From Spirochaetaceae bacterium (lineage in GTDB: Bacteria; Spirochaetota; Spirochaetia; DSM-2461): DNA of 64,000 nt. This document shows, piece by piece, positions 1-64,000 of this stretch; position 1 is the stretch's first letter, and each line of letters opens with the position of its first letter. The notes below the pieces were generated by a model. That model saw nothing but the letters and a program-made list of their open reading frames with translations, made no database searches and was not told where the DNA came from. The stretch spans positions 128,001 to 192,000 of the forward strand of contig JAOPTT010000013.1 of assembly GCA_051531975.1 (NCBI GenBank). The letters are read 5' to 3'. A program made the position numbers and the translations under genes.

Positions 1-139
1 GAGCTTTTATATTTCCTAAAAGAACTAAAAGTTTATCATCACCTTCAGCTGTTGATAAAAAGTCTTCAATTAACTCTTCAGCTTCATTAAATTGGTTTAA
101 TCTGTAATAATCTATTGCATTTTTATATTGTTCTGTCAC
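1..139 (-). CDS. TPR-like protein, 5' part only (runs off window start)
   Basis: Manual translation from GTG at 139: MTEQYKNAIDYYRLNQFNEAEELIEDFLSTAEGDDKLLVLLGNIKA..., with a TPR-like helical pattern; AAGGT SD-like motif upstream; follows the 149..1573 gene. Confidence 0.55.
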   Translation of the reverse strand, partial: MTEQYKNAIDYYRLNQFNEAEELIEDFLSTAEGDDKLLVLLGNIKA

Positions 140-148
140 ATTTTTACC

Positions 149-1573
149 TTATTTTGGCCTATTGTATTTCTCTTGTGAATAGTCACTTTTTAAATCATCT
201 ACATAAGATCTTACTGAAAAGTAATAAATCTTATTAGATTGTAAGTTTTTTATAGTGTATGATGTATTTTTTCCAACATCAATCATTTCTATATAATTAT
301 TACTCTTTAACCCTAAATATATTGTATAACCATCTATATTTGAATGTTTCACAGGATTCCATAATAATTTTATGCCGTTTTTCTCTGGTATTGATGTAAG
401 ACCTAGAGGTCTTGGTGGCTTAGGAATAGTATCCCAATAAATATTTATATTTTCTAAAAGTGGAGATACAGAGTTACTACCATCACCATACATCTCTCCT
501 TTTATCTGAATATAACGTGCTTTTGTTCCACGCTTTAATGTATCTGGTGAGATCCAACTAATATTTGCATTTGTTTTAAGAAATGGAGTATCAGAAATTC
601 TTAATTTATATTTAATTGTTGTCTCTGGCGCTAAAATTTCTTGGAATTGAATATCGTCTATAATTACCTTGGTTCCATTAATGTCTAAAACAGGTGTTGA
701 AAAAGTTCCAAGAGGTTTATATTTTGAAAGTTGTATATTTTCAATGAATTTTTCTGATATTCTAAATTCATCGATAAACCCATTAAATCTTTCACCAATA
801 TAAAGATCCGATTTTGAAAAATTTCCAACAAAAGGTGGGTATACTGTCATATCTTCTTTTTGGGTTTTTGATGTATGTTTTATATCTTCAGGAACTCCAT
901 TTATTAGATATTCTAACATTCCACTATCACTTTTATATCGAATTAAATGATGTGACCATCTTTTAGGAATTAGCCGACTTTTACTTTGTAGTTTTATTGA
1001 GTATTTACTAAAGTCATCTGGGACAAAAAAGTTTGAAAAATCCCATATTGCTTTTCTGTCTTCAAAATAAAATTTAATTTTTTGTGGAATAAACTCATCG
1101 TCTATTTTATTTACTCCCTTCCATGAGAAAATAGTTGTATCTTCAGTAATTAACGTAGGGTAAACCCAAAATTCAATAGTAAAGTCTGATAAAACTCTTC
1201 CGGGACTAAATAGAGAGTCTCCAAGTGATGAAAAAATTATTCCTCTATTTTCCAAAAAATATGAGCTTGCATTCCCAAGTTTCTTTTTTACATTAGTAAT
1301 ATTATGATAGTGGGATTTTATTTTATAGTTACCCATTTCTTCTGTAAAAAGATCACTGTTAAAGTGCACTAAAAAGTCAGTTTCGGGAGTCCTTTCGTAT
1401 TCGTAAGGGCTCATTTCTAAAAATGTTTTACCTCTTTCTCCTTTTACAACTTCTAAGTAATCAAGTGTAAAACCAGTAAAGTTCGTATTATCTCCAATAA
1501 CTGTGGTAGATTCAGAGAATAGAGAAATTGTAAAAAATAGTAAATTTATCAGTAATGTAAGTTTTTTTTTCAT
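149..1573 (-). CDS. Secreted protein with LamG/concanavalin-like domain and C-terminal fibronectin type III domain
   Basis: Signal peptide; DFTIEFW...WSHH...FNGFIDEFRIS LamG motifs; C-terminal PPRPLGL...LLWNP...GYTIY...YYFSVRSY FN3 pattern. Confidence 0.75.
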   Translation of the reverse strand: MKKKLTLLINLLFFTISLFSESTTVIGDNTNFTGFTLDYLEVVKGERGKTFLEMSPYEYERTPETDFLVHFNSDLFTEEMGNYKIKSHYHNITNVKKKLGNASSYFLENRGIIFSSLGDSLFSPGRVLSDFTIEFWVYPTLITEDTTIFSWKGVNKIDDEFIPQKIKFYFEDRKAIWDFSNFFVPDDFSKYSIKLQSKSRLIPKRWSHHLIRYKSDSGMLEYLINGVPEDIKHTSKTQKEDMTVYPPFVGNFSKSDLYIGERFNGFIDEFRISEKFIENIQLSKYKPLGTFSTPVLDINGTKVIIDDIQFQEILAPETTIKYKLRISDTPFLKTNANISWISPDTLKRGTKARYIQIKGEMYGDGSNSVSPLLENINIYWDTIPKPPRPLGLTSIPEKNGIKLLWNPVKHSNIDGYTIYLGLKSNNYIEMIDVGKNTSYTIKNLQSNKIYYFSVRSYVDDLKSDYSQEKYNRPK

Positions 1574-1599
1574 AGCTTCTAAGATATTATCGGAGGTAG

Positions 1600-3396
1600 A
1601 TGAAAAATAATAAAGAAATCATTGAAAAACTAAAAGAATTGGTGAAAGATTTTCCATTATCTCCTGGTGTTTATATAATGCGGGATAATAAAAATGATGT
1701 TATTTATGTTGGGAAAGCCAAAAAACTAGTAAAAAGAGTCATTTCATATTTTAATAGTGGTAGAGATATAAAAACTACTTTATTAATGAAAAATGTCTTT
1801 TCAATTGACTATACAGTTACTGATACTGAATACGAAGCTCTCTTATTAGAAAACAATTTAATAAAAAAATGGAATCCAAAATATAATATAAGCTTAAAAG
1901 ATGGAAAATCTTATGGGGTAATAGCTATAACTAAAGAAGAATTCCCAAGGGTTTTTAAAACCAGAAATATTGCTAATAAAAACAATTTTTATTATGGACC
2001 ATTCCCTGATACTAGAGATATTCAACATTATATGGATCTTTTTAAAAAGCTTTACCCACTAAGAACTTGTAAAGGACGGCTTAAACAAAGAGAAAAGCCG
2101 TGTTTAATGTTCCATATTAAAAAGTGTGATGGACCTTGTATTAAACTAGAGAGCAAAGAAGATTATAACATAAAAATACAATCTATAAAAAAAATTCTTT
2201 CTGGAAATATATCTGAAGTTGTTGCTAATTTAAATAAAGAGATGCAGCAATATTCAGAATCTTTGGAATTCGAAAAAGCAGTCGAAGTTAGAGATTTACT
2301 AATTGCTCTTACTAAATTAAAAGACAAACAAAAAATTGTGGATTTTAGTGGAGATGTTAAAGATTTTATAGGGTTTTATACCAGTGGGGATAAATATGTC
2401 TTTGTAGTTATGAAAATGAGAGAGGGATTCATGGTAGATAAATCTCATTATTATACAACATTTATAGGCAGTGATAGAGAAGCGTTGTTACAATTTGTAA
2501 TTCAGTATTATTCTAAAACTTCGATTTACCCTGAAACAGTTTATTTACAAGATGAGTGTGATACTGAATCCCTGGAAATATTTTTCAAAGAGTTGTCTAC
2601 AAAACGAATATATATTAAGAAACCCGAAAAAGGTAAATATCTAAGTACAATTAATCTTGCAAAAGAAAATGCAAGGATGGAGTTTGAAAAGAGGATAAGA
2701 AGGGATGGTGACTTTGATGGATTGTATGCTTTAAAAAAAGCATTGAATCTAAGTGTATTACCACAGCGAATTGAAGGTTTTGATATCGCACAGCTCGATG
2801 GACATTTTACTGTTTCGTCTCTTGTTTCATTTTTTAATGGTGTACCAGATAAAAAAAATTATAAAAGATTTAAAATGAAGAGTTTAAACGGTCAAATTGA
2901 CGACTTTAAAGCTATTAGTGAAGCTGTTGCTCGTAGGTATACAAGGGTTATCAATGATAACTTAGATAAACCTGATTTGATATTAATTGATGGTGGAAAG
3001 GGTCAAGTTTCGGCAGCACAATCAATATTGGATACATTAGGTTTAGATATTCCATTAGCCGGTATAGCAAAAAAATTCGAATATGTTTATGTTCCAGGTA
3101 ATTCAGACCCAATTATATTAGATGAAGGAAGCCCTGGGTTGAGAGTTTTACAATCAATTAGAGATGAGACACATAGATTTGCTACTGATTATAATAAGTT
3201 ATTAAGAAAGAAAAAATTATCGCTGTCATCACTGGAAAGTGTTCCAGGTATTGGTCCAAAAAGAGCAAAAAAAATGTTACAGACATTTGGTGGATTAGAC
3301 AGTATAAAGAATTCATCACCTAAAGAGATATCAAATAAAGGATCTATTAATATTGATGTTGCAGAGACGATATATGAGTACTTAAATAAAAAATAA
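1600..3396 (+). CDS. uvrC: Excinuclease ABC subunit C
   Basis: GIY-YIG (PGVYIM...IYVGKAK), Cys cluster, RIEGFDI, LILIDGGKGQ, RDETHRFA, HhH PGIGPKR; SD GGAGG. Confidence 0.98.
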   Translation: MKNNKEIIEKLKELVKDFPLSPGVYIMRDNKNDVIYVGKAKKLVKRVISYFNSGRDIKTTLLMKNVFSIDYTVTDTEYEALLLENNLIKKWNPKYNISLKDGKSYGVIAITKEEFPRVFKTRNIANKNNFYYGPFPDTRDIQHYMDLFKKLYPLRTCKGRLKQREKPCLMFHIKKCDGPCIKLESKEDYNIKIQSIKKILSGNISEVVANLNKEMQQYSESLEFEKAVEVRDLLIALTKLKDKQKIVDFSGDVKDFIGFYTSGDKYVFVVMKMREGFMVDKSHYYTTFIGSDREALLQFVIQYYSKTSIYPETVYLQDECDTESLEIFFKELSTKRIYIKKPEKGKYLSTINLAKENARMEFEKRIRRDGDFDGLYALKKALNLSVLPQRIEGFDIAQLDGHFTVSSLVSFFNGVPDKKNYKRFKMKSLNGQIDDFKAISEAVARRYTRVINDNLDKPDLILIDGGKGQVSAAQSILDTLGLDIPLAGIAKKFEYVYVPGNSDPIILDEGSPGLRVLQSIRDETHRFATDYNKLLRKKKLSLSSLESVPGIGPKRAKKMLQTFGGLDSIKNSSPKEISNKGSINIDVAETIYEYLNKK

Positions 3397-3397
3397 C

Positions 3398-4366
3398 TTA
3401 TGAAACTTTAACCACGCATTTATATATTAAAATTTCAATTATAACTTTTTGCATTTCTGTTTTTGCATTCCTTAACATAAAGTCGTGTTCACTTAATATA
3501 AGTATAATTTTTTGTAACTCATTTATTGTGTAGTTACCTAGTGCCGTTTGATAACTCTGTTGGTTCTTTTTTCCTCTTATTCCTTGTTTTAGCATGGCTT
3601 CTTGAAGTTGAACCCTTTGAGAAATCATCGTCTTTAGGTTTAATAAACGTTTAAATTGCCATAAAAGTCCATTTACTATAGCTATTGGTGTATTGTCCGA
3701 AGATAGTGATAGTTTTGTATTTATTTCTAATGTCGCTTCTAAATCTTTTGTACACATTTTCTCAAAAAGAGTAAAAACATTTTCTTCTCTACTATGATAT
3801 AGATAAGTATCAATATCATCTTCTGATATAACTTTCCCTTTATCAAAAAAGAATGACATTTTTTCACATGCAATTTTTAGTTCTTGCGTATTGTTTTCTA
3901 CCATTTCTAAAAGGTGCTCAATTGCATTAGGTGTAATTTTTTGTTCAAAAGATGTGAAATATGAAGAGATCCAGCTTTTTTTCTGATTTTCAAACATTTC
4001 CCAAAAAATTACTTTATTTGATTTAGGTATTACCTTTTCAATTTTTTTATCAATTCCATTGCTTGAAGATCTTAAAATTAATGTATTACCTTTTACTGGC
4101 TTTTTACAAATCTCAATTATAAGTTCTACATCAGCCTTTTTTTTAATATCTTCAGCATTATTGATTATTATAAATTTATGATTTGAAAAAAGAGATCCAT
4201 TTTTCATTAAAGATACAATTTCTGAAACCTTTTTTTCAAAAGGATAAAAGATATGTTTTTCTGGTTGTTCTCCAAGAGTTTTTGTAAGTGATCTCTCTAT
4301 TTTTTCTATTTCAGATTTTTTTTTACCTTCTTCTGGCCCTAAAAATAGATATACGTTATCAATCAT
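3398..4366 (-). CDS. holA: DNA polymerase III delta subunit
   Basis: VYLFLGPEEG N-terminus, SLFS motif, 322 aa, position after lexA. Confidence 0.88.
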   Translation of the reverse strand: MIDNVYLFLGPEEGKKKSEIEKIERSLTKTLGEQPEKHIFYPFEKKVSEIVSLMKNGSLFSNHKFIIINNAEDIKKKADVELIIEICKKPVKGNTLILRSSSNGIDKKIEKVIPKSNKVIFWEMFENQKKSWISSYFTSFEQKITPNAIEHLLEMVENNTQELKIACEKMSFFFDKGKVISEDDIDTYLYHSREENVFTLFEKMCTKDLEATLEINTKLSLSSDNTPIAIVNGLLWQFKRLLNLKTMISQRVQLQEAMLKQGIRGKKNQQSYQTALGNYTINELQKIILILSEHDFMLRNAKTEMQKVIIEILIYKCVVKVS

Positions 4367-4955
4367 AAGTTCTAACTATAGTCACAAGTTTTCCTAGAAT
4401 AGATACATTTTGTGTATAAATTGGTGTGTAATTGTCATTTTCTGCTTTTAGTTGAATTCTATTACTTTCTTTGTAAAACCTTTTTAAAGTAACAGAATCA
4501 TCTATAATTGCTGCTACAATAGTTCCATTATTTACACTGTTTTGCTGTTTGAATACAGCAATGTCCCCGGGAAGAATTCCAGCATTAATCATGCTGTCTC
4601 CTGTAACAGTAAGGGCAAAATGGTCTCCAGTTTTAAGAAGATCTTTAGAAATCGTTATATAGCGTTCAAAGTTTTCTTCTACTAATATTGGCCCACCTGC
4701 AGCAATTTTGCCTAAAACAGGTATGGAAAGAGAATGTTCTTCTTTATCATTTACTATTCCTATTGATCTAGAAGTATTGTTGTTGCAGGTTATGACACTC
4801 TTTTTTTCTAGTGCTTTTATATGATCATATGCACCTTTTACTGAGATATTAAAATGAGTTGCGACTTCTCGAATCGCTGGGGGATATTTATTTTCATTAA
4901 TGAAGTCTTTTAAATAATCCAAAATTTGTGTTTGACGTGCCGTTAAACCTTTCAT
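4359..4955 (-). CDS. lexA: SOS repressor LexA
   Basis: LTARQ...YPPAIREVA winged HTH; Ala-Gly cleavage site IAAG; catalytic Ser (GDSM) and Lys (TLKR). Confidence 0.96.
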   Translation of the reverse strand: MKGLTARQTQILDYLKDFINENKYPPAIREVATHFNISVKGAYDHIKALEKKSVITCNNNTSRSIGIVNDKEEHSLSIPVLGKIAAGGPILVEENFERYITISKDLLKTGDHFALTVTGDSMINAGILPGDIAVFKQQNSVNNGTIVAAIIDDSVTLKRFYKESNRIQLKAENDNYTPIYTQNVSILGKLVTIVRTYD

Positions 4956-6307
4956 TTTTCTATTTCAATCCCATATTTCTTGATTTTATTGTGTAGATTA
5001 CTCGGGTATATACCAAGTAATCCGGCAGCTTTTGTAATGTTACCATTAGATTCTTTTAGTTTACTATATATTAACTTCTTTTCAAACTCATCTTTGGCTT
5101 TAGATAGAGGTAAATTTAAGAATTCCTCCATTATTTTATCCTCTGAGGTAAATTCCGATACAGTATTTATGAAATCTTCCAAATTTATTATATCTGTATC
5201 ATTAATAATACAGATTCTCTCTATGAAGTTTTTAAGTTCTCTGACATTGCCTGGCCAGTTGTGTTTCTCTAATAAATAAAAAGAGTCTTTTGGTATAATT
5301 TTATTACTAGAGTTTTCTTTATTATATTTTTGAAGAAAATGATCTGCTAAAATAGGAATATCACCTTTTCTTTGGTTAAGAGGTGGAATCTCGATTGGAA
5401 TTACTCCTAATCTAAAATATAAATCCTCTCTAAAAGTTCCATTTTTAATTTCTTCTTTTATATTTTTATTTGTAGCACTGATAATTCTAATATCTACATC
5501 GATTATTTTATCACTACCAACTCTATGAAATTTTTGTTCTTGTATTGCTCGTAATACTTTGGCTTGTGCGGTTGGGCTCATATCTGCAATTTCATCTAGA
5601 AATAGAGTTCCTCCATTAGCTGTTTCAAACTTACCTTTTCTGGTCTCAATAGCACCTGTAAAAGCTCCTTTCTCATGTCCAAAAAGCTCCGATTCTATTA
5701 GGTTTTCAGGTATAGCGGCACAATTTACCTCAATGAAAGGTTTGTCCTTTCTAAGACTGTTTTTATAAATCTCATTAGCGATAACTTCTTTTCCTGTACC
5801 ATTGTCTCCTAACAGCATAACTCTAGAATCTGAATTCGATATCTGCTTAATAAGTTCTTTTATAGATCTTATTTTTTCACTCTCACCTATTAAGCTACTC
5901 CCTGCAACAGATGTTTCTTTTATTAAGTTCTTATCTGTGTTTTTTTTATATTTATTTATGGCTTTTTTTGAAAGAGATAAAATTCTATTTAAATCTAGGG
6001 GTTTTTCAATGCAATCAAATGCACCTTCTTTAATAGCTTGAACTGCAATATCCACATTAGCATGACCAGAAATTATGATTACTTCAGGAGAATTTAGTTC
6101 CTGCTTTATTTTTTTTAGCAAGTCCATTCCACTAATTTTAGGTAGCCAAAGATCAAGAAATATTAATGAAATCTCATTGTTTTGTAATATTTCGAATCCT
6201 TCTTCTCCACTTTCTGAGGTATAAGTGGAATATCCTTCATCCTCTAAAATAGAGGCTAAGATTTCTCTAATTGGTTCCTCATCGTCGATTATTAAAACCT
6301 TGTTCAT
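4952..6307 (-). CDS. Sigma-54-dependent response regulator (NtrX/NtrC family: REC-AAA+-Fis HTH)
   Basis: REC (IIDDE, DLWLP), Walker A GDNGTGKE, intact GAFTGA, LFLDEI, WPGNVREL, C-terminal HTH. Confidence 0.93.
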   Translation of the reverse strand: MNKVLIIDDEEPIREILASILEDEGYSTYTSESGEEGFEILQNNEISLIFLDLWLPKISGMDLLKKIKQELNSPEVIIISGHANVDIAVQAIKEGAFDCIEKPLDLNRILSLSKKAINKYKKNTDKNLIKETSVAGSSLIGESEKIRSIKELIKQISNSDSRVMLLGDNGTGKEVIANEIYKNSLRKDKPFIEVNCAAIPENLIESELFGHEKGAFTGAIETRKGKFETANGGTLFLDEIADMSPTAQAKVLRAIQEQKFHRVGSDKIIDVDIRIISATNKNIKEEIKNGTFREDLYFRLGVIPIEIPPLNQRKGDIPILADHFLQKYNKENSSNKIIPKDSFYLLEKHNWPGNVRELKNFIERICIINDTDIINLEDFINTVSEFTSEDKIMEEFLNLPLSKAKDEFEKKLIYSKLKESNGNITKAAGLLGIYPSNLHNKIKKYGIEIEK

Positions 6308-8055
6308 AGTACCTCTTTTGGAAACTCAAAATAAAATGTTGTTCCTATCTCTTCTGCACTTTCAATCCATATTTTACCTTTATGGTCTAATATTATCTTG
6401 TTTACAATTGCAAGACCTAAGCCTGACCCATTGTACTTGGTAGTAAAATATGGTTTAAATAAATTTGGTATTATTTCTTTAGGTATTCCGTGGCCATTAT
6501 CTTTAATACTAATCCTACAAAATTTAATTCCTTTTTTATGAACAGTTTCAGAAGAGTAAATTATTAAACCGTTATCTTCTAAGGCATGTATACTATTAAT
6601 TGTTAAATTTGATATAACTTGGATCATTTGACTCTTATCAATTTCTACTTCAATGTTCTCAACAGCTTGTAGATCAAATTCTATATTTGGGTAAATTCCC
6701 TTATATATATTTAGGCTTTCATTTATTGTGTCTAATATTGATACTCTACTTATTTTTAGATTTGGAAATCGTGCAAAATCTCTAAACTCATTTAAGAGTT
6801 TTTCCATTCTAGTTACTTCATTTATAATTGTCTGCATATATTTTGTTAATATTTTATTTGTATTGTCTACATTATTCTCTTTTAAAAGAACCATCTGAGC
6901 AGATAACTTTATCGGAGTTAAAGGGTTTCGAATCTCATGAGCTAATCGTGTAGCAATATCTTGCCATGTAGATATTTGTTCTGTATGTTTTAACTTCGAT
7001 CTTGATCTTTCAACTTCCTTTATCATGTTATTAAAGGAACTTATTAAAATGTTAAACTCATTTTTTTTCTTTGATAATATTCTATATGAGTAATTTCCAT
7101 GAGCAACTTTCTCAATTGCTTCTTCAATATCAGTTAGAGGTTTAATTATTTCATCAGAAAAAATAAAACATCCTAATATAGCTAATAGAAATAGTGGTAT
7201 TGAAAAGAATGCATAGTATATTAACATTCCAAAAGAGATCTCTTTTCTTTGCGAACTCTGTTTATTAAGTGAGTTTTTTACTGTAGTAAGTAAAGAACCA
7301 TTTTTTGAAAAATCTTTTGGTAGTTTATTTGTAATAATAATAACTATTGGTTCATTGTTAATGTCTATTTTGAATTGATATAGTAGAACCTCTCTATTAT
7401 CTATTAGATATTTGGGATAGAAATAGTTGTCTTTTTTTATTTTTATTAAGTCGTTTAGTGATTTTGTATTACCAATATATTTAATACTATTTCCAGTAAT
7501 ATTAAAAAATTCTACTGAAGATATTAGAGAATTTAAGGAATTCAAATCTTCTATTGAAATTTCATCTTCTATAAATGATTGTTTTAATACTGATAAAAAA
7601 AGGTTACTAGTACTTAATTTTTCTATTTCAATTCGTCTTTTATTTTCTATTTCTAAAGCCATATTAAATGCTACATCTATCGATTTTGTGACTTTCTTAT
7701 TAAGCCAATTATTTGTTGAAGCTTGAATAAAATTCACTGAGATAAATGTTTGTGGGATTATGACTAATGATATTGTTAATATAAAATAATAAATGATATT
7801 TTTCTTAAAATTATTACCAGGTTTAAACTTGCTTTTGAATAATTTATAGAACTGAATAGTAATAAGAATAACTAAAGAGCCTGGAATAACAATTGCAAAA
7901 CTTGATATTACAATTGTTGATAAATCATTAGTATTTTGAAAATCTTTTATAATTGAGTCAGAAAAGAATAAGAATAGACTCATAAGTATTATATCTAATA
8001 TTACAATACTTATAATGGTTGTTTTGGTATTGTTTGAACCTTTTCTGGCTTTCAT
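6304..8055 (-). CDS. Membrane sensor histidine kinase with HAMP domain (NtrY-like)
   Basis: N-terminal TMs, HAMP, H-box LAHEIRNPLTPI, N/G1/F/G2 boxes (DNGHGI, FKPYFTTK, GSGLGL). Confidence 0.92.
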   Translation of the reverse strand: MKARKGSNNTKTTIISIVILDIILMSLFLFFSDSIIKDFQNTNDLSTIVISSFAIVIPGSLVILITIQFYKLFKSKFKPGNNFKKNIIYYFILTISLVIIPQTFISVNFIQASTNNWLNKKVTKSIDVAFNMALEIENKRRIEIEKLSTSNLFLSVLKQSFIEDEISIEDLNSLNSLISSVEFFNITGNSIKYIGNTKSLNDLIKIKKDNYFYPKYLIDNREVLLYQFKIDINNEPIVIIITNKLPKDFSKNGSLLTTVKNSLNKQSSQRKEISFGMLIYYAFFSIPLFLLAILGCFIFSDEIIKPLTDIEEAIEKVAHGNYSYRILSKKKNEFNILISSFNNMIKEVERSRSKLKHTEQISTWQDIATRLAHEIRNPLTPIKLSAQMVLLKENNVDNTNKILTKYMQTIINEVTRMEKLLNEFRDFARFPNLKISRVSILDTINESLNIYKGIYPNIEFDLQAVENIEVEIDKSQMIQVISNLTINSIHALEDNGLIIYSSETVHKKGIKFCRISIKDNGHGIPKEIIPNLFKPYFTTKYNGSGLGLAIVNKIILDHKGKIWIESAEEIGTTFYFEFPKEVL

Positions 8056-8056
8056 C

Positions 8057-8320
8057 TTACTCTTCGAATTTATTGTCTATTAGATTAATTAATGCCTCTA
8101 CTGCTTCTTTTTCATCATCTCCATCTGCAATAACTTTAATTTCAGAATTATAAGTTCCACCTAAAGTTAGTATACATAAGATTGACTTAGCATTTATTTT
8201 TTCAGTACCTTTTTCTATATATACATTTGATTTAAACTTTGATGCTTCTTTTACAATTAGAGTTGCTGGTCGAGCATGTATACCTGCTCTATTTTTTATA
8301 GTTGTAATTTTCTCTATCAT
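8057..8320 (-). CDS. ptsH: Phosphocarrier protein HPr
   Basis: GIHARPA (His15) and NAKS (Ser46) motifs, 87 aa. Confidence 0.95.
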   Translation of the reverse strand: MIEKITTIKNRAGIHARPATLIVKEASKFKSNVYIEKGTEKINAKSILCILTLGGTYNSEIKVIADGDDEKEAVEALINLIDNKFEE

Positions 8321-8326
8321 CTTATC

Positions 8327-9304
8327 TTAATTAAACCTATTATCCATATATTTCGTCCGAACATTTTCATGTTCTAACCACTGTATTATGTTCTTGTTAA
8401 ACTCTCCAGAACTATTATGCCCACTATGCTTAAGCCTCTGATTTAAAGCAGCAGCTTCAATTATCGTAGGAATATTTCTACCTGGTTTAACAGGAATTTC
8501 CAATAAAGGAATATGAACTCCTAAAATTTCATATTTCTCATCTCTACCAATTCTATCATAGCTTTTAGAAGAATTCCACTCTTCTAGTTTAACTACTAAT
8601 TGCACTCTTTTTGTTTTCATTATAGCACGGATTCCAAATAGTTCCTTAATATTAATTATACCTAAACCTCTTATTTCCATATGGTGATTTAAAACTTCTG
8701 TTGAACTTCGCCCCATAAGAACATTTCCGTTACTACATGTTATTTCTACGGAGTCATCAACAATTAGTTTATGGCCTTTTTCTATTAGTGCTAGAGCTGT
8801 TTCACTTTTTCCAACACCACTTGCACCTAATAAAAGAACCCCTAGCCCTGAAACCTCTACAAATACACCATGAATTATTCTTTGAGGGGAAAACATATCA
8901 AGCAAAGCTCTTACTAATCTTGGCATGAAATCAGCTGAGCTTAAAGTTGTTTGCAGTATAGGACAGTTCTGTTTTCTTGCTATCTCTAGAAATGGTTCCG
9001 GAGGAATTATTCCGTGGGTAATAACACAACAGGGAATATTATATGAAAAAAAGTTTTGTATATTTTCAACACTGTTTTCGTTGCATAATTTGTTTATATA
9101 CGCATTTTCACTTTTTCCTAATAATTGAACTCTTTCACCATCAAACTCATCAGTAAAACCGGTAAGAACCAATCCAGGCCTGCTAATATCCGGGGTGACA
9201 ATTTTTCTACCTAATCCACTTCTGCCTGAGAGACATTTTAGGTTGAGTCTGTTTTGATCTTTTAAGTTTAGATCTAATAGATCTAATATTGTAAACTGTT
9301 TCAT
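8327..9304 (-). CDS. hprK: HPr(Ser) kinase/phosphorylase
   Basis: RPGL, HGVFV, Walker A GASGVGKSE, LIVDD, MEIRGLGII, PVKPGRN. Confidence 0.96.
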   Translation of the reverse strand: MKQFTILDLLDLNLKDQNRLNLKCLSGRSGLGRKIVTPDISRPGLVLTGFTDEFDGERVQLLGKSENAYINKLCNENSVENIQNFFSYNIPCCVITHGIIPPEPFLEIARKQNCPILQTTLSSADFMPRLVRALLDMFSPQRIIHGVFVEVSGLGVLLLGASGVGKSETALALIEKGHKLIVDDSVEITCSNGNVLMGRSSTEVLNHHMEIRGLGIINIKELFGIRAIMKTKRVQLVVKLEEWNSSKSYDRIGRDEKYEILGVHIPLLEIPVKPGRNIPTIIEAAALNQRLKHSGHNSSGEFNKNIIQWLEHENVRTKYMDNRFN

Positions 9305-9321
9305 TTCAGTACCTTTATAAA

Positions 9322-9350
9322 GAAAAAAAGGAGAGTAGTTAACTCTCCTT
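9322..9350 (-). terminator. Intrinsic terminator downstream of hpf
   Basis: Minus strand AAGGAGAGT-taact-ACTCTCCTT followed by a T run. Confidence 0.75.
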
Positions 9351-9368
9351 AATACTAATTAAATTATA

Positions 9369-9659
9369 TTAGTGAGTTTGAACTTTGTCTTTTTCTTTTG
9401 TTGCCTTTACTTCAATTTTATCAAAAAGGTCATCAATTCCTTGATATAAATTATCATCATGTAATTCTACATGTGCAGTTTTTCCCCAATTGAAGTGAAT
9501 ATCAGCTTCAATTTTGTAATCTTTAGAATCCTTCACTATTGTAAAATAGAAATGTACAATATGATCTTTTACGTAATCAAGTCGAGATAATTTTTTCTCG
9601 ATATTTTCTCTTAATGTGCTACTTATGCTGTAATGAACTCCTCTAATTTGTACTTCCAT
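9369..9659 (-). CDS. hpf: Ribosome hibernation promoting factor (short HPF/RaiA)
   Basis: MEVQIRGVH...IEKKLSRL...LYQGID pattern; directly downstream of rpoN; SD GGAGG. Confidence 0.88.
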   Translation of the reverse strand: MEVQIRGVHYSISSTLRENIEKKLSRLDYVKDHIVHFYFTIVKDSKDYKIEADIHFNWGKTAHVELHDDNLYQGIDDLFDKIEVKATKEKDKVQTH

Positions 9660-9707
9660 ACAACACCTCCATATATATTTTTTTTATATTAAACTACTTA
9701 TAGTAGT

Positions 9708-11060
9708 TTATTGTCTCTCATATGAGGAAAGCATTTTTAATTCCTTCCTGTATTTTGAAACAGTTCTTCGTGCAAGGTCTATACCTTTCTCTTTAAGTAT
9801 ATTAGATATTTTCTGATCTGACAGTTTTTTTTCACTTTTATTTTCAATTATTATTTTTTTTACTATTTCCTTCACACTTTCTTTTGAGTGATCTCTACCT
9901 GATTGTGAACTGATAATAGCGTTTGAAAAAAAGTATTTTAGGTTGTAAATTCCCCAATCTGTCTGAATATATTTATCGTTTGTGATCCTTGATATAGTAC
10001 TTTCTGATAGATCTGTTTCTACTGCAATTGTTTTCCTTGTTAGTGGCTTTATATTTCCTGGACCAAATAAAAAGAATTCTTTTTGGTTTTTGACAATATG
10101 ATTTATTGTTTTTAAAAGTGTTGAGTTCCTCATTGCAAGTGATTGAATAAAACTATTTGCACTATTAACAGATTTTTTTGCAAATCTTTTAACTTCTTTA
10201 TCATTGTCCAAAATAAAACTTGTGAAATCTTCATTTATTGAAAGAGATGGAATATTGTCTTCTTTTAAATATACATTTATCTCTTTTCCTTCTTTTTTTA
10301 CATGAGCTTCAGGAATAATATATTTAGAAAATCCTGTGGAAAAGTCTGAAGTTGGATGGGGATTTAGGGTTTTTAAATATACATAAACGTCATTTAATTC
10401 ATCATCAGTTAAATTGTGTTTTTCTGCTAATAATTTCTTTTTACCTTTAGTTAATAGTTCAATGCTGTCGGTTAATATCTCTATAGTTTCTTCTGGATAA
10501 CGTTTTAATATCTGGGTTTGAACAATTAGGGACTCTACTCTATCTTTAACACAAATACCAATAGGGTCCAATTTTTGAATGATACTGATCACATTTGACA
10601 TCATAGGCCATTGTTCTTCGTTAAAAAGTTCCTGGGGATCAATTATATGAAATCCATAGGAGTCTAAATTGCTTATTAATATCTCTCCTATCGTTATTTC
10701 AATTTCAGATAACTTACATAGTCTTAATTGGTTTATTAGGTAATCAATTAAACTTTCAGCTCTTGTTTGAGTTCCTTCAATAAATTCATTTATTGATTTA
10801 TCAGAATTCTTCTTTTGATAACCTGGGTCAGAACTCTCTTCAATTATATCGATATCTGCTGATGAGTATTCAGCTTCTTCGATATCTTTAACTTCTTGTT
10901 CCTTTTCTACTAGTTCTAAAGCTGGATTATTTTCAAGTTCTGCATTAATTTCAGCTTGTAAATCTAAGAGAGGCATGGCCATTAGTTTTACCGTTTGTAA
11001 CATCTGGGGGCTGAGTTTTTGTGTTTGTGTCTGTATTAATGATGGTCCCTGGTGCAGCAA
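9708..11060 (-). CDS. rpoN: RNA polymerase sigma-54 factor
   Basis: Gln-rich region I, ELENNPALE, LDPIGI, SESTISR, RpoN box ARRTVSKYR; TTG start. Confidence 0.97.
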   Translation of the reverse strand: MLHQGPSLIQTQTQKLSPQMLQTVKLMAMPLLDLQAEINAELENNPALELVEKEQEVKDIEEAEYSSADIDIIEESSDPGYQKKNSDKSINEFIEGTQTRAESLIDYLINQLRLCKLSEIEITIGEILISNLDSYGFHIIDPQELFNEEQWPMMSNVISIIQKLDPIGICVKDRVESLIVQTQILKRYPEETIEILTDSIELLTKGKKKLLAEKHNLTDDELNDVYVYLKTLNPHPTSDFSTGFSKYIIPEAHVKKEGKEINVYLKEDNIPSLSINEDFTSFILDNDKEVKRFAKKSVNSANSFIQSLAMRNSTLLKTINHIVKNQKEFFLFGPGNIKPLTRKTIAVETDLSESTISRITNDKYIQTDWGIYNLKYFFSNAIISSQSGRDHSKESVKEIVKKIIIENKSEKKLSDQKISNILKEKGIDLARRTVSKYRKELKMLSSYERQ

Positions 11061-11086
11061 TTATTTCCTCTTTTCTAAATATATTA

Positions 11087-11872
11087 TTACATAGAAAATG
11101 ATTTTCCTAAATATATATTTCTAGCTAATTCGCTGTTTATCAACTCTTCTTTTGTTCCACTAATAAGAACTTCTCCGACATTCATAATATATGATCGATC
11201 AGTAATTTCTAGAGTATCTCTAACATTATGGTCAGTAATTAATATTCCTATGCCTCTTTTTGAAAGATCTTTGATTATTCCTTTTATTTCTTGTACAGCG
11301 ATAGGATCAATACCTGCAAATGGTTCATCTAAGAGTAAGAACTTAGGATCAATAGCTAACGACCTTGCTATTTCTGTCCTTCTTCTCTCTCCACCAGAAA
11401 GTGTATAAGCCTGCTGTTTCCTAACTTTTTTTAAGCCTAAGTCGTTTATTAAAGTTTCTAATATTTCAGTTCTTTTTTCTTTTGTTAGCTCTTTTCGTGT
11501 CTGTAATATTCCTAGAATATTGTGTTCTACAGATAGTTTTCTAAATACTGATGCTTCTTGTGGAAGATAAGATACCCCAATACGTGCCCTTTTAAACATT
11601 GGCAATTTTGTAATATTCTGATTGTTGATATACACATTTCCACTTGTAGGATGGATGAATCCTGCTATTATATAGAAGCTTGTTGTTTTCCCAGCACCAT
11701 TAGGACCTAATAACCCTACGATTTCCCCGGATTTCATGGAAAAACTTATATCTCTCACAGCTCGAGTTTTTCCATAGTTTTTTTCAAGCCCTTCAACACT
11801 TAAAGTCGCCTCACCATTAAGATGTTCAACTTTTTTTTTGCTTTTCATGTTTTTAAATATTTTAAGGTTCAT
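11087..11872 (-). CDS. lptB: LPS export ABC transporter ATPase
   Basis: GPNGAGKTT, YLPQEASVF, LSGGERRR, LLDEPFAGIDP, ITDHNVRDTL; upstream of rpoN. Confidence 0.95.
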   Translation of the reverse strand: MNLKIFKNMKSKKKVEHLNGEATLSVEGLEKNYGKTRAVRDISFSMKSGEIVGLLGPNGAGKTTSFYIIAGFIHPTSGNVYINNQNITKLPMFKRARIGVSYLPQEASVFRKLSVEHNILGILQTRKELTKEKRTEILETLINDLGLKKVRKQQAYTLSGGERRRTEIARSLAIDPKFLLLDEPFAGIDPIAVQEIKGIIKDLSKRGIGILITDHNVRDTLEITDRSYIMNVGEVLISGTKEELINSELARNIYLGKSFSM

Positions 11873-12494
11873 TTTGACTCTCTTCGGTTATACTTCCCTT
11901 TACCTTTCCTTCCATTATTATATCGTTATTATCTAGATTTATAGTAATTTTACTTGCCTTAAAAATATCCTCACCTTTATATACGATTGGATCCCCAGTA
12001 AGAATCAGCTGATTTAAGTTACTGTTGTATTCTGCAAATTCACTCCTACATACAAGGTCTTCATTGATAATTCTAACTTTAATTTGAATGATAGTTATTG
12101 AAGTCTCTTGGAATGATTTAATATATTCACCTTTAATAATCATGTCATTCTTTTCATCTTTCATCATTGCATTTCCAGTTATTGTTGCTTCTTTCTTCTC
12201 ATTATCATAAAGCATCTTTTCACTAGTAATAATAAAGTTTTCTTTTGTATTATGGATTCGAACATTATCTATACAATCGGCAAATCTATAATCTTTGCCA
12301 TATAGTTCAATAATATCTGCATTTATATCCAGAGTATCTGTTTTTATATATGCATTTCCATTTAGAGTACTTCTTTTATTGTGTTCCGCAAATGAAGATT
12401 CAGATTGGTCGCTACCAAAGAGTAATCCATCTGAACCATTTATCAGATTTACTGAAAGAAGTATCATTAGTAGAATTATAATTACATTTTTCAG
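11862..12494 (-). CDS. lptA: LptA/OstA-family beta-jellyroll periplasmic protein (probable CTG start at 12494; ORF track starts at 12467)
   Basis: Between lptC and lptB; repeated beta-jellyroll motifs (LNGNA, ITGNA, LTGDP); in-frame CTG restores a signal peptide n-region. Confidence 0.8.
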   Translation of the reverse strand: MKNVIIILLMILLSVNLINGSDGLLFGSDQSESSFAEHNKRSTLNGNAYIKTDTLDINADIIELYGKDYRFADCIDNVRIHNTKENFIITSEKMLYDNEKKEATITGNAMMKDEKNDMIIKGEYIKSFQETSITIIQIKVRIINEDLVCRSEFAEYNSNLNQLILTGDPIVYKGEDIFKASKITINLDNNDIIMEGKVKGSITEESQNEP

Positions 12495-13039
12495 TATGTA
12501 GCCCCTTTTACATTATTACTAAATGAATATGTACTTTTTTTTAAATTAGCTGAAAACCCTGCACCTTCAATTGTTGACCCATCATCTTTTATAACAGATA
12601 TAGTTGAATAGTCATCACTAAATATAGTTTTTTCTTCACTGTTCCATTCCAGGACTTCTCCAATGATTTTTATTTCATCTTTTTTTGAGACGAAGTTTAA
12701 ATTCCCAGTTAGTTTTGCATTCTCAGTATCATTATAGTATACAATTGTATCAGCTTTCCCAACAGTTAAAACTGTTTGGTTATCTGTATTATATTCTATA
12801 AATTTTACGTTAAGTAATGTAGTTCTATTTTTGTCATTATATATTTGTGCTTTTGAGGCTTCAATTTCAGTGTATGGAGTATTTTTCTTCATTTGAATTA
12901 ATTTGAAATTTATCATTTCTGTATCAGGAATGTCTTCTGATTTTGTTGTAATTTGTGATTGATCATCGTAATTAACAGTACAGCCTGCGATAATGCAGAC
13001 TGTAATAGCCACTAATAATTTATTTAATTTTTTTTCCAT
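12491..13039 (-). CDS. lptC: LPS export periplasmic protein LptC (lipoprotein-like)
   Basis: N-terminal hydrophobic stretch with IAGC lipobox; beta-jellyroll features; position before lptA-lptB. Confidence 0.75.
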   Translation of the reverse strand: MEKKLNKLLVAITVCIIAGCTVNYDDQSQITTKSEDIPDTEMINFKLIQMKKNTPYTEIEASKAQIYNDKNRTTLLNVKFIEYNTDNQTVLTVGKADTIVYYNDTENAKLTGNLNFVSKKDEIKIIGEVLEWNSEEKTIFSDDYSTISVIKDDGSTIEGAGFSANLKKSTYSFSNNVKGATY

Positions 13040-14633
13040 TCCTCAAACTTTCTTCAATGAATTTTTTAAAAAGAGGTCCAGCATTAATAGGTTGCGATGT
13101 AAATTCAGGATGAGCTTGCACTCCAACTGCCCATGGATGGTTTGGCCATTCAACAGCTTCAACAAGTTTACCATCAGAAGTTGTTCCACTTATGATTAAC
13201 CCCGACTTTTCAATTACATCTTTAAATTCATTTGAAACTTCAAGTCTGTGTCTGTGACGTTCAAATATATTTAAAGAACCATAAGCTTCAGCTATTTTAG
13301 TATTAGGTTTTAAAACAGATTCACTTAATCCAAGTCTCATCGTACCACCATAATCTGTAATATCGACTTGGTCTTCTAACAGAGCGACTACATTATTTGT
13401 TCCCTCTGGTCTGAATTCAGAACTATCAGCTTTTTCCATTTTCAAAATGTTTCTTGCCCATTCTATAACCATAACCTGCATACCTAAACAAATACCAAGA
13501 CATGGAATTTTGTTTTCTCTAGCATATTTTGCAGTTTGGATCATTCCAAGAACGCCCCTCTCTCCAAAACCACCAGGAATAATCACTCCATCAATACCTT
13601 TTAATGCTTCGCCAGGATCTTTTAATGTCTCTATGTATTCTGCATCAATTTTAATAATATTTACTTTGGCTTTGTTTGCAATACCACCGTGAATTAGAGC
13701 TTCGTCAACAGATTTATAGGCATCTGCTAACTCTATATATTTACCTACAAAAGCTATGTTTGCTGTAACTTTTGCTCCTTCATAAGAGCTTCTTACTTTT
13801 TTCCACTCTTTAAGATTGGGTTTCTTTGGCTCTAATTGAAGCTTTCTACAAACAACTTCATCTAGTCCTTGCTCACTATAAATTTCCGGAATAGCATATA
13901 AGGTTGAATCCACATTATGGGCAGATATAACAGCTTCAAAATCCATATTTGTAAATTGAGATATTTTCTTTTTCATATCATCAGGAACTGGCTTATCAGC
14001 TCTACAAAGTAGAACATCTGGCTGTATACCAATCTCTCTCATAGATTTTACAGAGTGTTGTGTTGGTTTCGTTTTCGCTTCTCCACCTGAAACAGTTGGA
14101 ATTAGTGTTAAGTGTACAGATAAGGCGTTATTATGCCCTAGGTCATGGATTAGCTGCCTAACAGCTTCCAGATAAGGTATAGACTCTATGTCTCCTACTG
14201 TTCCTCCAATTTCTACGATTGTTACATCAACATCAGCCGAATTTCCAATAGCTCTAATTCTTCTTTTTATTTCATCAGTGATATGTGGAACTACTTGGAC
14301 ACATTTCCCAAGGTATCGTCCCTCTCTCTCTTTTTTTATTACAGCTTCGTAAATTTGCCCTGTAGTAATAGAGTTCTCTTTACCTAGAGGGGAGTGGGTA
14401 AATCTAGCGTAATTACCTAAATCAAGATCGGTTTCTGCTCCATCGTCAGTAACATATACTTCCCCATGTTGGTATGGACTCATAGTCCCTGCGTCAACAT
14501 TAATATAAGGGTCAACTTTAATCATTCTAACTTTGAGATTTCTGCTTTCTAAAATACTTCCTAAGGAAGAAGCAGCTACTCCTTTTCCTAAACTGGAACA
14601 AACTCCACCTGTGACAAATATATATTTCTTCAT
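13020..14633 (-). CDS. pyrG: CTP synthase
   Basis: KYIFVTGGVCSSLGKG, DPYINVDAGTMSP, KTKPTQHSV, GICLGMQ, ERHRHR, QAHPEF. Confidence 0.99.
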   Translation of the reverse strand: MKKYIFVTGGVCSSLGKGVAASSLGSILESRNLKVRMIKVDPYINVDAGTMSPYQHGEVYVTDDGAETDLDLGNYARFTHSPLGKENSITTGQIYEAVIKKEREGRYLGKCVQVVPHITDEIKRRIRAIGNSADVDVTIVEIGGTVGDIESIPYLEAVRQLIHDLGHNNALSVHLTLIPTVSGGEAKTKPTQHSVKSMREIGIQPDVLLCRADKPVPDDMKKKISQFTNMDFEAVISAHNVDSTLYAIPEIYSEQGLDEVVCRKLQLEPKKPNLKEWKKVRSSYEGAKVTANIAFVGKYIELADAYKSVDEALIHGGIANKAKVNIIKIDAEYIETLKDPGEALKGIDGVIIPGGFGERGVLGMIQTAKYARENKIPCLGICLGMQVMVIEWARNILKMEKADSSEFRPEGTNNVVALLEDQVDITDYGGTMRLGLSESVLKPNTKIAEAYGSLNIFERHRHRLEVSNEFKDVIEKSGLIISGTTSDGKLVEAVEWPNHPWAVGVQAHPEFTSQPINAGPLFKKFIEESLRNGKKIK

Positions 14634-14787
14634 GTAAAAGAATTATTATTTTAATGACTATAATTGTCAATTACATGAGCCATTAAAAGGGCTTATGAGG
14701 TGATAATTTTATTAGAATTACCAAAAAATTAACTAGCATTTTATACGTAACTATATAATAGTATAGGATAGGTGGAAAAAATATAGT

Positions 14788-15600
14788 ATGTCAGTATTAA
14801 CAGATATCGAGTTTGGAAAATTTAAAGAGCTAATATATTCTGCAAGTGGTATTCACTTTACCGAATCAAATAGAACTATTCTTGAAAGCCGGATTAGAGA
14901 AAAATTAAGAAAATCTACATTTGAAAATGCTAACGAGTATCTAGAATTAATAAAAAAAGATGAAAGTGAGCTGAAACAATTTTTAGATTCAATTACAACA
15001 AACTTAACCCGTTTTTTTAGAAATAATGCTCATTATAATGTTTTTCAAAAGTTTGTAATTCCAGATCTTATTGAACATAAGAGGAAAATAGGAAGTAAAG
15101 TTATAAAATGCTGGAGTGCCGGTTGTTCAACTGGTGAGGAACCATATACAAATGCTATGGTTTTAAAAGAATGTCTTCCTGCAGACTTTAAAATAGAAGT
15201 TGTTGCTTCGGATTTAAGTCTTAAATCTTTAATGACAGCTCAAGAAGGCTTTTATTCTGATATGAAAGTTAAAGGTATACCAGAAAACTATCTAACTAAA
15301 TATTTTACTAAGGCAACTGGTGGATATAGAGTAAAAGATGAAATAAAAAAAATGATTACATTTGACTATCATAACTTAAAATTTGATAGTGGGAAAAGAA
15401 ATCTTGATATAGTTTTTTGTAGAAACGTTTTAATTTACTTTGACGAAGCTGCACAAAAAAATGTAATTGATCGTTTTTGGGACGCCATGAGTAATCATTC
15501 TTATCTATTTATTGGTCATTCAGAATCTCTATTTGGTATGAACACTTCATTTGAGTTTCTTAGAACAGAGTGGGCTTGCCTTTACGGTAAGAACTTATAG
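14788..15600 (+). CDS. cheR: Chemotaxis protein-glutamate methyltransferase
   Basis: TTNLTRFFR, WSAGCSTGEEPY, IVFCRNVLIYFD, LFIGHSE. Confidence 0.96.
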   Translation: MSVLTDIEFGKFKELIYSASGIHFTESNRTILESRIREKLRKSTFENANEYLELIKKDESELKQFLDSITTNLTRFFRNNAHYNVFQKFVIPDLIEHKRKIGSKVIKCWSAGCSTGEEPYTNAMVLKECLPADFKIEVVASDLSLKSLMTAQEGFYSDMKVKGIPENYLTKYFTKATGGYRVKDEIKKMITFDYHNLKFDSGKRNLDIVFCRNVLIYFDEAAQKNVIDRFWDAMSNHSYLFIGHSESLFGMNTSFEFLRTEWACLYGKNL

Positions 15601-15611
15601 AGGGGAAAGAT

Positions 15612-16736
15612 TTGGATAAAATATCTGTAATGATAGTAGATGACTCTGTATTGATGAGAAAACTAATAGGTAAAATATTAGAAGATGATCCAGATATAGA
15701 AGTTGCTGCAAAAGCAATGAATGGAAAATTCGCATTATCTAAAATGAAATCACATGAACCTGATTTAATAATTTTAGATTTAGAGATGCCAGAAATGGAT
15801 GGTATCACCTTTTTAAAAGAGAAACATAAATTAAGTAATAATATTCCTGTAATAATTCTTTCTTCTATTGCAACTAAAGGCGCTTCAATAACAATGGAGG
15901 CTTTAAGTCTAGGAGCATCAGATTTTATAACAAAGCCTTCAGGATCTGTATCATTAGATATAGCAGAAATAGGTGAGAAGTTAAAATCTCTAGTTAAAGC
16001 TTATGGAAGAGATTATAGAAGACGACATAGTTCTCTTTCAAAACCAACAATGACTACATCACAGGTTCCTACTAGACCAGTAACTAGGGTGGAAATTAAA
16101 CCTGTTAGCCCTAGAAGCCGGGATTGGGAAGAAATAACTCCAATGTGTAAACATGGTAAGTTTGAAATTCTTGCAATTGGTATATCTACTGGAGGTCCAA
16201 ATGCTTTAAGAAAAGTTTTTGCGATGATACCAGAGAACTTTCCACTTCCAATTGTTGTTGTACAACATATGCCAGCTGGATTTACAAAAGAGTTTGCAAA
16301 GGGTCTCGATAGAATATCTCCCTTGAATGTTAAAGAAGCTGAAGAAGGTGATTTACTAAAAGCTGGAAGAGTTTTAATCGCACCTGGTGATAGACACGTT
16401 AGTGTTGAGAGAAAATCTTTAGGTGGAATAATTCATTTAGAAAACTCAGCCTTAGTTAGTGGTCATAAACCTTCTGCAGATGTTCTTTTTAAGTCAGTAG
16501 CTAAAAATTATGGAAAAAATTCTGTAGCTATTATTATGACTGGAATGGGGAAAGATGGAGCAAAAATGATTGGTGAAGTTTATCGAAATGGTGGCTACAC
16601 TATGGGGCAAAATCAAGATTCTTGTGTTGTTTATGGTATGCCAAAAGTTGCTCAAGAACATGGTTATTTACATGAGCAGTTTTCACTTATTGATCTACCA
16701 AATAGGCTAAATAGCTTAGTTACAAGCGGTACATGA
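15612..16736 (+). CDS. cheB: Chemotaxis response regulator methylesterase
   Basis: REC domain plus GISTGGP, VQHMP, HKPSADVLF, MTGMGKDG, VVYGMP; TTG start with SD AGGGG. Confidence 0.97.
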   Translation: MDKISVMIVDDSVLMRKLIGKILEDDPDIEVAAKAMNGKFALSKMKSHEPDLIILDLEMPEMDGITFLKEKHKLSNNIPVIILSSIATKGASITMEALSLGASDFITKPSGSVSLDIAEIGEKLKSLVKAYGRDYRRRHSSLSKPTMTTSQVPTRPVTRVEIKPVSPRSRDWEEITPMCKHGKFEILAIGISTGGPNALRKVFAMIPENFPLPIVVVQHMPAGFTKEFAKGLDRISPLNVKEAEEGDLLKAGRVLIAPGDRHVSVERKSLGGIIHLENSALVSGHKPSADVLFKSVAKNYGKNSVAIIMTGMGKDGAKMIGEVYRNGGYTMGQNQDSCVVYGMPKVAQEHGYLHEQFSLIDLPNRLNSLVTSGT

Positions 16737-17183
16737 TCCACAATCTTTACATTCTTCCTTTAGTTTATTAAGACTCTCTTTACTCATTATTTTAGTGATT
16801 GTAGGGAGGGTTTCTTTATAACCCAATTTTTTTATTAGTTTAGTAACTAAAAAACTACCTGCCATCATTACAAGAGATATTAGTGCTGCTACCTTTTCAG
16901 ATTTTAGACCTAGTGCTATTAGTATTCCATAAGTAACTAAAAATGTTACTAAAGGTAATATCAGAACTATGAATGTTGCTAATATTGTTTTACCTTCAGG
17001 GATGAAATACTCTACAGCATCTCCCTCTTCTAAATTATATTCTTCTGGATTAATTACTTTGAAATCAAGCTTCTTAATATTCCAAAACTTACGTTCTGTT
17101 TTTTCTTTATCTCCAAAATCAGTAATATGCATAAGATATATTTCATTTTGTTCTATTCTATTTACAATTGCTGTACTATTCAT
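16716..17183 (-). CDS. RseC/MucC-family (SoxR-reducing system) membrane protein
   Basis: GDAVE...ILPL followed by two TM helices; C-terminal CxxCxxCxxC. Confidence 0.55.
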   Translation of the reverse strand: MNSTAIVNRIEQNEIYLMHITDFGDKEKTERKFWNIKKLDFKVINPEEYNLEEGDAVEYFIPEGKTILATFIVLILPLVTFLVTYGILIALGLKSEKVAALISLVMMAGSFLVTKLIKKLGYKETLPTITKIMSKESLNKLKEECKDCGSCTACN

Positions 17184-17979
17184 TTTCTTCCTTCTTTATT
17201 GGTAATCTTACAGTTTCTATAGATTCAGGTTTGTCTTTATCGTTGAAACTTACAATAACACCTTGTAATTCAAGTTTATTATTATAATCTTTTGATCTTT
17301 TAGGGATACCAGTCATTAACTTTTCTATCTCTATCTCTGGTAAAAGACCTCCCGTTGAGTCTGAACTACCAGTTCTCCCTGTATCGGTAATAAAACCAGT
17401 TCCTTTTTTTGTTATTTTTGCATCAGCTGTAATCGATCTTGATCCTGAACCTATTAAAACTTCAACTTTTCCATCGATAATATGTAACATTAACTGCTTT
17501 TCAGCTGTTGTTTTTGAGTGTAAGTTAATTAATATTATATCACTGTTATCTCTTAAACGTTCAATTAGGCTTTCAACATAAGTAAATGGGTTACTTGGGT
17601 GGTTTCGAGTTATCCCAGATGGTCCTAATAGATTGATTACCCCAATTCTTTTGTCTCCACCTTTGTAGATATTCCATCCGCGACCAGGAGTTTTTGGGGT
17701 ATAATTGGCGGGTCTTAGAACAAAAGAAGATTTAGGTAGGAAGTCTACGAGATCTTTTTTAAAAAAAGTATAATCCCCTCCAGTTAATACATCTATTCCT
17801 GAATTCTTAAGTGTTATAGCATGGTTTTTACCTAGACCAAAACCACCTGTAGCACCATTTGCATTTGCAACAACAAAATCAATATTATGACTTTTTTTAA
17901 TTGCTTTAATGCCTTTTCGAGCAGCATATACACCAAATTTTCCAACAATTTCACCAATAAATAATATTCTATAACTCAT
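17176..17979 (-). CDS. YmdB/TIGR00282-family metallophosphoesterase-like protein with degenerate active site
   Basis: RILFIGEIVG, LRPANY...PGRG, GVINLLG, TTAEK, ITDTGRTG scaffold; most metal ligands substituted. Confidence 0.85.
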   Translation of the reverse strand: MSYRILFIGEIVGKFGVYAARKGIKAIKKSHNIDFVVANANGATGGFGLGKNHAITLKNSGIDVLTGGDYTFFKKDLVDFLPKSSFVLRPANYTPKTPGRGWNIYKGGDKRIGVINLLGPSGITRNHPSNPFTYVESLIERLRDNSDIILINLHSKTTAEKQLMLHIIDGKVEVLIGSGSRSITADAKITKKGTGFITDTGRTGSSDSTGGLLPEIEIEKLMTGIPKRSKDYNNKLELQGVIVSFNDKDKPESIETVRLPIKKEENE

Positions 17980-18062
17980 TAGATAAAGAATATGTTATTA
18001 AATCTTTTTTGAATAGAGGAAATCTCACTATTGATATAATATAGTTATAGTAAGGAGTTTAT

Positions 18063-18536
18063 ATGTCTGATAAAAATGATTTTCAATTTGGGAAAATGGT
18101 AGAGAATTTTATAGGAACAGCCAAAAATATTACTGAAAACATTGTGCAAAAGGGTGAGGAATTTATAAAAGATTCTGGAATACAGGAATTAAAAGATTAT
18201 TATCCTTTTTACTCATGGCCTCCATTAAACTTATATGTTAGCGAAGATAGTTGTCTTATTTTTGAGTTTGGTTTATCTGGTTTTATCAGAAGTGATATTA
18301 CGATAGGTTTTGAAGACGATTATATGGTTATTAATGCCAAACTATCTAATTTATATAGTACAGGCTCAAATGAGCGTACTTTTAAAAACAAATTAAAACT
18401 TAAAGATATTGTTAATCAGAAATATTTTGTTCCAGAAGATAAGTTTGATAGAAAAAAGTATTCAGTACATATGAAAAATGGTCTTATGAGGATTGTCTTT
18501 TCACCAATTCCTGGGAGCGAACTAGTTTTTAATTAA
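18063..18536 (+). CDS. Hsp20/alpha-crystallin-like protein
   Basis: WPPLNLY...FEFGLSGF...DITI...MKNGLMRI pattern; SD AAGGAG. Confidence 0.7.
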   Translation: MSDKNDFQFGKMVENFIGTAKNITENIVQKGEEFIKDSGIQELKDYYPFYSWPPLNLYVSEDSCLIFEFGLSGFIRSDITIGFEDDYMVINAKLSNLYSTGSNERTFKNKLKLKDIVNQKYFVPEDKFDRKKYSVHMKNGLMRIVFSPIPGSELVFN

Positions 18537-18995
18537 TAAACTTATAACATGGGCCTCTATTGCTCTATTTTCTCCAGTAGCATCAACACCTTCTTTGGTT
18601 TTTCCTTTTATGGAAAGTTGTTCTGGAGATATTTGTAATAAAGGGCATAGTGACTGTTTTATAGCATCTATAAATGGTTTAATTTTTGGCTTTTCCAGTA
18701 TTACTGTGCAGTCCATATTACCAATAATATAACCTTTCTCTGAAATTTTTGAATAACACTTATTGAGAAGTATCATGCTAGATATATTTTTCCATTTGTT
18801 ATCACTTGGAGGAAAGTGTGTCCCAATATCTCCCAGAGCTAGTGCACCAAAAAGTGAGTCAATAATCGCATGGATAAGAACATCTCCATCAGAGTGAGCC
18901 TCTTCCCCTAAATGATAGGGAAGGGTCACACCTCCAATGATTAAATCTCTTCCTTGAATAAGTTTGTGCAGATCGTAACCTAATCCAATTCGCAC
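18522..18995 (-). CDS. ispF: 2-C-methyl-D-erythritol 2,4-cyclodiphosphate synthase
   Basis: MRIGLGYDLH, AHSDGDVLIHAIIDSLFGA, GDIGTHFP; GTG start. Confidence 0.97.
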   Translation of the reverse strand: MRIGLGYDLHKLIQGRDLIIGGVTLPYHLGEEAHSDGDVLIHAIIDSLFGALALGDIGTHFPPSDNKWKNISSMILLNKCYSKISEKGYIIGNMDCTVILEKPKIKPFIDAIKQSLCPLLQISPEQLSIKGKTKEGVDATGENRAIEAHVISLLIKN

Positions 18996-19495
18996 TACTT
19001 CTCCATTGTACTAAAGATAATTTGGTCTGTGTCGTCTTTTGAGAGTTCTAGAGATATTGCAAGTTCATTTCTAAGTAGTGATAGTGCATTATCGTATAGT
19101 TTTCTTTCAAGAATAGGTAACTCTTTAAGTTTACTTCTTCTGTATAACATTCTAACGACCTTCGCAATATTTAAAGTATCACCTGTTTTTAATAAATCTA
19201 TATTTGTCTGATATCTTAATTTCCAATCAGTTATTACAGCTTCATCTTCCTCAGATAATGTTTTTAATGCTTTGTTGGCATTATTCTTAGATATTACTGG
19301 TCTAATACCTAGCTCTTCTGCTTTTTCCACAGGAACCATAATTGTCATCTCGGATTCTTCTAAGTAGATTACATAGTATAACATTTCTACACCCTTGAAG
19401 GTTCTGTCCTGTAATCTTTCAATTTTTCCTACACCTTGTAAGGGATATACGATGTATTGATTCTCTGTAAATGTGTTTTTAGTCTTTTTAGCCAT
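18995..19495 (-). CDS. carD: CarD-family transcriptional regulator
   Basis: IVYPLQGVGKI, MVPVEKAEELGIR, DWKLRY; start moved to ATG 19495 because the ORF-track TTG at 19531 is the -35 box. Confidence 0.92.
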   Translation of the reverse strand: MAKKTKNTFTENQYIVYPLQGVGKIERLQDRTFKGVEMLYYVIYLEESEMTIMVPVEKAEELGIRPVISKNNANKALKTLSEEDEAVITDWKLRYQTNIDLLKTGDTLNIAKVVRMLYRRSKLKELPILERKLYDNALSLLRNELAISLELSKDDTDQIIFSTMEK

Positions 19496-19502
19496 ATTCA
19501 TT

Positions 19503-19531
19503 ATATTAACTAAAAAATAACCGGTAGTCAA
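19503..19531 (-). promoter_or_regulatory. Sigma-70-like promoter of carD (leaderless candidate)
   Basis: TTGACT-17 nt-TAATAT, 7 nt before the ATG; no SD. Confidence 0.55.
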
Positions 19532-19553
19532 ACAAACGTCATGGTATTATACT
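19525..19553 (+). promoter_or_regulatory. Sigma-70-like promoter of the 19561 gene (leaderless candidate)
   Basis: TAGTCA-17 nt-TATACT, 7 nt before the ATG; no SD. Confidence 0.5.
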
Positions 19554-19560
19554 TCACTTT

Positions 19561-20004
19561 ATGAAGAAATATATATTTTTAGCAATACTGTCCATATTCT
19601 TTCTGTCTTGTTCGGAGAATCAGACAGAACCTATTTATGATTATTATAAAAATATTCCTGTTTTAAGGGGGTGGACAAACGATATTTACAAGGTTAATTA
19701 TATGATAGAAGTTGTTTTAGTTTATCGAGAAGGGAATAATGACCTTCAAACTAAAATAAATCTATTAAAACCAACATTCATTGATGCATTACGAGCTTAT
19801 TATTCTTCTTTAAAAGAGATCGATTTTGTTATTGAGAATCAATTAACAATTAAAAGCACTTCAGTAAAACTTTTAAATGAACTGATTTTAGATTCTATGA
19901 TACCTAAGAAAGCTGATATATTACGAAAAATTGACGATCCTTTAGAAAAAGATCTTATTTTAGATGTGAACATAATGCAGTTACAACTTTTTCCTATGGA
20001 TTAG
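19561..20004 (+). CDS. Lipoprotein, possibly FliL-like
   Basis: Lipobox FLSC; 'FIDALRAYYSS...LNELI' weakly resembles the FliL C-terminal domain. Confidence 0.45.
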   Translation: MKKYIFLAILSIFFLSCSENQTEPIYDYYKNIPVLRGWTNDIYKVNYMIEVVLVYREGNNDLQTKINLLKPTFIDALRAYYSSLKEIDFVIENQLTIKSTSVKLLNELILDSMIPKKADILRKIDDPLEKDLILDVNIMQLQLFPMD

Positions 20005-20007
20005 TTC

Positions 20008-21561
20008 TTATATTAAGCCAGGAATTACATGTTTATTAGAAACTTTTAAGTATTTATATGGGTGAAGATCTAAAATATTAGGGTGCCAGTTCTCTATATA
20101 TCTTGTATCTATAACATTTATTCCTGGTGAGTGACTGATTGGTAATACTATTGTGTCATTTAATAATATAGCTTCTGCTTTAGATAATTCTATGTATCTT
20201 TTGTCTTGAGTTAGATTCGAAGAGTTTTCAACTAAATTATCATATTCCATATTTGAATAATTACTATCGTTTAATTTGCTATTACTAGTCCACATTTCTA
20301 AAAATGTTAATGGATCAGCAAAATCTCCAATCCATGATAAAGTTGATAGTGTAAAAACTTCTGTTCTGTTGATTGTAAAAAAATCGGGATAAGGGGTTTC
20401 ATTAATTATTACTTTAATAAGACTGTTTTTTTCAACATGTTCTTTAACTAACTCTGAAATATTTTTATCATTATATGTATTTTGTGGTATAGAAATAATT
20501 AAATCAGATATACCTTTTCCATCTTTATATCCACTTTCTTCTAAGATTTTAAGAGCTTCTTCTATGTTTTGTTCATCTTTTGTAAAGTTTTTTGGAAAAT
20601 TTGATAGATTTGGTATTAAAGAATTTGCGGGGATATATTGCTTTTCTCTAATTTTATTCCACGGTATTAAAAGTGAAATCGCTTTTCGTATTTTTGGATC
20701 TTTGTACTCTTTATAATTAGGGTTAAAGTAGTAGTAGGTTGTTGCAAAAAGCGGATTTACCTTTAAAGTTTCTATATCTGCTATCTTATTAAGATTTATC
20801 GCACCTTCGGTTAACCAATCAATTTTCCCTGCATTATAGTCAGATGTTGCTTTTTCACTCTCATTATATAGTTTTAAGTTTATTCTATCAAAATAAACAT
20901 TTTCATAATCCCAATATTCTCTGTTCTTGGTTAATATTATTGAATCTCTGTTTTTTGATATATTATATGGTCCCGTTGTTATTGTCTCTTCTATGCTCCA
21001 GCTTTTACTTTCTAAAAGCGATGGGTGTATAGGGGTGAAACTATGATGACAAAGTATCTTAGTAAAGTATGGGGCTCTCTTTTTTAATGTAAATATCAGT
21101 TTTTTATCACCATCAGTTTTAATACCAACTTTCTCCACATCGGTTATTAGCCCAGTTCTATATTCTCTTGCGTTTTCTATTAAATCTAGAAGGGATGCAA
21201 ACTCCGCTTGTGTTGTTGGAGATAAAGATTTTAAAAGACTATTTCTATATATTTTAGAAGTTATTTTGTCGCCATTACTAAACTTTATATTATCTTTTAA
21301 AATAAAAGTATAAGTTTTTTTGTCTTCTGAAAGTGTCCAGGACTCTGCTAACGCTGATGTTGGTGATAAATCACTAGGACTATAAGAGACTAAACCCTCG
21401 TAAATCCCAGATAAATATTGGGCTTCGATTGCTGTATATGTATAAAATGGATTAAGTGTAAGTTCAAGAGATGATACTGCGATATTAAATTCATTACTCT
21501 GGGATGTTAAAGAAAAAATGCTTAATAAAGATAATATACATATGATTATTAGTTTATTCAT
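20008..21561 (-). CDS. oppA: Peptide ABC transporter substrate-binding protein (OppA family), orphan
   Basis: YEGLV...LAESWTLSEDKKTYTFILK...KFSNGD, TGPY, WIGDFADPLTFL; signal peptide from ATG 21561. Confidence 0.9.
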   Translation of the reverse strand: MNKLIIICILSLLSIFSLTSQSNEFNIAVSSLELTLNPFYTYTAIEAQYLSGIYEGLVSYSPSDLSPTSALAESWTLSEDKKTYTFILKDNIKFSNGDKITSKIYRNSLLKSLSPTTQAEFASLLDLIENAREYRTGLITDVEKVGIKTDGDKKLIFTLKKRAPYFTKILCHHSFTPIHPSLLESKSWSIEETITTGPYNISKNRDSIILTKNREYWDYENVYFDRINLKLYNESEKATSDYNAGKIDWLTEGAINLNKIADIETLKVNPLFATTYYYFNPNYKEYKDPKIRKAISLLIPWNKIREKQYIPANSLIPNLSNFPKNFTKDEQNIEEALKILEESGYKDGKGISDLIISIPQNTYNDKNISELVKEHVEKNSLIKVIINETPYPDFFTINRTEVFTLSTLSWIGDFADPLTFLEMWTSNSKLNDSNYSNMEYDNLVENSSNLTQDKRYIELSKAEAILLNDTIVLPISHSPGINVIDTRYIENWHPNILDLHPYKYLKVSNKHVIPGLI

Positions 21562-21568
21562 AACTAAA

Positions 21569-21597
21569 ATCATATAGTGAAGATGGTGCTTTATCAA
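21569..21597 (-). promoter_or_regulatory. Sigma-70-like promoter of oppA (leaderless candidate)
   Basis: TTGATA-17 nt-TATGAT, 7 nt before ATG 21561; no SD. Confidence 0.6.
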
Positions 21598-22511
21598 TAA
21601 GAGTGATTGAAGATATTCTTTTCGCAACTAATTTGGAACGATGCTTCAATAGATAATTGGTCTAATTCTTCTATTTTTTTAGGTGATATTTTGAAATCCT
21701 TTAGCTTTGTCAGCTCTTCTATTTGATATCTATTTCTGCAACCAACAATTATTGTATCTATATAATTCTGTGATAATGTCCATTCCAAAATTAGAGTGCT
21801 TAGTTCTGTGCTTTTATCTGTAAAAAGTTTTAATTTATCAATATATTGATATACTATTTCAATGTTTTGTGGCGAGAATAGTGACATTTTATATCGTAGA
21901 TCCTTTTTAATATATGGATTTTCTTTTGTAAATTTCCCGGTTAAAAGACCTTGAGCTAGGGGAGAATATATTTGTGTTACAATTTGATTTTTTTTACAAT
22001 ATGTTAAATATTCAATATCCTCTCTCCAAAAGAAATTAAATCCATTTTGTACAACATCGATAGTTCCCGCTTGTTGGGCTACAACTAATTCTGTCTGATT
22101 AAAGTTACTAAGACCTATATTTTTAATTATTCCTAAAGACCTATAATTTTCTAATAACTCTATTATTGGTCTAGAGTCATCTTTAGTTGAAGGCCAATGA
22201 ATGAAGAAATTATCTATATAGTCGCAATTTAATCTTTTTAGGGATTGTTCTATACTTTTTTTAACACTTGCCACTGGTTTTATAAAACATTTTGTCGATA
22301 TTTTAATATTTTCTCTATGTTTAGATAGTTGTTGACCTAATAATTGCTCACTTTTGCCTTTGCCGTAAACTGGGGCAGTATCGTATAAAGTGTAACCCTC
22401 TCTTAACGCAGCATGAATCATTTTTAAAGAATCACTGTGATTTTGCTGTCCCCAATAACCGGCTCCAAGTGCCCATGTTCCAATTCCTATAGAAGTATTA
22501 TTTAGTATCAT
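21594..22511 (-). CDS. Aldo/keto reductase
   Basis: IGIGTW, DTAPVYG, STK, SLKRL...IHWP, IGLSNF, YSPLAQGLLTGK. Confidence 0.93.
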   Translation of the reverse strand: MILNNTSIGIGTWALGAGYWGQQNHSDSLKMIHAALREGYTLYDTAPVYGKGKSEQLLGQQLSKHRENIKISTKCFIKPVASVKKSIEQSLKRLNCDYIDNFFIHWPSTKDDSRPIIELLENYRSLGIIKNIGLSNFNQTELVVAQQAGTIDVVQNGFNFFWREDIEYLTYCKKNQIVTQIYSPLAQGLLTGKFTKENPYIKKDLRYKMSLFSPQNIEIVYQYIDKLKLFTDKSTELSTLILEWTLSQNYIDTIIVGCRNRYQIEELTKLKDFKISPKKIEELDQLSIEASFQISCEKNIFNHSY

Positions 22512-22624
22512 ATAGCTTAGATAAGACCTAATATTTTTATTTGTCAAGAAATAATTTAATTATTTTGCATTTTTTGCCTCTGACACTCTTGAAATAAATG
22601 TCAAAAATAAAAAGAATGTGATCT

Positions 22625-23356
22625 ATGAAAAATAAACAGTTAGTCATAATTATTAATTTAGTAGCAATTTCAATGTTAATGCTTGGTTGCAAAACAGATC
22701 ATGCAAAGAAAAAAGATGTTGAGTATCTTTTCTGGAATGCCTCTTTAAAAACAGAAAACAGCTTTATTAAAGAAGCTGTAAAAGAATTAAACGATGTAAA
22801 AGGTGAATCCTTAGTTATTGATAGATATAATTCACCGCAAACTAGAGATGAAGTTATTAACTTTTTTACAAAATATACTGGTGATAAAAATATTTCAGAG
22901 ATTATTCTAAAATATTCTATAAAATATGATGTGCCTCCAACTCTCTCTTTTGCATTAGCGAATACAGAAAGTAATTTTAATCCTAACGCAATAAATAGAA
23001 ATAGGGCATCAATTGATAGAGGGATTTTCCAATTAAACTCAAATAGCTTTCCGGAATTAAGTATTAATCAGTTTTTTAACGTTGATACGAATTCTGCAAA
23101 AGGGATCAAATTTATTAAATGGTGCCTTGATACAGGAAAAAATGAAGTTTCTGCTTTAGCTATGTATAATGCTGGATCTGGAAGGGTATCAGGTAGGGGA
23201 ACACCAAAAATGACGCTTGACTACATTTCTAAGGTTCTTGCCTATCGAACACAGGTGTTGAGTGAATTTAATTTAGAAATGAGCTCTTTTGCCCGAATAA
23301 ACCCGCAAAGTGTTAAGTTGGTTAAAGATGTGAGTTTACCACTAGATAGACCTTAA
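22625..23356 (+). CDS. Lytic transglycosylase (SLT domain) lipoprotein
   Basis: Lipobox MLGC; ES motif (TESNFNPNA), GIFQL, AMYNAG. Confidence 0.9.
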   Translation: MKNKQLVIIINLVAISMLMLGCKTDHAKKKDVEYLFWNASLKTENSFIKEAVKELNDVKGESLVIDRYNSPQTRDEVINFFTKYTGDKNISEIILKYSIKYDVPPTLSFALANTESNFNPNAINRNRASIDRGIFQLNSNSFPELSINQFFNVDTNSAKGIKFIKWCLDTGKNEVSALAMYNAGSGRVSGRGTPKMTLDYISKVLAYRTQVLSEFNLEMSSFARINPQSVKLVKDVSLPLDRP

Positions 23357-23377
23357 TTTTTTTAATACTATGGTTTT

Positions 23378-25264
23378 ATGATTATAGTATTGAAAAGAAA
23401 CATAAATAGTAAAGATAAAGATGGGATTGTAAATTTCCTTCAGAAGAACAGTTTTAGAGTTAAAGAGATTGTTGGAGAAGAAGAGTCAATTTTAGGTGCT
23501 GTTGGTCATAGTGGCATTGATCCTAGAGAGTTAGAACTTATGGCTGGTGTTGCTAAAGTCATTCCTATAACAAAACCATACAAATTAGCCTCTAGGGAAT
23601 TTAAAAAGAGTGATACTGTTTTTAATATTGGCCCTGTGGTTGTTGGTGGTAATAGAATCTTTACTATTGCTGGACCTTGTGCTGTTGAATCTAGAGAACA
23701 AATAATCGAATCTGCCCATGCAGTAAAAAATGCTGGTGCTGTAATGCTCAGAGGTGGAGCCTTTAAGCCTAGAACTTCTCCATATTCATTTCAGGGGTTA
23801 CAAGAAAAAGGTTGTCAGTATTTAAAAGAGGCAAGTGAAATAACTGGTCTTCCTGTAGTTACAGAAATCGTAGCTCCAGGTGATGCTCTAATGATGAAAG
23901 ATTATGTTGATGTTTTTCAGGTTGGTGCAAGAAATATGCAAAACTTTGAACTGCTTAAAACTGTTGGTAAAATAGGTAAACCTGTAATATTAAAAAGAGG
24001 AATGTCTGCAACTATAGAAGAGTGGTTAATGGCAGCCGAATATATAATGTCTGAAGGCAACGACGAAATAATTTTATGTGAAAGAGGAATTAGAACTTAT
24101 GAGAATTTCACAAGAAACACTCTTGACCTTTCCGCTGTTCCAATAATTCAACAACTTTCACATCTACCTATAATTGTTGACCCATCCCATGCCACAGGGC
24201 TTAGAGATAAAGTTGCCCCTATGGCCCTTGCTGCAATCGCTGCAGGAGCAAATGGATTAATTGTAGAAGTACATCCTAATCCTGAAGTCGCGCTCTCTGA
24301 TGGCCCACAGTCTCTTTATCCAGAGCAATTTGATAAACTTATGTGTGATATAAAAGAATTAGCCCCAGTAATGAATAAGGAAGTTGCTATCTTTCCAAGA
24401 AGTTATACTCCTTTGGAGGTTGTTACAAAATCTGATTCCCATATCGAAGCGGCATTTCAGGGAGTTTCTGGTGCATATAGTGAAATGGCCGTATATGAAT
24501 ATTATGGAAAGGAAGTTGGCTTTCCTGTACCTAAAAAGAGTTTTAAAGATGTTTTTGACTCTGTTTTAGATGGCAGTGTAAGCTCAGGATTAATTCCACT
24601 AGAAAACTCTTTAGCAGGTTCAATAAACGAAAACTATGATCTTCTTAAAAGTTACCCTGATCTATTTATTACAGGTGAAGTTAAAGTAAGAATATCACAT
24701 TCGATAATTGGAACAAAGAATGCAGAATTATCTGATATTAAAGAAGTTTATTCACACCCTCAAGGGCTTGCACAATGCAGTGCATTTATAGAGAAACATG
24801 GTCTTAAGCCAGTTTCTCATTATGATACAGCAGGAGCAGTAAAAGATATCTCAGAAAAAGCAGATAAAAGTAAAGCTGCAATAGCTAGTACACTGTCGGC
24901 AGAAATTTATGGAATGAAGATTCTTCAGGAGGCTATAGAGACACATCCTGGAAACTATACCCGTTTTGCTGTAATCCAAAAAAAAGAGAAAGAACAAAAT
25001 AAAGAGTGGGATAAGGCATCAATGGTATTTACAATAAATGATGAGCAAGGAGCATTGGCAAAATATTTAGCTATTTTTAATAAGTATAAATTAAATATGA
25101 CAAAAATTGAGTCCAGACCTGTTCATGGAAAACCTTGGAGTTATTCATTTTATGTAGACGTTACTGTTGAAGGAAATAAAGAGAACTTTCCTAAGATAGA
25201 AGATGAATTAGCTAATCAGGCCGATGACTTTAGGTTGTTAGGTTTATATCAGGCTTGTAAGTAG
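23378..25264 (+). CDS. aroF-pheA: Fused type I-beta DAHP synthase and prephenate dehydratase (with ACT domains)
   Basis: IAGPCAVES, RGGAFKPRTSPYSFQG, DPSH (DAHPS); FQGVSGAYSE, PLENS, SHPQGLAQC, NYTRF, TKIESRP (PDT-ACT). Confidence 0.93.
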   Translation: MIIVLKRNINSKDKDGIVNFLQKNSFRVKEIVGEEESILGAVGHSGIDPRELELMAGVAKVIPITKPYKLASREFKKSDTVFNIGPVVVGGNRIFTIAGPCAVESREQIIESAHAVKNAGAVMLRGGAFKPRTSPYSFQGLQEKGCQYLKEASEITGLPVVTEIVAPGDALMMKDYVDVFQVGARNMQNFELLKTVGKIGKPVILKRGMSATIEEWLMAAEYIMSEGNDEIILCERGIRTYENFTRNTLDLSAVPIIQQLSHLPIIVDPSHATGLRDKVAPMALAAIAAGANGLIVEVHPNPEVALSDGPQSLYPEQFDKLMCDIKELAPVMNKEVAIFPRSYTPLEVVTKSDSHIEAAFQGVSGAYSEMAVYEYYGKEVGFPVPKKSFKDVFDSVLDGSVSSGLIPLENSLAGSINENYDLLKSYPDLFITGEVKVRISHSIIGTKNAELSDIKEVYSHPQGLAQCSAFIEKHGLKPVSHYDTAGAVKDISEKADKSKAAIASTLSAEIYGMKILQEAIETHPGNYTRFAVIQKKEKEQNKEWDKASMVFTINDEQGALAKYLAIFNKYKLNMTKIESRPVHGKPWSYSFYVDVTVEGNKENFPKIEDELANQADDFRLLGLYQACK

Positions 25265-26654
25265 ATTTATCACTTTTTTTATCACTCTTTTGTTTCGTAT
25301 ACTCAAAATAATATGATTGAGATTTATCAATAGCAGATAGAATTACTTTTAATTCTATCTGTATACCTTTTGATACATATAAACTATCTTTAAAAAACTC
25401 ATCTAATGCAGATAAAATTTTATATGCATATCTACACTTAGAAATAAGTTTGTGAATAAAAGCTTGTATATCTTCTTCCTCTTTTGTTAATAATTCGACT
25501 AACTTTACGCTCTCTATGTTTTTATAATTTTCTAATCTTTTATATAATGTTGCTATTGATGCGATAAATTTTTCAAATTCTAGATCCTTATGTTTTGAAT
25601 CTGCATCTGAATTTGAACTAATTTCAATATCATATATTGTATTTCTTTTATTTGATGATAAAGTATATTTAATGTAATCAATTATTTTTTCTATTATGTT
25701 AAATTTTTCTTCTCTATAGAGTTGGCTATTTTCATTTTCTTTGCTTGTAACTGAGTTGAGTTGAGTTGCAATTTTAGATAGTTCTGTTATTGAGTTTGTT
25801 AATAGATCTTTAGTTGAAATTTTAGTTTCTTCTTTTTTCTTTCGCTTCCTAATTGATGGAGTCCCATCTTCTAGTTTTTCAAGAATTTTATTCCGAATGG
25901 AATCTCCTGAACTAGTAAAATCTTCTTTTAAAACCTCTCCTATTAACTCAATGTATAAAGGTTTACGCATCTCTCTTATTTTTTCAGTTATTTTATCATG
26001 TGCTTTTTTAATATTTTGTCCTTCAAGGACTATAGGGAGTTTTAACAAATTCAAAATATCATGACGGATCCAGAATTTATATTTTTCAGCCTTATATAAT
26101 TTAATATGATCCAGCTCTTTTATAAAATCTTTTGAATATTTAAATAGATCTTTAGTCGCAGATTTAAGAGTCTCAATTGCAAATTTTTGGTCAGTGTCTT
26201 TTTGATAATTAAATAACACTTTATTTAAAGCTTCTGTATTAATTTCTATTGGTTGTGGGTCAAATACTCTATCCCAATCCATAAACTTAACTATTTCAGT
26301 CATTCTATTTATTTTATTTAATGTTAAACTTTTTAATTCTAGTATATTTTCACCAATAATATGATTTAGTAATGCTTTGAAATGACTTAACCTAATCGCT
26401 ATTATATAGTTTTCTTCATTGTATTCAGGAGGTGTTTTATCTGGAAGATCCAGTTTTGTATGATCATGTTCTTCTCCATATGGGTCTTCAGTAATAATTT
26501 TATTATCACATAGAGTCATATATAATAATCTAAATGTCCCATTAAAATTATTAAACTGGTCATTTACACTTTTTATAACCTTTTTGTTTAAATAATCTCT
26601 ATTTCCTTCTAAAACATCTTTATACTGTTCTAATTCCTCTTCTGAATATTTCAT
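25230..26654 (-). CDS. Hypothetical helical cytoplasmic protein
   Basis: Long ORF with no recognisable motif; likely start ATG 26654 after TATACT. Confidence 0.6.
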   Translation of the reverse strand: MKYSEEELEQYKDVLEGNRDYLNKKVIKSVNDQFNNFNGTFRLLYMTLCDNKIITEDPYGEEHDHTKLDLPDKTPPEYNEENYIIAIRLSHFKALLNHIIGENILELKSLTLNKINRMTEIVKFMDWDRVFDPQPIEINTEALNKVLFNYQKDTDQKFAIETLKSATKDLFKYSKDFIKELDHIKLYKAEKYKFWIRHDILNLLKLPIVLEGQNIKKAHDKITEKIREMRKPLYIELIGEVLKEDFTSSGDSIRNKILEKLEDGTPSIRKRKKKEETKISTKDLLTNSITELSKIATQLNSVTSKENENSQLYREEKFNIIEKIIDYIKYTLSSNKRNTIYDIEISSNSDADSKHKDLEFEKFIASIATLYKRLENYKNIESVKLVELLTKEEEDIQAFIHKLISKCRYAYKILSALDEFFKDSLYVSKGIQIELKVILSAIDKSQSYYFEYTKQKSDKKSDKSTYKPDINLTT

Positions 26655-26721
26655 GTTTTTTAGTATAATTAAGAATTCCATTTAATGATAGAATAAAAAA
26701 AAATTGGTTATATATTATATT

Positions 26722-27360
26722 ATGAAGTCTTTATCAATTTTTCTGTTTCTGTTAACTAGTTGTAGCTATTATAACCAAGAAGTATCTGTTTCTGTTGGTG
26801 GATTATCTCCTGGTGTTTTATCAATTTCAACTATTGGTTCTTCTGAAACAGTAATTATAACTGATCAAAAAATCTGCCAGTTTACAATATCCAAGGGAGA
26901 AGTTTATTTTGTAGAATTACAACCTCTTTTTTATACTTTAAATAGTAGATTCTCTTATGGTGCAATTGTTAGTTCAGAAGATACAGATGTCACTATTTCA
27001 TCAAAACTTGGAGTTTTATCTCAGGTTGGTACATGGATATATAATGAAGGGTATAGTATTGAAATAGAGAATATATATGAATTAAAAGAAAAGTTAAATA
27101 GTGTTATTGACCCATGGATTTATAATGTATTGGATATAAAGTATTACCTTTTAGGTGATATTACCATTGGTTCTATCTCAAAAAAAAGAAAATATGTTAT
27201 ACCGGAACTTGATTTGTATAAAGATTGGGAACCAGAAAATTCTCTATTTTATACATGGTATGAATCGGTCCAGTGTTTCTATAATAGTACAAACAATCAA
27301 TTTTATAGAGTTGAGATTTATGAAGATGGAAGTTTTTGTGGGTTTGATGAGGTTAAATAA
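26722..27360 (+). CDS. Hypothetical lipoprotein
   Basis: MKSLSIFLFLLTSC lipobox. Confidence 0.6.
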   Translation: MKSLSIFLFLLTSCSYYNQEVSVSVGGLSPGVLSISTIGSSETVIITDQKICQFTISKGEVYFVELQPLFYTLNSRFSYGAIVSSEDTDVTISSKLGVLSQVGTWIYNEGYSIEIENIYELKEKLNSVIDPWIYNVLDIKYYLLGDITIGSISKKRKYVIPELDLYKDWEPENSLFYTWYESVQCFYNSTNNQFYRVEIYEDGSFCGFDEVK

Positions 27361-27386
27361 TTTCAAATCAAGTCGATACTTATAAT

Positions 27387-28883
27387 ATGTTAGATTTAAA
27401 AGGTAGTTATACTCCTTATTTTCGAGAACTCGATGATTCTCAAATAAAAGAAATAGAAAAGATATCAACAACATATCAATGTCAAAGTGGGGATATTATT
27501 TATCTACAAGGTGAATATTGTCAGAACTGGGTTATTATAAATAGTGGAAATTTTATGACCAGAGAGACTGTGGATGGAGTTGTTATAGAAGAGAAGATAT
27601 TGCTTGAAGGTCAAAGTTTCGATTTTGAATCAACTATAAAAAACTCCATTACTTCAAGGTCATTAGAAGCTCTTGGGGATAGTTCCATAGTCGTGATTAG
27701 CACTTTAGGGCTAAAAAAAATATCGAAAAAAAATCCTATTATTAGTTCGCTAATTAAAAGTAGTTTAGGAGAGTACAAATCTATATGGGAAAACTATATA
27801 TCAAAGTCTAAAAGTCGTATTGAATCAGTTAGTTATAGAATAAAAAAAAGTTTATTGTCAGTTCTTATTAGTTCAATTCCTCTATTATTAATGTTTTCAC
27901 TAATAGACTTCGTTATATTTATGGTTTTTCTTAATGGTTTAAATTTTGTTTTTTTTGTTTCACTAATAATAATAGGAGTTTTTATTTTTTTAATTACTCT
28001 TGTGAATAGTAGATTAACTTTTATTGAACTTAATAGAGAACAGATTGTAAAAAGAGAATTTTCAGTAAAAAAAATAAGTTCTCAATATGATTCAATTCCT
28101 ATAGAGAAAATACAAAGTACTTCTGTATTATATAATAATAGGTTTTTTAGGTTATTTAGAATTGGAGAGGTTGTTATAGAATCACCTACAAATAAGATAT
28201 CTATTGATGGAGTATTCAGACCCGAATCTGTAATTTCTGATATTTCTGATTATACTAAATTTACAGTCTTTATAGATAAGGCGATTGAATTGGCTTCTTT
28301 TAAGCTACTATTTAGCAAAGATAAAGGCCTCTTCTACATAGAAAGTAATTTAGAAAGAGATGAAAATTCAATATTTACATTTAGAAAAAGTATTGTTTAT
28401 CTTTTGGCTAGGTCTCTACCCCCATTTTTAATATTTCTTTTTTCTTCAATTGGATTATATGTTCTTTTCCAGGAACCTAGAATCTTTTATATTAATATTC
28501 CGACGTTAATCTTGTTATTATGGAATTATAGAGATTGGGGTAATGATAAATACTCTTTTGAAGGAGATAAGATCATTGATATTGAGAAAAAACCTCTATG
28601 GGGTAAAGAGATAAGAATAGAGGCTGATATAACATCTGTAATGAGCATAAAAAAGGAACAAAAGCACTTTCTACAACTGCTGTTTAATTATGGAGATATA
28701 GAAGTTGATACATTTGGTGGGAAAATAGTTTACCCATCCATTTATAATCCCGATAAAGTAATAGATAATCTGTATGTTGTAAAAAAATACTTTTACTCTA
28801 AAAAAGAAAATAGAGAAAAAATACAACGGCAGGAAGAATTTATAAATTTCACAAAATATTACCAGGAGTTAACAAAAGAATGA
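27387..28883 (+). CDS. Membrane protein with N-terminal cNMP-like domain and two bacterial PH (bPH_2-like) domains
   Basis: PYFREL...GDIIYLQGE...IINSG (cNMP fold); two TM pairs, each followed by PH-like segments (IEKIQS...LFRIGEVVIES; LFNYGDIEVDT). Confidence 0.7.
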   Translation: MLDLKGSYTPYFRELDDSQIKEIEKISTTYQCQSGDIIYLQGEYCQNWVIINSGNFMTRETVDGVVIEEKILLEGQSFDFESTIKNSITSRSLEALGDSSIVVISTLGLKKISKKNPIISSLIKSSLGEYKSIWENYISKSKSRIESVSYRIKKSLLSVLISSIPLLLMFSLIDFVIFMVFLNGLNFVFFVSLIIIGVFIFLITLVNSRLTFIELNREQIVKREFSVKKISSQYDSIPIEKIQSTSVLYNNRFFRLFRIGEVVIESPTNKISIDGVFRPESVISDISDYTKFTVFIDKAIELASFKLLFSKDKGLFYIESNLERDENSIFTFRKSIVYLLARSLPPFLIFLFSSIGLYVLFQEPRIFYINIPTLILLLWNYRDWGNDKYSFEGDKIIDIEKKPLWGKEIRIEADITSVMSIKKEQKHFLQLLFNYGDIEVDTFGGKIVYPSIYNPDKVIDNLYVVKKYFYSKKENREKIQRQEEFINFTKYYQELTKE

Positions 28884-30445
28884 AAAGATATATTTTAGGT
28901 TTAGCATTTTTAGTATTAACATCACTTATACATGGAGAAAGTAGATACTATAGGAAAATAATTATAGATAAAGATTATAAAATTCAGGGGCGTTTTGAAG
29001 TTGATAAAAAAGATTCTGAATCTATAAATTGTTACGAAATTGAGTTTGTTAATAGTCAAGTTGTATCTGTAGAATTTTTGCGAAGTGGTTATTCTATTAG
29101 TGATCCTTTTTTTGGTGTAATAAAAATTAATGTCTATTATGAAGATCAGTTTATTAAGTGGGAATTTACCGATGGTAAAGGTGGCCGAGTAAGTAATGAT
29201 AACTCTATTTTTAGCTACAGAATAAAATATAATGATTTAGGGCAACCATCTTCAGTGTTTTATTATGATCATCTAGGACAGCTTGTTAAAGGTTTAGATA
29301 GAATTGCTGCAGTTCATTTTGTTTACTCAAATAATTCAAGACAAGAATTTGCCTTTAACCAAAAAGGTAGTCAGGTCTCCTTTGATGATGGTGTTATGGG
29401 TAGAAAGGCTAGTTTTGATGAGGTTGGTAATTTAATGTCTATAGGATTTCTAGATGCCCAGGGTAATAAAACAACTTGTTTAAATGAAGAGTATTCACTT
29501 GTTAAGTATAAATATGATGAGTATGGAAATCAGAAAGAAGAATCGTTTTATGATAAATTAGGGAATGCAACCTCAAATAATAGAGGCGTTTCAATAATAA
29601 ATAAAAAATGGGACAATAATGGAAATCTTATTGAGATTCAGAACAATAATGATAAAAACTTACTAATATCAAATGGAGAAGAAAGCTCTGTTATAAAGTG
29701 GGAATATGATCGAAAAGGTAATAAAATAAAACAATCTCACCTCGATGAGAATTTAAAACCAATAATGGATTTAATGAATGTCTCAGTTTATGAATGGACA
29801 CATTACGAGCAAGGTAATGAGTTAGAACAGAGGAATTATGATCAGTTAGGAAAATTAACTTTAGACGAAGATGGATTTGCTTCCTACCGTTGGATATACG
29901 ATGATAGAGGTAATATCCTTGAAGCTAAATATTATAATGAGTTAGATAAGTTGAAAGCAAACCCATGGGGGATAGCAAAATATAGATGGACATATGACTT
30001 TATAGGAAGGAAGGTTGAAGCCTCTCATTTTGGAAGTTATGATGAAATTATTCCTAATGAGAATGGCGTTTCAATTGTTAGTTATAGCTATGATAATAAC
30101 GGTAATTTATCTATTAAACAAAATAAAGACAGTGATTCTAGATTAGTTAATGATAAAAATGGAATTTCCCAATATAAGTATAAATATAATAGTGATAATG
30201 TATTAACTGAGATTAGCCAATTTGGTAGGTTTGATCAGTTGAAAGCAGATCTTGATTTTGTTGCCATTTATCAGAGAAAGTATGATACAATGGGGAACCT
30301 TATTGAAGAACGGTATCTAGGAATAGATGAAAAGTTAGTAGAAAATAGGGAAGGAACAGCTCTTTTACGACAGAAATTTTTAAGAGATGGTTCTCAGATA
30401 GAGTTTAAAAAATATAGTAGAAATAGAATTATTATAAGCGAATAG
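28880..30445 (+). CDS. Secreted YD-like repeat protein (32-aa period)
   Basis: Signal peptide; roughly a dozen units of xWxYDxxGNxxExxxxDxxxxLxxxxxG. Confidence 0.75.
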   Translation: MKRYILGLAFLVLTSLIHGESRYYRKIIIDKDYKIQGRFEVDKKDSESINCYEIEFVNSQVVSVEFLRSGYSISDPFFGVIKINVYYEDQFIKWEFTDGKGGRVSNDNSIFSYRIKYNDLGQPSSVFYYDHLGQLVKGLDRIAAVHFVYSNNSRQEFAFNQKGSQVSFDDGVMGRKASFDEVGNLMSIGFLDAQGNKTTCLNEEYSLVKYKYDEYGNQKEESFYDKLGNATSNNRGVSIINKKWDNNGNLIEIQNNNDKNLLISNGEESSVIKWEYDRKGNKIKQSHLDENLKPIMDLMNVSVYEWTHYEQGNELEQRNYDQLGKLTLDEDGFASYRWIYDDRGNILEAKYYNELDKLKANPWGIAKYRWTYDFIGRKVEASHFGSYDEIIPNENGVSIVSYSYDNNGNLSIKQNKDSDSRLVNDKNGISQYKYKYNSDNVLTEISQFGRFDQLKADLDFVAIYQRKYDTMGNLIEERYLGIDEKLVENREGTALLRQKFLRDGSQIEFKKYSRNRIIISE

Positions 30446-30472
30446 TATTATAATGAATAAGGAAGAGAAATA

Positions 30473-30673
30473 ATGGATAAATGTGAATTTTTTGAAACAT
30501 GTTTTTTTGCCCAAAATGTAGAAAATACAGAGTTAAAAGAATCTTATTGTAACAACAACCCCTTAAGGTGTGCTAGGTTTATGATCTATCAAGGTTTAGA
30601 TGAAAGTAGTGTTCCAGGGGATTTAATGCCAGATGAGAAAATGAAGGCATATGAAATATTAGCAAATAACTAA
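30473..30673 (+). CDS. Small 4-Cys protein (putative metal-binding)
   Basis: C-x5-C...YC-x6-CAR...PGDLMP; SD AAGGA. Confidence 0.6.
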   Translation: MDKCEFFETCFFAQNVENTELKESYCNNNPLRCARFMIYQGLDESSVPGDLMPDEKMKAYEILANN

Positions 30674-30690
30674 CATATTAGGAGACCATT

Positions 30691-32613
30691 GTGTACAAAA
30701 GTTTAATTGATATCCCGAGGGAAATACAAAAAAAATATCCTGAAAGAGTATCTCATCGATATAGATCTGGAAATGTTTTTGAGGATAAAACATATACACA
30801 ATTTGTTAATGATATTGAATTATTAACTTTGGGTCTTTATGAGTTTGGAATTAAAGACCAGGACCATGTATCTTTTTTTGTAAATAATAGATACGAGTGG
30901 GCATTAACAGATTTTGCTTTGCAGAGTTTATCTGCTATTTCTGTCCCACGAGGGTCTGATACTACAGCAGTAGAGGCTGAGTTTATATTTAATCATTCTG
31001 ATTCTAAATATATCATTTTTGAAACATTAAAACAGGTTGATGAAAATCCAGAAATTGCTAAAAAATCTGAAAAGATATTTGTAGTTGATAGAAGTGACTT
31101 TGTATCAAATGAATTTGAAAATAAAATAACTTTCTATGACTCTTTATTTGAAGCTGGTAAAAAAATATTATCTGAAAATAGTACACTTTATAGTGATTTA
31201 ATAGATAAGGTTAAGTTAGAAAATATTGTATCAATAATTTATACTTCTGGAACTACTGGAAATCCAAAAGGAGTTGTTTTAACCCAGAATAACTTTATTG
31301 AAAATGTTTATCAGACAGCTGAAAGGTTGGATATTGACGAAAAAGTAGGTGAGGTTACTGTTACGATACTTCCATCGTGGCATGTATTTGAAAGAACTTT
31401 TGAATATAACGGTTTAAGTAGAGGAATATCTTTTGTCTACTCTTCCCTAAGAAATTTCTCTGAAGATATTGTTAGGAAAAAACCACATCTCTTGGCTTCT
31501 GTTCCTAGATTATGGGACTCAATATATACGAAGATGAATACGTTTATGAAAACTCAACCTAAACTTAGAAGAGGAATTTTTTATAACTTAGTTAAAGTTA
31601 ATTCTGCATATAAAGATATGATCTCATATATTCATAAGAGTTATATTTTATATGATAAAGAATTTGCACTTAAAAGGTTTTTTAAGATTATTCTAAAAAT
31701 GTTTGGTATATGCTTTTTGTTTCCTCTGCATCTTTTTGCTGAACAGCTTTTTAAAGGTGTAAGAGCTAAGGTTGGAGGACGGTTAAGATGTGCCGTTTCT
31801 GGTGGAGGATCACTTCCTTTGGCCATTGATCGTTTTTACACATCTGTTGGTATTACTGTATTAAATGCATATGGTATGACTGAGTGTTCACCAGGAATAT
31901 GTAGCCGGATAGTTAAAAGAAATACATTAGGTTCTGTTGGAGTACCATTTTCTAAAACTGAAATAAAAATATTAGACGATGATAATAATATTGTTAAAAG
32001 AGGCGATAAAGGAACTTTATATCTAAGAGGGCCACAAGTTATGACAGGATATTATAAGAATCCTGAAGCTACCTCTGAAATTCTTAGCGACGATGGATGG
32101 TTATGCTCCGGGGATTTAGCAAAAGAGACTGTGTTTGGAGACTTTGTTTTAGTTGGTAGGAGTAAAGATACCATTGTTCTTCTTGGCGGGGAAAACATAG
32201 ACCCTCTATCAATAGAAGATAAAATCCAAGAGAGTGAAATGGTTGATCATGTTATGTTATTAGGGCAGGACAAAAAGGGACTTACTGCTTTTATAGCTTT
32301 AAATGAAGATGCTCTAATGGCATTTGCTAAAGATGTTAAAATAAAAATTACAGATATCTTCTCTGGTAATCAAGAAAAAGAATCATCTGATGAATATAAA
32401 ATTTTAGAAAAAAAGATTAAGGATGAACTTGATAAGAAAATAACTAAAGAGACAGGGTTTAAACCTTTTGAACGTATTACTCAGGTTATCTTAGTAAAGA
32501 ATACCTTTAAAATTGGAAGAGAACTTACACAAACTCTTAAGATTAAAAGAAAACAGATCGAGAAGACTTATCATTCTATAATATCAAAATTTATGGATGA
32601 TTCTGGGAAATAG
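30691..32613 (+). CDS. Long-chain fatty acid--CoA ligase (AMP-dependent synthetase)
   Basis: IIYTSGTTGNPKGV, LPSWHVFE, YGMTE, SGDL, GRSKD; GTG start with SD AGGAG. Confidence 0.95.
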   Translation: MYKSLIDIPREIQKKYPERVSHRYRSGNVFEDKTYTQFVNDIELLTLGLYEFGIKDQDHVSFFVNNRYEWALTDFALQSLSAISVPRGSDTTAVEAEFIFNHSDSKYIIFETLKQVDENPEIAKKSEKIFVVDRSDFVSNEFENKITFYDSLFEAGKKILSENSTLYSDLIDKVKLENIVSIIYTSGTTGNPKGVVLTQNNFIENVYQTAERLDIDEKVGEVTVTILPSWHVFERTFEYNGLSRGISFVYSSLRNFSEDIVRKKPHLLASVPRLWDSIYTKMNTFMKTQPKLRRGIFYNLVKVNSAYKDMISYIHKSYILYDKEFALKRFFKIILKMFGICFLFPLHLFAEQLFKGVRAKVGGRLRCAVSGGGSLPLAIDRFYTSVGITVLNAYGMTECSPGICSRIVKRNTLGSVGVPFSKTEIKILDDDNNIVKRGDKGTLYLRGPQVMTGYYKNPEATSEILSDDGWLCSGDLAKETVFGDFVLVGRSKDTIVLLGGENIDPLSIEDKIQESEMVDHVMLLGQDKKGLTAFIALNEDALMAFAKDVKIKITDIFSGNQEKESSDEYKILEKKIKDELDKKITKETGFKPFERITQVILVKNTFKIGRELTQTLKIKRKQIEKTYHSIISKFMDDSGK

Positions 32614-32847
32614 ATGTTTGAGACTTGGATAAGGAAGCAAGAAAAAGAAATTCAGTTAGATGTATTTAGTAGAATATCACATCATTTATCAAATACTGAA
32701 TTAGTTGCTGTTATGAATAGTGTTAGTTCAGGTAGAGATTTAGTAGATATACATATTGAGATGGGGCTACTTGCTAAATATAGAGTAGACCTTTTTAGAA
32801 TACGACAAGTTGTCACTGAATTTTTTCCTGAAAAGGTTATTGGCTAG
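32614..32847 (+). CDS. Small hypothetical protein
   Basis: 77-aa ORF abutting the stop codon of the ligase gene. Confidence 0.5.
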   Translation: MFETWIRKQEKEIQLDVFSRISHHLSNTELVAVMNSVSSGRDLVDIHIEMGLLAKYRVDLFRIRQVVTEFFPEKVIG

Positions 32848-34301
32848 TTAGAGTTTTTCATTTTAAAAAACTCTTTCATGGCCTTAGGAATACTTTTTAG
32901 TATATCTGAAGATGTGGCTCCAATTGTGCCAATCTCCTCTTCACATATTTTACCCGATAACCCATGTATGTAAACTCCAGCTTTTACAGCGTTTATTAGG
33001 TCAGTAAATCCAGTTAACCCTGATATTATTCCACATAATATATCTCCTGACCCTGCTGTTGCTAGAGTTACAGACGAGCAATTATTTATAAATACTTCAC
33101 CGTTTGGTATCGCTATAACGGTAAATACTCCTTTAAGCACAACTATGCAGTTATATTGTTTAGAAAAATCTGAAGAATATTTAATTCTATTTTTTTCTAC
33201 TTCATTTATTGTTTTACCTACTAATTTAGCCATCTCCCCAGGATGTGGTGTAATTACAAAAAGGTTAGTCATTCTATTTAATAATCTGATTTCTTTAGAT
33301 ACTAATGTGAGTCCATCTGCATCTAATATTAGATTTGATGGGTTAAAATTCAGAGTTATATCTAATAATTTTTTACCTCTTTCATCTAATCCAACACCTG
33401 GACCAAAAATTACAGATGTAGAGTCTGATAAACTTTTTTGTATATCTTCCTCTACTGTGTATATCACTTCAGGGGCAAAAGTTGCACATACTGATGCTAT
33501 ACTATCAGGGGTTATCAACCTTGAGTATCCAGAACCAACTAATAATGAGGATTTTGCTGCAAAATAAGCAGCACCATAGTACTTTTTTGAACCAGCTATG
33601 GTTAGATTCTTCCCCTGGGAGCATTTGTGGGCATCGTAGGCCTTCTCTAATAGTTTATTTGGGTTATTTATTATTGGAGTAGTAAACTCATTGATAAACT
33701 CCGATGCTACAGAAATAGGAGATACAATAATCTCTCCACAATAAGATGCACCTGGGAATTGGTATTGTCCCAACTTTAATGCTAAAAAAGTAACAGTTAT
33801 ATCAGCGTTTATAGCTTCGATTCCCCATATTTCACCAGTAAGTCCATCTACTCCTGATGGTATATCTACGCTTAATACGGTTGCTTTAGATTTATTAATA
33901 TTTGTTATTATATCAATAGATTTCTTATCTAAAGTTCTATTGATCCCAATACCAAATAGAGCATCAATAATTAATGTTTTACTATTTAGTATTAAGTCTG
34001 AATCTTTAATAACTTTAATATGATTACATGGAGTATATTTAGGGCGGTTATATAGATCTATTATTTTTACATCCCAACCCTCACTGTCTAAAATCCTTGC
34101 AAGAACTAGTCCATCTTTACCATTATTACCTGGACCGCAAACAACAATAACTGGGTAGTTTGTGAACCTATGACTAATAACTCTAAACATTGCATGGGCT
34201 GCATTTTCCATTAATATATCCTGGGTTAACCCCTGGGTTTTTATAGCTCTTTTTTCAAGTTTTTCTATCTGAGTGGGAGTAAATAATTTTAAAGTTTCCA
34301 T
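32844..34301 (-). CDS. nnr: Bifunctional NAD(P)H-hydrate epimerase/dehydratase
   Basis: LMENAA, CGPGNNGKDG, DALFGIG, SVDIPSG; GPGVG, LDADGL, ITPHPGEM, LATAGSGDIL. Confidence 0.95.
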   Translation of the reverse strand: METLKLFTPTQIEKLEKRAIKTQGLTQDILMENAAHAMFRVISHRFTNYPVIVVCGPGNNGKDGLVLARILDSEGWDVKIIDLYNRPKYTPCNHIKVIKDSDLILNSKTLIIDALFGIGINRTLDKKSIDIITNINKSKATVLSVDIPSGVDGLTGEIWGIEAINADITVTFLALKLGQYQFPGASYCGEIIVSPISVASEFINEFTTPIINNPNKLLEKAYDAHKCSQGKNLTIAGSKKYYGAAYFAAKSSLLVGSGYSRLITPDSIASVCATFAPEVIYTVEEDIQKSLSDSTSVIFGPGVGLDERGKKLLDITLNFNPSNLILDADGLTLVSKEIRLLNRMTNLFVITPHPGEMAKLVGKTINEVEKNRIKYSSDFSKQYNCIVVLKGVFTVIAIPNGEVFINNCSSVTLATAGSGDILCGIISGLTGFTDLINAVKAGVYIHGLSGKICEEEIGTIGATSSDILKSIPKAMKEFFKMKNSN

Positions 34302-34975
34302 GCCATACCAAAAGAGTCAAAAAGTTCAGCTGCAGTTTTTTTATATTTGTTATCATATCTCATGTAGTTATTTATTGGCCTTTTTTCATGGGGTCTGTAT
34401 AAGTTCATTTTTTCTTTTCTTATACTACCTAAATAAGTATTGTTGTGAACATATTCAATGTTACCATCTTTATCCGCCGATACAACTATACCAATATGTG
34501 ACAGTGGGTTATTTCCCCATGAACCATAAGTATTGTTCCAGAATATCAAATCCCCAGGGTTTGGTACTTTTCTAGTATGAAGGAGGTTTTTTTTACTCAT
34601 AACTGTATATAGTCGTCTTACACCATTTCCACTTTCAGTTGAAATCTCAGCTAGAAGGTCTATACCTGCGGACCAAAATATACCATAAATTAAACCTGAG
34701 CAATCATTACTAAATTTTTTGTCGTGAAATAACAGAGTATCATTATAGTTAAAATTAATAGATTCTAATGCTGCCTCTACTACTTTCTGTTGTTTGCCTT
34801 TTAGATTATTAGTAATAACAGGGTTGCTTCTAATCGTATCAGTATTGCTTTCATCGGTATGTGTTGAGCTTTCTTTAATCATTTGAATAGACATACAAGA
34901 TGCCATTAAAAAGACAAGAACTGTTAGAGATAATAATTTAGTTACTGTATAACTCTTTATATTCATAAACTGCAT
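34289..34975 (-). CDS. NlpC/P60 (CHAP-like) cell-wall peptidase lipoprotein
   Basis: Lipobox MASC; DCSGLI catalytic Cys, PGDLIFW, HIGIV, second His. Confidence 0.85.
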   Translation of the reverse strand: MQFMNIKSYTVTKLLSLTVLVFLMASCMSIQMIKESSTHTDESNTDTIRSNPVITNNLKGKQQKVVEAALESINFNYNDTLLFHDKKFSNDCSGLIYGIFWSAGIDLLAEISTESGNGVRRLYTVMSKKNLLHTRKVPNPGDLIFWNNTYGSWGNNPLSHIGIVVSADKDGNIEYVHNNTYLGSIRKEKMNLYRPHEKRPINNYMRYDNKYKKTAAELFDSFGMAWKL

Positions 34976-35387
34976 ACCAATCTAATTTTAAGCTTTTTGT
35001 TAGAATTCGTCCAATTAATTGGACAAAAGTAGGTAGAATTAAAATAAAACCTATAAAGCTACTAATAATTCCAGGAAATATTATTAAAAAAGAGCAGAAA
35101 AATAGTCCAGTAATCTTATAGAACTCATTTTCTGGAAATACACCAATATCATGTTTGTCTTCCAATCTAGAAATCGTTCTTTTCAGCAGTTTAATTACGA
35201 TCATTACACCGAATAGACTTAATGAAGCTATTACTGCAAGATAAAGATATATACCTACCATTTTTCCTAAAATGAAAAGGGCGAAAAAGTCAAAAATTGT
35301 AATTAAAGACAAAAATAAAATAGTGTATATATATCTGGAAATATTATCACGGTTTAATAATTTTAAAAGAAATTCTGTACTTAGCAT
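34938..35387 (-). CDS. fxsA: FxsA-family membrane protein
   Basis: Hydrophobic; LIIFPGIISSFIGFILILP matches the FxsA PG motif. Confidence 0.7.
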   Translation of the reverse strand: MLSTEFLLKLLNRDNISRYIYTILFLSLITIFDFFALFILGKMVGIYLYLAVIASLSLFGVMIVIKLLKRTISRLEDKHDIGVFPENEFYKITGLFFCSFLIIFPGIISSFIGFILILPTFVQLIGRILTKSLKLDWYAVYEYKELYSN

Positions 35388-35431
35388 TTATATAAATTAA
35401 CAGAATTATCAATAATCAGCAATATCTTTAT

Positions 35432-36202
35432 CTACGTCTCTTTTTTTAATTCCCAATTATTTTTTTCTAACAGTATCATCTGTACAGCTCCTAGAGCAAA
35501 AGTTGTAGCTGTTTCAGCTCGTAATATATTACTACCAAGAAGTGTTGGAGAAAAATTATGTCTTTGAAGAAGTTTTACCTCTTTTGTTGATAAGCCACCT
35601 TCTGGACCAATAACAAGAATAACTCTGTTTTCTGCCATAAACAGAGAGTTATGTAATGTTTTATTCTCTAATGGAATTTGATGAAAAAATAGTCCTGTAA
35701 ATTTTGTATCTTCTGTATCTAGTTTTATTAAAGCTTCATCAAAAGTTTGTATTGGTTCAATTTTTGTTATATTTTTTGTACCACTTTGTTGAGTAGCTTC
35801 TTTAACTATTTTTTCCCATCGTTCTCTTTTTTTCTTTTTATCTTCAGCTGTTTTAAAGACTGGAATACTGTGCTCTGCCATAATTGGGACAAATGATGTT
35901 ACACCAATTTCAACTGCTTGTCTTATCATTAAGTCTATTTTTTTACCTTTTGGGATTGATTGAAATAGTATTAATTGGTTAATAACTTTAGCTGAGTCCT
36001 CTTTTTTTACTAATTCTAGATTACATTTTTCTGATACTGTTGAGATTATTGTTCCACAATACCTATTTTCATGTTGATCCATTATATCCAAAGAGTAACC
36101 AATGCTTTTTCTCTGAACTCTAAGTAGATAGTGGCTATCTTCTTCTGAAAGTGTAAAAAACTTTTCTCCATTGTACTCTTTAGGTAGTATTAGTTGTTTC
36201 AT
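35432..36202 (-). CDS. rsmE: 16S rRNA m3U1498 methyltransferase
   Basis: HYLLRV, AVEIGV, EATQQS, IGPEGGLS, LGSNILRAETA. Confidence 0.96.
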   Translation of the reverse strand: MKQLILPKEYNGEKFFTLSEEDSHYLLRVQRKSIGYSLDIMDQHENRYCGTIISTVSEKCNLELVKKEDSAKVINQLILFQSIPKGKKIDLMIRQAVEIGVTSFVPIMAEHSIPVFKTAEDKKKKRERWEKIVKEATQQSGTKNITKIEPIQTFDEALIKLDTEDTKFTGLFFHQIPLENKTLHNSLFMAENRVILVIGPEGGLSTKEVKLLQRHNFSPTLLGSNILRAETATTFALGAVQMILLEKNNWELKKET

Positions 36203-36203
36203 G

Positions 36204-37658
36204 TTAATTTAAAACCTCAAGAGCTTTAATTAGGGGCTGATCATTATTAATGTCGTATATTGGAGGATTCTCTAGGTATCTGTTTGCCCTAACTCTAATT
36301 TCATAAATTAAAAAATCCTTAGGAAGAATATATCCCTGTTTTATAATAGAGTCAGCTAATGCTATAATCATCTCTTCAGAAATGTTTTTTTCATTAAGTA
36401 TGAAGTTTCCAATTATTCTCTCATCTAATAGTTTAATATAATCAAGAACTTCATCTTCTGTTAAACTTGCTAATGTTGTTTCTTGAACCTCTATATCTGG
36501 CTCTATACCTTGTTTATCAATAGTTACACCATTTGGAGAGTAGAATCTAGCAACAGTCATTTTAAAACCTCCATCACCAAAGTATCTCATCTGTTGTACA
36601 GAACCTTTTCCAAATGATTTTGTTCCAATTACAGTTCCACGTTCTCTATCTTTAATTGCCCCTGTAAGTATTTCAGAAGCTGATGCAGACCCGTTATTAA
36701 TAAGTATAACCAGAGGTAAATCTTCAGGAATTATAATATCAGGATTTGCAATAAAGTCTTCATTTTCATCTTCAATTCTTGATTTTGTTGAGACAATTAT
36801 ACCTCCTGAGAATATAAAATCAGCAATATCGTTTACTGAATTTAATAAACCTCCAGGATTATTTCTAACATCAAATATAATTCCTTTTATATTTTGTGAG
36901 TTGAAATCGTTTAATACATCTTCTATCTGGGTTGCTGAATGGTGAGTGAATTGAGAAATCTTCAGGTATCCAATATCGTCAATAATTGCACTTTTAATAG
37001 TTGGAATTTCAATAACTGCTCTAGTTATTGTCACATCAAAATTTATACTTCTATCTCTTAGTATTGAGATTGTTACATCTGTTCCTGGCTTTCCTCTTAA
37101 TCGATCTAGAACATCGTCAGAAGTTAAATCAATTGTGGATTCTTCTTCTATATGAGTAATGTAGTCTCCTGCTTTTAGTCCTTTTTTATATGCTGGAGTC
37201 CCATGAATTGGAGATATAATTTTTACATATGGTAATTCTTGACTTTTTGTCTCAGTATTTAGTCCAACAATCTGTTTTTGAATATGTATTCCTAGTCCAC
37301 CAAATTCTCCTTCTGTTGTATCAGTAAGGTCCAAAAGTTGAGATTTACTTAAATATGTTGAGTGTGGATCACCTAAACTATTAAATAATCCAGTCATTGC
37401 ACCTTCAAATAGCTGGTCTGGAGAGACCTCATCGACATAATTAGATAAAATATATTGGAAAACACTTTGAAACATAGCTGCATATTCACTGTTTGTAATT
37501 TTAATTTCCTGAATCTTTTCAATAGGCTGTTGTGGTTCTGTGGTATCTATCTCAATTTCATTATTTGTAGTAGATGAGATTGGTGTTGTTATTGTGAATA
37601 AAAGAATGATTATAAAGACTTTTATTGTAGGTATATTGTTTCTTTTCTTTTTTAACAT
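36204..37658 (-). CDS. ctpA: S41 carboxyl-terminal processing protease
   Basis: LGDPHS, FGGLGI (PDZ), DVRNNPGGLL, SASASEI, SFGKGSVQ. Confidence 0.95.
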   Translation of the reverse strand: MLKKKRNNIPTIKVFIIILLFTITTPISSTTNNEIEIDTTEPQQPIEKIQEIKITNSEYAAMFQSVFQYILSNYVDEVSPDQLFEGAMTGLFNSLGDPHSTYLSKSQLLDLTDTTEGEFGGLGIHIQKQIVGLNTETKSQELPYVKIISPIHGTPAYKKGLKAGDYITHIEEESTIDLTSDDVLDRLRGKPGTDVTISILRDRSINFDVTITRAVIEIPTIKSAIIDDIGYLKISQFTHHSATQIEDVLNDFNSQNIKGIIFDVRNNPGGLLNSVNDIADFIFSGGIIVSTKSRIEDENEDFIANPDIIIPEDLPLVILINNGSASASEILTGAIKDRERGTVIGTKSFGKGSVQQMRYFGDGGFKMTVARFYSPNGVTIDKQGIEPDIEVQETTLASLTEDEVLDYIKLLDERIIGNFILNEKNISEEMIIALADSIIKQGYILPKDFLIYEIRVRANRYLENPPIYDINNDQPLIKALEVLN

Positions 37659-37788
37659 GATTTTACTTCCTTATGTATAATAATTGAAATTGAAAGACAT
37701 CTTGTCAATTACATATTATAAAATATGTATTCTTTTCTTATTTTATATAATGTCATATACTGTAAATCACAATATCTAGGAGGTTTTA

Positions 37789-38931
37789 ATGCATATAATA
37801 CCCATAGCCAGTGGAAAAGGTGGAGTAGGTAAGTCTTTAGTGGCTGCAAACCTTTCGATTGCATTAGCACAAACAGGTCGAAAAATTGTAATTGTAGACC
37901 TTGATCTTGGTGGTTCAAATCTTCATGTGATATTAGGGCAAATGGGTTCATTAAAAGGTATTGGAACCTATATGACTAATCCTGAATTAACTTTCGATGA
38001 TATTATTTTAGAAACATCATATAAAAATCTTAGCTTTATTGCAGGAGAAGCAGAAGTTCCTGGTATGGCAAACTTAAAAGTCTCACAGAAAAAAAAGATT
38101 ATATCAAAACTTCTTAAAATTGAAGCTGATTATTTAATTATCGACTTAGGTGCTGGTACTTCATTGGACATTATGGATTTCTTTTTAATGTCAGGGCGAG
38201 GGTTAATAGTGACCAGTCCTACTTTAACAGCAAATCTGAACGCTTATTTGTTTTTGAAAAATGTCTCATTTAGAGTTCTTCATAACTGTTTTCCTCCTAA
38301 AAGTGCTGGAGGCAAGTATTTAACTCAACTAAAAAAAGATGGTCACTCTATGCAACGGGTTTATATTCCTAAATTAGTAGAGCAGTTAGAAAAGATTGAT
38401 CCTGAAAATTGTGAAATATATAGAAATAAAATTGTAGGTCTAAGACCTCGATTGATACTAAATATGATGGAAGAACCTAAGGATGCATCAAAAGCTTCAA
38501 AGCTTAGACTATCTTCTAGAGAATATTTAGGATTAGATATGGAGCATCTTGGTGTTATATATAGAGATGATGTACAAATAAAAGCTTTAAATTCTAGGCT
38601 ACCTGTAATAAAATATAAACCAGGGTCAGTTCTTAGTCAGGCAATTTACAGAATTGCCGATAAATTAATTGAAGAAGAGGATTTAGAAGACGATACTATA
38701 TTTAGTAATGATCTTGATAATAGTTATAAAGAGGCTGAATTAGAGGCTGAAACTGATTTTGAGTCAAGAATGGAGTTTTTAGGTGATCTGCTTTATACAG
38801 AAAATTTATCTGTAAGTGATTTGATAGAAACTGTTAAATCACAGCAGTATGAAATTAGTCAGTTAAAAAAAGAAAATAATTTATTAAAGAGTAAATTAGT
38901 TAAATTTTTAAAAAATGGAAATGTAATTTAG
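37789..38931 (+). CDS. MinD/FlhG-like P-loop ATPase with acidic/coiled-coil C-terminal extension
   Basis: IASGKGGVGKS, VDLDLGGSNL, IIDLGAG; SD AGGAGG. Confidence 0.85.
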   Translation: MHIIPIASGKGGVGKSLVAANLSIALAQTGRKIVIVDLDLGGSNLHVILGQMGSLKGIGTYMTNPELTFDDIILETSYKNLSFIAGEAEVPGMANLKVSQKKKIISKLLKIEADYLIIDLGAGTSLDIMDFFLMSGRGLIVTSPTLTANLNAYLFLKNVSFRVLHNCFPPKSAGGKYLTQLKKDGHSMQRVYIPKLVEQLEKIDPENCEIYRNKIVGLRPRLILNMMEEPKDASKASKLRLSSREYLGLDMEHLGVIYRDDVQIKALNSRLPVIKYKPGSVLSQAIYRIADKLIEEEDLEDDTIFSNDLDNSYKEAELEAETDFESRMEFLGDLLYTENLSVSDLIETVKSQQYEISQLKKENNLLKSKLVKFLKNGNVI

Positions 38932-38937
38932 GAACGT

Positions 38938-41730
38938 ATGAAAGAGAGCATTCGAGGAAGTGTTAAAATAAGGATCTCAGATAATGAAATGACTGCTTAT
39001 ATAGATTATAAGAAGTCTGAAGTAGTATTTGAGTGGAGTGATAGAGCTATTAAAAATCTTTTAAAATCTGCTGGTGTAAAAAAAGGTTTTAAAGTTTTTC
39101 AATTTTCTAGAATTCTAAAAAAAATAAACACATCCACTGAAGATTGCACATATGAGATTGCCAGTGGACTAGAGCCTAGTTCAGGAGTAAGAGCCTGCTA
39201 TCATTTTACAGAAAAAGTTATGCCAAAAACCCTCGAGGAGACTTATAACAACCTGAATGACAGTCTAAGTAAACCAGATGTTTTTACTGTGTTAGAAGGT
39301 AAAGTTTTAGGTACAGAACCGGATAAAATCTCTTATGATATTTTAAATAGTTATTACGTAGATAAACATGAAACTATTGCCACTATTGATTTAGAAAGTA
39401 AAAATACGCCTGGTTTTACTGTTACTGGAAAAGATTTAGATCCAAAAGAGGATGAATCAGATAAGATCTTTTGTGTAAGTAGAGATATAAAGATAAAAGA
39501 AAACAGACTTGTAACATCAGGAAGTGGTTTTTTGCGTATAGGAAAAAACTGGGTAGATATCATACCTTTTAAAGGGCATGTTATAGATATACAACCAAGT
39601 GATGATTATGCAGAATACTTTATATCATTTACTCCAGGAAGTGTGGACGCTCCGGCACCTGAGTACGATGATATTCTCAATAATTTTGTAAACATAGATT
39701 ACCCATTAGACCATCTTTTAGATGAAAAAACGTTAATTCCATTTTTAAAAAAAGCAGTTAAAGCTGAAAAAACTGTAAAGATATCTTTAACAAAAAAGAA
39801 GAAAGCAAAAATGGAGATAGAGGTTAATCCAACTAAAACTCAAGCTTCTTTAATTTTGGAGAAAGGTGCAGGTCCTGGACAAAAACTATCATTGAAAGCG
39901 ATAGGTGCTCTTATTAGAGAGAGTAAAATTAAAGGTATGAACCTCGATCTTTTGAAAAAGAGGATCTTAGAGTTCTATAAAAGTAAAAACTTAAAGTTAG
40001 ATTACACTATATTGGAAGGAAAACCTGCAACTAGAGGTGAAGCTAGAAGACTCAAATATCAAAAAGAGTTTGTTCCTGTAGATAAGATTGAAGGATTAAT
40101 TTCAAGAATAAGCCAAGATCAACAGGCATTTTATCCTTCTTTTAAGTCATTTGATAAAGATGATATTACATCTGGAATAATTGTAGCAAAGGGTTTTGAA
40201 TTTGCTTTATTAACAGAACAAATTCCTGGAGATGATGGTACCGATATTTATGGTAAAAAGATTAAGGGTCTTGTTGGTAATGACCCAATAATTGAGACTT
40301 TTGAAAATATATCAATAAAGCAGAATAAATATATTTCAGAGATAGATGGTATATTAGATATTGGAGATGTTGATGGAGTTACATATTTAAGGGTTCGAGA
40401 ACATAAAGATATGTATGTTGATGTAATCTTATCAGCAGATGCTATGAGTGCATCTTTAACATTTTATAAGTCTGAGGGTTCAGGAGAAGATGCATCAATT
40501 GATTTTATAAATGAACAGATTGAAGAATCAGGAGTTGTAAAAGGTATTCATGAAGAAGTTATAAAAGAATCTTTTGAAAATTTTGAAAATGGAGAACTCG
40601 TATCTGAAATAGTTTTTGCAAAAGGTCAAATTCCAACTGATAAAAAGAGTAGTCAATTAAAGTACTTTAATGGTAATGGTCAAAATAGGTTTTCCTACGA
40701 GATAGAGAAAGGTTCTTCTATAGCCCAGATTTTTCCTTCAAAAGAGAGTGCAGAAGATGGGTATGATGTTTTGGGTACTATAATGGAGTCATCTGGAGTA
40801 ATTTCATTAGACCTTAAAATAGGAGATTATATATCTGAAGAAAAACAAGAAGATGAATCTATAATACTAAAAGCTGATATAAATGGTGAGTTGAAAGTAG
40901 ATGATAATTCTGTCGCTATAGTTGATAAGAAGGTATTACCTGGCGATGTTAATGTAAAAACTGGAAGCATTAAAACTTTGTGTTCTTTGGTTGTAAAAGG
41001 CAGTGTTTATTCATCACTTTATGTTGTTTCCGGTGGAAATATAAAAATTATGGGAACTGTTCAGGGAGCATTAATTAGTGCGGATAAAAACATCATAATC
41101 GCACAAGGTGTAAAAGGTGAAGATAAAGCAGTTCTTAGGGCAAAAGAGAAAATTGATGTTAAATTTATAGAGAAAGCCAATATGATGGCTGTTGATGATA
41201 TTCATATTAGGAAGGCTGCTCTTCATACAAAGATAATTTGTAATGGTAAAATCTTATTAGATAAAAATGGTTCTAAAATAGTTGGTGGAGAAACATATAC
41301 TAGAAAAGGACTATCTGTTGATGAAATAGGTTCTCCAGCTTCTGGCAAAACTCTGATTTCTTTTGGACAAGACTATTTGGTTGCGGATAAAATAAAAGTA
41401 TTTGAAGGTGATATTGATAATATTCAACAAGATCTTCTTAAAATTGATCAGATATTACATAAGCCCACTGGTCACCATAATTCAGACAAAATAAATCATT
41501 TAAGAAAGCAGAAAGTTTTTTTAATGAAGAAACTTGAAAAGAAAAATATGAAGCTATTTTTATTAAGAGAAAAATTTGAAGAACACTCCCCTTCTGAAAT
41601 TACTATTAGAAAAAAAATATACCCTGGTGCAATATTTGAATCTCATGGTAGAAAGCTAGAAATAATAGATGAACAATCAAAATGTAAAATAAAATTTAAC
41701 CCAAATACTGGGCAGATAGAACAAACATAA
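38938..41730 (+). CDS. FapA/DUF342-family protein
   Basis: Repeated 'ISDNEMTA/LSADAMSA...GVVKG...AKG' N-domains and beta-helix (GDVNVKTGSI...IVGG) C-domain. Confidence 0.85.
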   Translation: MKESIRGSVKIRISDNEMTAYIDYKKSEVVFEWSDRAIKNLLKSAGVKKGFKVFQFSRILKKINTSTEDCTYEIASGLEPSSGVRACYHFTEKVMPKTLEETYNNLNDSLSKPDVFTVLEGKVLGTEPDKISYDILNSYYVDKHETIATIDLESKNTPGFTVTGKDLDPKEDESDKIFCVSRDIKIKENRLVTSGSGFLRIGKNWVDIIPFKGHVIDIQPSDDYAEYFISFTPGSVDAPAPEYDDILNNFVNIDYPLDHLLDEKTLIPFLKKAVKAEKTVKISLTKKKKAKMEIEVNPTKTQASLILEKGAGPGQKLSLKAIGALIRESKIKGMNLDLLKKRILEFYKSKNLKLDYTILEGKPATRGEARRLKYQKEFVPVDKIEGLISRISQDQQAFYPSFKSFDKDDITSGIIVAKGFEFALLTEQIPGDDGTDIYGKKIKGLVGNDPIIETFENISIKQNKYISEIDGILDIGDVDGVTYLRVREHKDMYVDVILSADAMSASLTFYKSEGSGEDASIDFINEQIEESGVVKGIHEEVIKESFENFENGELVSEIVFAKGQIPTDKKSSQLKYFNGNGQNRFSYEIEKGSSIAQIFPSKESAEDGYDVLGTIMESSGVISLDLKIGDYISEEKQEDESIILKADINGELKVDDNSVAIVDKKVLPGDVNVKTGSIKTLCSLVVKGSVYSSLYVVSGGNIKIMGTVQGALISADKNIIIAQGVKGEDKAVLRAKEKIDVKFIEKANMMAVDDIHIRKAALHTKIICNGKILLDKNGSKIVGGETYTRKGLSVDEIGSPASGKTLISFGQDYLVADKIKVFEGDIDNIQQDLLKIDQILHKPTGHHNSDKINHLRKQKVFLMKKLEKKNMKLFLLREKFEEHSPSEITIRKKIYPGAIFESHGRKLEIIDEQSKCKIKFNPNTGQIEQT

Positions 41731-41745
41731 TTCAAAGGAGAATTA

Positions 41746-42717
41746 ATGACACTATTTTATTATATAAACTATCCTGAGTGGATAACACCCGAGATAATAC
41801 CAGGGTTTTTTGTACGTTGGTACGCTGTAATGTATCTTGTTGTATTAGTTCTTACTCAAGTATTGTTTTTAAAACTGATAAAAAAAGATAAATATAATAT
41901 AAGCAAAGAAGTTGCAACTGATTATATCTTTTATTTAATGATTGGTTTAATAGTTGGAGCTCGTATTTTTTCTACACTGTTCTATGAAACAGATGATTAT
42001 TATAGAAATGCGCCTTGGTTAATCTTTTGGCCATTTAGAAATGGTAGTTTTGTAGGGTTTCAGGGAATGTCATACCATGGAGGTGTTATTGGTGGAATTG
42101 TTACAGCAATAATATTTAGTAAAGTAAAAAAAGTAAATTTCCTCGATATGGCAGATTATCTAGTTACTGCAGGACCCTTAGGGTTTACATTTGGTAGAAT
42201 AGGTAACTTTATAAATGGTGAGCTTTATGGCCGAATAACTCAATCATCTGTGGGGATGGTCTTTAAAACAACTCCTATAAGTCATAGGTTTAAGGCCTCT
42301 GAGCAGTGGGTGCAAGATTATGCAGCTAAAATAGGTATGGATATTTCAAATCAAACAATTGTTAATTTACCAAGACACCCTTCTCAGCTTTATGAAGCAT
42401 TTTTTGAGGGAGTTTTTATTTGGTATATTATGTGGTTTATATTAAGGAAATTAAAAACGTTTAAAGGCTTTTTACTTTCTATGTATTTCATTCTTTTTGG
42501 TACATTAAGATTTATTGTTGAATATTTTAGACAACCTGACGATGGCTTAGACTTTCCAATTCATTTAGGTCCACCTTCTGGAAATTATGAATTTAAATCA
42601 TTATTAAATATTACAGCAGGGCAGATTTTTTCTTTTTATATGGTTATTGCTGGAATTATACTTTTAATTGGATTCAAAATTTATGATAGGAAAGTTACTC
42701 AAAGAAGCATAAAATGA
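41746..42717 (+). CDS. lgt: Prolipoprotein diacylglyceryl transferase
   Basis: VRWYA, GARI, GMSYHGG, GRIGNFINGELYGR, RHPSQLYEA, RFIVEYFR. Confidence 0.98.
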   Translation: MTLFYYINYPEWITPEIIPGFFVRWYAVMYLVVLVLTQVLFLKLIKKDKYNISKEVATDYIFYLMIGLIVGARIFSTLFYETDDYYRNAPWLIFWPFRNGSFVGFQGMSYHGGVIGGIVTAIIFSKVKKVNFLDMADYLVTAGPLGFTFGRIGNFINGELYGRITQSSVGMVFKTTPISHRFKASEQWVQDYAAKIGMDISNQTIVNLPRHPSQLYEAFFEGVFIWYIMWFILRKLKTFKGFLLSMYFILFGTLRFIVEYFRQPDDGLDFPIHLGPPSGNYEFKSLLNITAGQIFSFYMVIAGIILLIGFKIYDRKVTQRSIK

Positions 42718-43868
42718 AAAGAATAAGCATCACTTCTGTTATTTTATTATTAATTTTATGTGAAATTAATGCAGAAGTTGTTGGCGTTCCAAAGTATGAT
42801 TATTCTATTAACCCATTAATAGGTTCTGTTTTACAGGACTTTGAAGAGGAATCTACACTTTCATGGTTGTCAGAAGACTATGGGGTTGCTTTATCAATAA
42901 AAGCGTGGGAAGGTTCAACATTCTCTGATGTTACTGCAATGTTTAATGAGTTAACAGAAGGTTTTAATGCTGCCGGTGATTGTGTCAAATTCGATTACTT
43001 AGATATGCAAGGTGTTATCGGTGAAGTTACTTTCCCTGTTTCTGGGGTAAATAATAAAGGTTGGATAATATTCCTAAATGGTTCAAAATTTGATTATTAT
43101 CTTATAAGCTTTACGTTAGAAGATAATTATCGTGAGTATTATAGCGAAATTCAGTCAGTTTTAGATAGTTTTTCTTCTAGTTCTGAAGGGGCATTACGCC
43201 CTGGACCTGTTAGTGCGTTTTATGATCAATCACCAACAAATGTTAATCAGGATTATACTGTTGATTTTTTTGATAACAAATTAGAAATAAAATCTTCCAA
43301 ATATAGCTTTACGACTTCTCAAACTGCTATCGAAAGAGAAGCTAACGTTATGCTAAACTATAGTAATAATCCAGAACTTTTTTACAAAGCATGGTCCCGT
43401 TATTATAAGTTGATATTTAGAGATAACTATTCAAGACTTGAACCTGTATATCAGGGTTTATATCCCTATTTTGCAAATGATAAGTATACCGATTATGAAC
43501 TTACAGAACTTTTAATGTTTTGGATACAAGGTTATACTTATGCCCGTAGTTTAGAAAGTGCTTCTGACCTTTTAAATCCAATTGAAGCAGCTTTAACAAA
43601 AACTGGAGATTGTGATTCAAGGTCACTCATTTTAGGTATCTTATTACACAAGTTTGGTATAAATAGTATTTTACTGACATCAGAAAAGGTAAAACATGCT
43701 TTACTTGCAGTAAATTGTCCTGGAGAAGGCGCAACATATGAATATAATGGAAAAAAGTATCTTACAGTTGAATTAACTGCTAAAATGTTAATTGGAGAAA
43801 TAAGTGAAAAACATTCTGATCTTAGTTTGTGGACACCTGTAGAGATGGAGTATACAAATGGATATTAA
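42714..43868 (+). CDS. Secreted transglutaminase-like cysteine-protease-fold protein
   Basis: Signal peptide; GDCDSRS...HALLAV...VELT putative Cys-His-Glu triad. Confidence 0.65.
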   Translation: MKRISITSVILLLILCEINAEVVGVPKYDYSINPLIGSVLQDFEEESTLSWLSEDYGVALSIKAWEGSTFSDVTAMFNELTEGFNAAGDCVKFDYLDMQGVIGEVTFPVSGVNNKGWIIFLNGSKFDYYLISFTLEDNYREYYSEIQSVLDSFSSSSEGALRPGPVSAFYDQSPTNVNQDYTVDFFDNKLEIKSSKYSFTTSQTAIEREANVMLNYSNNPELFYKAWSRYYKLIFRDNYSRLEPVYQGLYPYFANDKYTDYELTELLMFWIQGYTYARSLESASDLLNPIEAALTKTGDCDSRSLILGILLHKFGINSILLTSEKVKHALLAVNCPGEGATYEYNGKKYLTVELTAKMLIGEISEKHSDLSLWTPVEMEYTNGY

Positions 43869-45033
43869 AAAGATTAAAAGAGATATGAATGCAACATTTC
43901 GTAGATCACGTTTTATTTTACCTCTGTTAATTGTAACAGTAATTATATGGCTTTTTGGTTTTATTATATTTGTTTTAGAAAGTAGACATGGCAACCCAGC
44001 TTTTTCATCACTTTTTGATGGTATTTGGGCAGCGATAATTACACTTAGTTCAACAGGTTATGGTATTAAAGTTGCTGAATCTTTACCGGGGAAAATATTT
44101 ACATTTGTAATTATATTTTTTGGAATTGGTTTAACCAGTTATTTAGCAGGGGCATTTGCTTCCCTGTTTGTTGATAGAAACTCAAAAGCAAGGAGAGGTT
44201 TAATGGAATACCCCAATATGAAAAATCATCTAGTTATTTGTGGGTGGTCTAGAAGAATGAAGGAAATTCTTTCCTATATTATAGAAGAATCAGATGATAT
44301 TCATTCAAGTGAAATTATCCTACTAAATAATGCAGATCCAGAGCAAATAGAACTTGTTAGAGAGCATAAATTATTGGCTGATATAAAATTTGTAAGAGGG
44401 GAGTTTTTTGCTCCTACTCATCTAAATAGGGCAAATATTAAAGATGCTAGGAAAGTTATAGTATTAGCTGATACTTTAATAAAAACTTCATTTGCAGAAA
44501 TTGATTCAAAAACAATAATGACTGTTATGACAATTAAATCTATTTCTAGAGATACCTATGTTTGTGCAGAATTATTAGATAAAAAATATGAAGCTAACTT
44601 AAAACAAGCTTCATGTGATGAAATACTCTTAAGCCGTGAGATGGCAAAAAATATAGTAGCAAATGCTACAATATCTCAGGGGATGTCCCATATAATAAAT
44701 GATCTATTAAGTGGTGAAGACTCTCTTTTAAAAACCATGGATATTCCTGTAAAATTTATAGGAAAAGAGTATTCAAGCTTTTTAAAAGAAGTAACCAAAA
44801 ATGGATTAGTTGTTCTAGGTGTATTAGAAAATGCGGTACCTGTAAATATAATGAAAATGGAAGCACTTCGGGAAGCTCAGAAAACTACAGATATCTCAGC
44901 ATTAGTTCAAAACTTAAAAGATGTAAAAGTCATGAGTGTAAATAATCCCTATTTTGCACCATCTAAGGATTATCTAATAAAAAAATACTCTATGGCTATA
45001 GTTTTAGAAAGGGTGGCTCATGATGAAGAATAA
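43858..45033 (+). CDS. Two-TM potassium channel with RCK/TrkA-N domain
   Basis: TM-pore helix (DGIWAAIITLSSTGYG)-TM; NHLVICGW Rossmann RCK. Confidence 0.88.
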   Translation: MDIKKIKRDMNATFRRSRFILPLLIVTVIIWLFGFIIFVLESRHGNPAFSSLFDGIWAAIITLSSTGYGIKVAESLPGKIFTFVIIFFGIGLTSYLAGAFASLFVDRNSKARRGLMEYPNMKNHLVICGWSRRMKEILSYIIEESDDIHSSEIILLNNADPEQIELVREHKLLADIKFVRGEFFAPTHLNRANIKDARKVIVLADTLIKTSFAEIDSKTIMTVMTIKSISRDTYVCAELLDKKYEANLKQASCDEILLSREMAKNIVANATISQGMSHIINDLLSGEDSLLKTMDIPVKFIGKEYSSFLKEVTKNGLVVLGVLENAVPVNIMKMEALREAQKTTDISALVQNLKDVKVMSVNNPYFAPSKDYLIKKYSMAIVLERVAHDEE

Positions 45034-45535
45034 CGACTCTGAAGTAACAGGAAGACTTGATAAATTAGCGCAGATTCCACTTTTTAGCTCATTTGCAAAA
45101 GACCGAGAGTCATTAATTAAACTTAACGATATATGTTCAATGAAAAGATTCGAAGAAGAGTCTATTGTTATAGCCGAAGGTTCTTCTGGTGATGATATGT
45201 TTATTGTGTTTGAAGGCATAGTTGAAATACGTAAAAAAACTAGAAGTGGTGATGAATATACAGTAGTTCAGTTAAAAGCTGAGTATAATGTTTTTTTTGG
45301 TGAACTTGCTATTGTAAGTGATGGAGAGCGATCAGCGACGGTAATAACAAAATCGAACTGTTCGTTTCTTGTTATTACCAAAAAAGACTTTGAAGATTTT
45401 TGTGAACAACACCCAACTATCGGGCTGCACATAACCAGAGAAATTTTGAAAACTGTATCCGCTCGTCTTAGAAAAACAAATGACGATATGCTAACAATTT
45501 TTGATGCCTTAGTTAATGAAATTAAGAATTCGTAG
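45020..45535 (+). CDS. Stand-alone cyclic-nucleotide-binding protein (no HTH)
   Basis: IPLFS...IAEGSSGDDMFIVFEG...FFGELAI...ERSATV; overlaps the channel stop codon. Confidence 0.9.
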   Translation: MMKNNDSEVTGRLDKLAQIPLFSSFAKDRESLIKLNDICSMKRFEEESIVIAEGSSGDDMFIVFEGIVEIRKKTRSGDEYTVVQLKAEYNVFFGELAIVSDGERSATVITKSNCSFLVITKKDFEDFCEQHPTIGLHITREILKTVSARLRKTNDDMLTIFDALVNEIKNS

Positions 45536-45546
45536 TAATTTATGAA

Positions 45547-45578
45547 TTCTAGGTGTATGAATTTTTATACACCTAGAA
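45547..45578 (+). terminator. Stem-loop (probable terminator) ending the flhG-like...cNMP operon
   Basis: Perfect 12-bp inverted repeat TTCTAGGTGTAT / ATACACCTAGAA with 8-nt loop. Confidence 0.7.
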
Positions 45579-45630
45579 GCTAAATGTTATTGTTTAAGCA
45601 ATTTATCTTGGCTCTTATTACTTTTTTAAG

Positions 45631-45648
45631 TTGGCATAATAATTGCAA
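45631..45648 (+). promoter_or_regulatory. Sigma-54 (-24/-12) promoter
   Basis: TTGGCATAATAATTGCAA: GG-N10-GC, matching TGGCAY-N5-TTGCA. Confidence 0.75.
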
Positions 45649-45658
45649 TAATATTGTT

Positions 45659-46258
45659 ATGAATAAAGATATAAAACTAATTAAAAAAAATTATACCCCA
45701 ATTCAAAAAGAGCTTGTTAGAAAAACCATTCATATGACAATTGCATTTATTCCACTTTTTATAAATGTAAATAGAGTACTCACAATAATACTATTGATCA
45801 TGGGTTCTGCATTATACCTATTAAGTGAATATTATAGAGCAAGTGGTAGAGTTGGTTTTAGATTTATTAGTACTATTTCAGCAATTGCTTCTAGAGATAG
45901 GGATAGAGGATTAACCTTAGGGCCTGTAACACTAGCAATGGGAACATTATTAGTGTTATTAACATTTAACCCTGTAGCTGCGACTTGTGGTATATATGCT
46001 TTAGCTTTTGGTGATGGATTGTCTAGTGTCACTGGTAAACTTTGGGGAACAAAAAAAATTCCTCTTACAGGTGGTAAATCTTTTGTAGGATTCTTTACCT
46101 GCTTCACAATGATATTATCAACTACTTATGGTGTTACAGGATCATTATCAAAATCTATTTTTGCAGCAATAGGTGGTTCTCTGATTGAATTAGTACCAAT
46201 AAAAGATGTTGATAATTTATTGATCCCATTTGTTGTAGCTTTAATTGTTACTATTTAA
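45659..46258 (+). CDS. CTP-dependent polyprenol/phytol/diacylglycerol kinase family membrane protein
   Basis: ELVRKTIH, LAFGDGLSSVTGK, GKSFVG, DNLLIP; start set at ATG 45659. Confidence 0.85.
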   Translation: MNKDIKLIKKNYTPIQKELVRKTIHMTIAFIPLFINVNRVLTIILLIMGSALYLLSEYYRASGRVGFRFISTISAIASRDRDRGLTLGPVTLAMGTLLVLLTFNPVAATCGIYALAFGDGLSSVTGKLWGTKKIPLTGGKSFVGFFTCFTMILSTTYGVTGSLSKSIFAAIGGSLIELVPIKDVDNLLIPFVVALIVTI

Positions 46259-47005
46259 CTAACTCCAGAGTGTTATCGTGTGTATACTTTTTAAATAAAC
46301 AATAGATCCAAATATTAATAACAAACACATTATAATCCCAGTTAAAATATTAAGTGAAATAAATGAGAGTATTAGAGATAGAGTTAAAACTGTTGAAGAT
46401 ATTCCTATATAAATATATTCTCTGTTTTTTGCATCAAAGGCATTTTTAAAAAACGTAGCGGTTGTAATTACAGACACTGTGAGGGTTAAGATAAATTCTT
46501 CTTTATTATAAATAATTTTTGGCAACATATTTTGTTGTATAGTCCCAGTATTAAAATGAATAAATAGAGACAATATTAAAGAAACAAGAAGTGAAATTAA
46601 TAACCAACTGCCTATCTTTTGTTTTTTAAAGCTAAAAGAGAATAGGGAGGCACCTAAAAGAGACAGTAGTGCAAAATATTTAAAGAATATACAAGTCCTT
46701 GCAATTATTAACATGACCATAAACGTCTCAGATCTAAATATAGGTTCAATTATTCTAATGCTTTGTATTGATAGGGATGATAAGAAAACAACAAAAAATA
46801 TAATTTCTGAAGTTAAACTCTTTTTATAAAATACCTGAATAATTATAGATAATACTAATACTATTAAAGTAATAATTAATATTACTAATTGCTGGGCATT
46901 CCATAACACTGGATATATACATATGAGAGTACTTAAAAGAACTAAAACCATGGAATTTATTGCAGTTCCAAAGTTAAGAATTGTATTTTTTGTTTTTAAT
47001 GTCAT
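46259..47005 (-). CDS. Hypothetical polytopic membrane protein
   Basis: About 8 hydrophobic segments; TTGACG-17-TTTAAT promoter immediately upstream. Confidence 0.6.
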   Translation of the reverse strand: MTLKTKNTILNFGTAINSMVLVLLSTLICIYPVLWNAQQLVILIITLIVLVLSIIIQVFYKKSLTSEIIFFVVFLSSLSIQSIRIIEPIFRSETFMVMLIIARTCIFFKYFALLSLLGASLFSFSFKKQKIGSWLLISLLVSLILSLFIHFNTGTIQQNMLPKIIYNKEEFILTLTVSVITTATFFKNAFDAKNREYIYIGISSTVLTLSLILSFISLNILTGIIMCLLLIFGSIVYLKSIHTITLWS

Positions 47006-47101
47006 AACTAATTAAACAATATATCATAATAAACGTCAAAAAGTTAAAAAATAATTTATTAAATTTACTGTTTTGTTCGATATTCTCTATAAGGAGTTAT
47101 T

Positions 47102-47788
47102 ATGAAAAAACTTTCTATTTTTCTATTTTTAATATTATTCACATCTTTTGTTTATGCAGGTGATGTTTCAAATTTTGTTAACTTAGGTTTTTCTTCTGAT
47201 GGGAAATATTTCTTATTTGGAGAGTATGGAATAATTACAGATGTACAAAAAGCATATGCAAACATGTGGTTAGTGGACGTTAAAAAGAATTCTTTTGTAA
47301 ATGGTGGCACATTTTCAGGAGAATATAAGACCGTTATTGAGCCAGGAGAGTCATCTATAGGTGGTTTATTAAAATTACTCAACAAAGGTTCAAAAAAGGT
47401 TGATATGTATAAAATTGATCATCTAGAGCAAGGTCGTCCTTTATATGTAAGAATAAATGATGATGATAATGTAGACATTTTAAATTTTAGAGATTTTATG
47501 ACTGGCTTAAAGTATAAGTTAGTACTTAATAAAAAAAGTAGAGAATCAGGTGATACAAACTACTCTTCTTTTGGTATAGATCTTGAAACAACTGATCAAA
47601 ATGGAAAAGTTTCAACTTATAAGTTAGGAAATCCCAGTTTTGAAAGAAAGAATGTTATAGATTATAAAATAGAAAGGATTTTAAATAGTTCAACAGGTAA
47701 TAATATTGTCGTTGTGATTTCAAAATATATAAAGAATTCAGATAGTATTAATATTCGTTATATGGTTGAAACTATTAGCTTAAAGTAG
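47102..47788 (+). CDS. DUF2259-like secreted protein
   Basis: Signal peptide, then GDVSNFVNLGFSSDGKYFLFGEYG; SD AAGGAG. Confidence 0.7.
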   Translation: MKKLSIFLFLILFTSFVYAGDVSNFVNLGFSSDGKYFLFGEYGIITDVQKAYANMWLVDVKKNSFVNGGTFSGEYKTVIEPGESSIGGLLKLLNKGSKKVDMYKIDHLEQGRPLYVRINDDDNVDILNFRDFMTGLKYKLVLNKKSRESGDTNYSSFGIDLETTDQNGKVSTYKLGNPSFERKNVIDYKIERILNSSTGNNIVVVISKYIKNSDSINIRYMVETISLK

Positions 47789-47810
47789 ATTATCACCTTA
47801 TTATATATAT

Positions 47811-48410
47811 ATGAGATACTTTTTAATTATAATTTATATTTTTATATCACTTCATATATGCTTCTCTTTAGATTTAGGAGGAGCTTTTTCTATCGATTAT
47901 TATAATAATCCAATTGAAGATAGTGCGCCTTCTCCAATTCAGGTAAGACCCATATTATTCTATAATCTTGATATCAGTATTTTTAATCTAAGAACTGGTT
48001 TAGGTATTGTTGAGGGAAACTATGAGGTTAGCTCCGACGATTTACCCGTTTTTAATGATATGTATAGTGGTTTTTATACTCTGGAATTTGATATCTTTGC
48101 TTACCCAGGCATTTCTTTTAATATTACAGAGTCCATTTCACTAGGTATTGCTGCAGGTGGAGGAGTTAGACTCCCATTGCTTACAAAAGTTGATGACGAT
48201 TTAGATGATGATGTAAATACTGATGATGCCTTTGATTGGTTCTATTCAGATCTAAATTTCTTGTTTTGGGGTGTTCAGTTATATACTAAAATTAAGCTAC
48301 CTTTAAGTGAAACTACAAGATTTTTTGGAGCAATTTATTATAAAGATTTTATTACTAGAGATGATCAATGGATAATAGGTGCCACAACTGGAATGTTGTG
48401 GCAATTTTGA
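47811..48410 (+). CDS. Putative small outer-membrane beta-barrel protein
   Basis: Signal peptide, amphipathic beta-strands, C-terminal GMLWQF ending in Phe. Confidence 0.55.
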   Translation: MRYFLIIIYIFISLHICFSLDLGGAFSIDYYNNPIEDSAPSPIQVRPILFYNLDISIFNLRTGLGIVEGNYEVSSDDLPVFNDMYSGFYTLEFDIFAYPGISFNITESISLGIAAGGGVRLPLLTKVDDDLDDDVNTDDAFDWFYSDLNFLFWGVQLYTKIKLPLSETTRFFGAIYYKDFITRDDQWIIGATTGMLWQF

Positions 48411-48412
48411 TA

Positions 48413-49648
48413 TTATATACTGTTTTTACCCTGTAATTTTTTATCAGGATCTAACATTACGTTAATTAGTATAATTGTCGCAGAATTAATAATAGTTGAT
48501 ACTGCAGCTAGAACTGGGAAAACCGGTGAAAGTATAATATAACTATCTTCTATATTTCCATAAGCATATAGAGAGCACAATAGATACAGTGAGGCCACAC
48601 TTGATCCTACAGCTTTTGTAGGTAGACAAAATGATATCAAAAATGAAAATATACTAACCCATAAAACTTGGGATGCTGTAATCTCAAGACTTGAATATGA
48701 TTTTAAAATAACGATGAATGTAATAACTGAAACTAAAGCAGTACCACTTTTAGAAAATAGTGAAAGAAAAGGAATATTGAAACCTGACACTTCTCTTTTT
48801 ATCTTAAAATTTAGTTTTTGGGATGCAATTAAAGTTGTTGATGTAAAGAAATAATCTCCAGTGATAACAGCAACAATTAATGTTGGCATTTGTGACAAAA
48901 TATATTTAAATGAATTTCTTTTACCACATGTATAATAAAATATTATTGGATAAACAATAAATACAATAAAAACAGTTAATGAAATTAGGGTTATAATTAA
49001 TGGTAAAAATATAACAATATTAAAAATATCTCTAATAAGATTAATATAAGTCGCTGTTAGGATCGTAACCCATATAAAAGATATCTTCAAAAAGTATTCG
49101 TTGATTTTAAAGAATATTCTTGATAATGAGTCTACTAGATTAAAAGTAGGTTCAACCTCTTCCCTACTACTTTTAGTTAGAAAAAAACCTAATACTAAAG
49201 CCAAGATAAAGAAAGGTACAAATTGGTTTTCCACAGAAGTAAATTCCCCAACAAAAACAGAGAATATATTACTTGGAAATGATTGTTCAATCAATTGTTT
49301 GAAACTTGGAACATTTATTTCGTAGATACCGTCAATAACAACTGGTATCGGACCTGAAGGGAATAAGAATGATACTAATATCCCGATAATTACTAATAAA
49401 AGTGAAAATGCAGCAACTAAACCTATTGCTTTAGCTGTTGTAACTGCTAATTGTCTGTTTCTTTGTAATTGACACACAGATACTATAAGTGAAAAGAATA
49501 ATAATGGAAGAACAATATAACGTCCCATTGATAATATCGTTGTTGATATTTGTGTAATTGTAGTCAATATCAGACTGTTTACTGGTAGTAAAAGAGCTAT
49601 TAGTGCCCCCACAATTAGACCTGCTAATACTTGCAGTAATGTTTTCAT
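48413..49648 (-). CDS. Dicarboxylate/amino acid:cation symporter family protein (divergent)
   Basis: YIVLPLLFFSL, FPSNIF, polytopic; C-terminal substrate motifs divergent. Confidence 0.75.
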   Translation of the reverse strand: MKTLLQVLAGLIVGALIALLLPVNSLILTTITQISTTILSMGRYIVLPLLFFSLIVSVCQLQRNRQLAVTTAKAIGLVAAFSLLLVIIGILVSFLFPSGPIPVVIDGIYEINVPSFKQLIEQSFPSNIFSVFVGEFTSVENQFVPFFILALVLGFFLTKSSREEVEPTFNLVDSLSRIFFKINEYFLKISFIWVTILTATYINLIRDIFNIVIFLPLIITLISLTVFIVFIVYPIIFYYTCGKRNSFKYILSQMPTLIVAVITGDYFFTSTTLIASQKLNFKIKREVSGFNIPFLSLFSKSGTALVSVITFIVILKSYSSLEITASQVLWVSIFSFLISFCLPTKAVGSSVASLYLLCSLYAYGNIEDSYIILSPVFPVLAAVSTIINSATIILINVMLDPDKKLQGKNSI

Positions 49649-49727
49649 TAAATTCTCCTTTTAAAAACATAGATTATCATATTATTTTTTTATTTGATAT
49701 AGTATATTTTTACTATAAGGGGTCGAT

Positions 49728-51368
49728 ATGAAAATTGCAGCAGGACAGATAAACTCTAAAATTGGAGACTTTAAAAACAACGCTTTAAAAATATTACAAG
49801 AGTCTAATAGAGCTCTAGAATCAGGTGCGACCCTTGTTGTTTTTCCTGAAATGGCAATCTCTGGATATCCACCTATGGATTTAGTAAATTATGATTCCTT
49901 TGTTAATAAGAACCTAGGCGCACTGAAATGGCTAATTACACACTTAGCTAAAGATATTGCTGTATGTGTAGGTTATGTTGACTTCAATAAAAAAAGCCAA
50001 GGTAAAAGATTAGTAAACCGAATCTCAGTTATTCTGAATAATGAAATAATATATACACAGGATAAAACCTTATTACCAACATATGATGTTTTTGATGAGG
50101 CAAGGTATTTTGAACCAGGTCAAAAGCGTTCCTTTTTTATGTTAAATGGTCTAAAAATTGGTGTTGCTATCTGCGAAGATATCTGGTGGAATCATGGGGA
50201 ATTTAGCGATAAAGAGTATCCTGAGAATCCAGTAGACGATATTTTATCACATAATCCAGATGTCGTGATTATTCCTTCAGCATCCCCATTTTATTCAGGG
50301 AAAACAGCTACAAGGTTAGATATTGTGCAATCAATATGTAAAAAAGGAAATTGCCCAAGTTTATATGTAAATATGGTTGGTGCAAATGATAACCTTATTT
50401 TTGATGGGAATTCTTTTGGCGTAAATAAGAGTGGGGATGTTATTGGTGTTGGAACTGGGTTTGAAGAGGATCTGCTATTAATAGATGTTTTTTCAGATAA
50501 TAAAGTTTCTGAGCCACTTTATAGTAAATATGAAGAGATTGAATGTGCTTTAGCGTTAGGTATAAAAGAGTATATATATAAATGTGGATTATCTAAGGTT
50601 ATTATTGGATCATCTGGTGGTATTGATTCTGCATTGGTTGCATGTCTTGCTGTTAAAGCTCTTGGAAAAGATAACGTAAAAACATTTGCTATGCCGTCTA
50701 GGTACTCTTCTGATGGTAGTAAATCAGATGCAAAACAGTTAGCTATAAACTTAGGAGTTAGCTATGATGAACTAGCGATAGAGCCAGTTTTTGAATCATT
50801 TTTAAATACATTAGAACCACATTTTAAGGGTACAGAGATGAATGTCGCTGAAGAGAATCTTCAGGCAAGAATAAGAGGAACGCTTTTAATGGCTTACTCG
50901 AATAAGTTTGGCGGTATGGTTTTAACCACAGGTAATAAATCGGAACTTGCAACAGGATATTGCACTCTCTATGGGGACATGGCAGGTGGTCTCTCAGTTA
51001 TTGGGGACTTGTTTAAAACTGAAGTTTTTGAGCTATGTTATCATATTAATAAAACTGAGGAGATTATACCTCAGAATATATTGGATAAACCTCCAAGTGC
51101 CGAGTTACGTCCAGATCAGAAAGATGAAGACTCTCTACCTCCCTATGATATTTTAGATGGTATTTTAGACCTATATGTAGTTCATAACAAATCCGCAGAA
51201 GATATTATTCTCCAGGATTATGATCGTGAAACTGTAGAGTTTGTTTTAAAGCTAACTGCAAGAGTAGAATTTAAAAGAAACCAGACTGCACCAGTTTTAA
51301 AAGTTTCTAAGAAGGCATTTGGTAATGGAAGACGAATCCCTATTGCTAGATCTCTTACTGAAGTTTAA
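49728..51368 (+). CDS. nadE: Glutamine-dependent NAD+ synthetase
   Basis: Nitrilase domain (FPEM, K..LPTYDVFDE, ICEDIW); SGGIDS, ENLQARIRG, TGNKSE, PPSAELRPDQ. Confidence 0.97.
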   Translation: MKIAAGQINSKIGDFKNNALKILQESNRALESGATLVVFPEMAISGYPPMDLVNYDSFVNKNLGALKWLITHLAKDIAVCVGYVDFNKKSQGKRLVNRISVILNNEIIYTQDKTLLPTYDVFDEARYFEPGQKRSFFMLNGLKIGVAICEDIWWNHGEFSDKEYPENPVDDILSHNPDVVIIPSASPFYSGKTATRLDIVQSICKKGNCPSLYVNMVGANDNLIFDGNSFGVNKSGDVIGVGTGFEEDLLLIDVFSDNKVSEPLYSKYEEIECALALGIKEYIYKCGLSKVIIGSSGGIDSALVACLAVKALGKDNVKTFAMPSRYSSDGSKSDAKQLAINLGVSYDELAIEPVFESFLNTLEPHFKGTEMNVAEENLQARIRGTLLMAYSNKFGGMVLTTGNKSELATGYCTLYGDMAGGLSVIGDLFKTEVFELCYHINKTEEIIPQNILDKPPSAELRPDQKDEDSLPPYDILDGILDLYVVHNKSAEDIILQDYDRETVEFVLKLTARVEFKRNQTAPVLKVSKKAFGNGRRIPIARSLTEV

Positions 51369-51374
51369 AAGTCG

Positions 51375-51403
51375 AAGTCATCTTTTATATTAATAGATGA
51401 CTT
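51375..51403. terminator. Probable bidirectional terminator between convergent nadE and phnA-like genes
   Basis: Inverted repeat AAGTCATCT...AGATGACTT. Confidence 0.6.
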
Positions 51404-51420
51404 AAACTTTTCTAATTTAC

Positions 51421-51996
51421 TTATTTAGATTTTTTAACAAACTTTGTAAGGATTACAATTTTTTGGCCATTCACTCGGCCTTCAATATGTTCTGCATTAT
51501 ACGGATCTAGAGATATTCTTCTTACAGCAGTTCCTCTTTTCGCAATAAAACTGACACCCTTAACATCTAAATCTTTTATTAGTGTTACAGTATCTCCTGG
51601 TTGTAATAGAACTCCATTACAATCCATATGTTTAAGTTCACTCTCAGAGCTTTCTTCAGATAAACCAGATTCTGCCCAAGTTAATATATCATCTTCTAGG
51701 TACATCATATCTAACAGGTCTTTTGCCCAACCCTCATTTTCTAGAGCTTTTAACATTCGCCATGAAACTACCTGAACTGAAGATACAGGGCTCCACATTG
51801 AGTCGTTTAAACAACGCCAATGGTTAATATCTATACTATTAGAGTCTGTTAATTGTAAGTTACAAGTTTCGCAAGTAACTATTATATTATCTATCGATGT
51901 ATCGTCTTTTGGAGTAACAATAAAACGTTTTAACTCTTTTTCACTTCCACATAACTCACACTTTGATTCACTTCTAATTAATAATTCCTGTTCCAT
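51421..51996 (-). CDS. PhnA/YjdM-domain protein with Zn ribbon
   Basis: CELC...CETC, HWRCLNDSMWS, DCNGVLLQPGDTVTLIKDLDVKG. Confidence 0.88.
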   Translation of the reverse strand: MEQELLIRSESKCELCGSEKELKRFIVTPKDDTSIDNIIVTCETCNLQLTDSNSIDINHWRCLNDSMWSPVSSVQVVSWRMLKALENEGWAKDLLDMMYLEDDILTWAESGLSEESSESELKHMDCNGVLLQPGDTVTLIKDLDVKGVSFIAKRGTAVRRISLDPYNAEHIEGRVNGQKIVILTKFVKKSK

Positions 51997-52198
51997 TTAC
52001 CTATCCTAAAGTTTGATAATGGAATTTAACATATTAAAATGATGTATACATCTGTTAATTTACTTAATTGAAATAAAAAAAAGTACTTTCTTAATCTTTT
52101 TTATGGATATAGCCTATAAAAACAATAATAATAAATTTAGGAGTAAGCCGTGTTATGTAATCAAAGAAGATGTATGTTTTATTTAACAAAGACTCGGT

Positions 52199-55003
52199 TT
52201 GATAAATATGAAAATATCTGAAGATTTACTCTATATAAGAAAAGGTGAAGGTTCTCTTGTATTTCGCTTTTTCCTACAATATTTTCTTATTGGAATTCCC
52301 CGGCTTTTTACTTTTACAGGGGCAGGAGCACTATTCCTGCAATATTTTAAATCTGATTATCTTCCAATAGTTCAAATGGCTACTGCTCTAATTCTTCCTT
52401 TTATAGGTATATTACTTTTTTTGTTTCAAAAAAGAGGGCAAACAAAACGTCTCTTTTCTATAATGTATTTCCTTCTAATAGTTGCATTAGTTATATTTAG
52501 AATAATCTTTCATTATAACAAGGAAAGTCCATACCCATATGCTTTTTTATTAATATGGGCAAATGTTGAATATGCAATAACAGAAATTATTTTTTGGATA
52601 AGTGCAAATCGTATGTTTAATATCCGCCAGGCAAAAAGACTGTTTGGGGTTATTGCTGCCGGGGAAGTTCTTTCTATTATTATTATGGGTTCACTTCTCT
52701 CTCAGATAGTTAAATTCATAAGTCCACAAAATTTAATTTTATTGTCTGCATTAAGTCTATTTTTTGCATTGTTAAATCATCAAAAGATACACTTTCCAAA
52801 ACCAATAATAGAGACTCCTAAACGATTTATCAAAAAGACAGAATATCCCAAATACTATATTTTATTACTGTTTTTAATTGTGTTATTGGAAAATAATACA
52901 CATATTATTGGTGAAAACATCTTTTTTAGAGCTATAGAGGAGAAGTTTGTAAGTACTACATCGATTATAGTTTTTATGGGTGCGTTTATGGCAGTATTAA
53001 ATATTTTGAAGTTTATATTCCAACTGTTTTTAACAAATCGTTTTAATGAAAAATTTGGAGTTCTTGGTGCACTGTTAAGTCCTATTCTATTTTTGATTCC
53101 AGTTTCAATTGGAATTGCCATTTTTTCACTTAATGCACAATATATCCAGGTCGTTATTCTTTTTGCACTGTTATTACGTATTTTTATATCTCTAAGTATT
53201 GGTTCATTTTATGGCCCTGTATTTTTTACTCTTTTTCAACCATTAAGGGATAATATCCGGGAGAAAATCCAAAATATAGCTGATTCTGTTATAGGGCAAG
53301 GTGCAGGTTTTTTAGGAGGAGGCGCAATACTTTTTCTAGGTAGCATTATAGGCATATCATTTCTAAATTTATCTGTTATTTTAATATTAAATCTATGTTT
53401 GTGGTTATTTGTAATCATTATTATATTTAAGGAATTTAATAAACAGCTGGTCTTTCATGTTCTCCCTGTTTATAAGTCGAAAAACAGGATTATTGACTCA
53501 AAAACTAATATAGAAACAGATGAATTATTAAGAGAGAAAGAACAAGACATAGAAATATGGATTAATTCTTATATATTGGGAGATGTTGAAAATAATCTTA
53601 GAAATCTACTTCAATTATCAGATTTAAAAAAGAAAACCCTAGACATATTAGGGCAATATCTTACTAATGAAATATTATTATGTAATACGTTTGATTTTAT
53701 ATTATCTAAACTTATTCAAAGACCTGAAACCTTTCTTATAGATAATCTTAGAGATGAAAAGGTTATTTCACAAAGAAGGATTTTACTCGTAGTATCAATA
53801 TTAGAGAAAAATGTAAGAATATTTGATATTAACAGGCAATTGAATTCTGAAAATAGTAAAACAGCATCATTTGCTATAGAGCTTATTGAACAATGGATCA
53901 CTGGTAAATATAAAAGAAAAATAATTGAGATTGTAGAACCACCATATCAAGGCTTTCAGAATAAACAGCTAATTAAGTTTTTAAGAAGCTGTGAAAATAG
54001 GGATGACTTCTCTCATTTATTGTCTTATTTTTCAAGTTTTTACAAAAGTGATGCTGGTAAATGGATGTTATATTGTTTTAAGAACTATTTAATTGACGAT
54101 AAAGATAAGTTACCATGGGATTTTGAGAAAACAAAAATACTAAAAAAGAATGAAGTTTTTGGTAAAAGTTCCTGTTTTGATCTTTCAAAAGCAGCAGACT
54201 ATTTTAATGAAGAGTCCTATGTTGCAAAAGAATTAATCATCAAAAAAGGCGAAATTGGTGATACTATGTATATCATCATAGAGGGGACTGTTAAAGTTTT
54301 TGTTGGGAATATTGAATATGCATTATTGGCAGAAGGAAGCTTTTTTGGAGAAGGTTCCGCTCTAAGTCCAGAACCTAGATCCGCAAGTATAAGTGCGGTA
54401 AGTGATGTAAAACTACTTTCAATTAACAAAAAATATCTATATTCATTATTAGAAGATTATCCACAGATCTTGTTATCTTTAATGCTTGTTTTATGTAGTT
54501 GGATTCGTACAAATGTTAAAAAGATAGACTTTAAGGAAGTTGTTAAGGTCAATGATTATAATATTAGTTATTCTGAATATTCACCTTCGGTTTTACTTTC
54601 TAAGATGAGATCTATCCCTGAATTAAAAAATATTAAAGATGATTTATTTAAAAGCTTAATATATAATAGTAGCATTCTTAATATTAAATCAGGTCAAAGA
54701 TTGTACAATAGAGGTGATTCTGAGCAAACTCCCTTTTTTTTAATTGAAGGTGAAATGAAATTTTTTTTAAACACTGAACTTGAAGCAAGATTACAAACAA
54801 ATGGTTTTTTTGGATTATTATCCACAATAGATAATGGTGAATATATAGAACATGCTGAGGCAGTTAAAGATTGTACTATTTTAGTAATTAAGCCGGAGAT
54901 CTTTGGTTTTCATCTTTCTAGTAATTATTATTTTGGGCGTTATTGTCTCACTAAAGTTATGAATAAATTACGATTCATTAATACAATCATAAGGAATAAG
55001 TGA
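52199..55003 (+). CDS. Npt/TLC-like MFS transporter fused to a helical linker and two cNMP-binding domains (start TTG 52199 or ATG 52208)
   Basis: IRKGE N-terminus, FWISANRMFNIRQAKRLFGVI (TLC-like signature), about 12 TMs; cNMP1 KKGEIGDTMYIIIEG...FFGE...PRSAS; cNMP2 degenerate. Confidence 0.8.
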   Translation: MINMKISEDLLYIRKGEGSLVFRFFLQYFLIGIPRLFTFTGAGALFLQYFKSDYLPIVQMATALILPFIGILLFLFQKRGQTKRLFSIMYFLLIVALVIFRIIFHYNKESPYPYAFLLIWANVEYAITEIIFWISANRMFNIRQAKRLFGVIAAGEVLSIIIMGSLLSQIVKFISPQNLILLSALSLFFALLNHQKIHFPKPIIETPKRFIKKTEYPKYYILLLFLIVLLENNTHIIGENIFFRAIEEKFVSTTSIIVFMGAFMAVLNILKFIFQLFLTNRFNEKFGVLGALLSPILFLIPVSIGIAIFSLNAQYIQVVILFALLLRIFISLSIGSFYGPVFFTLFQPLRDNIREKIQNIADSVIGQGAGFLGGGAILFLGSIIGISFLNLSVILILNLCLWLFVIIIIFKEFNKQLVFHVLPVYKSKNRIIDSKTNIETDELLREKEQDIEIWINSYILGDVENNLRNLLQLSDLKKKTLDILGQYLTNEILLCNTFDFILSKLIQRPETFLIDNLRDEKVISQRRILLVVSILEKNVRIFDINRQLNSENSKTASFAIELIEQWITGKYKRKIIEIVEPPYQGFQNKQLIKFLRSCENRDDFSHLLSYFSSFYKSDAGKWMLYCFKNYLIDDKDKLPWDFEKTKILKKNEVFGKSSCFDLSKAADYFNEESYVAKELIIKKGEIGDTMYIIIEGTVKVFVGNIEYALLAEGSFFGEGSALSPEPRSASISAVSDVKLLSINKKYLYSLLEDYPQILLSLMLVLCSWIRTNVKKIDFKEVVKVNDYNISYSEYSPSVLLSKMRSIPELKNIKDDLFKSLIYNSSILNIKSGQRLYNRGDSEQTPFFLIEGEMKFFLNTELEARLQTNGFFGLLSTIDNGEYIEHAEAVKDCTILVIKPEIFGFHLSSNYYFGRYCLTKVMNKLRFINTIIRNK

Positions 55004-56046
55004 TGAAGAAAATACAAGTTAATCGTTTAGGCATATTGTCTAATCTAAAAAAAATACAGACATTGTGTAAAAATAATGGATGTGAACTTGTTCCTGTTAC
55101 AAAACTTGTACATTCATATCAAGAGATGTTATCGGAGCTTATAAATGGTGATATAAAAATGATTGCTGAAGTTAACTTGGATTCAATTAAACAGATTGAA
55201 CTACCTGTAAAAAAGATGTTATTAAAAACATCTCCATCTGCTATTAGAGATATCCTATTAAATTGTGATGTTGCTTTAGTTTCTGAATTAGATGTTCTAA
55301 GAGAAATTAACAAATATGCAAAATCAAGATATCTGGATATTATTGTTCCCATAGAACTTGGCGATTTAAGAGAGGGTATTTATCCAAATGAAGTTGTCGA
55401 TTTTTTTAGAGAAGCTTTAAAGTTAGTTAACCTTAACATAGTTGGCTTTTCAGTTAATTTTGGATGCCTCGCTGGAAAATTACCAGATGATGAGTCTTTA
55501 CTAGAGATTCAAGAGATTAAAAAGAACTTAATAGAAGAACTAAATTATACTCCTCAAGTTGTTTCTTTAGGTGGAACAGTTATTATTGATATGTTAAAAG
55601 AGGGTAAATTAAAAGGTATTGCTAATCAGGTTAGAATCGGAGAAGCCATCTACTTCGGATATAATACTTCTGGTGGAGCCTATATTGAAGGTTTAGAGCA
55701 GAATAACTTTATATTTCAGGCAGAAATAATAGAAGTAAAAGAGAAAGAAGTTTTAAATAAAGGTAAAATGGGTCTCAATGCATTTGGGGAATCTTTTAAG
55801 TCAAATAAAAGTGGAATTAGGAAAAGAGCAGTTCTCAACTTTGGTTCCTTAACAGTACCTCCATATGGAATAATACCAGTGGATTCTTCAGTTCAACTTG
55901 AAGGTATGACCCATGATCTTTCTGTATTCGATATTACCAATTCAACATATCCATATAAACCAGGATCAATAATGGAGTTTCGTTTGAATTATTCTGGGGC
56001 GGCTCAAGCATTTTTAAATAAGCATATTGCTATTATAATAAATTAA
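55000..56046 (+). CDS. PLP-dependent amino-acid racemase, ornithine/lysine racemase-like (alanine racemase fold)
   Basis: PVTK PLP-Lys, ELGDLREG, NFGC, SLGGT, QVRIGEA, THDL; GTG start overlaps the upstream stop. Confidence 0.85.
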   Translation: MMKKIQVNRLGILSNLKKIQTLCKNNGCELVPVTKLVHSYQEMLSELINGDIKMIAEVNLDSIKQIELPVKKMLLKTSPSAIRDILLNCDVALVSELDVLREINKYAKSRYLDIIVPIELGDLREGIYPNEVVDFFREALKLVNLNIVGFSVNFGCLAGKLPDDESLLEIQEIKKNLIEELNYTPQVVSLGGTVIIDMLKEGKLKGIANQVRIGEAIYFGYNTSGGAYIEGLEQNNFIFQAEIIEVKEKEVLNKGKMGLNAFGESFKSNKSGIRKRAVLNFGSLTVPPYGIIPVDSSVQLEGMTHDLSVFDITNSTYPYKPGSIMEFRLNYSGAAQAFLNKHIAIIIN

Positions 56047-56107
56047 AAGTAGTAGTTTTATATAAATATAAGCTAAAATAAGTATAATATTCCTTGGGGG
56101 TTTAACC

Positions 56108-57391
56108 ATGACAAAGAAGACAGTATTCATGATAGTTGCTATATCATTAGCTCTATTTTCATGCCAGAACAAAACAAAAGAAGATAATATCGAAGAAACA
56201 CGTGTTTACCATAAAGCTGAAGCTACAGATCTATTAAATAGTGGAGCTGTAGCAGATACTGCAGATTATACTGCTTTCCTTAAATCAAATAAGGAAAAAT
56301 TTAAAATAGCAGTATTCCAAAGTGGTAAATATTTCTCATATACTGATGTATTTGAAGGTATTCTTCAGGGAATGGTTACTTTAGGGTGGATAAATGATGT
56401 ACCACCTCTTCTGAAAGACTACTCATACGACTCTTATGAAGACGGTAAAACGATATATAATATAATTCAGGAATTAAACAAAACTGATTATAGTGATTAT
56501 GTAGAAATTTCTACTGAACTGTTTTTTGATCTAAATTTTACAGATGATAATGTAAATACTCCTGAATTTGAAAAAATGACTGAAGCTGATTCAAATATAG
56601 ATCTAATTATATGTCTTGGAACCCAGATGAGTAAAATTCTTTCAGATTTTACAAATCTTAAGATTCCTGTTTTAGTTGACTCCATTTCAGATCCTGTAGG
56701 TTCTGAAATATTAAATAGTATTGATGATTCAGGGCGAGATTTCTTAACTGGAATTGTTGACCCAGAGCAGGACTTAAGACAACTTAAACTTTTTCATAGT
56801 GTTATTCAATTTAAAACTCTTGGTATACTTTACGAAGATACTGATATTGGAAGATCCTATGGTGCTGTTGATGATGTTTATTCAGTTGCTAATGAAAATG
56901 GATTTAAAGTTATTGCAAATAATAATGTTCTTCCAGACCCTATAGATGATGATGATGATGATGCATGGGAAGATTGTGAAGCCCAATATATCGTAGCCTT
57001 AGAAGAACTTTGCCAAAGTTTATCAGAATATGATCGTAAAGATGTTGGGATCTATTTAGCGGTTCAAAGTGGTCTATCAGAGTATAGTCTTGAAGGTATT
57101 GTCGAAGTATTAAATAAATATAAAATTGCATCCTTTGTTATGGAAGGAAAAGGCTTTGTTGAAGAAGGAGTTCTATTAGGAGAATCTGATAGTAACTTAT
57201 TATCTAAAGGAATCTTTAATAGCAAAAAAATTGTTAATATTTTTAGAGGAACAAAGCCTCGGGAATTAAATCAGAAATATGAACATGTCCCTCATATAGC
57301 AATTAACTTAGATACTGCAAATCATATTGGTTATGATGTAACTATTGATATTTTATCTAGTGCCGATCAGATATATAAAAAGGAGCAGTAG
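56108..57391 (+). CDS. ABC-type substrate-binding lipoprotein (ABC_sub_bind-like), orphan
   Basis: Lipobox LFSC; SISDPVGS, FKTLGILY, GTKPREL, IAINLDTANHIG...LSSADQI. Confidence 0.8.
   Translation: MTKKTVFMIVAISLALFSCQNKTKEDNIEETRVYHKAEATDLLNSGAVADTADYTAFLKSNKEKFKIAVFQSGKYFSYTDVFEGILQGMVTLGWINDVPPLLKDYSYDSYEDGKTIYNIIQELNKTDYSDYVEISTELFFDLNFTDDNVNTPEFEKMTEADSNIDLIICLGTQMSKILSDFTNLKIPVLVDSISDPVGSEILNSIDDSGRDFLTGIVDPEQDLRQLKLFHSVIQFKTLGILYEDTDIGRSYGAVDDVYSVANENGFKVIANNNVLPDPIDDDDDDAWEDCEAQYIVALEELCQSLSEYDRKDVGIYLAVQSGLSEYSLEGIVEVLNKYKIASFVMEGKGFVEEGVLLGESDSNLLSKGIFNSKKIVNIFRGTKPRELNQKYEHVPHIAINLDTANHIGYDVTIDILSSADQIYKKEQ
56945..56962 (+). repeat. (GAT)6 in-frame microsatellite encoding Asp6
   Basis: gatgatgatgatgatgat read directly. 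Confidence 0.9.
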
Positions 57392-57392
57392 T

Positions 57393-59840
57393 ATGAGAAA
57401 CAATGTAAAACTTTTAGCAACTGTTACTATATCGCTAATAATAATTGCTCAGCTTTTAAATACAGCACTAACACTTTCTGGTTTTGAAGAAACATATACT
57501 CAGTCATTTCAAACTAAGTATGAAAACCTATCTCAGACATTTAAATCAAGTGTTGAAAGAGATGTAAACCTTGGTAAAAATATATACCTCTTAAATAATG
57601 TGGCACCCACAATTTTTAACGAGATCAAATCAGACGATTTATCTATAAAAAATCTGTACATATTAGATCAAAATAGACTTATTAGTTTTTCTTCAGATAC
57701 TGAAGCTGTAGAGATGATACTTGGGGATGAAAGTTTTCCTGTTTACAAAGATAATCCTTCAACCTATGATTTATTAAAAACCAATGTTGTAGACTATAAA
57801 AAATCAAAGTTCTTTATTAGTCCTGTATATTACAATAATGTATCTTTTCGGGGATATACAGTTATCGAATTTGAGAAAAATATTATAAACCAATATATCT
57901 TTCAACTTTTTATAGGAAGTCTACCAGTATCTGGTCTTATTCTTGTTGGCGCTTTAATATTATTAATTATATTCCTTAGTTTAGCACGAAATACTTTTAG
58001 AGAAGATTCAACATACAAAAAAAGAACATTTGTAAGCTCTTTAATAATTCTTTCTACTATTTTGATTGTTCAGTTAACATATACTTTTTACAATCAGTCT
58101 TATTATAGGACCTCTTATCTAAAAACGTATAACGATACTGTAACAAACCTTGAAAGTTATGTAGAGGATGAGTTTGAATTTGTATTGGGTCTTGGTCTTC
58201 CATTAGAAAGCATTAAAGATGCAGAGTTTGAGCTTCAGAGAAATTTTCTATCATATGAGATGGTAGATCAGATGTTAATTACTGATAAAGATGGAAATAT
58301 CTTTTATTCAGTATACGGTGATATTGCATATTCATCTTTTGTCCATGGAAGTGATCATGAAGGTGCAGGAAATATAAAACTAATATCAGACGAATTTAAT
58401 AGACTTGTATCTTTAGAGGTAGATGGTGAATTAAAAGGTTATTTACAAATAAAGTTAGATTCCAAAGCAGTAAATAAAGCACTGTTTGATATTCTTTTGG
58501 ATGCTTTAACTATTTTAGTTGTAATCTTTGTATTTACTTATGAATTGATTAGGTTATTCCTCATTTCAATGCCAGATAAAAAAGATAAAGTTGAGCACAA
58601 GGAAGTTACAGAACAGAAAAGTTTACAAGTTATTCGAATATCATCTTTTCTATTTTTCTTTGCAGCTTTAATTCCAATATCATTTTTACCTGATTTTATA
58701 AAACAAATATATGCTAATGATTCCATTAATATTTTTAATCTAGGACGGGATACGATTATCAGTTTACCGATTTCTGCATACATGTTAGGTGTCGCTGTAT
58801 TTATCCCTATAGTTGGTTTTTTATCTACTAAAGTAAAACTTAAGAAAATATTTCAGATTTCAATCACTCTTTTTATTGTTGGAACACTGTTAACAGCATT
58901 TTCAAGTAATATTATTATGTTAATAGTCTCAAGGTTTATTGCAGGTGCAGGTTATGGAGGTGTTATCATAAATGCTACATCCCTAGTTATGTCTAGTACT
59001 ACAAGTAAAAATAGAGCTTTAGGTTTTGGTTTTTGGGCAGCTGGTTTTGCTAGTGCAAGTATAACTGCTATCGCGATTGGTGGAGTTATTGTAAATAAAC
59101 TTGGATTTGAGGCAGGTTTGTTTCTTTCCATAGCCTTCTCAATAATATTTATTTTAGTTGTTCAGAAAACAGTTAAAGATTCAAAGCAAACTGTTAAAAA
59201 AGAATCAACAATGTCTGATCTGGTTATTATATTTAAAAACCCAAGCTTAGTTGCGAACTTATTATTCTCCAGTATTCCTTTTTCTTTAGCATATATTGGT
59301 CTGTTTCAATATGTCTTCCCTTTATACATGAGTGATAAAGGTATTTCACACAGTAATATAGGTCGTGTATTAACTGTTTACGGTTTAATAAGCTTATTAA
59401 CACCATTAATCTCCAAAATTGCTGACAAAACTAAAAAAGAGAAAAACCTAATCATGATTGGTAATACTATAACTGGTTTGGCTCTGATTTCTTTTTATGT
59501 TTTAAATAAATATTTTGTAGATCTTCCTGCAATATTAATACTTATTCCAGCATTAATTGGTATGGGTTTTGGTGGTTCTATAATTGATGCAGTTGAGGAA
59601 GTTTTTATCACATCGACACCAGAAGCACAGGATATAGGTGAAACAAGGTTATTAAGTCTCTATACTACTTATGACAAAATGATTTCGGTAGTTGTACCAA
59701 TATTAGCAGGAGTTCTTGTTTCTGTATTTGGTTATTATACCAGTATCGGAATGATTGGACTGTTTACATTTTTAGGTGTATTTGTCTTTGCAATAATGAG
59801 CAGAAATTTTAAAAAAAATACCGGAGAAGTTAATGCCTAA
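57393..59840 (+). CDS. MFS transporter with two N-terminal periplasmic sensor-like domains
   Basis: ATG 57393 with SD AGGAG; TM-domain-2TM-domain-TM, then a 12-TM MFS (SRFIAGAGYG). Confidence 0.8.
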   Translation: MRNNVKLLATVTISLIIIAQLLNTALTLSGFEETYTQSFQTKYENLSQTFKSSVERDVNLGKNIYLLNNVAPTIFNEIKSDDLSIKNLYILDQNRLISFSSDTEAVEMILGDESFPVYKDNPSTYDLLKTNVVDYKKSKFFISPVYYNNVSFRGYTVIEFEKNIINQYIFQLFIGSLPVSGLILVGALILLIIFLSLARNTFREDSTYKKRTFVSSLIILSTILIVQLTYTFYNQSYYRTSYLKTYNDTVTNLESYVEDEFEFVLGLGLPLESIKDAEFELQRNFLSYEMVDQMLITDKDGNIFYSVYGDIAYSSFVHGSDHEGAGNIKLISDEFNRLVSLEVDGELKGYLQIKLDSKAVNKALFDILLDALTILVVIFVFTYELIRLFLISMPDKKDKVEHKEVTEQKSLQVIRISSFLFFFAALIPISFLPDFIKQIYANDSINIFNLGRDTIISLPISAYMLGVAVFIPIVGFLSTKVKLKKIFQISITLFIVGTLLTAFSSNIIMLIVSRFIAGAGYGGVIINATSLVMSSTTSKNRALGFGFWAAGFASASITAIAIGGVIVNKLGFEAGLFLSIAFSIIFILVVQKTVKDSKQTVKKESTMSDLVIIFKNPSLVANLLFSSIPFSLAYIGLFQYVFPLYMSDKGISHSNIGRVLTVYGLISLLTPLISKIADKTKKEKNLIMIGNTITGLALISFYVLNKYFVDLPAILILIPALIGMGFGGSIIDAVEEVFITSTPEAQDIGETRLLSLYTTYDKMISVVVPILAGVLVSVFGYYTSIGMIGLFTFLGVFVFAIMSRNFKKNTGEVNA

Positions 59841-60936
59841 AAAAAAGTTATTATATATATGTGGTGGAGATGCTATAGAGCATATTCATTCGGTAAGAGC
59901 AATGCTTTTTCTTGCATCAGAAAGTAATACAGAAAAATATGACTTACAGTTCTTATATTTAGATGAAAAGGGAAAAATCTCAGGAAAACACAAAACAAGA
60001 GATTATTTTGTAAATCGAATAAATGAGTGGTCTGAGACATGGAATGAAAAACCTAGTGACGATTTCAGACAATTACTTTTTGATGGTACTGAATATTTAG
60101 GTGATGATGATGGTATACAAAATCTATCAAATCTATTCCAAGATAATTCTCCTGATGTTGCGTTTCCTATATTTCATGGGCAGCAAGGAGAAGATGGTCT
60201 ATTCCAGGGGTTACTTGATATATTAAAGATTCCATATATCGGTTCAGGTGTTAGTGGCTCAGTTATTGGTAACGATAAAGACTTTAACTCCAGGCTATGT
60301 GCTTCCTATGGCATTAAAGTTCCAGCTTATCGCACTATTACAAAATATGACTGGAATGATGATCAATTAGGTTCTATCAAAAAAATTGAAACAGCAATAA
60401 CCTATCCAATTTTTGTTAAACCTTGTTGTTTAGGTTCTTCTATGGGTATATCTAAGGTATATAAAAAAGAAGAATTAATAGAAGCTGTAAGTAAAAGTTT
60501 TACTTATGGTGATAAACTACTCTTAGAAGAACATCAGGATGGCAGAGAAATTGGAATTGGGATAATAGGACATGATGAGGTTAATTTTAGTGTCCCTGTA
60601 GAATTTTTCTCAGTAAATGACTTTTTTGATTATGATGCAAAATATGGAGAAAAAGCTCTTCCTGTAGAAATTCCAGCAAATATTTCTGATGAAATACTAA
60701 ATAAATTAAAAGAAAATGCACACAAAGTCTATAGAGCATTAGGCTTGTCTGGAATGGCTCGATTAGACTTTTTTCTTCATGATGGGGAGTTAGTTTATAA
60801 TGAGTGTAATACTGTTCCTGGATTTGGAGTTCAAAGTGTGTTTAATCAAATGTGGAAAGAAACAGGATTAACAACAGCTCAATTCATTGATCAATTAGTT
60901 TTGTTTTCAGAAGAAAAACATAATGTACAAATATAA
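59833..60936 (+). CDS. D-Ala-D-Ala ligase-family ATP-grasp enzyme
   Basis: GGxxxEH, FPIFHGQQGEDG, FVKP...GSSMG, FFDYDAKY, ARLDFF, NECNTVPGF. Confidence 0.9.
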   Translation: MPKKKLLYICGGDAIEHIHSVRAMLFLASESNTEKYDLQFLYLDEKGKISGKHKTRDYFVNRINEWSETWNEKPSDDFRQLLFDGTEYLGDDDGIQNLSNLFQDNSPDVAFPIFHGQQGEDGLFQGLLDILKIPYIGSGVSGSVIGNDKDFNSRLCASYGIKVPAYRTITKYDWNDDQLGSIKKIETAITYPIFVKPCCLGSSMGISKVYKKEELIEAVSKSFTYGDKLLLEEHQDGREIGIGIIGHDEVNFSVPVEFFSVNDFFDYDAKYGEKALPVEIPANISDEILNKLKENAHKVYRALGLSGMARLDFFLHDGELVYNECNTVPGFGVQSVFNQMWKETGLTTAQFIDQLVLFSEEKHNVQI

Positions 60937-60978
60937 AGTACATATATTAAAAGAGTAACAATATTTAAGGAGTTTGAT

Positions 60979-62994
60979 ATGACTAAAAACAGCTTGAAAA
61001 GTAGACTTAGAGGGGCCTTTCTTTTAATTACGATACTCTCTATAAGTTTAACTATATTATTTTCTCTTGTTTACTTTTATATTGCAGTTCGAAATGAAAC
61101 TATAAAAACAATGGAAACTAAGATAAATATCGCTCAGGAGCTTATTTATGAAGGGAAGAAAGAAAATGTAGATTCATTTACTAGAACTCTTTCCTCAAAT
61201 AACTTATTAAAAGTTACTGTAGATCTAGATATTCGAAATAAAATAAATGAATATTTAATTGATGTAATTAATACTGAAAAAAAATATCATATCACAGTAT
61301 TTGACTCCGACTTTAATAAAATGGCTGTTGTTGGTCTGGGGGGTAGTGTCCTCGCGGAAAATCCTGAGATCTCTCAGTTAAAATTAAACCCATTTGCAGT
61401 TGCAGCCTTAAAGGGTGATTCATTAACATCCACTGAGATGTTATTTACATCAACTGGACAAAGATTATTATCTATTACATCTGCGTATCCTGTTGAAAGA
61501 AATGGAGTTGCTGGTGGAATATTGGTTCGTTACATTTTAAACGATAATTATGAAATTGTTGATAAAATAAAAGAAGAATTAGAAGTGGATGCACAAATAT
61601 TTATAGGCTCCAATTCTATTAGTTCAACCACCGAGTCAGTTAATAGTGATCTGATTCTTACCGGTTTAACTAGGATTGAGAACTTTGAGGATTATGATAA
61701 CTTTGCAATATCAAAACTCTGGTTTGGAAAACAATTTGGGCAATTTGTAGCATTATCAAACCCTAATGGTCAGTCCATTGGTGTTTTAGGTATTAGTATA
61801 TCATCTGATAAATATATGAAGACTTTTTTAAACGCACTATTCTTTTATTTTTTGATTTTGATAGCACTTTTTGGTTTTGGGTTGTTATTTATCATTTCTA
61901 TTTCAAATAGTATTATTCATCCTATAAATGGTTTATTAGATGGAGTAAATAAAATTACCGAAGGTGATTTAAGTCATGAGATAAAAATAAGTTTTATGGA
62001 AGAAATAGGGCGGCTATCAAAAGCGTTTAACGAAATGCGTGAAACATTAAAAGAAAAAATTGGTACCATTCAGGATATGAATTCAAGTCTTGAAGGAACT
62101 ATTAAAAAGAGAACAGAGACTATTGAAACCCTGTTAAATACTATGAGACGTTATCTACCTTCTCAGCTATATAATGCGATGTCAGACAAGGAGTTTAACG
62201 GAGATACACGTTTTCATTATCGTAAAAAACTTACAGTATTCTTCTCTGATATTGTTAGCTTCACTTCCACAACAGAAAAACTTGAACCAGAAGACTTATC
62301 AGAACTTCTTAATCAATATTTAGATAATATGTCTAAAATTGCTGCGAAGTGGGGAGGTACCATCGATAAGTTTATAGGTGATGCTATAATGGTATTTTTT
62401 GGTGATCCTGAATTTACTAATGATCGAGATCATGCCCTAAGAGCTGTTCGAATGAGTATGGAAATGATTGTCTGCATGGATGAATTAAGAGATGTATGGA
62501 AAAATTTAGGGGTAGAGAAACCTCTTCATATAAGAATGGGAATTAATACGGGTTATTGTACTGTTGGTAACTTTGGTAGTGAGGATCGAATGGATTATAC
62601 CATAATTGGTGGAAACGTTAATCTTGCCTCTCGATTTGAAACAGCTGCAGCACCAGATACTATTTTAATAAGCCATGAAACATATGCTTTAATAAAAGAT
62701 GAAATAAATTGTGAGAAAATTTCAGAATTGACACTAAAAGGTTTTGATCAAGCTATAAAAGCATATAGAGTTCTAGGTGAAAAAACTCAAAAAACAAAAA
62801 TGAAATTACTTTCCATTAATGAAAATGGGCTGAAGATAAAGAATTTTAATTTTAATCAAAAAGAACTTGAACAAGATGATCGAGTAGAACTAATTCGAAA
62901 TCTTAATCTAGCTCTTAATTATGCTAAAGGAGAAATCTCTAGTGTATATGATGAGAATAACGATGTGTGGAAATTTGTAAGAAATACTAAATAG
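60979..62994 (+). CDS. Membrane class III adenylate cyclase (periplasmic Cache-like domain, HAMP)
   Basis: 2 TMs, HAMP (EEIGRLSKAFNEM), FSDIVSFT, DKFIGDA (Lys), DYTIIGGNVNLASR (Asp/Asn/Arg), i.e. adenine-specifying residues. Confidence 0.93.
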   Translation: MTKNSLKSRLRGAFLLITILSISLTILFSLVYFYIAVRNETIKTMETKINIAQELIYEGKKENVDSFTRTLSSNNLLKVTVDLDIRNKINEYLIDVINTEKKYHITVFDSDFNKMAVVGLGGSVLAENPEISQLKLNPFAVAALKGDSLTSTEMLFTSTGQRLLSITSAYPVERNGVAGGILVRYILNDNYEIVDKIKEELEVDAQIFIGSNSISSTTESVNSDLILTGLTRIENFEDYDNFAISKLWFGKQFGQFVALSNPNGQSIGVLGISISSDKYMKTFLNALFFYFLILIALFGFGLLFIISISNSIIHPINGLLDGVNKITEGDLSHEIKISFMEEIGRLSKAFNEMRETLKEKIGTIQDMNSSLEGTIKKRTETIETLLNTMRRYLPSQLYNAMSDKEFNGDTRFHYRKKLTVFFSDIVSFTSTTEKLEPEDLSELLNQYLDNMSKIAAKWGGTIDKFIGDAIMVFFGDPEFTNDRDHALRAVRMSMEMIVCMDELRDVWKNLGVEKPLHIRMGINTGYCTVGNFGSEDRMDYTIIGGNVNLASRFETAAAPDTILISHETYALIKDEINCEKISELTLKGFDQAIKAYRVLGEKTQKTKMKLLSINENGLKIKNFNFNQKELEQDDRVELIRNLNLALNYAKGEISSVYDENNDVWKFVRNTK

Positions 62995-63005
62995 AACTAA
63001 TCCTT

Positions 63006-63024
63006 AATATTAGAGTCTAATATT
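63006..63024. promoter_or_regulatory. Palindrome downstream of the cyclase and upstream of the GGDEF promoter (terminator or operator)
   Basis: AATATTAGA-G-TCTAATATT. Confidence 0.45.
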
Positions 63025-63045
63025 GCTATTAAAAAGCATATAAAC

Positions 63046-63074
63046 TTGACGTAAATATTAAGTTCTCTTATCAT
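63046..63074 (+). promoter_or_regulatory. Sigma-70-like promoter of the GAF-GGDEF gene
   Basis: TTGACG-17 nt-TATCAT. Confidence 0.65.
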
Positions 63075-63110
63075 TTAGTTACTCTAGAGTTAACTGTATA
63101 AAGGAATTTA

Positions 63111-64000
63111 ATGGATACTACTAAACAAAACAGACTGTTTGCTAATATAGGAAAGTTAATTACATCCTCTTTAGATTCTACGTCCATTTTAGAAAGGATC
63201 ATGAGCGAGGTTCAACTCTATTTTAATCCTCTACATTGGAGCCTTTTTAAGTTTGATCGGACTTCTAACTTATTATACTTTGCTATTTTTGAAGGTGCAG
63301 ATGTTGAACAGGTGAAACATGTTAAACTTAAACCTGGAGAGGGTATTGCAGGAACAGTAGTAAGCAGTGGAAAATCAATATTTGTTAAAGATGCAGCTAA
63401 AGATTCTAGATTCTCAAATAAAGTAGACCTTTTAACAGGTTTTCAAACAGAATCAATTATTGCTGTACCTATTAAAATAAACAATGAAGTTTATGGTGTT
63501 ATTGAAATTATTAACCATGAAAATCATGACCTGTTTAGCGATGAAGATCATTTTATATTACAGAGCATTGCAGATTTTGCAGCAATTGCTTTTAAAAATA
63601 ATTCAAGGTATGTGGAAGCAATAAAGAGAAGTGAGATTGATGCACTTACTGGCCTGTTTAATAAGAGTAAACTTACGGACTTAATTGAACATCATACTAA
63701 GAAAGAATATCCAACAAGGCGAGACCATGATAATGATGCTGAAATTATTATCGTATTTATTGACCTAGATGAATTTAAGAGTATTAACGATACCTATGGG
63801 CATAGTGAGGGAGATGAAGTTTTAATGAACTTAGCAATGAGACTTCGCTCTGTATTCAGAAGTGATGATCTTATTTTCAGAGTTGGCGGTGATGAGTTTC
63901 TAGTATATATTGAGATTGAGGACGCTAATGAAGCAGATTTAATAATAAACCGAATCTCAAATTTACTCTCAACCCTAACGATCTCCTCTTTAACAAAAGA
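63111..64000 (+). CDS. GAF-GGDEF diguanylate cyclase, truncated by window end (absent from ORF track)
   Basis: Manual translation from ATG 63111 (SD AAGGA): GAF (GEGIAGTV...DSRF...IIAVP), DALTGLFN, IDLDEFKSINDTYGH, RSDD I-site, GGDEF. Confidence 0.93.
   Translation, partial: MDTTKQNRLFANIGKLITSSLDSTSILERIMSEVQLYFNPLHWSLFKFDRTSNLLYFAIFEGADVEQVKHVKLKPGEGIAGTVVSSGKSIFVKDAAKDSRFSNKVDLLTGFQTESIIAVPIKINNEVYGVIEIINHENHDLFSDEDHFILQSIADFAAIAFKNNSRYVEAIKRSEIDALTGLFNKSKLTDLIEHHTKKEYPTRRDHDNDAEIIIVFIDLDEFKSINDTYGHSEGDEVLMNLAMRLRSVFRSDDLIFRVGGDEFLVYIEIEDANEADLIINRISNLLSTLTISSLTK

Follow-up and report, generated by a model that had tools for sequence, protein, structure and literature searches.

The AI-2 receptor of Vibrio couples LuxP, a binding protein without an ABC partner, to LuxQ, a histidine kinase encoded with it whose membrane sensor is a tandem PDC/dCache module. 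In VanC/VanG operons, a racemase gene lies beside a second Ddl-family ligase gene (VanT serine racemase with a D-Ala-D-Ser ligase), the housekeeping Ddl being encoded elsewhere. The staphyloferrin A system uses an ornithine racemase (SfaC), an MFS exporter (SfaA) and a lipoprotein (HtsA), a D-basic amino acid being made for a small secreted product. SfaC has been linked to OrnR-type racemases, and the Salmonella OrnR operon described in the same source encodes an ornithine racemase, a D-Orn/D-Lys decarboxylase and amino-acid transporter homologues (PMC13397332). Among secondary transporters that depend on a binding protein (TRAP, TTT and the TAXI-GltS class; PMC12344293), the genes for binding protein and transporter are strictly adjacent and an ABC ATPase is lacking. 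Finally, fusions of a nucleotide transporter-type membrane domain with HEAT and cyclic-nucleotide-binding domains (NTT-HEAT-cNBD, including forms with a doubled cNBD) have been described as an uncharacterised architecture, with cAMP from adenylate cyclase suggested as their regulator and NTTs reported absent from the Spirochaetes surveyed (Major et al. 2017, PMC5381601).

We analysed a 64,000-nucleotide stretch of DNA from a Spirochaetaceae bacterium (hereafter the window), in which a cluster of six genes (g1–g6, Table 1) shares elements with each of these systems and departs from each. As with LuxP/LuxQ, a binding protein without an ABC partner is encoded with a tandem PDC/dCache-type membrane sensor, on which it is predicted to dock; in contrast to that receptor, a class III adenylate cyclase provides the output, the binding protein is a PF04392 lipoprotein and the set includes an MFS with Cache domains. 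Where TRAP, TTT and TAXI-GltS systems use DctQM, TctAB or GltS, the membrane part here is g4, an MFS of 12 TM segments to which a further four, bearing two predicted sCache domains, are added. The cluster differs from VanC/VanG operons in its soluble, OrnR-type racemase, in a ligase carrying Tyr216 and a hydrophobic residue at 282 (E. coli DdlB numbering), in lacking VanXY and VanRS, and in its apparent control via cAMP. Compared with staphyloferrin A, an ATP-grasp Ddl takes the place of the NIS synthetase, the binding protein comes from another family and lacks an ABC permease, and the cyclase and cNMP-binding transporter are without counterpart. The racemase g2 (~30% identical to Orr-type enzymes) is partnered by a ligase, unlike Salmonella OrnR with its decarboxylase, and g1 and its orthologues appear to have an NTT-HEAT-cNBD-like architecture, differing from the described fusions in that the gene shares a conserved cluster with a cyclase (and in that the window copy matches TLC with a score below the Pfam cut-off).

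Table 1. Positions in the window of the cluster genes and of the region upstream
Feature	Position	Strand	Remarks
Intergenic, presumed cluster promoter region	51997..52198		202 nt, PhnA/YjdM gene (divergent) to g1; by position only
g1: NTT(TLC)-like membrane transporter, helical linker, two C-terminal cyclic-nucleotide-binding domains	52199..55003	+	934 aa
g2: PLP racemase, ornithine-racemase (OrnR/Orr) type	55000..56046	+	348 aa
g3: PF04392 (ABC_sub_bind) substrate-binding lipoprotein, no ABC partner	56108..57391	+	427 aa
g4: MFS permease behind two membrane-anchored sCache/PDC domains (predicted)	57345..59840	+	831 aa from TTG
g5: Ddl-family ATP-grasp ligase, cluster-specific clade	59833..60936	+	367 aa
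g6: adenylate cyclase: TM, dCache periplasmic domain (predicted), TM, HAMP, class III catalytic domain	60979..62994	+	671 aa

Results

Layout of the cluster

An earlier note, made by reading the sequence, described six co-directional, tightly packed genes of these families, an observation confirmed here by the list of open reading frames together with Pfam and NCBIfam matches. The g1–g2 and g4–g5 junctions overlap by 4 and 8 nt, and gaps of 61 and 42 nt separate g2 from g3 and g5 from g6; g3 and g4 overlap by 47 nt if g4 begins at its TTG, or lie 1 nt apart if translation begins at an ATG at 57393 (815 aa), which is the likely start. The flanks hold an unassigned 199-aa ORF (47811-48410), an SDF symporter, NadE, PhnA/YjdM and a GAF-GGDEF gene. 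The note's further statement, that the cluster is devoid of certain partners, also holds: a Pfam search of 47811-63998 found no ABC permease or ATPase, no mur, no vanX/vanH and no DNA-binding regulator. GC content stays at 0.26–0.35 throughout 44–64 kb without a break. Promoter-like matches in the presumed promoter region do not rise above shuffled expectation (57 found versus 66.5 +/- 8.3), and Rfam gave no match there at E<=1.

Recurrence of the gene set in Spirochaetota

Absence of co-conservation had been named beforehand as grounds for giving up the proposal of a linked system; instead, the order g1–racemase–binding protein–Cache-MFS–Ddl–cyclase recurs at 16 other Spirochaetota loci, at protein identities of 25–60% and amid flanking genes that are unrelated and differ between loci. 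Counted over 17 loci (the window included), the racemase and the binding protein are present in all, and the Cache-MFS in 16, its single miss falling at a contig end. The HAMP-cyclase is found in 13 of the 14 loci of sufficient extent (ten being full-length orthologues at 39–48%) and g1 in 12/17, with five lacking it. The ligase is present in 12 of the 15 loci that reach past the MFS; as three lack it, a dipeptide is not essential to the core. Many uncultured spirochaetes thus share this gene set, which has no studied counterpart; in our reading, the cluster is one functional module, patchily spread among Spirochaetota.

A chance neighbourhood, in which six functionally unrelated genes merely lie side by side, could appeal to the uninformative promoter and terminator scans of the cluster, and to the 23 or more class III cyclase loci found elsewhere in this genome (such that a cyclase beside any other gene is not rare). 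Conservation of order at this level of divergence with unrelated flanks, junctions that overlap or are very short, and a cluster-specific Ddl clade that tracks the cluster (see below) all speak against it, and we regard this explanation as strongly disfavoured and very improbable.

Variation between loci bears on the chemistry. At two of the three ligase-less loci, a divergent class-I LysRS paralogue occupies the place of the Ddl (a canonical copy being elsewhere), which hints that a basic amino acid is involved and that the amino-acid-activating step can be swapped. Four of the 17 loci add two amine N-methyltransferases, closest to the daptide, MtfA, CcbJ, CypM and DesVI/TylM1 N-methyltransferases; this kinship suits enzymes that modify a small product at a free amine. 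Such enzymes would also fit a compatible solute or metal-binding shuttle, whereby an N-methylated D-dipeptide either stays in the cell as an inert osmolyte or is secreted and then captured again in the manner of staphyloferrin A or staphylopine. Tandem paralogous N-methyltransferases resemble, by analogy, stepwise betaine synthesis; an OrnR-type racemase combined with a binding lipoprotein and an MFS follows the sfa/hts logic of staphyloferrin A (the link of SfaC to such racemases coming from PMC13397332); and an FTR1 iron permease gene lies 3' of the cyclase in one locus. That neighbour is confined to the one locus, however, the methyltransferases occur in only four, no gene for an NIS synthetase or opine dehydrogenase, nor any related to metals, is conserved across the loci, and the presence of a cyclase in 13 of 14 is left unexplained by either role; we consider this reading distinctly improbable.

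Racemase and ligase

The racemase g2 matches Ala_racemase_N (PF01168, 53.5 bits), and its best NCBIfam model is that of the ornithine racemase Orr (NF040742, 227.7 bits, below the cut-off of 480), with identities to named Orr proteins of about 28–34%. Within a 10-sequence alignment of its clade, R123, N152, C155 (motif N-F-G-C) and R211 are invariant (10/10) and K34 is nearly so. The hallmarks given for OrnR are those of a fold-III PLP enzyme with catalytic Lys and Cys, an Asn in place of the stacking His and two PLP arginines, and the five g2 residues correspond, by motif and spacing rather than by joint alignment, to Lys36, Arg129, Asn161, Cys164 and Arg220 of the Salmonella enzyme (PMC13397332). 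The catalytic Lys and Cys of g2 appear to be those of an ornithine racemase, and ornithine is its predicted substrate. A canonical alanine racemase (Alr, 219 bits) is encoded elsewhere in the genome, on contig C7.

For the ligase g5, family membership is clear (PF07478, 193.4 bits with a cut-off of 24; PF01820, 59.2 bits with a cut-off of 34.6), and the plain Ddl subfamily model NF002528 scores 291.6 bits, above its cut-off of 262. Possession of this ddl alone had been named as a second ground for abandoning the proposal; g5 is not the sole ddl. A second Ddl (242 bits), encoded on contig C5 with a Mur ligase gene about 0.5 kb away, outscores g5, which has no Mur ligase beside it. A quick tree places 11 cluster Ddls and three database proteins in one clade (SH-aLRT 98), apart from this housekeeping enzyme.

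The earlier note had predicted an unusual D-dipeptide, and this part of its proposal did not find support. Residues E15, H63, K97, K144, S150, E180, E187, K215, R255, D257, E270, N272 and S281 of E. coli DdlB (of which we take E15, S150, K215, R255, D257, E270, N272 and S281, along with Y216, to be catalytic or substrate residues) are invariant in g5 and the sequences aligned with it (16/16); the equivalent of Y216 is kept in 15/16, with Phe in the ligase of L031, and the cluster ligases carry Val or Leu at position 282. No change was seen in g5 at any mappable DdlB catalytic or substrate-contact residue, nor did the ligase display an acidic residue fit for a basic side chain. With the canonical DdlB residues all kept, Tyr216 included, nothing therefore points to an unusual dipeptide, and the product may be plain D-Ala-D-Ala.

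The pairing of a racemase with a second Ddl, which forms the core of VanC/VanG operons, also raises the idea of regulated cell-wall editing, in which the racemase would supply a non-canonical D-amino acid, the Ddl paralogue would build D-Ala-D-X for the peptidoglycan precursor, and the transporters and cyclase would tune the process to envelope conditions. The best PDB sequence match of g5 is 4FU0 (187 bits, deposited as 'D-alanine--D-alanine ligase 7'), which we take to be VanG, and Acinetobacter reportedly secretes D-lysine that edits peptidoglycan (PMC7439305). The VanG model itself (NF000091, 232 bits versus a cut-off of 495) and another D-Ala-D-Ser model (NF000207, 220 bits versus 520) nevertheless score below the plain Ddl model and far under their own cut-offs. 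The combination of Tyr216 with Val/Leu282 is the D-Ala-D-Ala pattern rather than that of VanC, VanC2 having Phe and Arg at these positions; VanX/VanXY, VanH and VanRS genes are in none of the loci, and the N-methyltransferases and ligase-free variants fit poorly. We have therefore rejected g5 as a VanC/VanG-type D-Ala-D-Ser ligase on the grounds of its model scores, its residues at 216 and 282 and the missing Van accessory genes, and hold wall editing as a whole to be improbable.

A lipoprotein, a Cache-fused MFS and a cyclase as constant core

In two more distant loci (L071 and L072), genes for a Cache-MFS, a PF04392 binding protein and a dCache-cyclase lie on one strand without racemase or ligase. 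The binding-protein gene always adjoins the Cache-MFS gene in the related loci, and across a sample of 401 Spirochaetota genomes the two are adjacent in 11 (the window's own included), these being every sampled genome with a strong match to the g4 N-terminus. The constant core is best described as a trio: a PF04392 lipoprotein, an MFS with two N-terminal sCache domains, and a Cache/HAMP adenylate cyclase. Elsewhere, PF04392 proteins adjoin other sensors, namely sCache_3-HAMP-SpoIIE phosphatases (L075) and a histidine kinase (L029).

The lipoprotein g3, the only copy in the genome, matches PF04392 with 45.8 bits (cut-off 25.9) and has a lipobox Cys19 that is invariant in 13/13 orthologues; its score against the TrpX equivalog is 49 bits versus a cut-off of 390. 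Its nearest solved structures (6HNI, 3LFT and 3LKV) all bind aromatic L-amino acids, whose amino and acid groups are bound in a common mode. Neither the window flanks nor the neighbours of the binding-protein gene in the annotated related loci include an ABC permease or ATPase.

In g4, the MFS_1 match (122 bits, residues 432–745) stands behind about 400 residues without a family assignment, and there are 16 TM segments in all (4+12). An AF2 model of the N-terminal 405 residues (pLDDT 80.3) gave Foldseek matches to the sensor domains of WalK/YycG, CitA, DcuS and DctB, and some members of the N-terminal family match sCache_3 models; the modelled region probably comprises two TM-anchored sCache/PDC domains. 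This module is widespread (199 representatives at E<=1e-30, 1858 at E<=1e-3), and most of the best 150 proteins listed are about 780–860 aa long. The best NCBIfam matches of g4 are to efflux families, far below cut-off (EmrB subfamily, 58.5 versus 230 bits; Cmx, 57 versus 400), and importer families are matched too. Inspection of the sequence by eye found no clear antiporter motif C (G-P..G-G), which sits in TM5 of drug:H+ antiporters of the MFS.

These features sustain a plainer account based on uptake and salvage, in which the lipoprotein and Cache-MFS form a binding-protein-dependent importer for an external amino acid (D-/L-ornithine, alanine or similar) and the cyclase reports its availability as cAMP; the racemase would convert the imported enantiomer, the ligase would channel the D-form into D-Ala-D-X for the wall, and the LysRS-like enzyme would take the L-form in two lineages. 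This account draws on the trio found without biosynthetic genes in L071 and L072, on the unfailing adjacency of binding-protein and MFS genes (overlapping or 1 nt apart in the window), on the canonical residues of the Ddl and on the fact that all characterised PF04392 proteins are importer components binding L-amino acids; Salmonella OrnR is likewise encoded with amino-acid transporter homologues (PMC13397332). It leaves unexplained why a dedicated Ddl clade should evolve separately given a housekeeping Ddl, why four loci have two amine N-methyltransferases and why there is a second, cAMP-binding transporter, and our searches turned up no MFS importer that depends on a binding protein. We judge uptake and salvage possible, if on the unlikely side.

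Cyclase, cNMP-binding transporter and a putative cAMP relay

In alignment with P. aeruginosa CyaB (3R5G), the catalytic domain of g6 (residues 414–601) reaches 227 bits, and the protein matches PF00211 (101.6 bits) and HAMP (38.6 bits), which together mark it as a CyaB-like class III adenylate cyclase. TM segments at 13–31 and 288–306 bracket a region for which Pfam gives only a sub-threshold sCache_3_3 match (21.6 bits, cut-off 28.8). The AF2 model of residues 1–325 (pLDDT 85.1) matched, in Foldseek, the dCache sensors Tlp3, PctA, Mlp24 and McpB, and LuxQ gave the highest target-normalised TM score (0.67–0.69); as modelled, the periplasmic part would be a dCache resembling LuxQ. The cyclases of L020, L059 and L062 are only 26–30% identical to g6, and those of L071 and L072 carry dCache_1-type sensors; a single conserved interface between binding protein and cyclase is therefore doubtful.

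The transporter g1 has nine hydrophobic segments within residues 57–409, a weak TLC match (17.1 bits, below the 21-bit cut-off) and two stretches matching PF00027 (cNMP_binding, 94 bits). The window copy gives no HEAT match; orthologues (897–1183 aa) match TLC, HEAT_2 and cNMP models, as in L015 (TLC 36.2 bits, HEAT_2 38 bits) and L016 (HEAT_2 37.5 bits). The phosphate-binding cassette of the first cyclic-nucleotide domain (GE..ALSPEPRSA) is invariant in 9/9; in the window copy, the second domain is without the Glu and Arg.

Discussion

We tentatively favour, at somewhat less than an even chance, a single module that unites D-amino-acid chemistry, a trio handling a ligand in the periplasm and a cAMP relay onto a transporter. 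The OrnR-type racemase g2 would produce a D-amino acid (D-ornithine or a closely related basic one being the likeliest), which the dedicated ligase g5 would join into a D-dipeptide (in some lineages methylated by the two amine N-methyltransferases). One of the two cluster transporters would then carry the compound across the inner membrane, the direction of transport being a prediction for both, as is a self-made ligand. In the periplasm, g3 would capture it using the amino-acid-binding mode of its family, whereupon loaded g3 would dock on the sCache domains of g4, resulting in binding-protein-assisted transport or gating, and also, in the manner of LuxP and LuxQ, on the dCache domain of g6. 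The cyclase would in turn alter its cAMP output, and cAMP bound at the first cyclic-nucleotide domain of g1 would alter transport activity, such that the relay acts on a transporter and not on a transcription factor.

The earlier note had put forward a loop of making, exporting and sensing a compound through cAMP; it is supported in part, in its linkage and sensing logic but, given the canonical DdlB residues, not in its unusual dipeptide, and export and self-signalling would be further predictions of it. The idea of a lipoprotein reporting to membrane sensor domains gains from the constant adjacency with the Cache-MFS, the enzyme-free trio and the modelled LuxQ-like fold, and that of cAMP acting on g1 from the invariant cassette of its first cyclic-nucleotide domain. 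Several observations count against our preferred module. The trio occurs without enzymes and the ligase is missing from three loci, so the core function needs no dipeptide, and an environmental source of the ligand is conceivable. Importers are where binding proteins are known, and uptake fits better than export. Absence of g1 from five loci also counts against the module, as does Salmonella OrnR, which feeds a decarboxylase and not a ligase (PMC13397332).

In its boldest form, the module would be a transcription-factor-free loop built on a LuxQ-like dCache cyclase and a cAMP-gated NTT-type transporter, by which spirochaetes produce a dipeptide of the D-ornithine type (in some lineages N-methylated), release it, sense it and handle it again, the compound serving as a quorum-like signal or a signal of envelope state; we think this doubtful. 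To our knowledge, little is known of small-molecule signalling in the spirochaete phylum. Even the sober reading of uptake plus sensing would constitute a new transporter design. If the proposed module is correct, it would provide a first function for three kinds of protein so far uncharacterised, namely MFS proteins with tandem Cache domains, an NTT-HEAT-cNBD transporter and a Ddl clade outside wall synthesis; MFS permeases would be added to the few secondary transporters known to operate together with a binding protein, cAMP would be seen to act directly on a transporter encoded beside its own cyclase, and D-ornithine-type metabolites would be an extracellular or periplasmic currency in spirochaetes.

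A six-gene block is conserved as a unit in Spirochaetota

Six open reading frames encode, in order, an NTT/TLC-like transporter (g1), a racemase (g2), a PF04392 binding lipoprotein (SBP, g3), a Cache-MFS protein (g4), a Ddl-family ligase (g5) and a dCache/HAMP adenylate cyclase (g6). Successive genes are joined by a 4-nt overlap (g1/g2), a 61-nt gap (g2/g3), an 8-nt overlap (g4/g5) and a 42-nt gap (g5/g6); the g3/g4 junction is a 47-nt overlap with a TTG start of g4 and a 1-nt gap with the ATG at 57393, the latter agreeing with the N-termini of orthologues. Pfam and NCBIfam assign to g1 a TLC match below threshold in the membrane domain and two cNMP-binding stretches behind it, to g2 Ala_racemase_N (an ornithine-racemase model being the sole NCBIfam match), to g3 PF04392 with a lipobox, to g4 MFS_1 preceded by ~400 residues that neither database places, to g5 both Ddl domains, and to g6 a class III cyclase with HAMP. 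The listing and these assignments bear out the six co-directional, tightly packed genes of the earlier note.

Upstream lie an ORF without family assignment, an SDF symporter, NadE and a divergent PhnA/YjdM gene. Base composition is unbroken across the region, a promoter scan gave no predictions above chance, and all seven terminator-like sites are intragenic. Rfam returned no match at E≤1 in 51300–63300 and none at gathering score in seven related loci, and a lysine riboswitch was dropped from consideration on that account. According to Pfam, the flanks hold no ABC permease or ATPase, no mur or van gene and no DNA-binding gene; that the block edits the cell wall in Van-like fashion seems improbable to us. 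Beginning 116 nt past g6 is a diguanylate cyclase gene with no tblastn match in nine Spirochaetota loci, which may be co-transcribed with the cluster in the window only.

Coordinates of the block and of associated features (G000, the window's own genome; L0xx, related loci in other genomes or metagenomes)
Feature	Source	Position	Strand	Remark
Six-gene block	window	52199-62994	+	
199-aa ORF	window	47811-48410		upstream flank
GAF-GGDEF diguanylate cyclase gene	window	63111-63998	+	runs off window end
Racemase, two short ORFs	L024	10001-10671		without roughly residues 85-219 of window protein
303-aa ORF, no Pfam match	L064	8956-9864	+	between racemase and SBP
Same ORF	L032	10849-11760	-	
Distant Cache-MFS, C-terminal DUF5939 (62 bits)	L072	6500-9853	-	then PF04392 gene, dCache-cyclase
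First Cache module, separate ORF	L071	9342-10244	-	just upstream of Cache-MFS
First Cache module, separate ORF	L072	9843-10673	-	just upstream of Cache-MFS
Doubled PF04392 SBP	L026	9679-12060	-	one frame, ~793 aa
Doubled PF04392 SBP	L027	3948-6332	-	one frame, ~793 aa
LysRS paralogue	L026	8010-9668	-	in place of Ddl
LysRS paralogue	L027	2230-3927	-	in place of Ddl
Class II fructose-bisphosphate aldolase	L018	7182-8213		between the two methyltransferases
FTR1 iron permease	L018	17522-18385		just past cyclase
Second Orr-like racemase	G000, contig C9	492058-493134		directly after DUF1611 gene

Marker searches of 401 Spirochaetota genomes placed the lipoprotein in 13 (12 of 153 genera) and the g4 N-terminal module in 17, the strong matches to both being adjacent in the same genomes. 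Nine Spirochaetota loci with the window gene order (tblastn) emerged from a racemase-clade scan using one genome per species, and a metagenome scan with the SBP alignment added 11 more, all of known cluster types and none of a new architecture. With repeats left out, 17 racemase-bearing loci including the window could be tabulated, which are mutually related rather than independent samples. Racemase and lipoprotein occur in all 17 (the racemase internally truncated in one), the Cache-MFS in 16 (the one miss is a contig end), g1 in 12 and paired methyltransferases in four; the Ddl is present in 12 of the 15 loci that reach past the MFS, and a HAMP-cyclase in 13 of the 14 that extend far enough (10 being full-length orthologues at 39–48%, the rest 26–30% identical and placed differently). 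Genes outside the block differ from locus to locus, which identifies the block as the conserved unit and answers affirmatively whether its genes are co-conserved. We consider it very probable that they form one functional unit, combining D-amino-acid chemistry, transport by binding protein and Cache-MFS, and cAMP; a chance neighbourhood is scarcely credible.

The nearest relatives of g2 form a small Spirochaet*-labelled clade (35–71% identity), followed by Orr proteins at ~30%. For g5, 40 related genomes held no close counterpart (best 34–40% identity, the level of housekeeping Ddls), and a search of 5.8 billion proteins gave only three full-length relatives, at 40–43% identity. The patchy spread, together with absence from 24 genomes of the same family in the g5 search, suggests that the block was gained by transfer or is often lost. 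Two local variants were seen: the truncated racemase reflects gene decay or an error of assembly, and one cluster variant carries an additional ORF between racemase and SBP.

A constant trio of lipoprotein, Cache-MFS and cyclase

Two more distant loci, L071 and L072, carry a Cache-MFS, a PF04392 SBP and a dCache-cyclase on one strand, with no racemase or ligase; the constant core of the block is thus this trio. Elsewhere PF04392 genes lie between sCache_3-HAMP-SpoIIE phosphatases (L075) or precede a histidine kinase (L029), and these contexts together indicate that the lipoprotein generally associates with Cache-type membrane proteins. L071 and L072 encode the first Cache module on an ORF of its own (276–300 aa), which looks like a two-module N-terminus divided in two. 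In L026 and L027, which come from two genomes of another family, the doubled SBP would amount to a binding protein with two domains in tandem.

The N-terminus of g4, as predicted (pLDDT 80.3), comprises two modules, each a PDC fold between two TM helices (16 TM segments in all, MFS included), with periplasmic domains at residues 26–178 and 231–362 of the 815-aa form, and best matches the sensor domains of WalK/YycG, CitA, DcuS and DctB. An exhaustive profile search with this region recovered 1858 representatives with a cut-off of E≤0.001 and 199 with E≤1e-30, where a word-based search had returned the query only; most of the best 150 listed are ~780–860 aa long. Where the source gives relatives a name, it is "hypothetical protein" or "MFS transporter"; one such relative comes from an Actinomycetota MAG, and a literature search found no paper linking a Cache domain with an MFS. 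Two long members, P0252 and P0297, were considered as possible SBP fusions and rejected (no SBP-like part; hhalign probability 0.1), their extra length being more Cache modules or sequence without assignment.

The periplasmic part of g6, residues 32–287, is a dCache in the predicted model (pLDDT 85.1), shares no sequence likeness with the g4 sensor (BLASTP E 0.95), and matches the amino-acid chemoreceptors Tlp3, PctA, Mlp24 and McpB. The highest target-normalised TM score (0.67–0.69) is to the periplasmic domain of LuxQ, a likeness of fold class that is predicted and is no proof of a LuxP-like mode. LuxP is the binding protein through which LuxQ senses.

Tyr, Phe or Trp is the ligand of the three solved PF04392 proteins, all of which hold its amino and acid groups in a shared manner (PMC6816091, PMC10443332), so that, as a family expectation, the g3 ligand would be amino-acid-like; in the text available, the latter paper mentions neither an MFS nor a cyclase. 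An osmolyte or metal shuttle we regard as decidedly improbable.

Racemase and ligase chemistry

Ornithine racemases, in the published text available (PMC13397332), use catalytic Lys36 and Cys164, have Asn161 in place of the usual His and bind PLP through Arg129 and Arg220; ornithine is the preferred substrate of the Salmonella enzyme OrnR, and in S. aureus the homologue has its role in the staphyloferrin A system. In the g2 clade N152-x-x-C155, R123 and R211 are invariant and K34 nearly so. This conserved residue set marks g2 as a putative OrnR-type racemase, despite a score under the NCBIfam Orr equivalog cut-off. Searches of PDB sequences with g2 gave nothing, by single sequence (E≤1e-5) or by profile (E≤0.01).

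The window's genome (5.46 Mb, 98.5% complete) contains a second Ddl on contig C5, which scores higher than g5 (PF07478, 242 versus 195 bits) and adjoins a Mur ligase (~0.5 kb), and a canonical alanine racemase on contig C7 (219 bits); g5 is therefore not the only ddl of the organism. Another Orr-like gene, with 28% identity to g2, is located near a glutamate-synthase-like gene, a pairing that differs from the cluster and is also unstudied. No paralogue of g1, g3 or g4 was found elsewhere in this genome.

In a quick tree of 57 rows, 11 cluster Ddls group with three database proteins in a single clade (SH-aLRT 98) that excludes the housekeeping Ddl of the window's genome. A second Ddl lying 7.6 kb from the cluster of another genome (G401) falls outside this clade, next to E. 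coli DdlB and on a long branch. Aligned to DdlB, g5-type enzymes keep the catalytic residues invariant (with the roles we take these to have in DdlB and VanC2), Tyr216 in 15 of 16, and Val or Leu at position 282, a pattern predicted to be that of a dipeptide-forming, D-Ala-D-Ala-type enzyme. The unusual dipeptide envisaged in the earlier note gains no support here, as no residue of this canonical set indicates an unusual substrate.

The ligase position itself varies. In L026 and L027 it is taken by a class-I LysRS paralogue (263–287 bits), only 26–27% identical to the canonical LysRS (413–428 bits) elsewhere in the same genomes; its KMSKS is degenerate (KVSRA or KLSRA) and GKDH has become GENQ, with the zinc cysteines retained, and candidate roles for it are those of a ligase and of a regulatory pseudo-enzyme. 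L059 has no ligase, and four loci carry two inserted methyltransferases, paralogues with 58% mutual identity, which are most closely related to N-methyltransferases acting on peptide N-termini and on amino sugars (a daptide MTase model, MtfA 3G2M, CcbJ, CypM, DesVI/TylM1). Together, LysRS swap, ligase loss and methyltransferases suggest that the product is small, bears an amine and derives from a basic D-amino acid, the activating enzyme being exchangeable. One lineage alone also carries the aldolase and iron permease genes tabulated for L018.

The main rival holds that the block takes up and salvages an external amino acid, cAMP signalling its availability; the trios that lack the enzymes favour it, as does what binding proteins are known to do, whereas the methyltransferases, a second transporter and a Ddl clade specific to the cluster speak against it, and on balance it appears less likely than not.

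The cAMP arm and the proposed loop

The catalytic domain of g6 aligns with P. aeruginosa CyaB (227 bits over 188 residues). At the other end of the block g1 has the NTT-HEAT-cNBD architecture, described in the available text of Major et al (PMC5381601) as uncharacterised, with control by cyclase-made cAMP proposed; their survey, as given there, places no NTTs in Spirochaetes. Nine of nine g1 orthologues share an invariant phosphate-binding cassette in their first cNBD, and the window protein has a degenerate second cNBD. As had been claimed, no transcription factor lies in the cluster, and domain annotation of the window flanks and related loci found none conserved in the block. The same genome has a large cAMP signalling repertoire, with ~23 further class III cyclase-domain loci (tblastn with g6). 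A literature search found no paper joining Ddl, racemase, adenylate cyclase and Spirochaet*.

Casting the MFS as exporter went further than the evidence, which does not favour export over import; the block has two transporters, and each of them could serve for export with the other as importer. In the full loop that we tentatively put forward, and rate at somewhat short of even, racemase and ligase would produce a D-amino-acid compound, which the lipoprotein would encounter in the periplasm. Once loaded, the lipoprotein would act on Cache-MFS and dCache cyclase alike, and cAMP in turn on g1.
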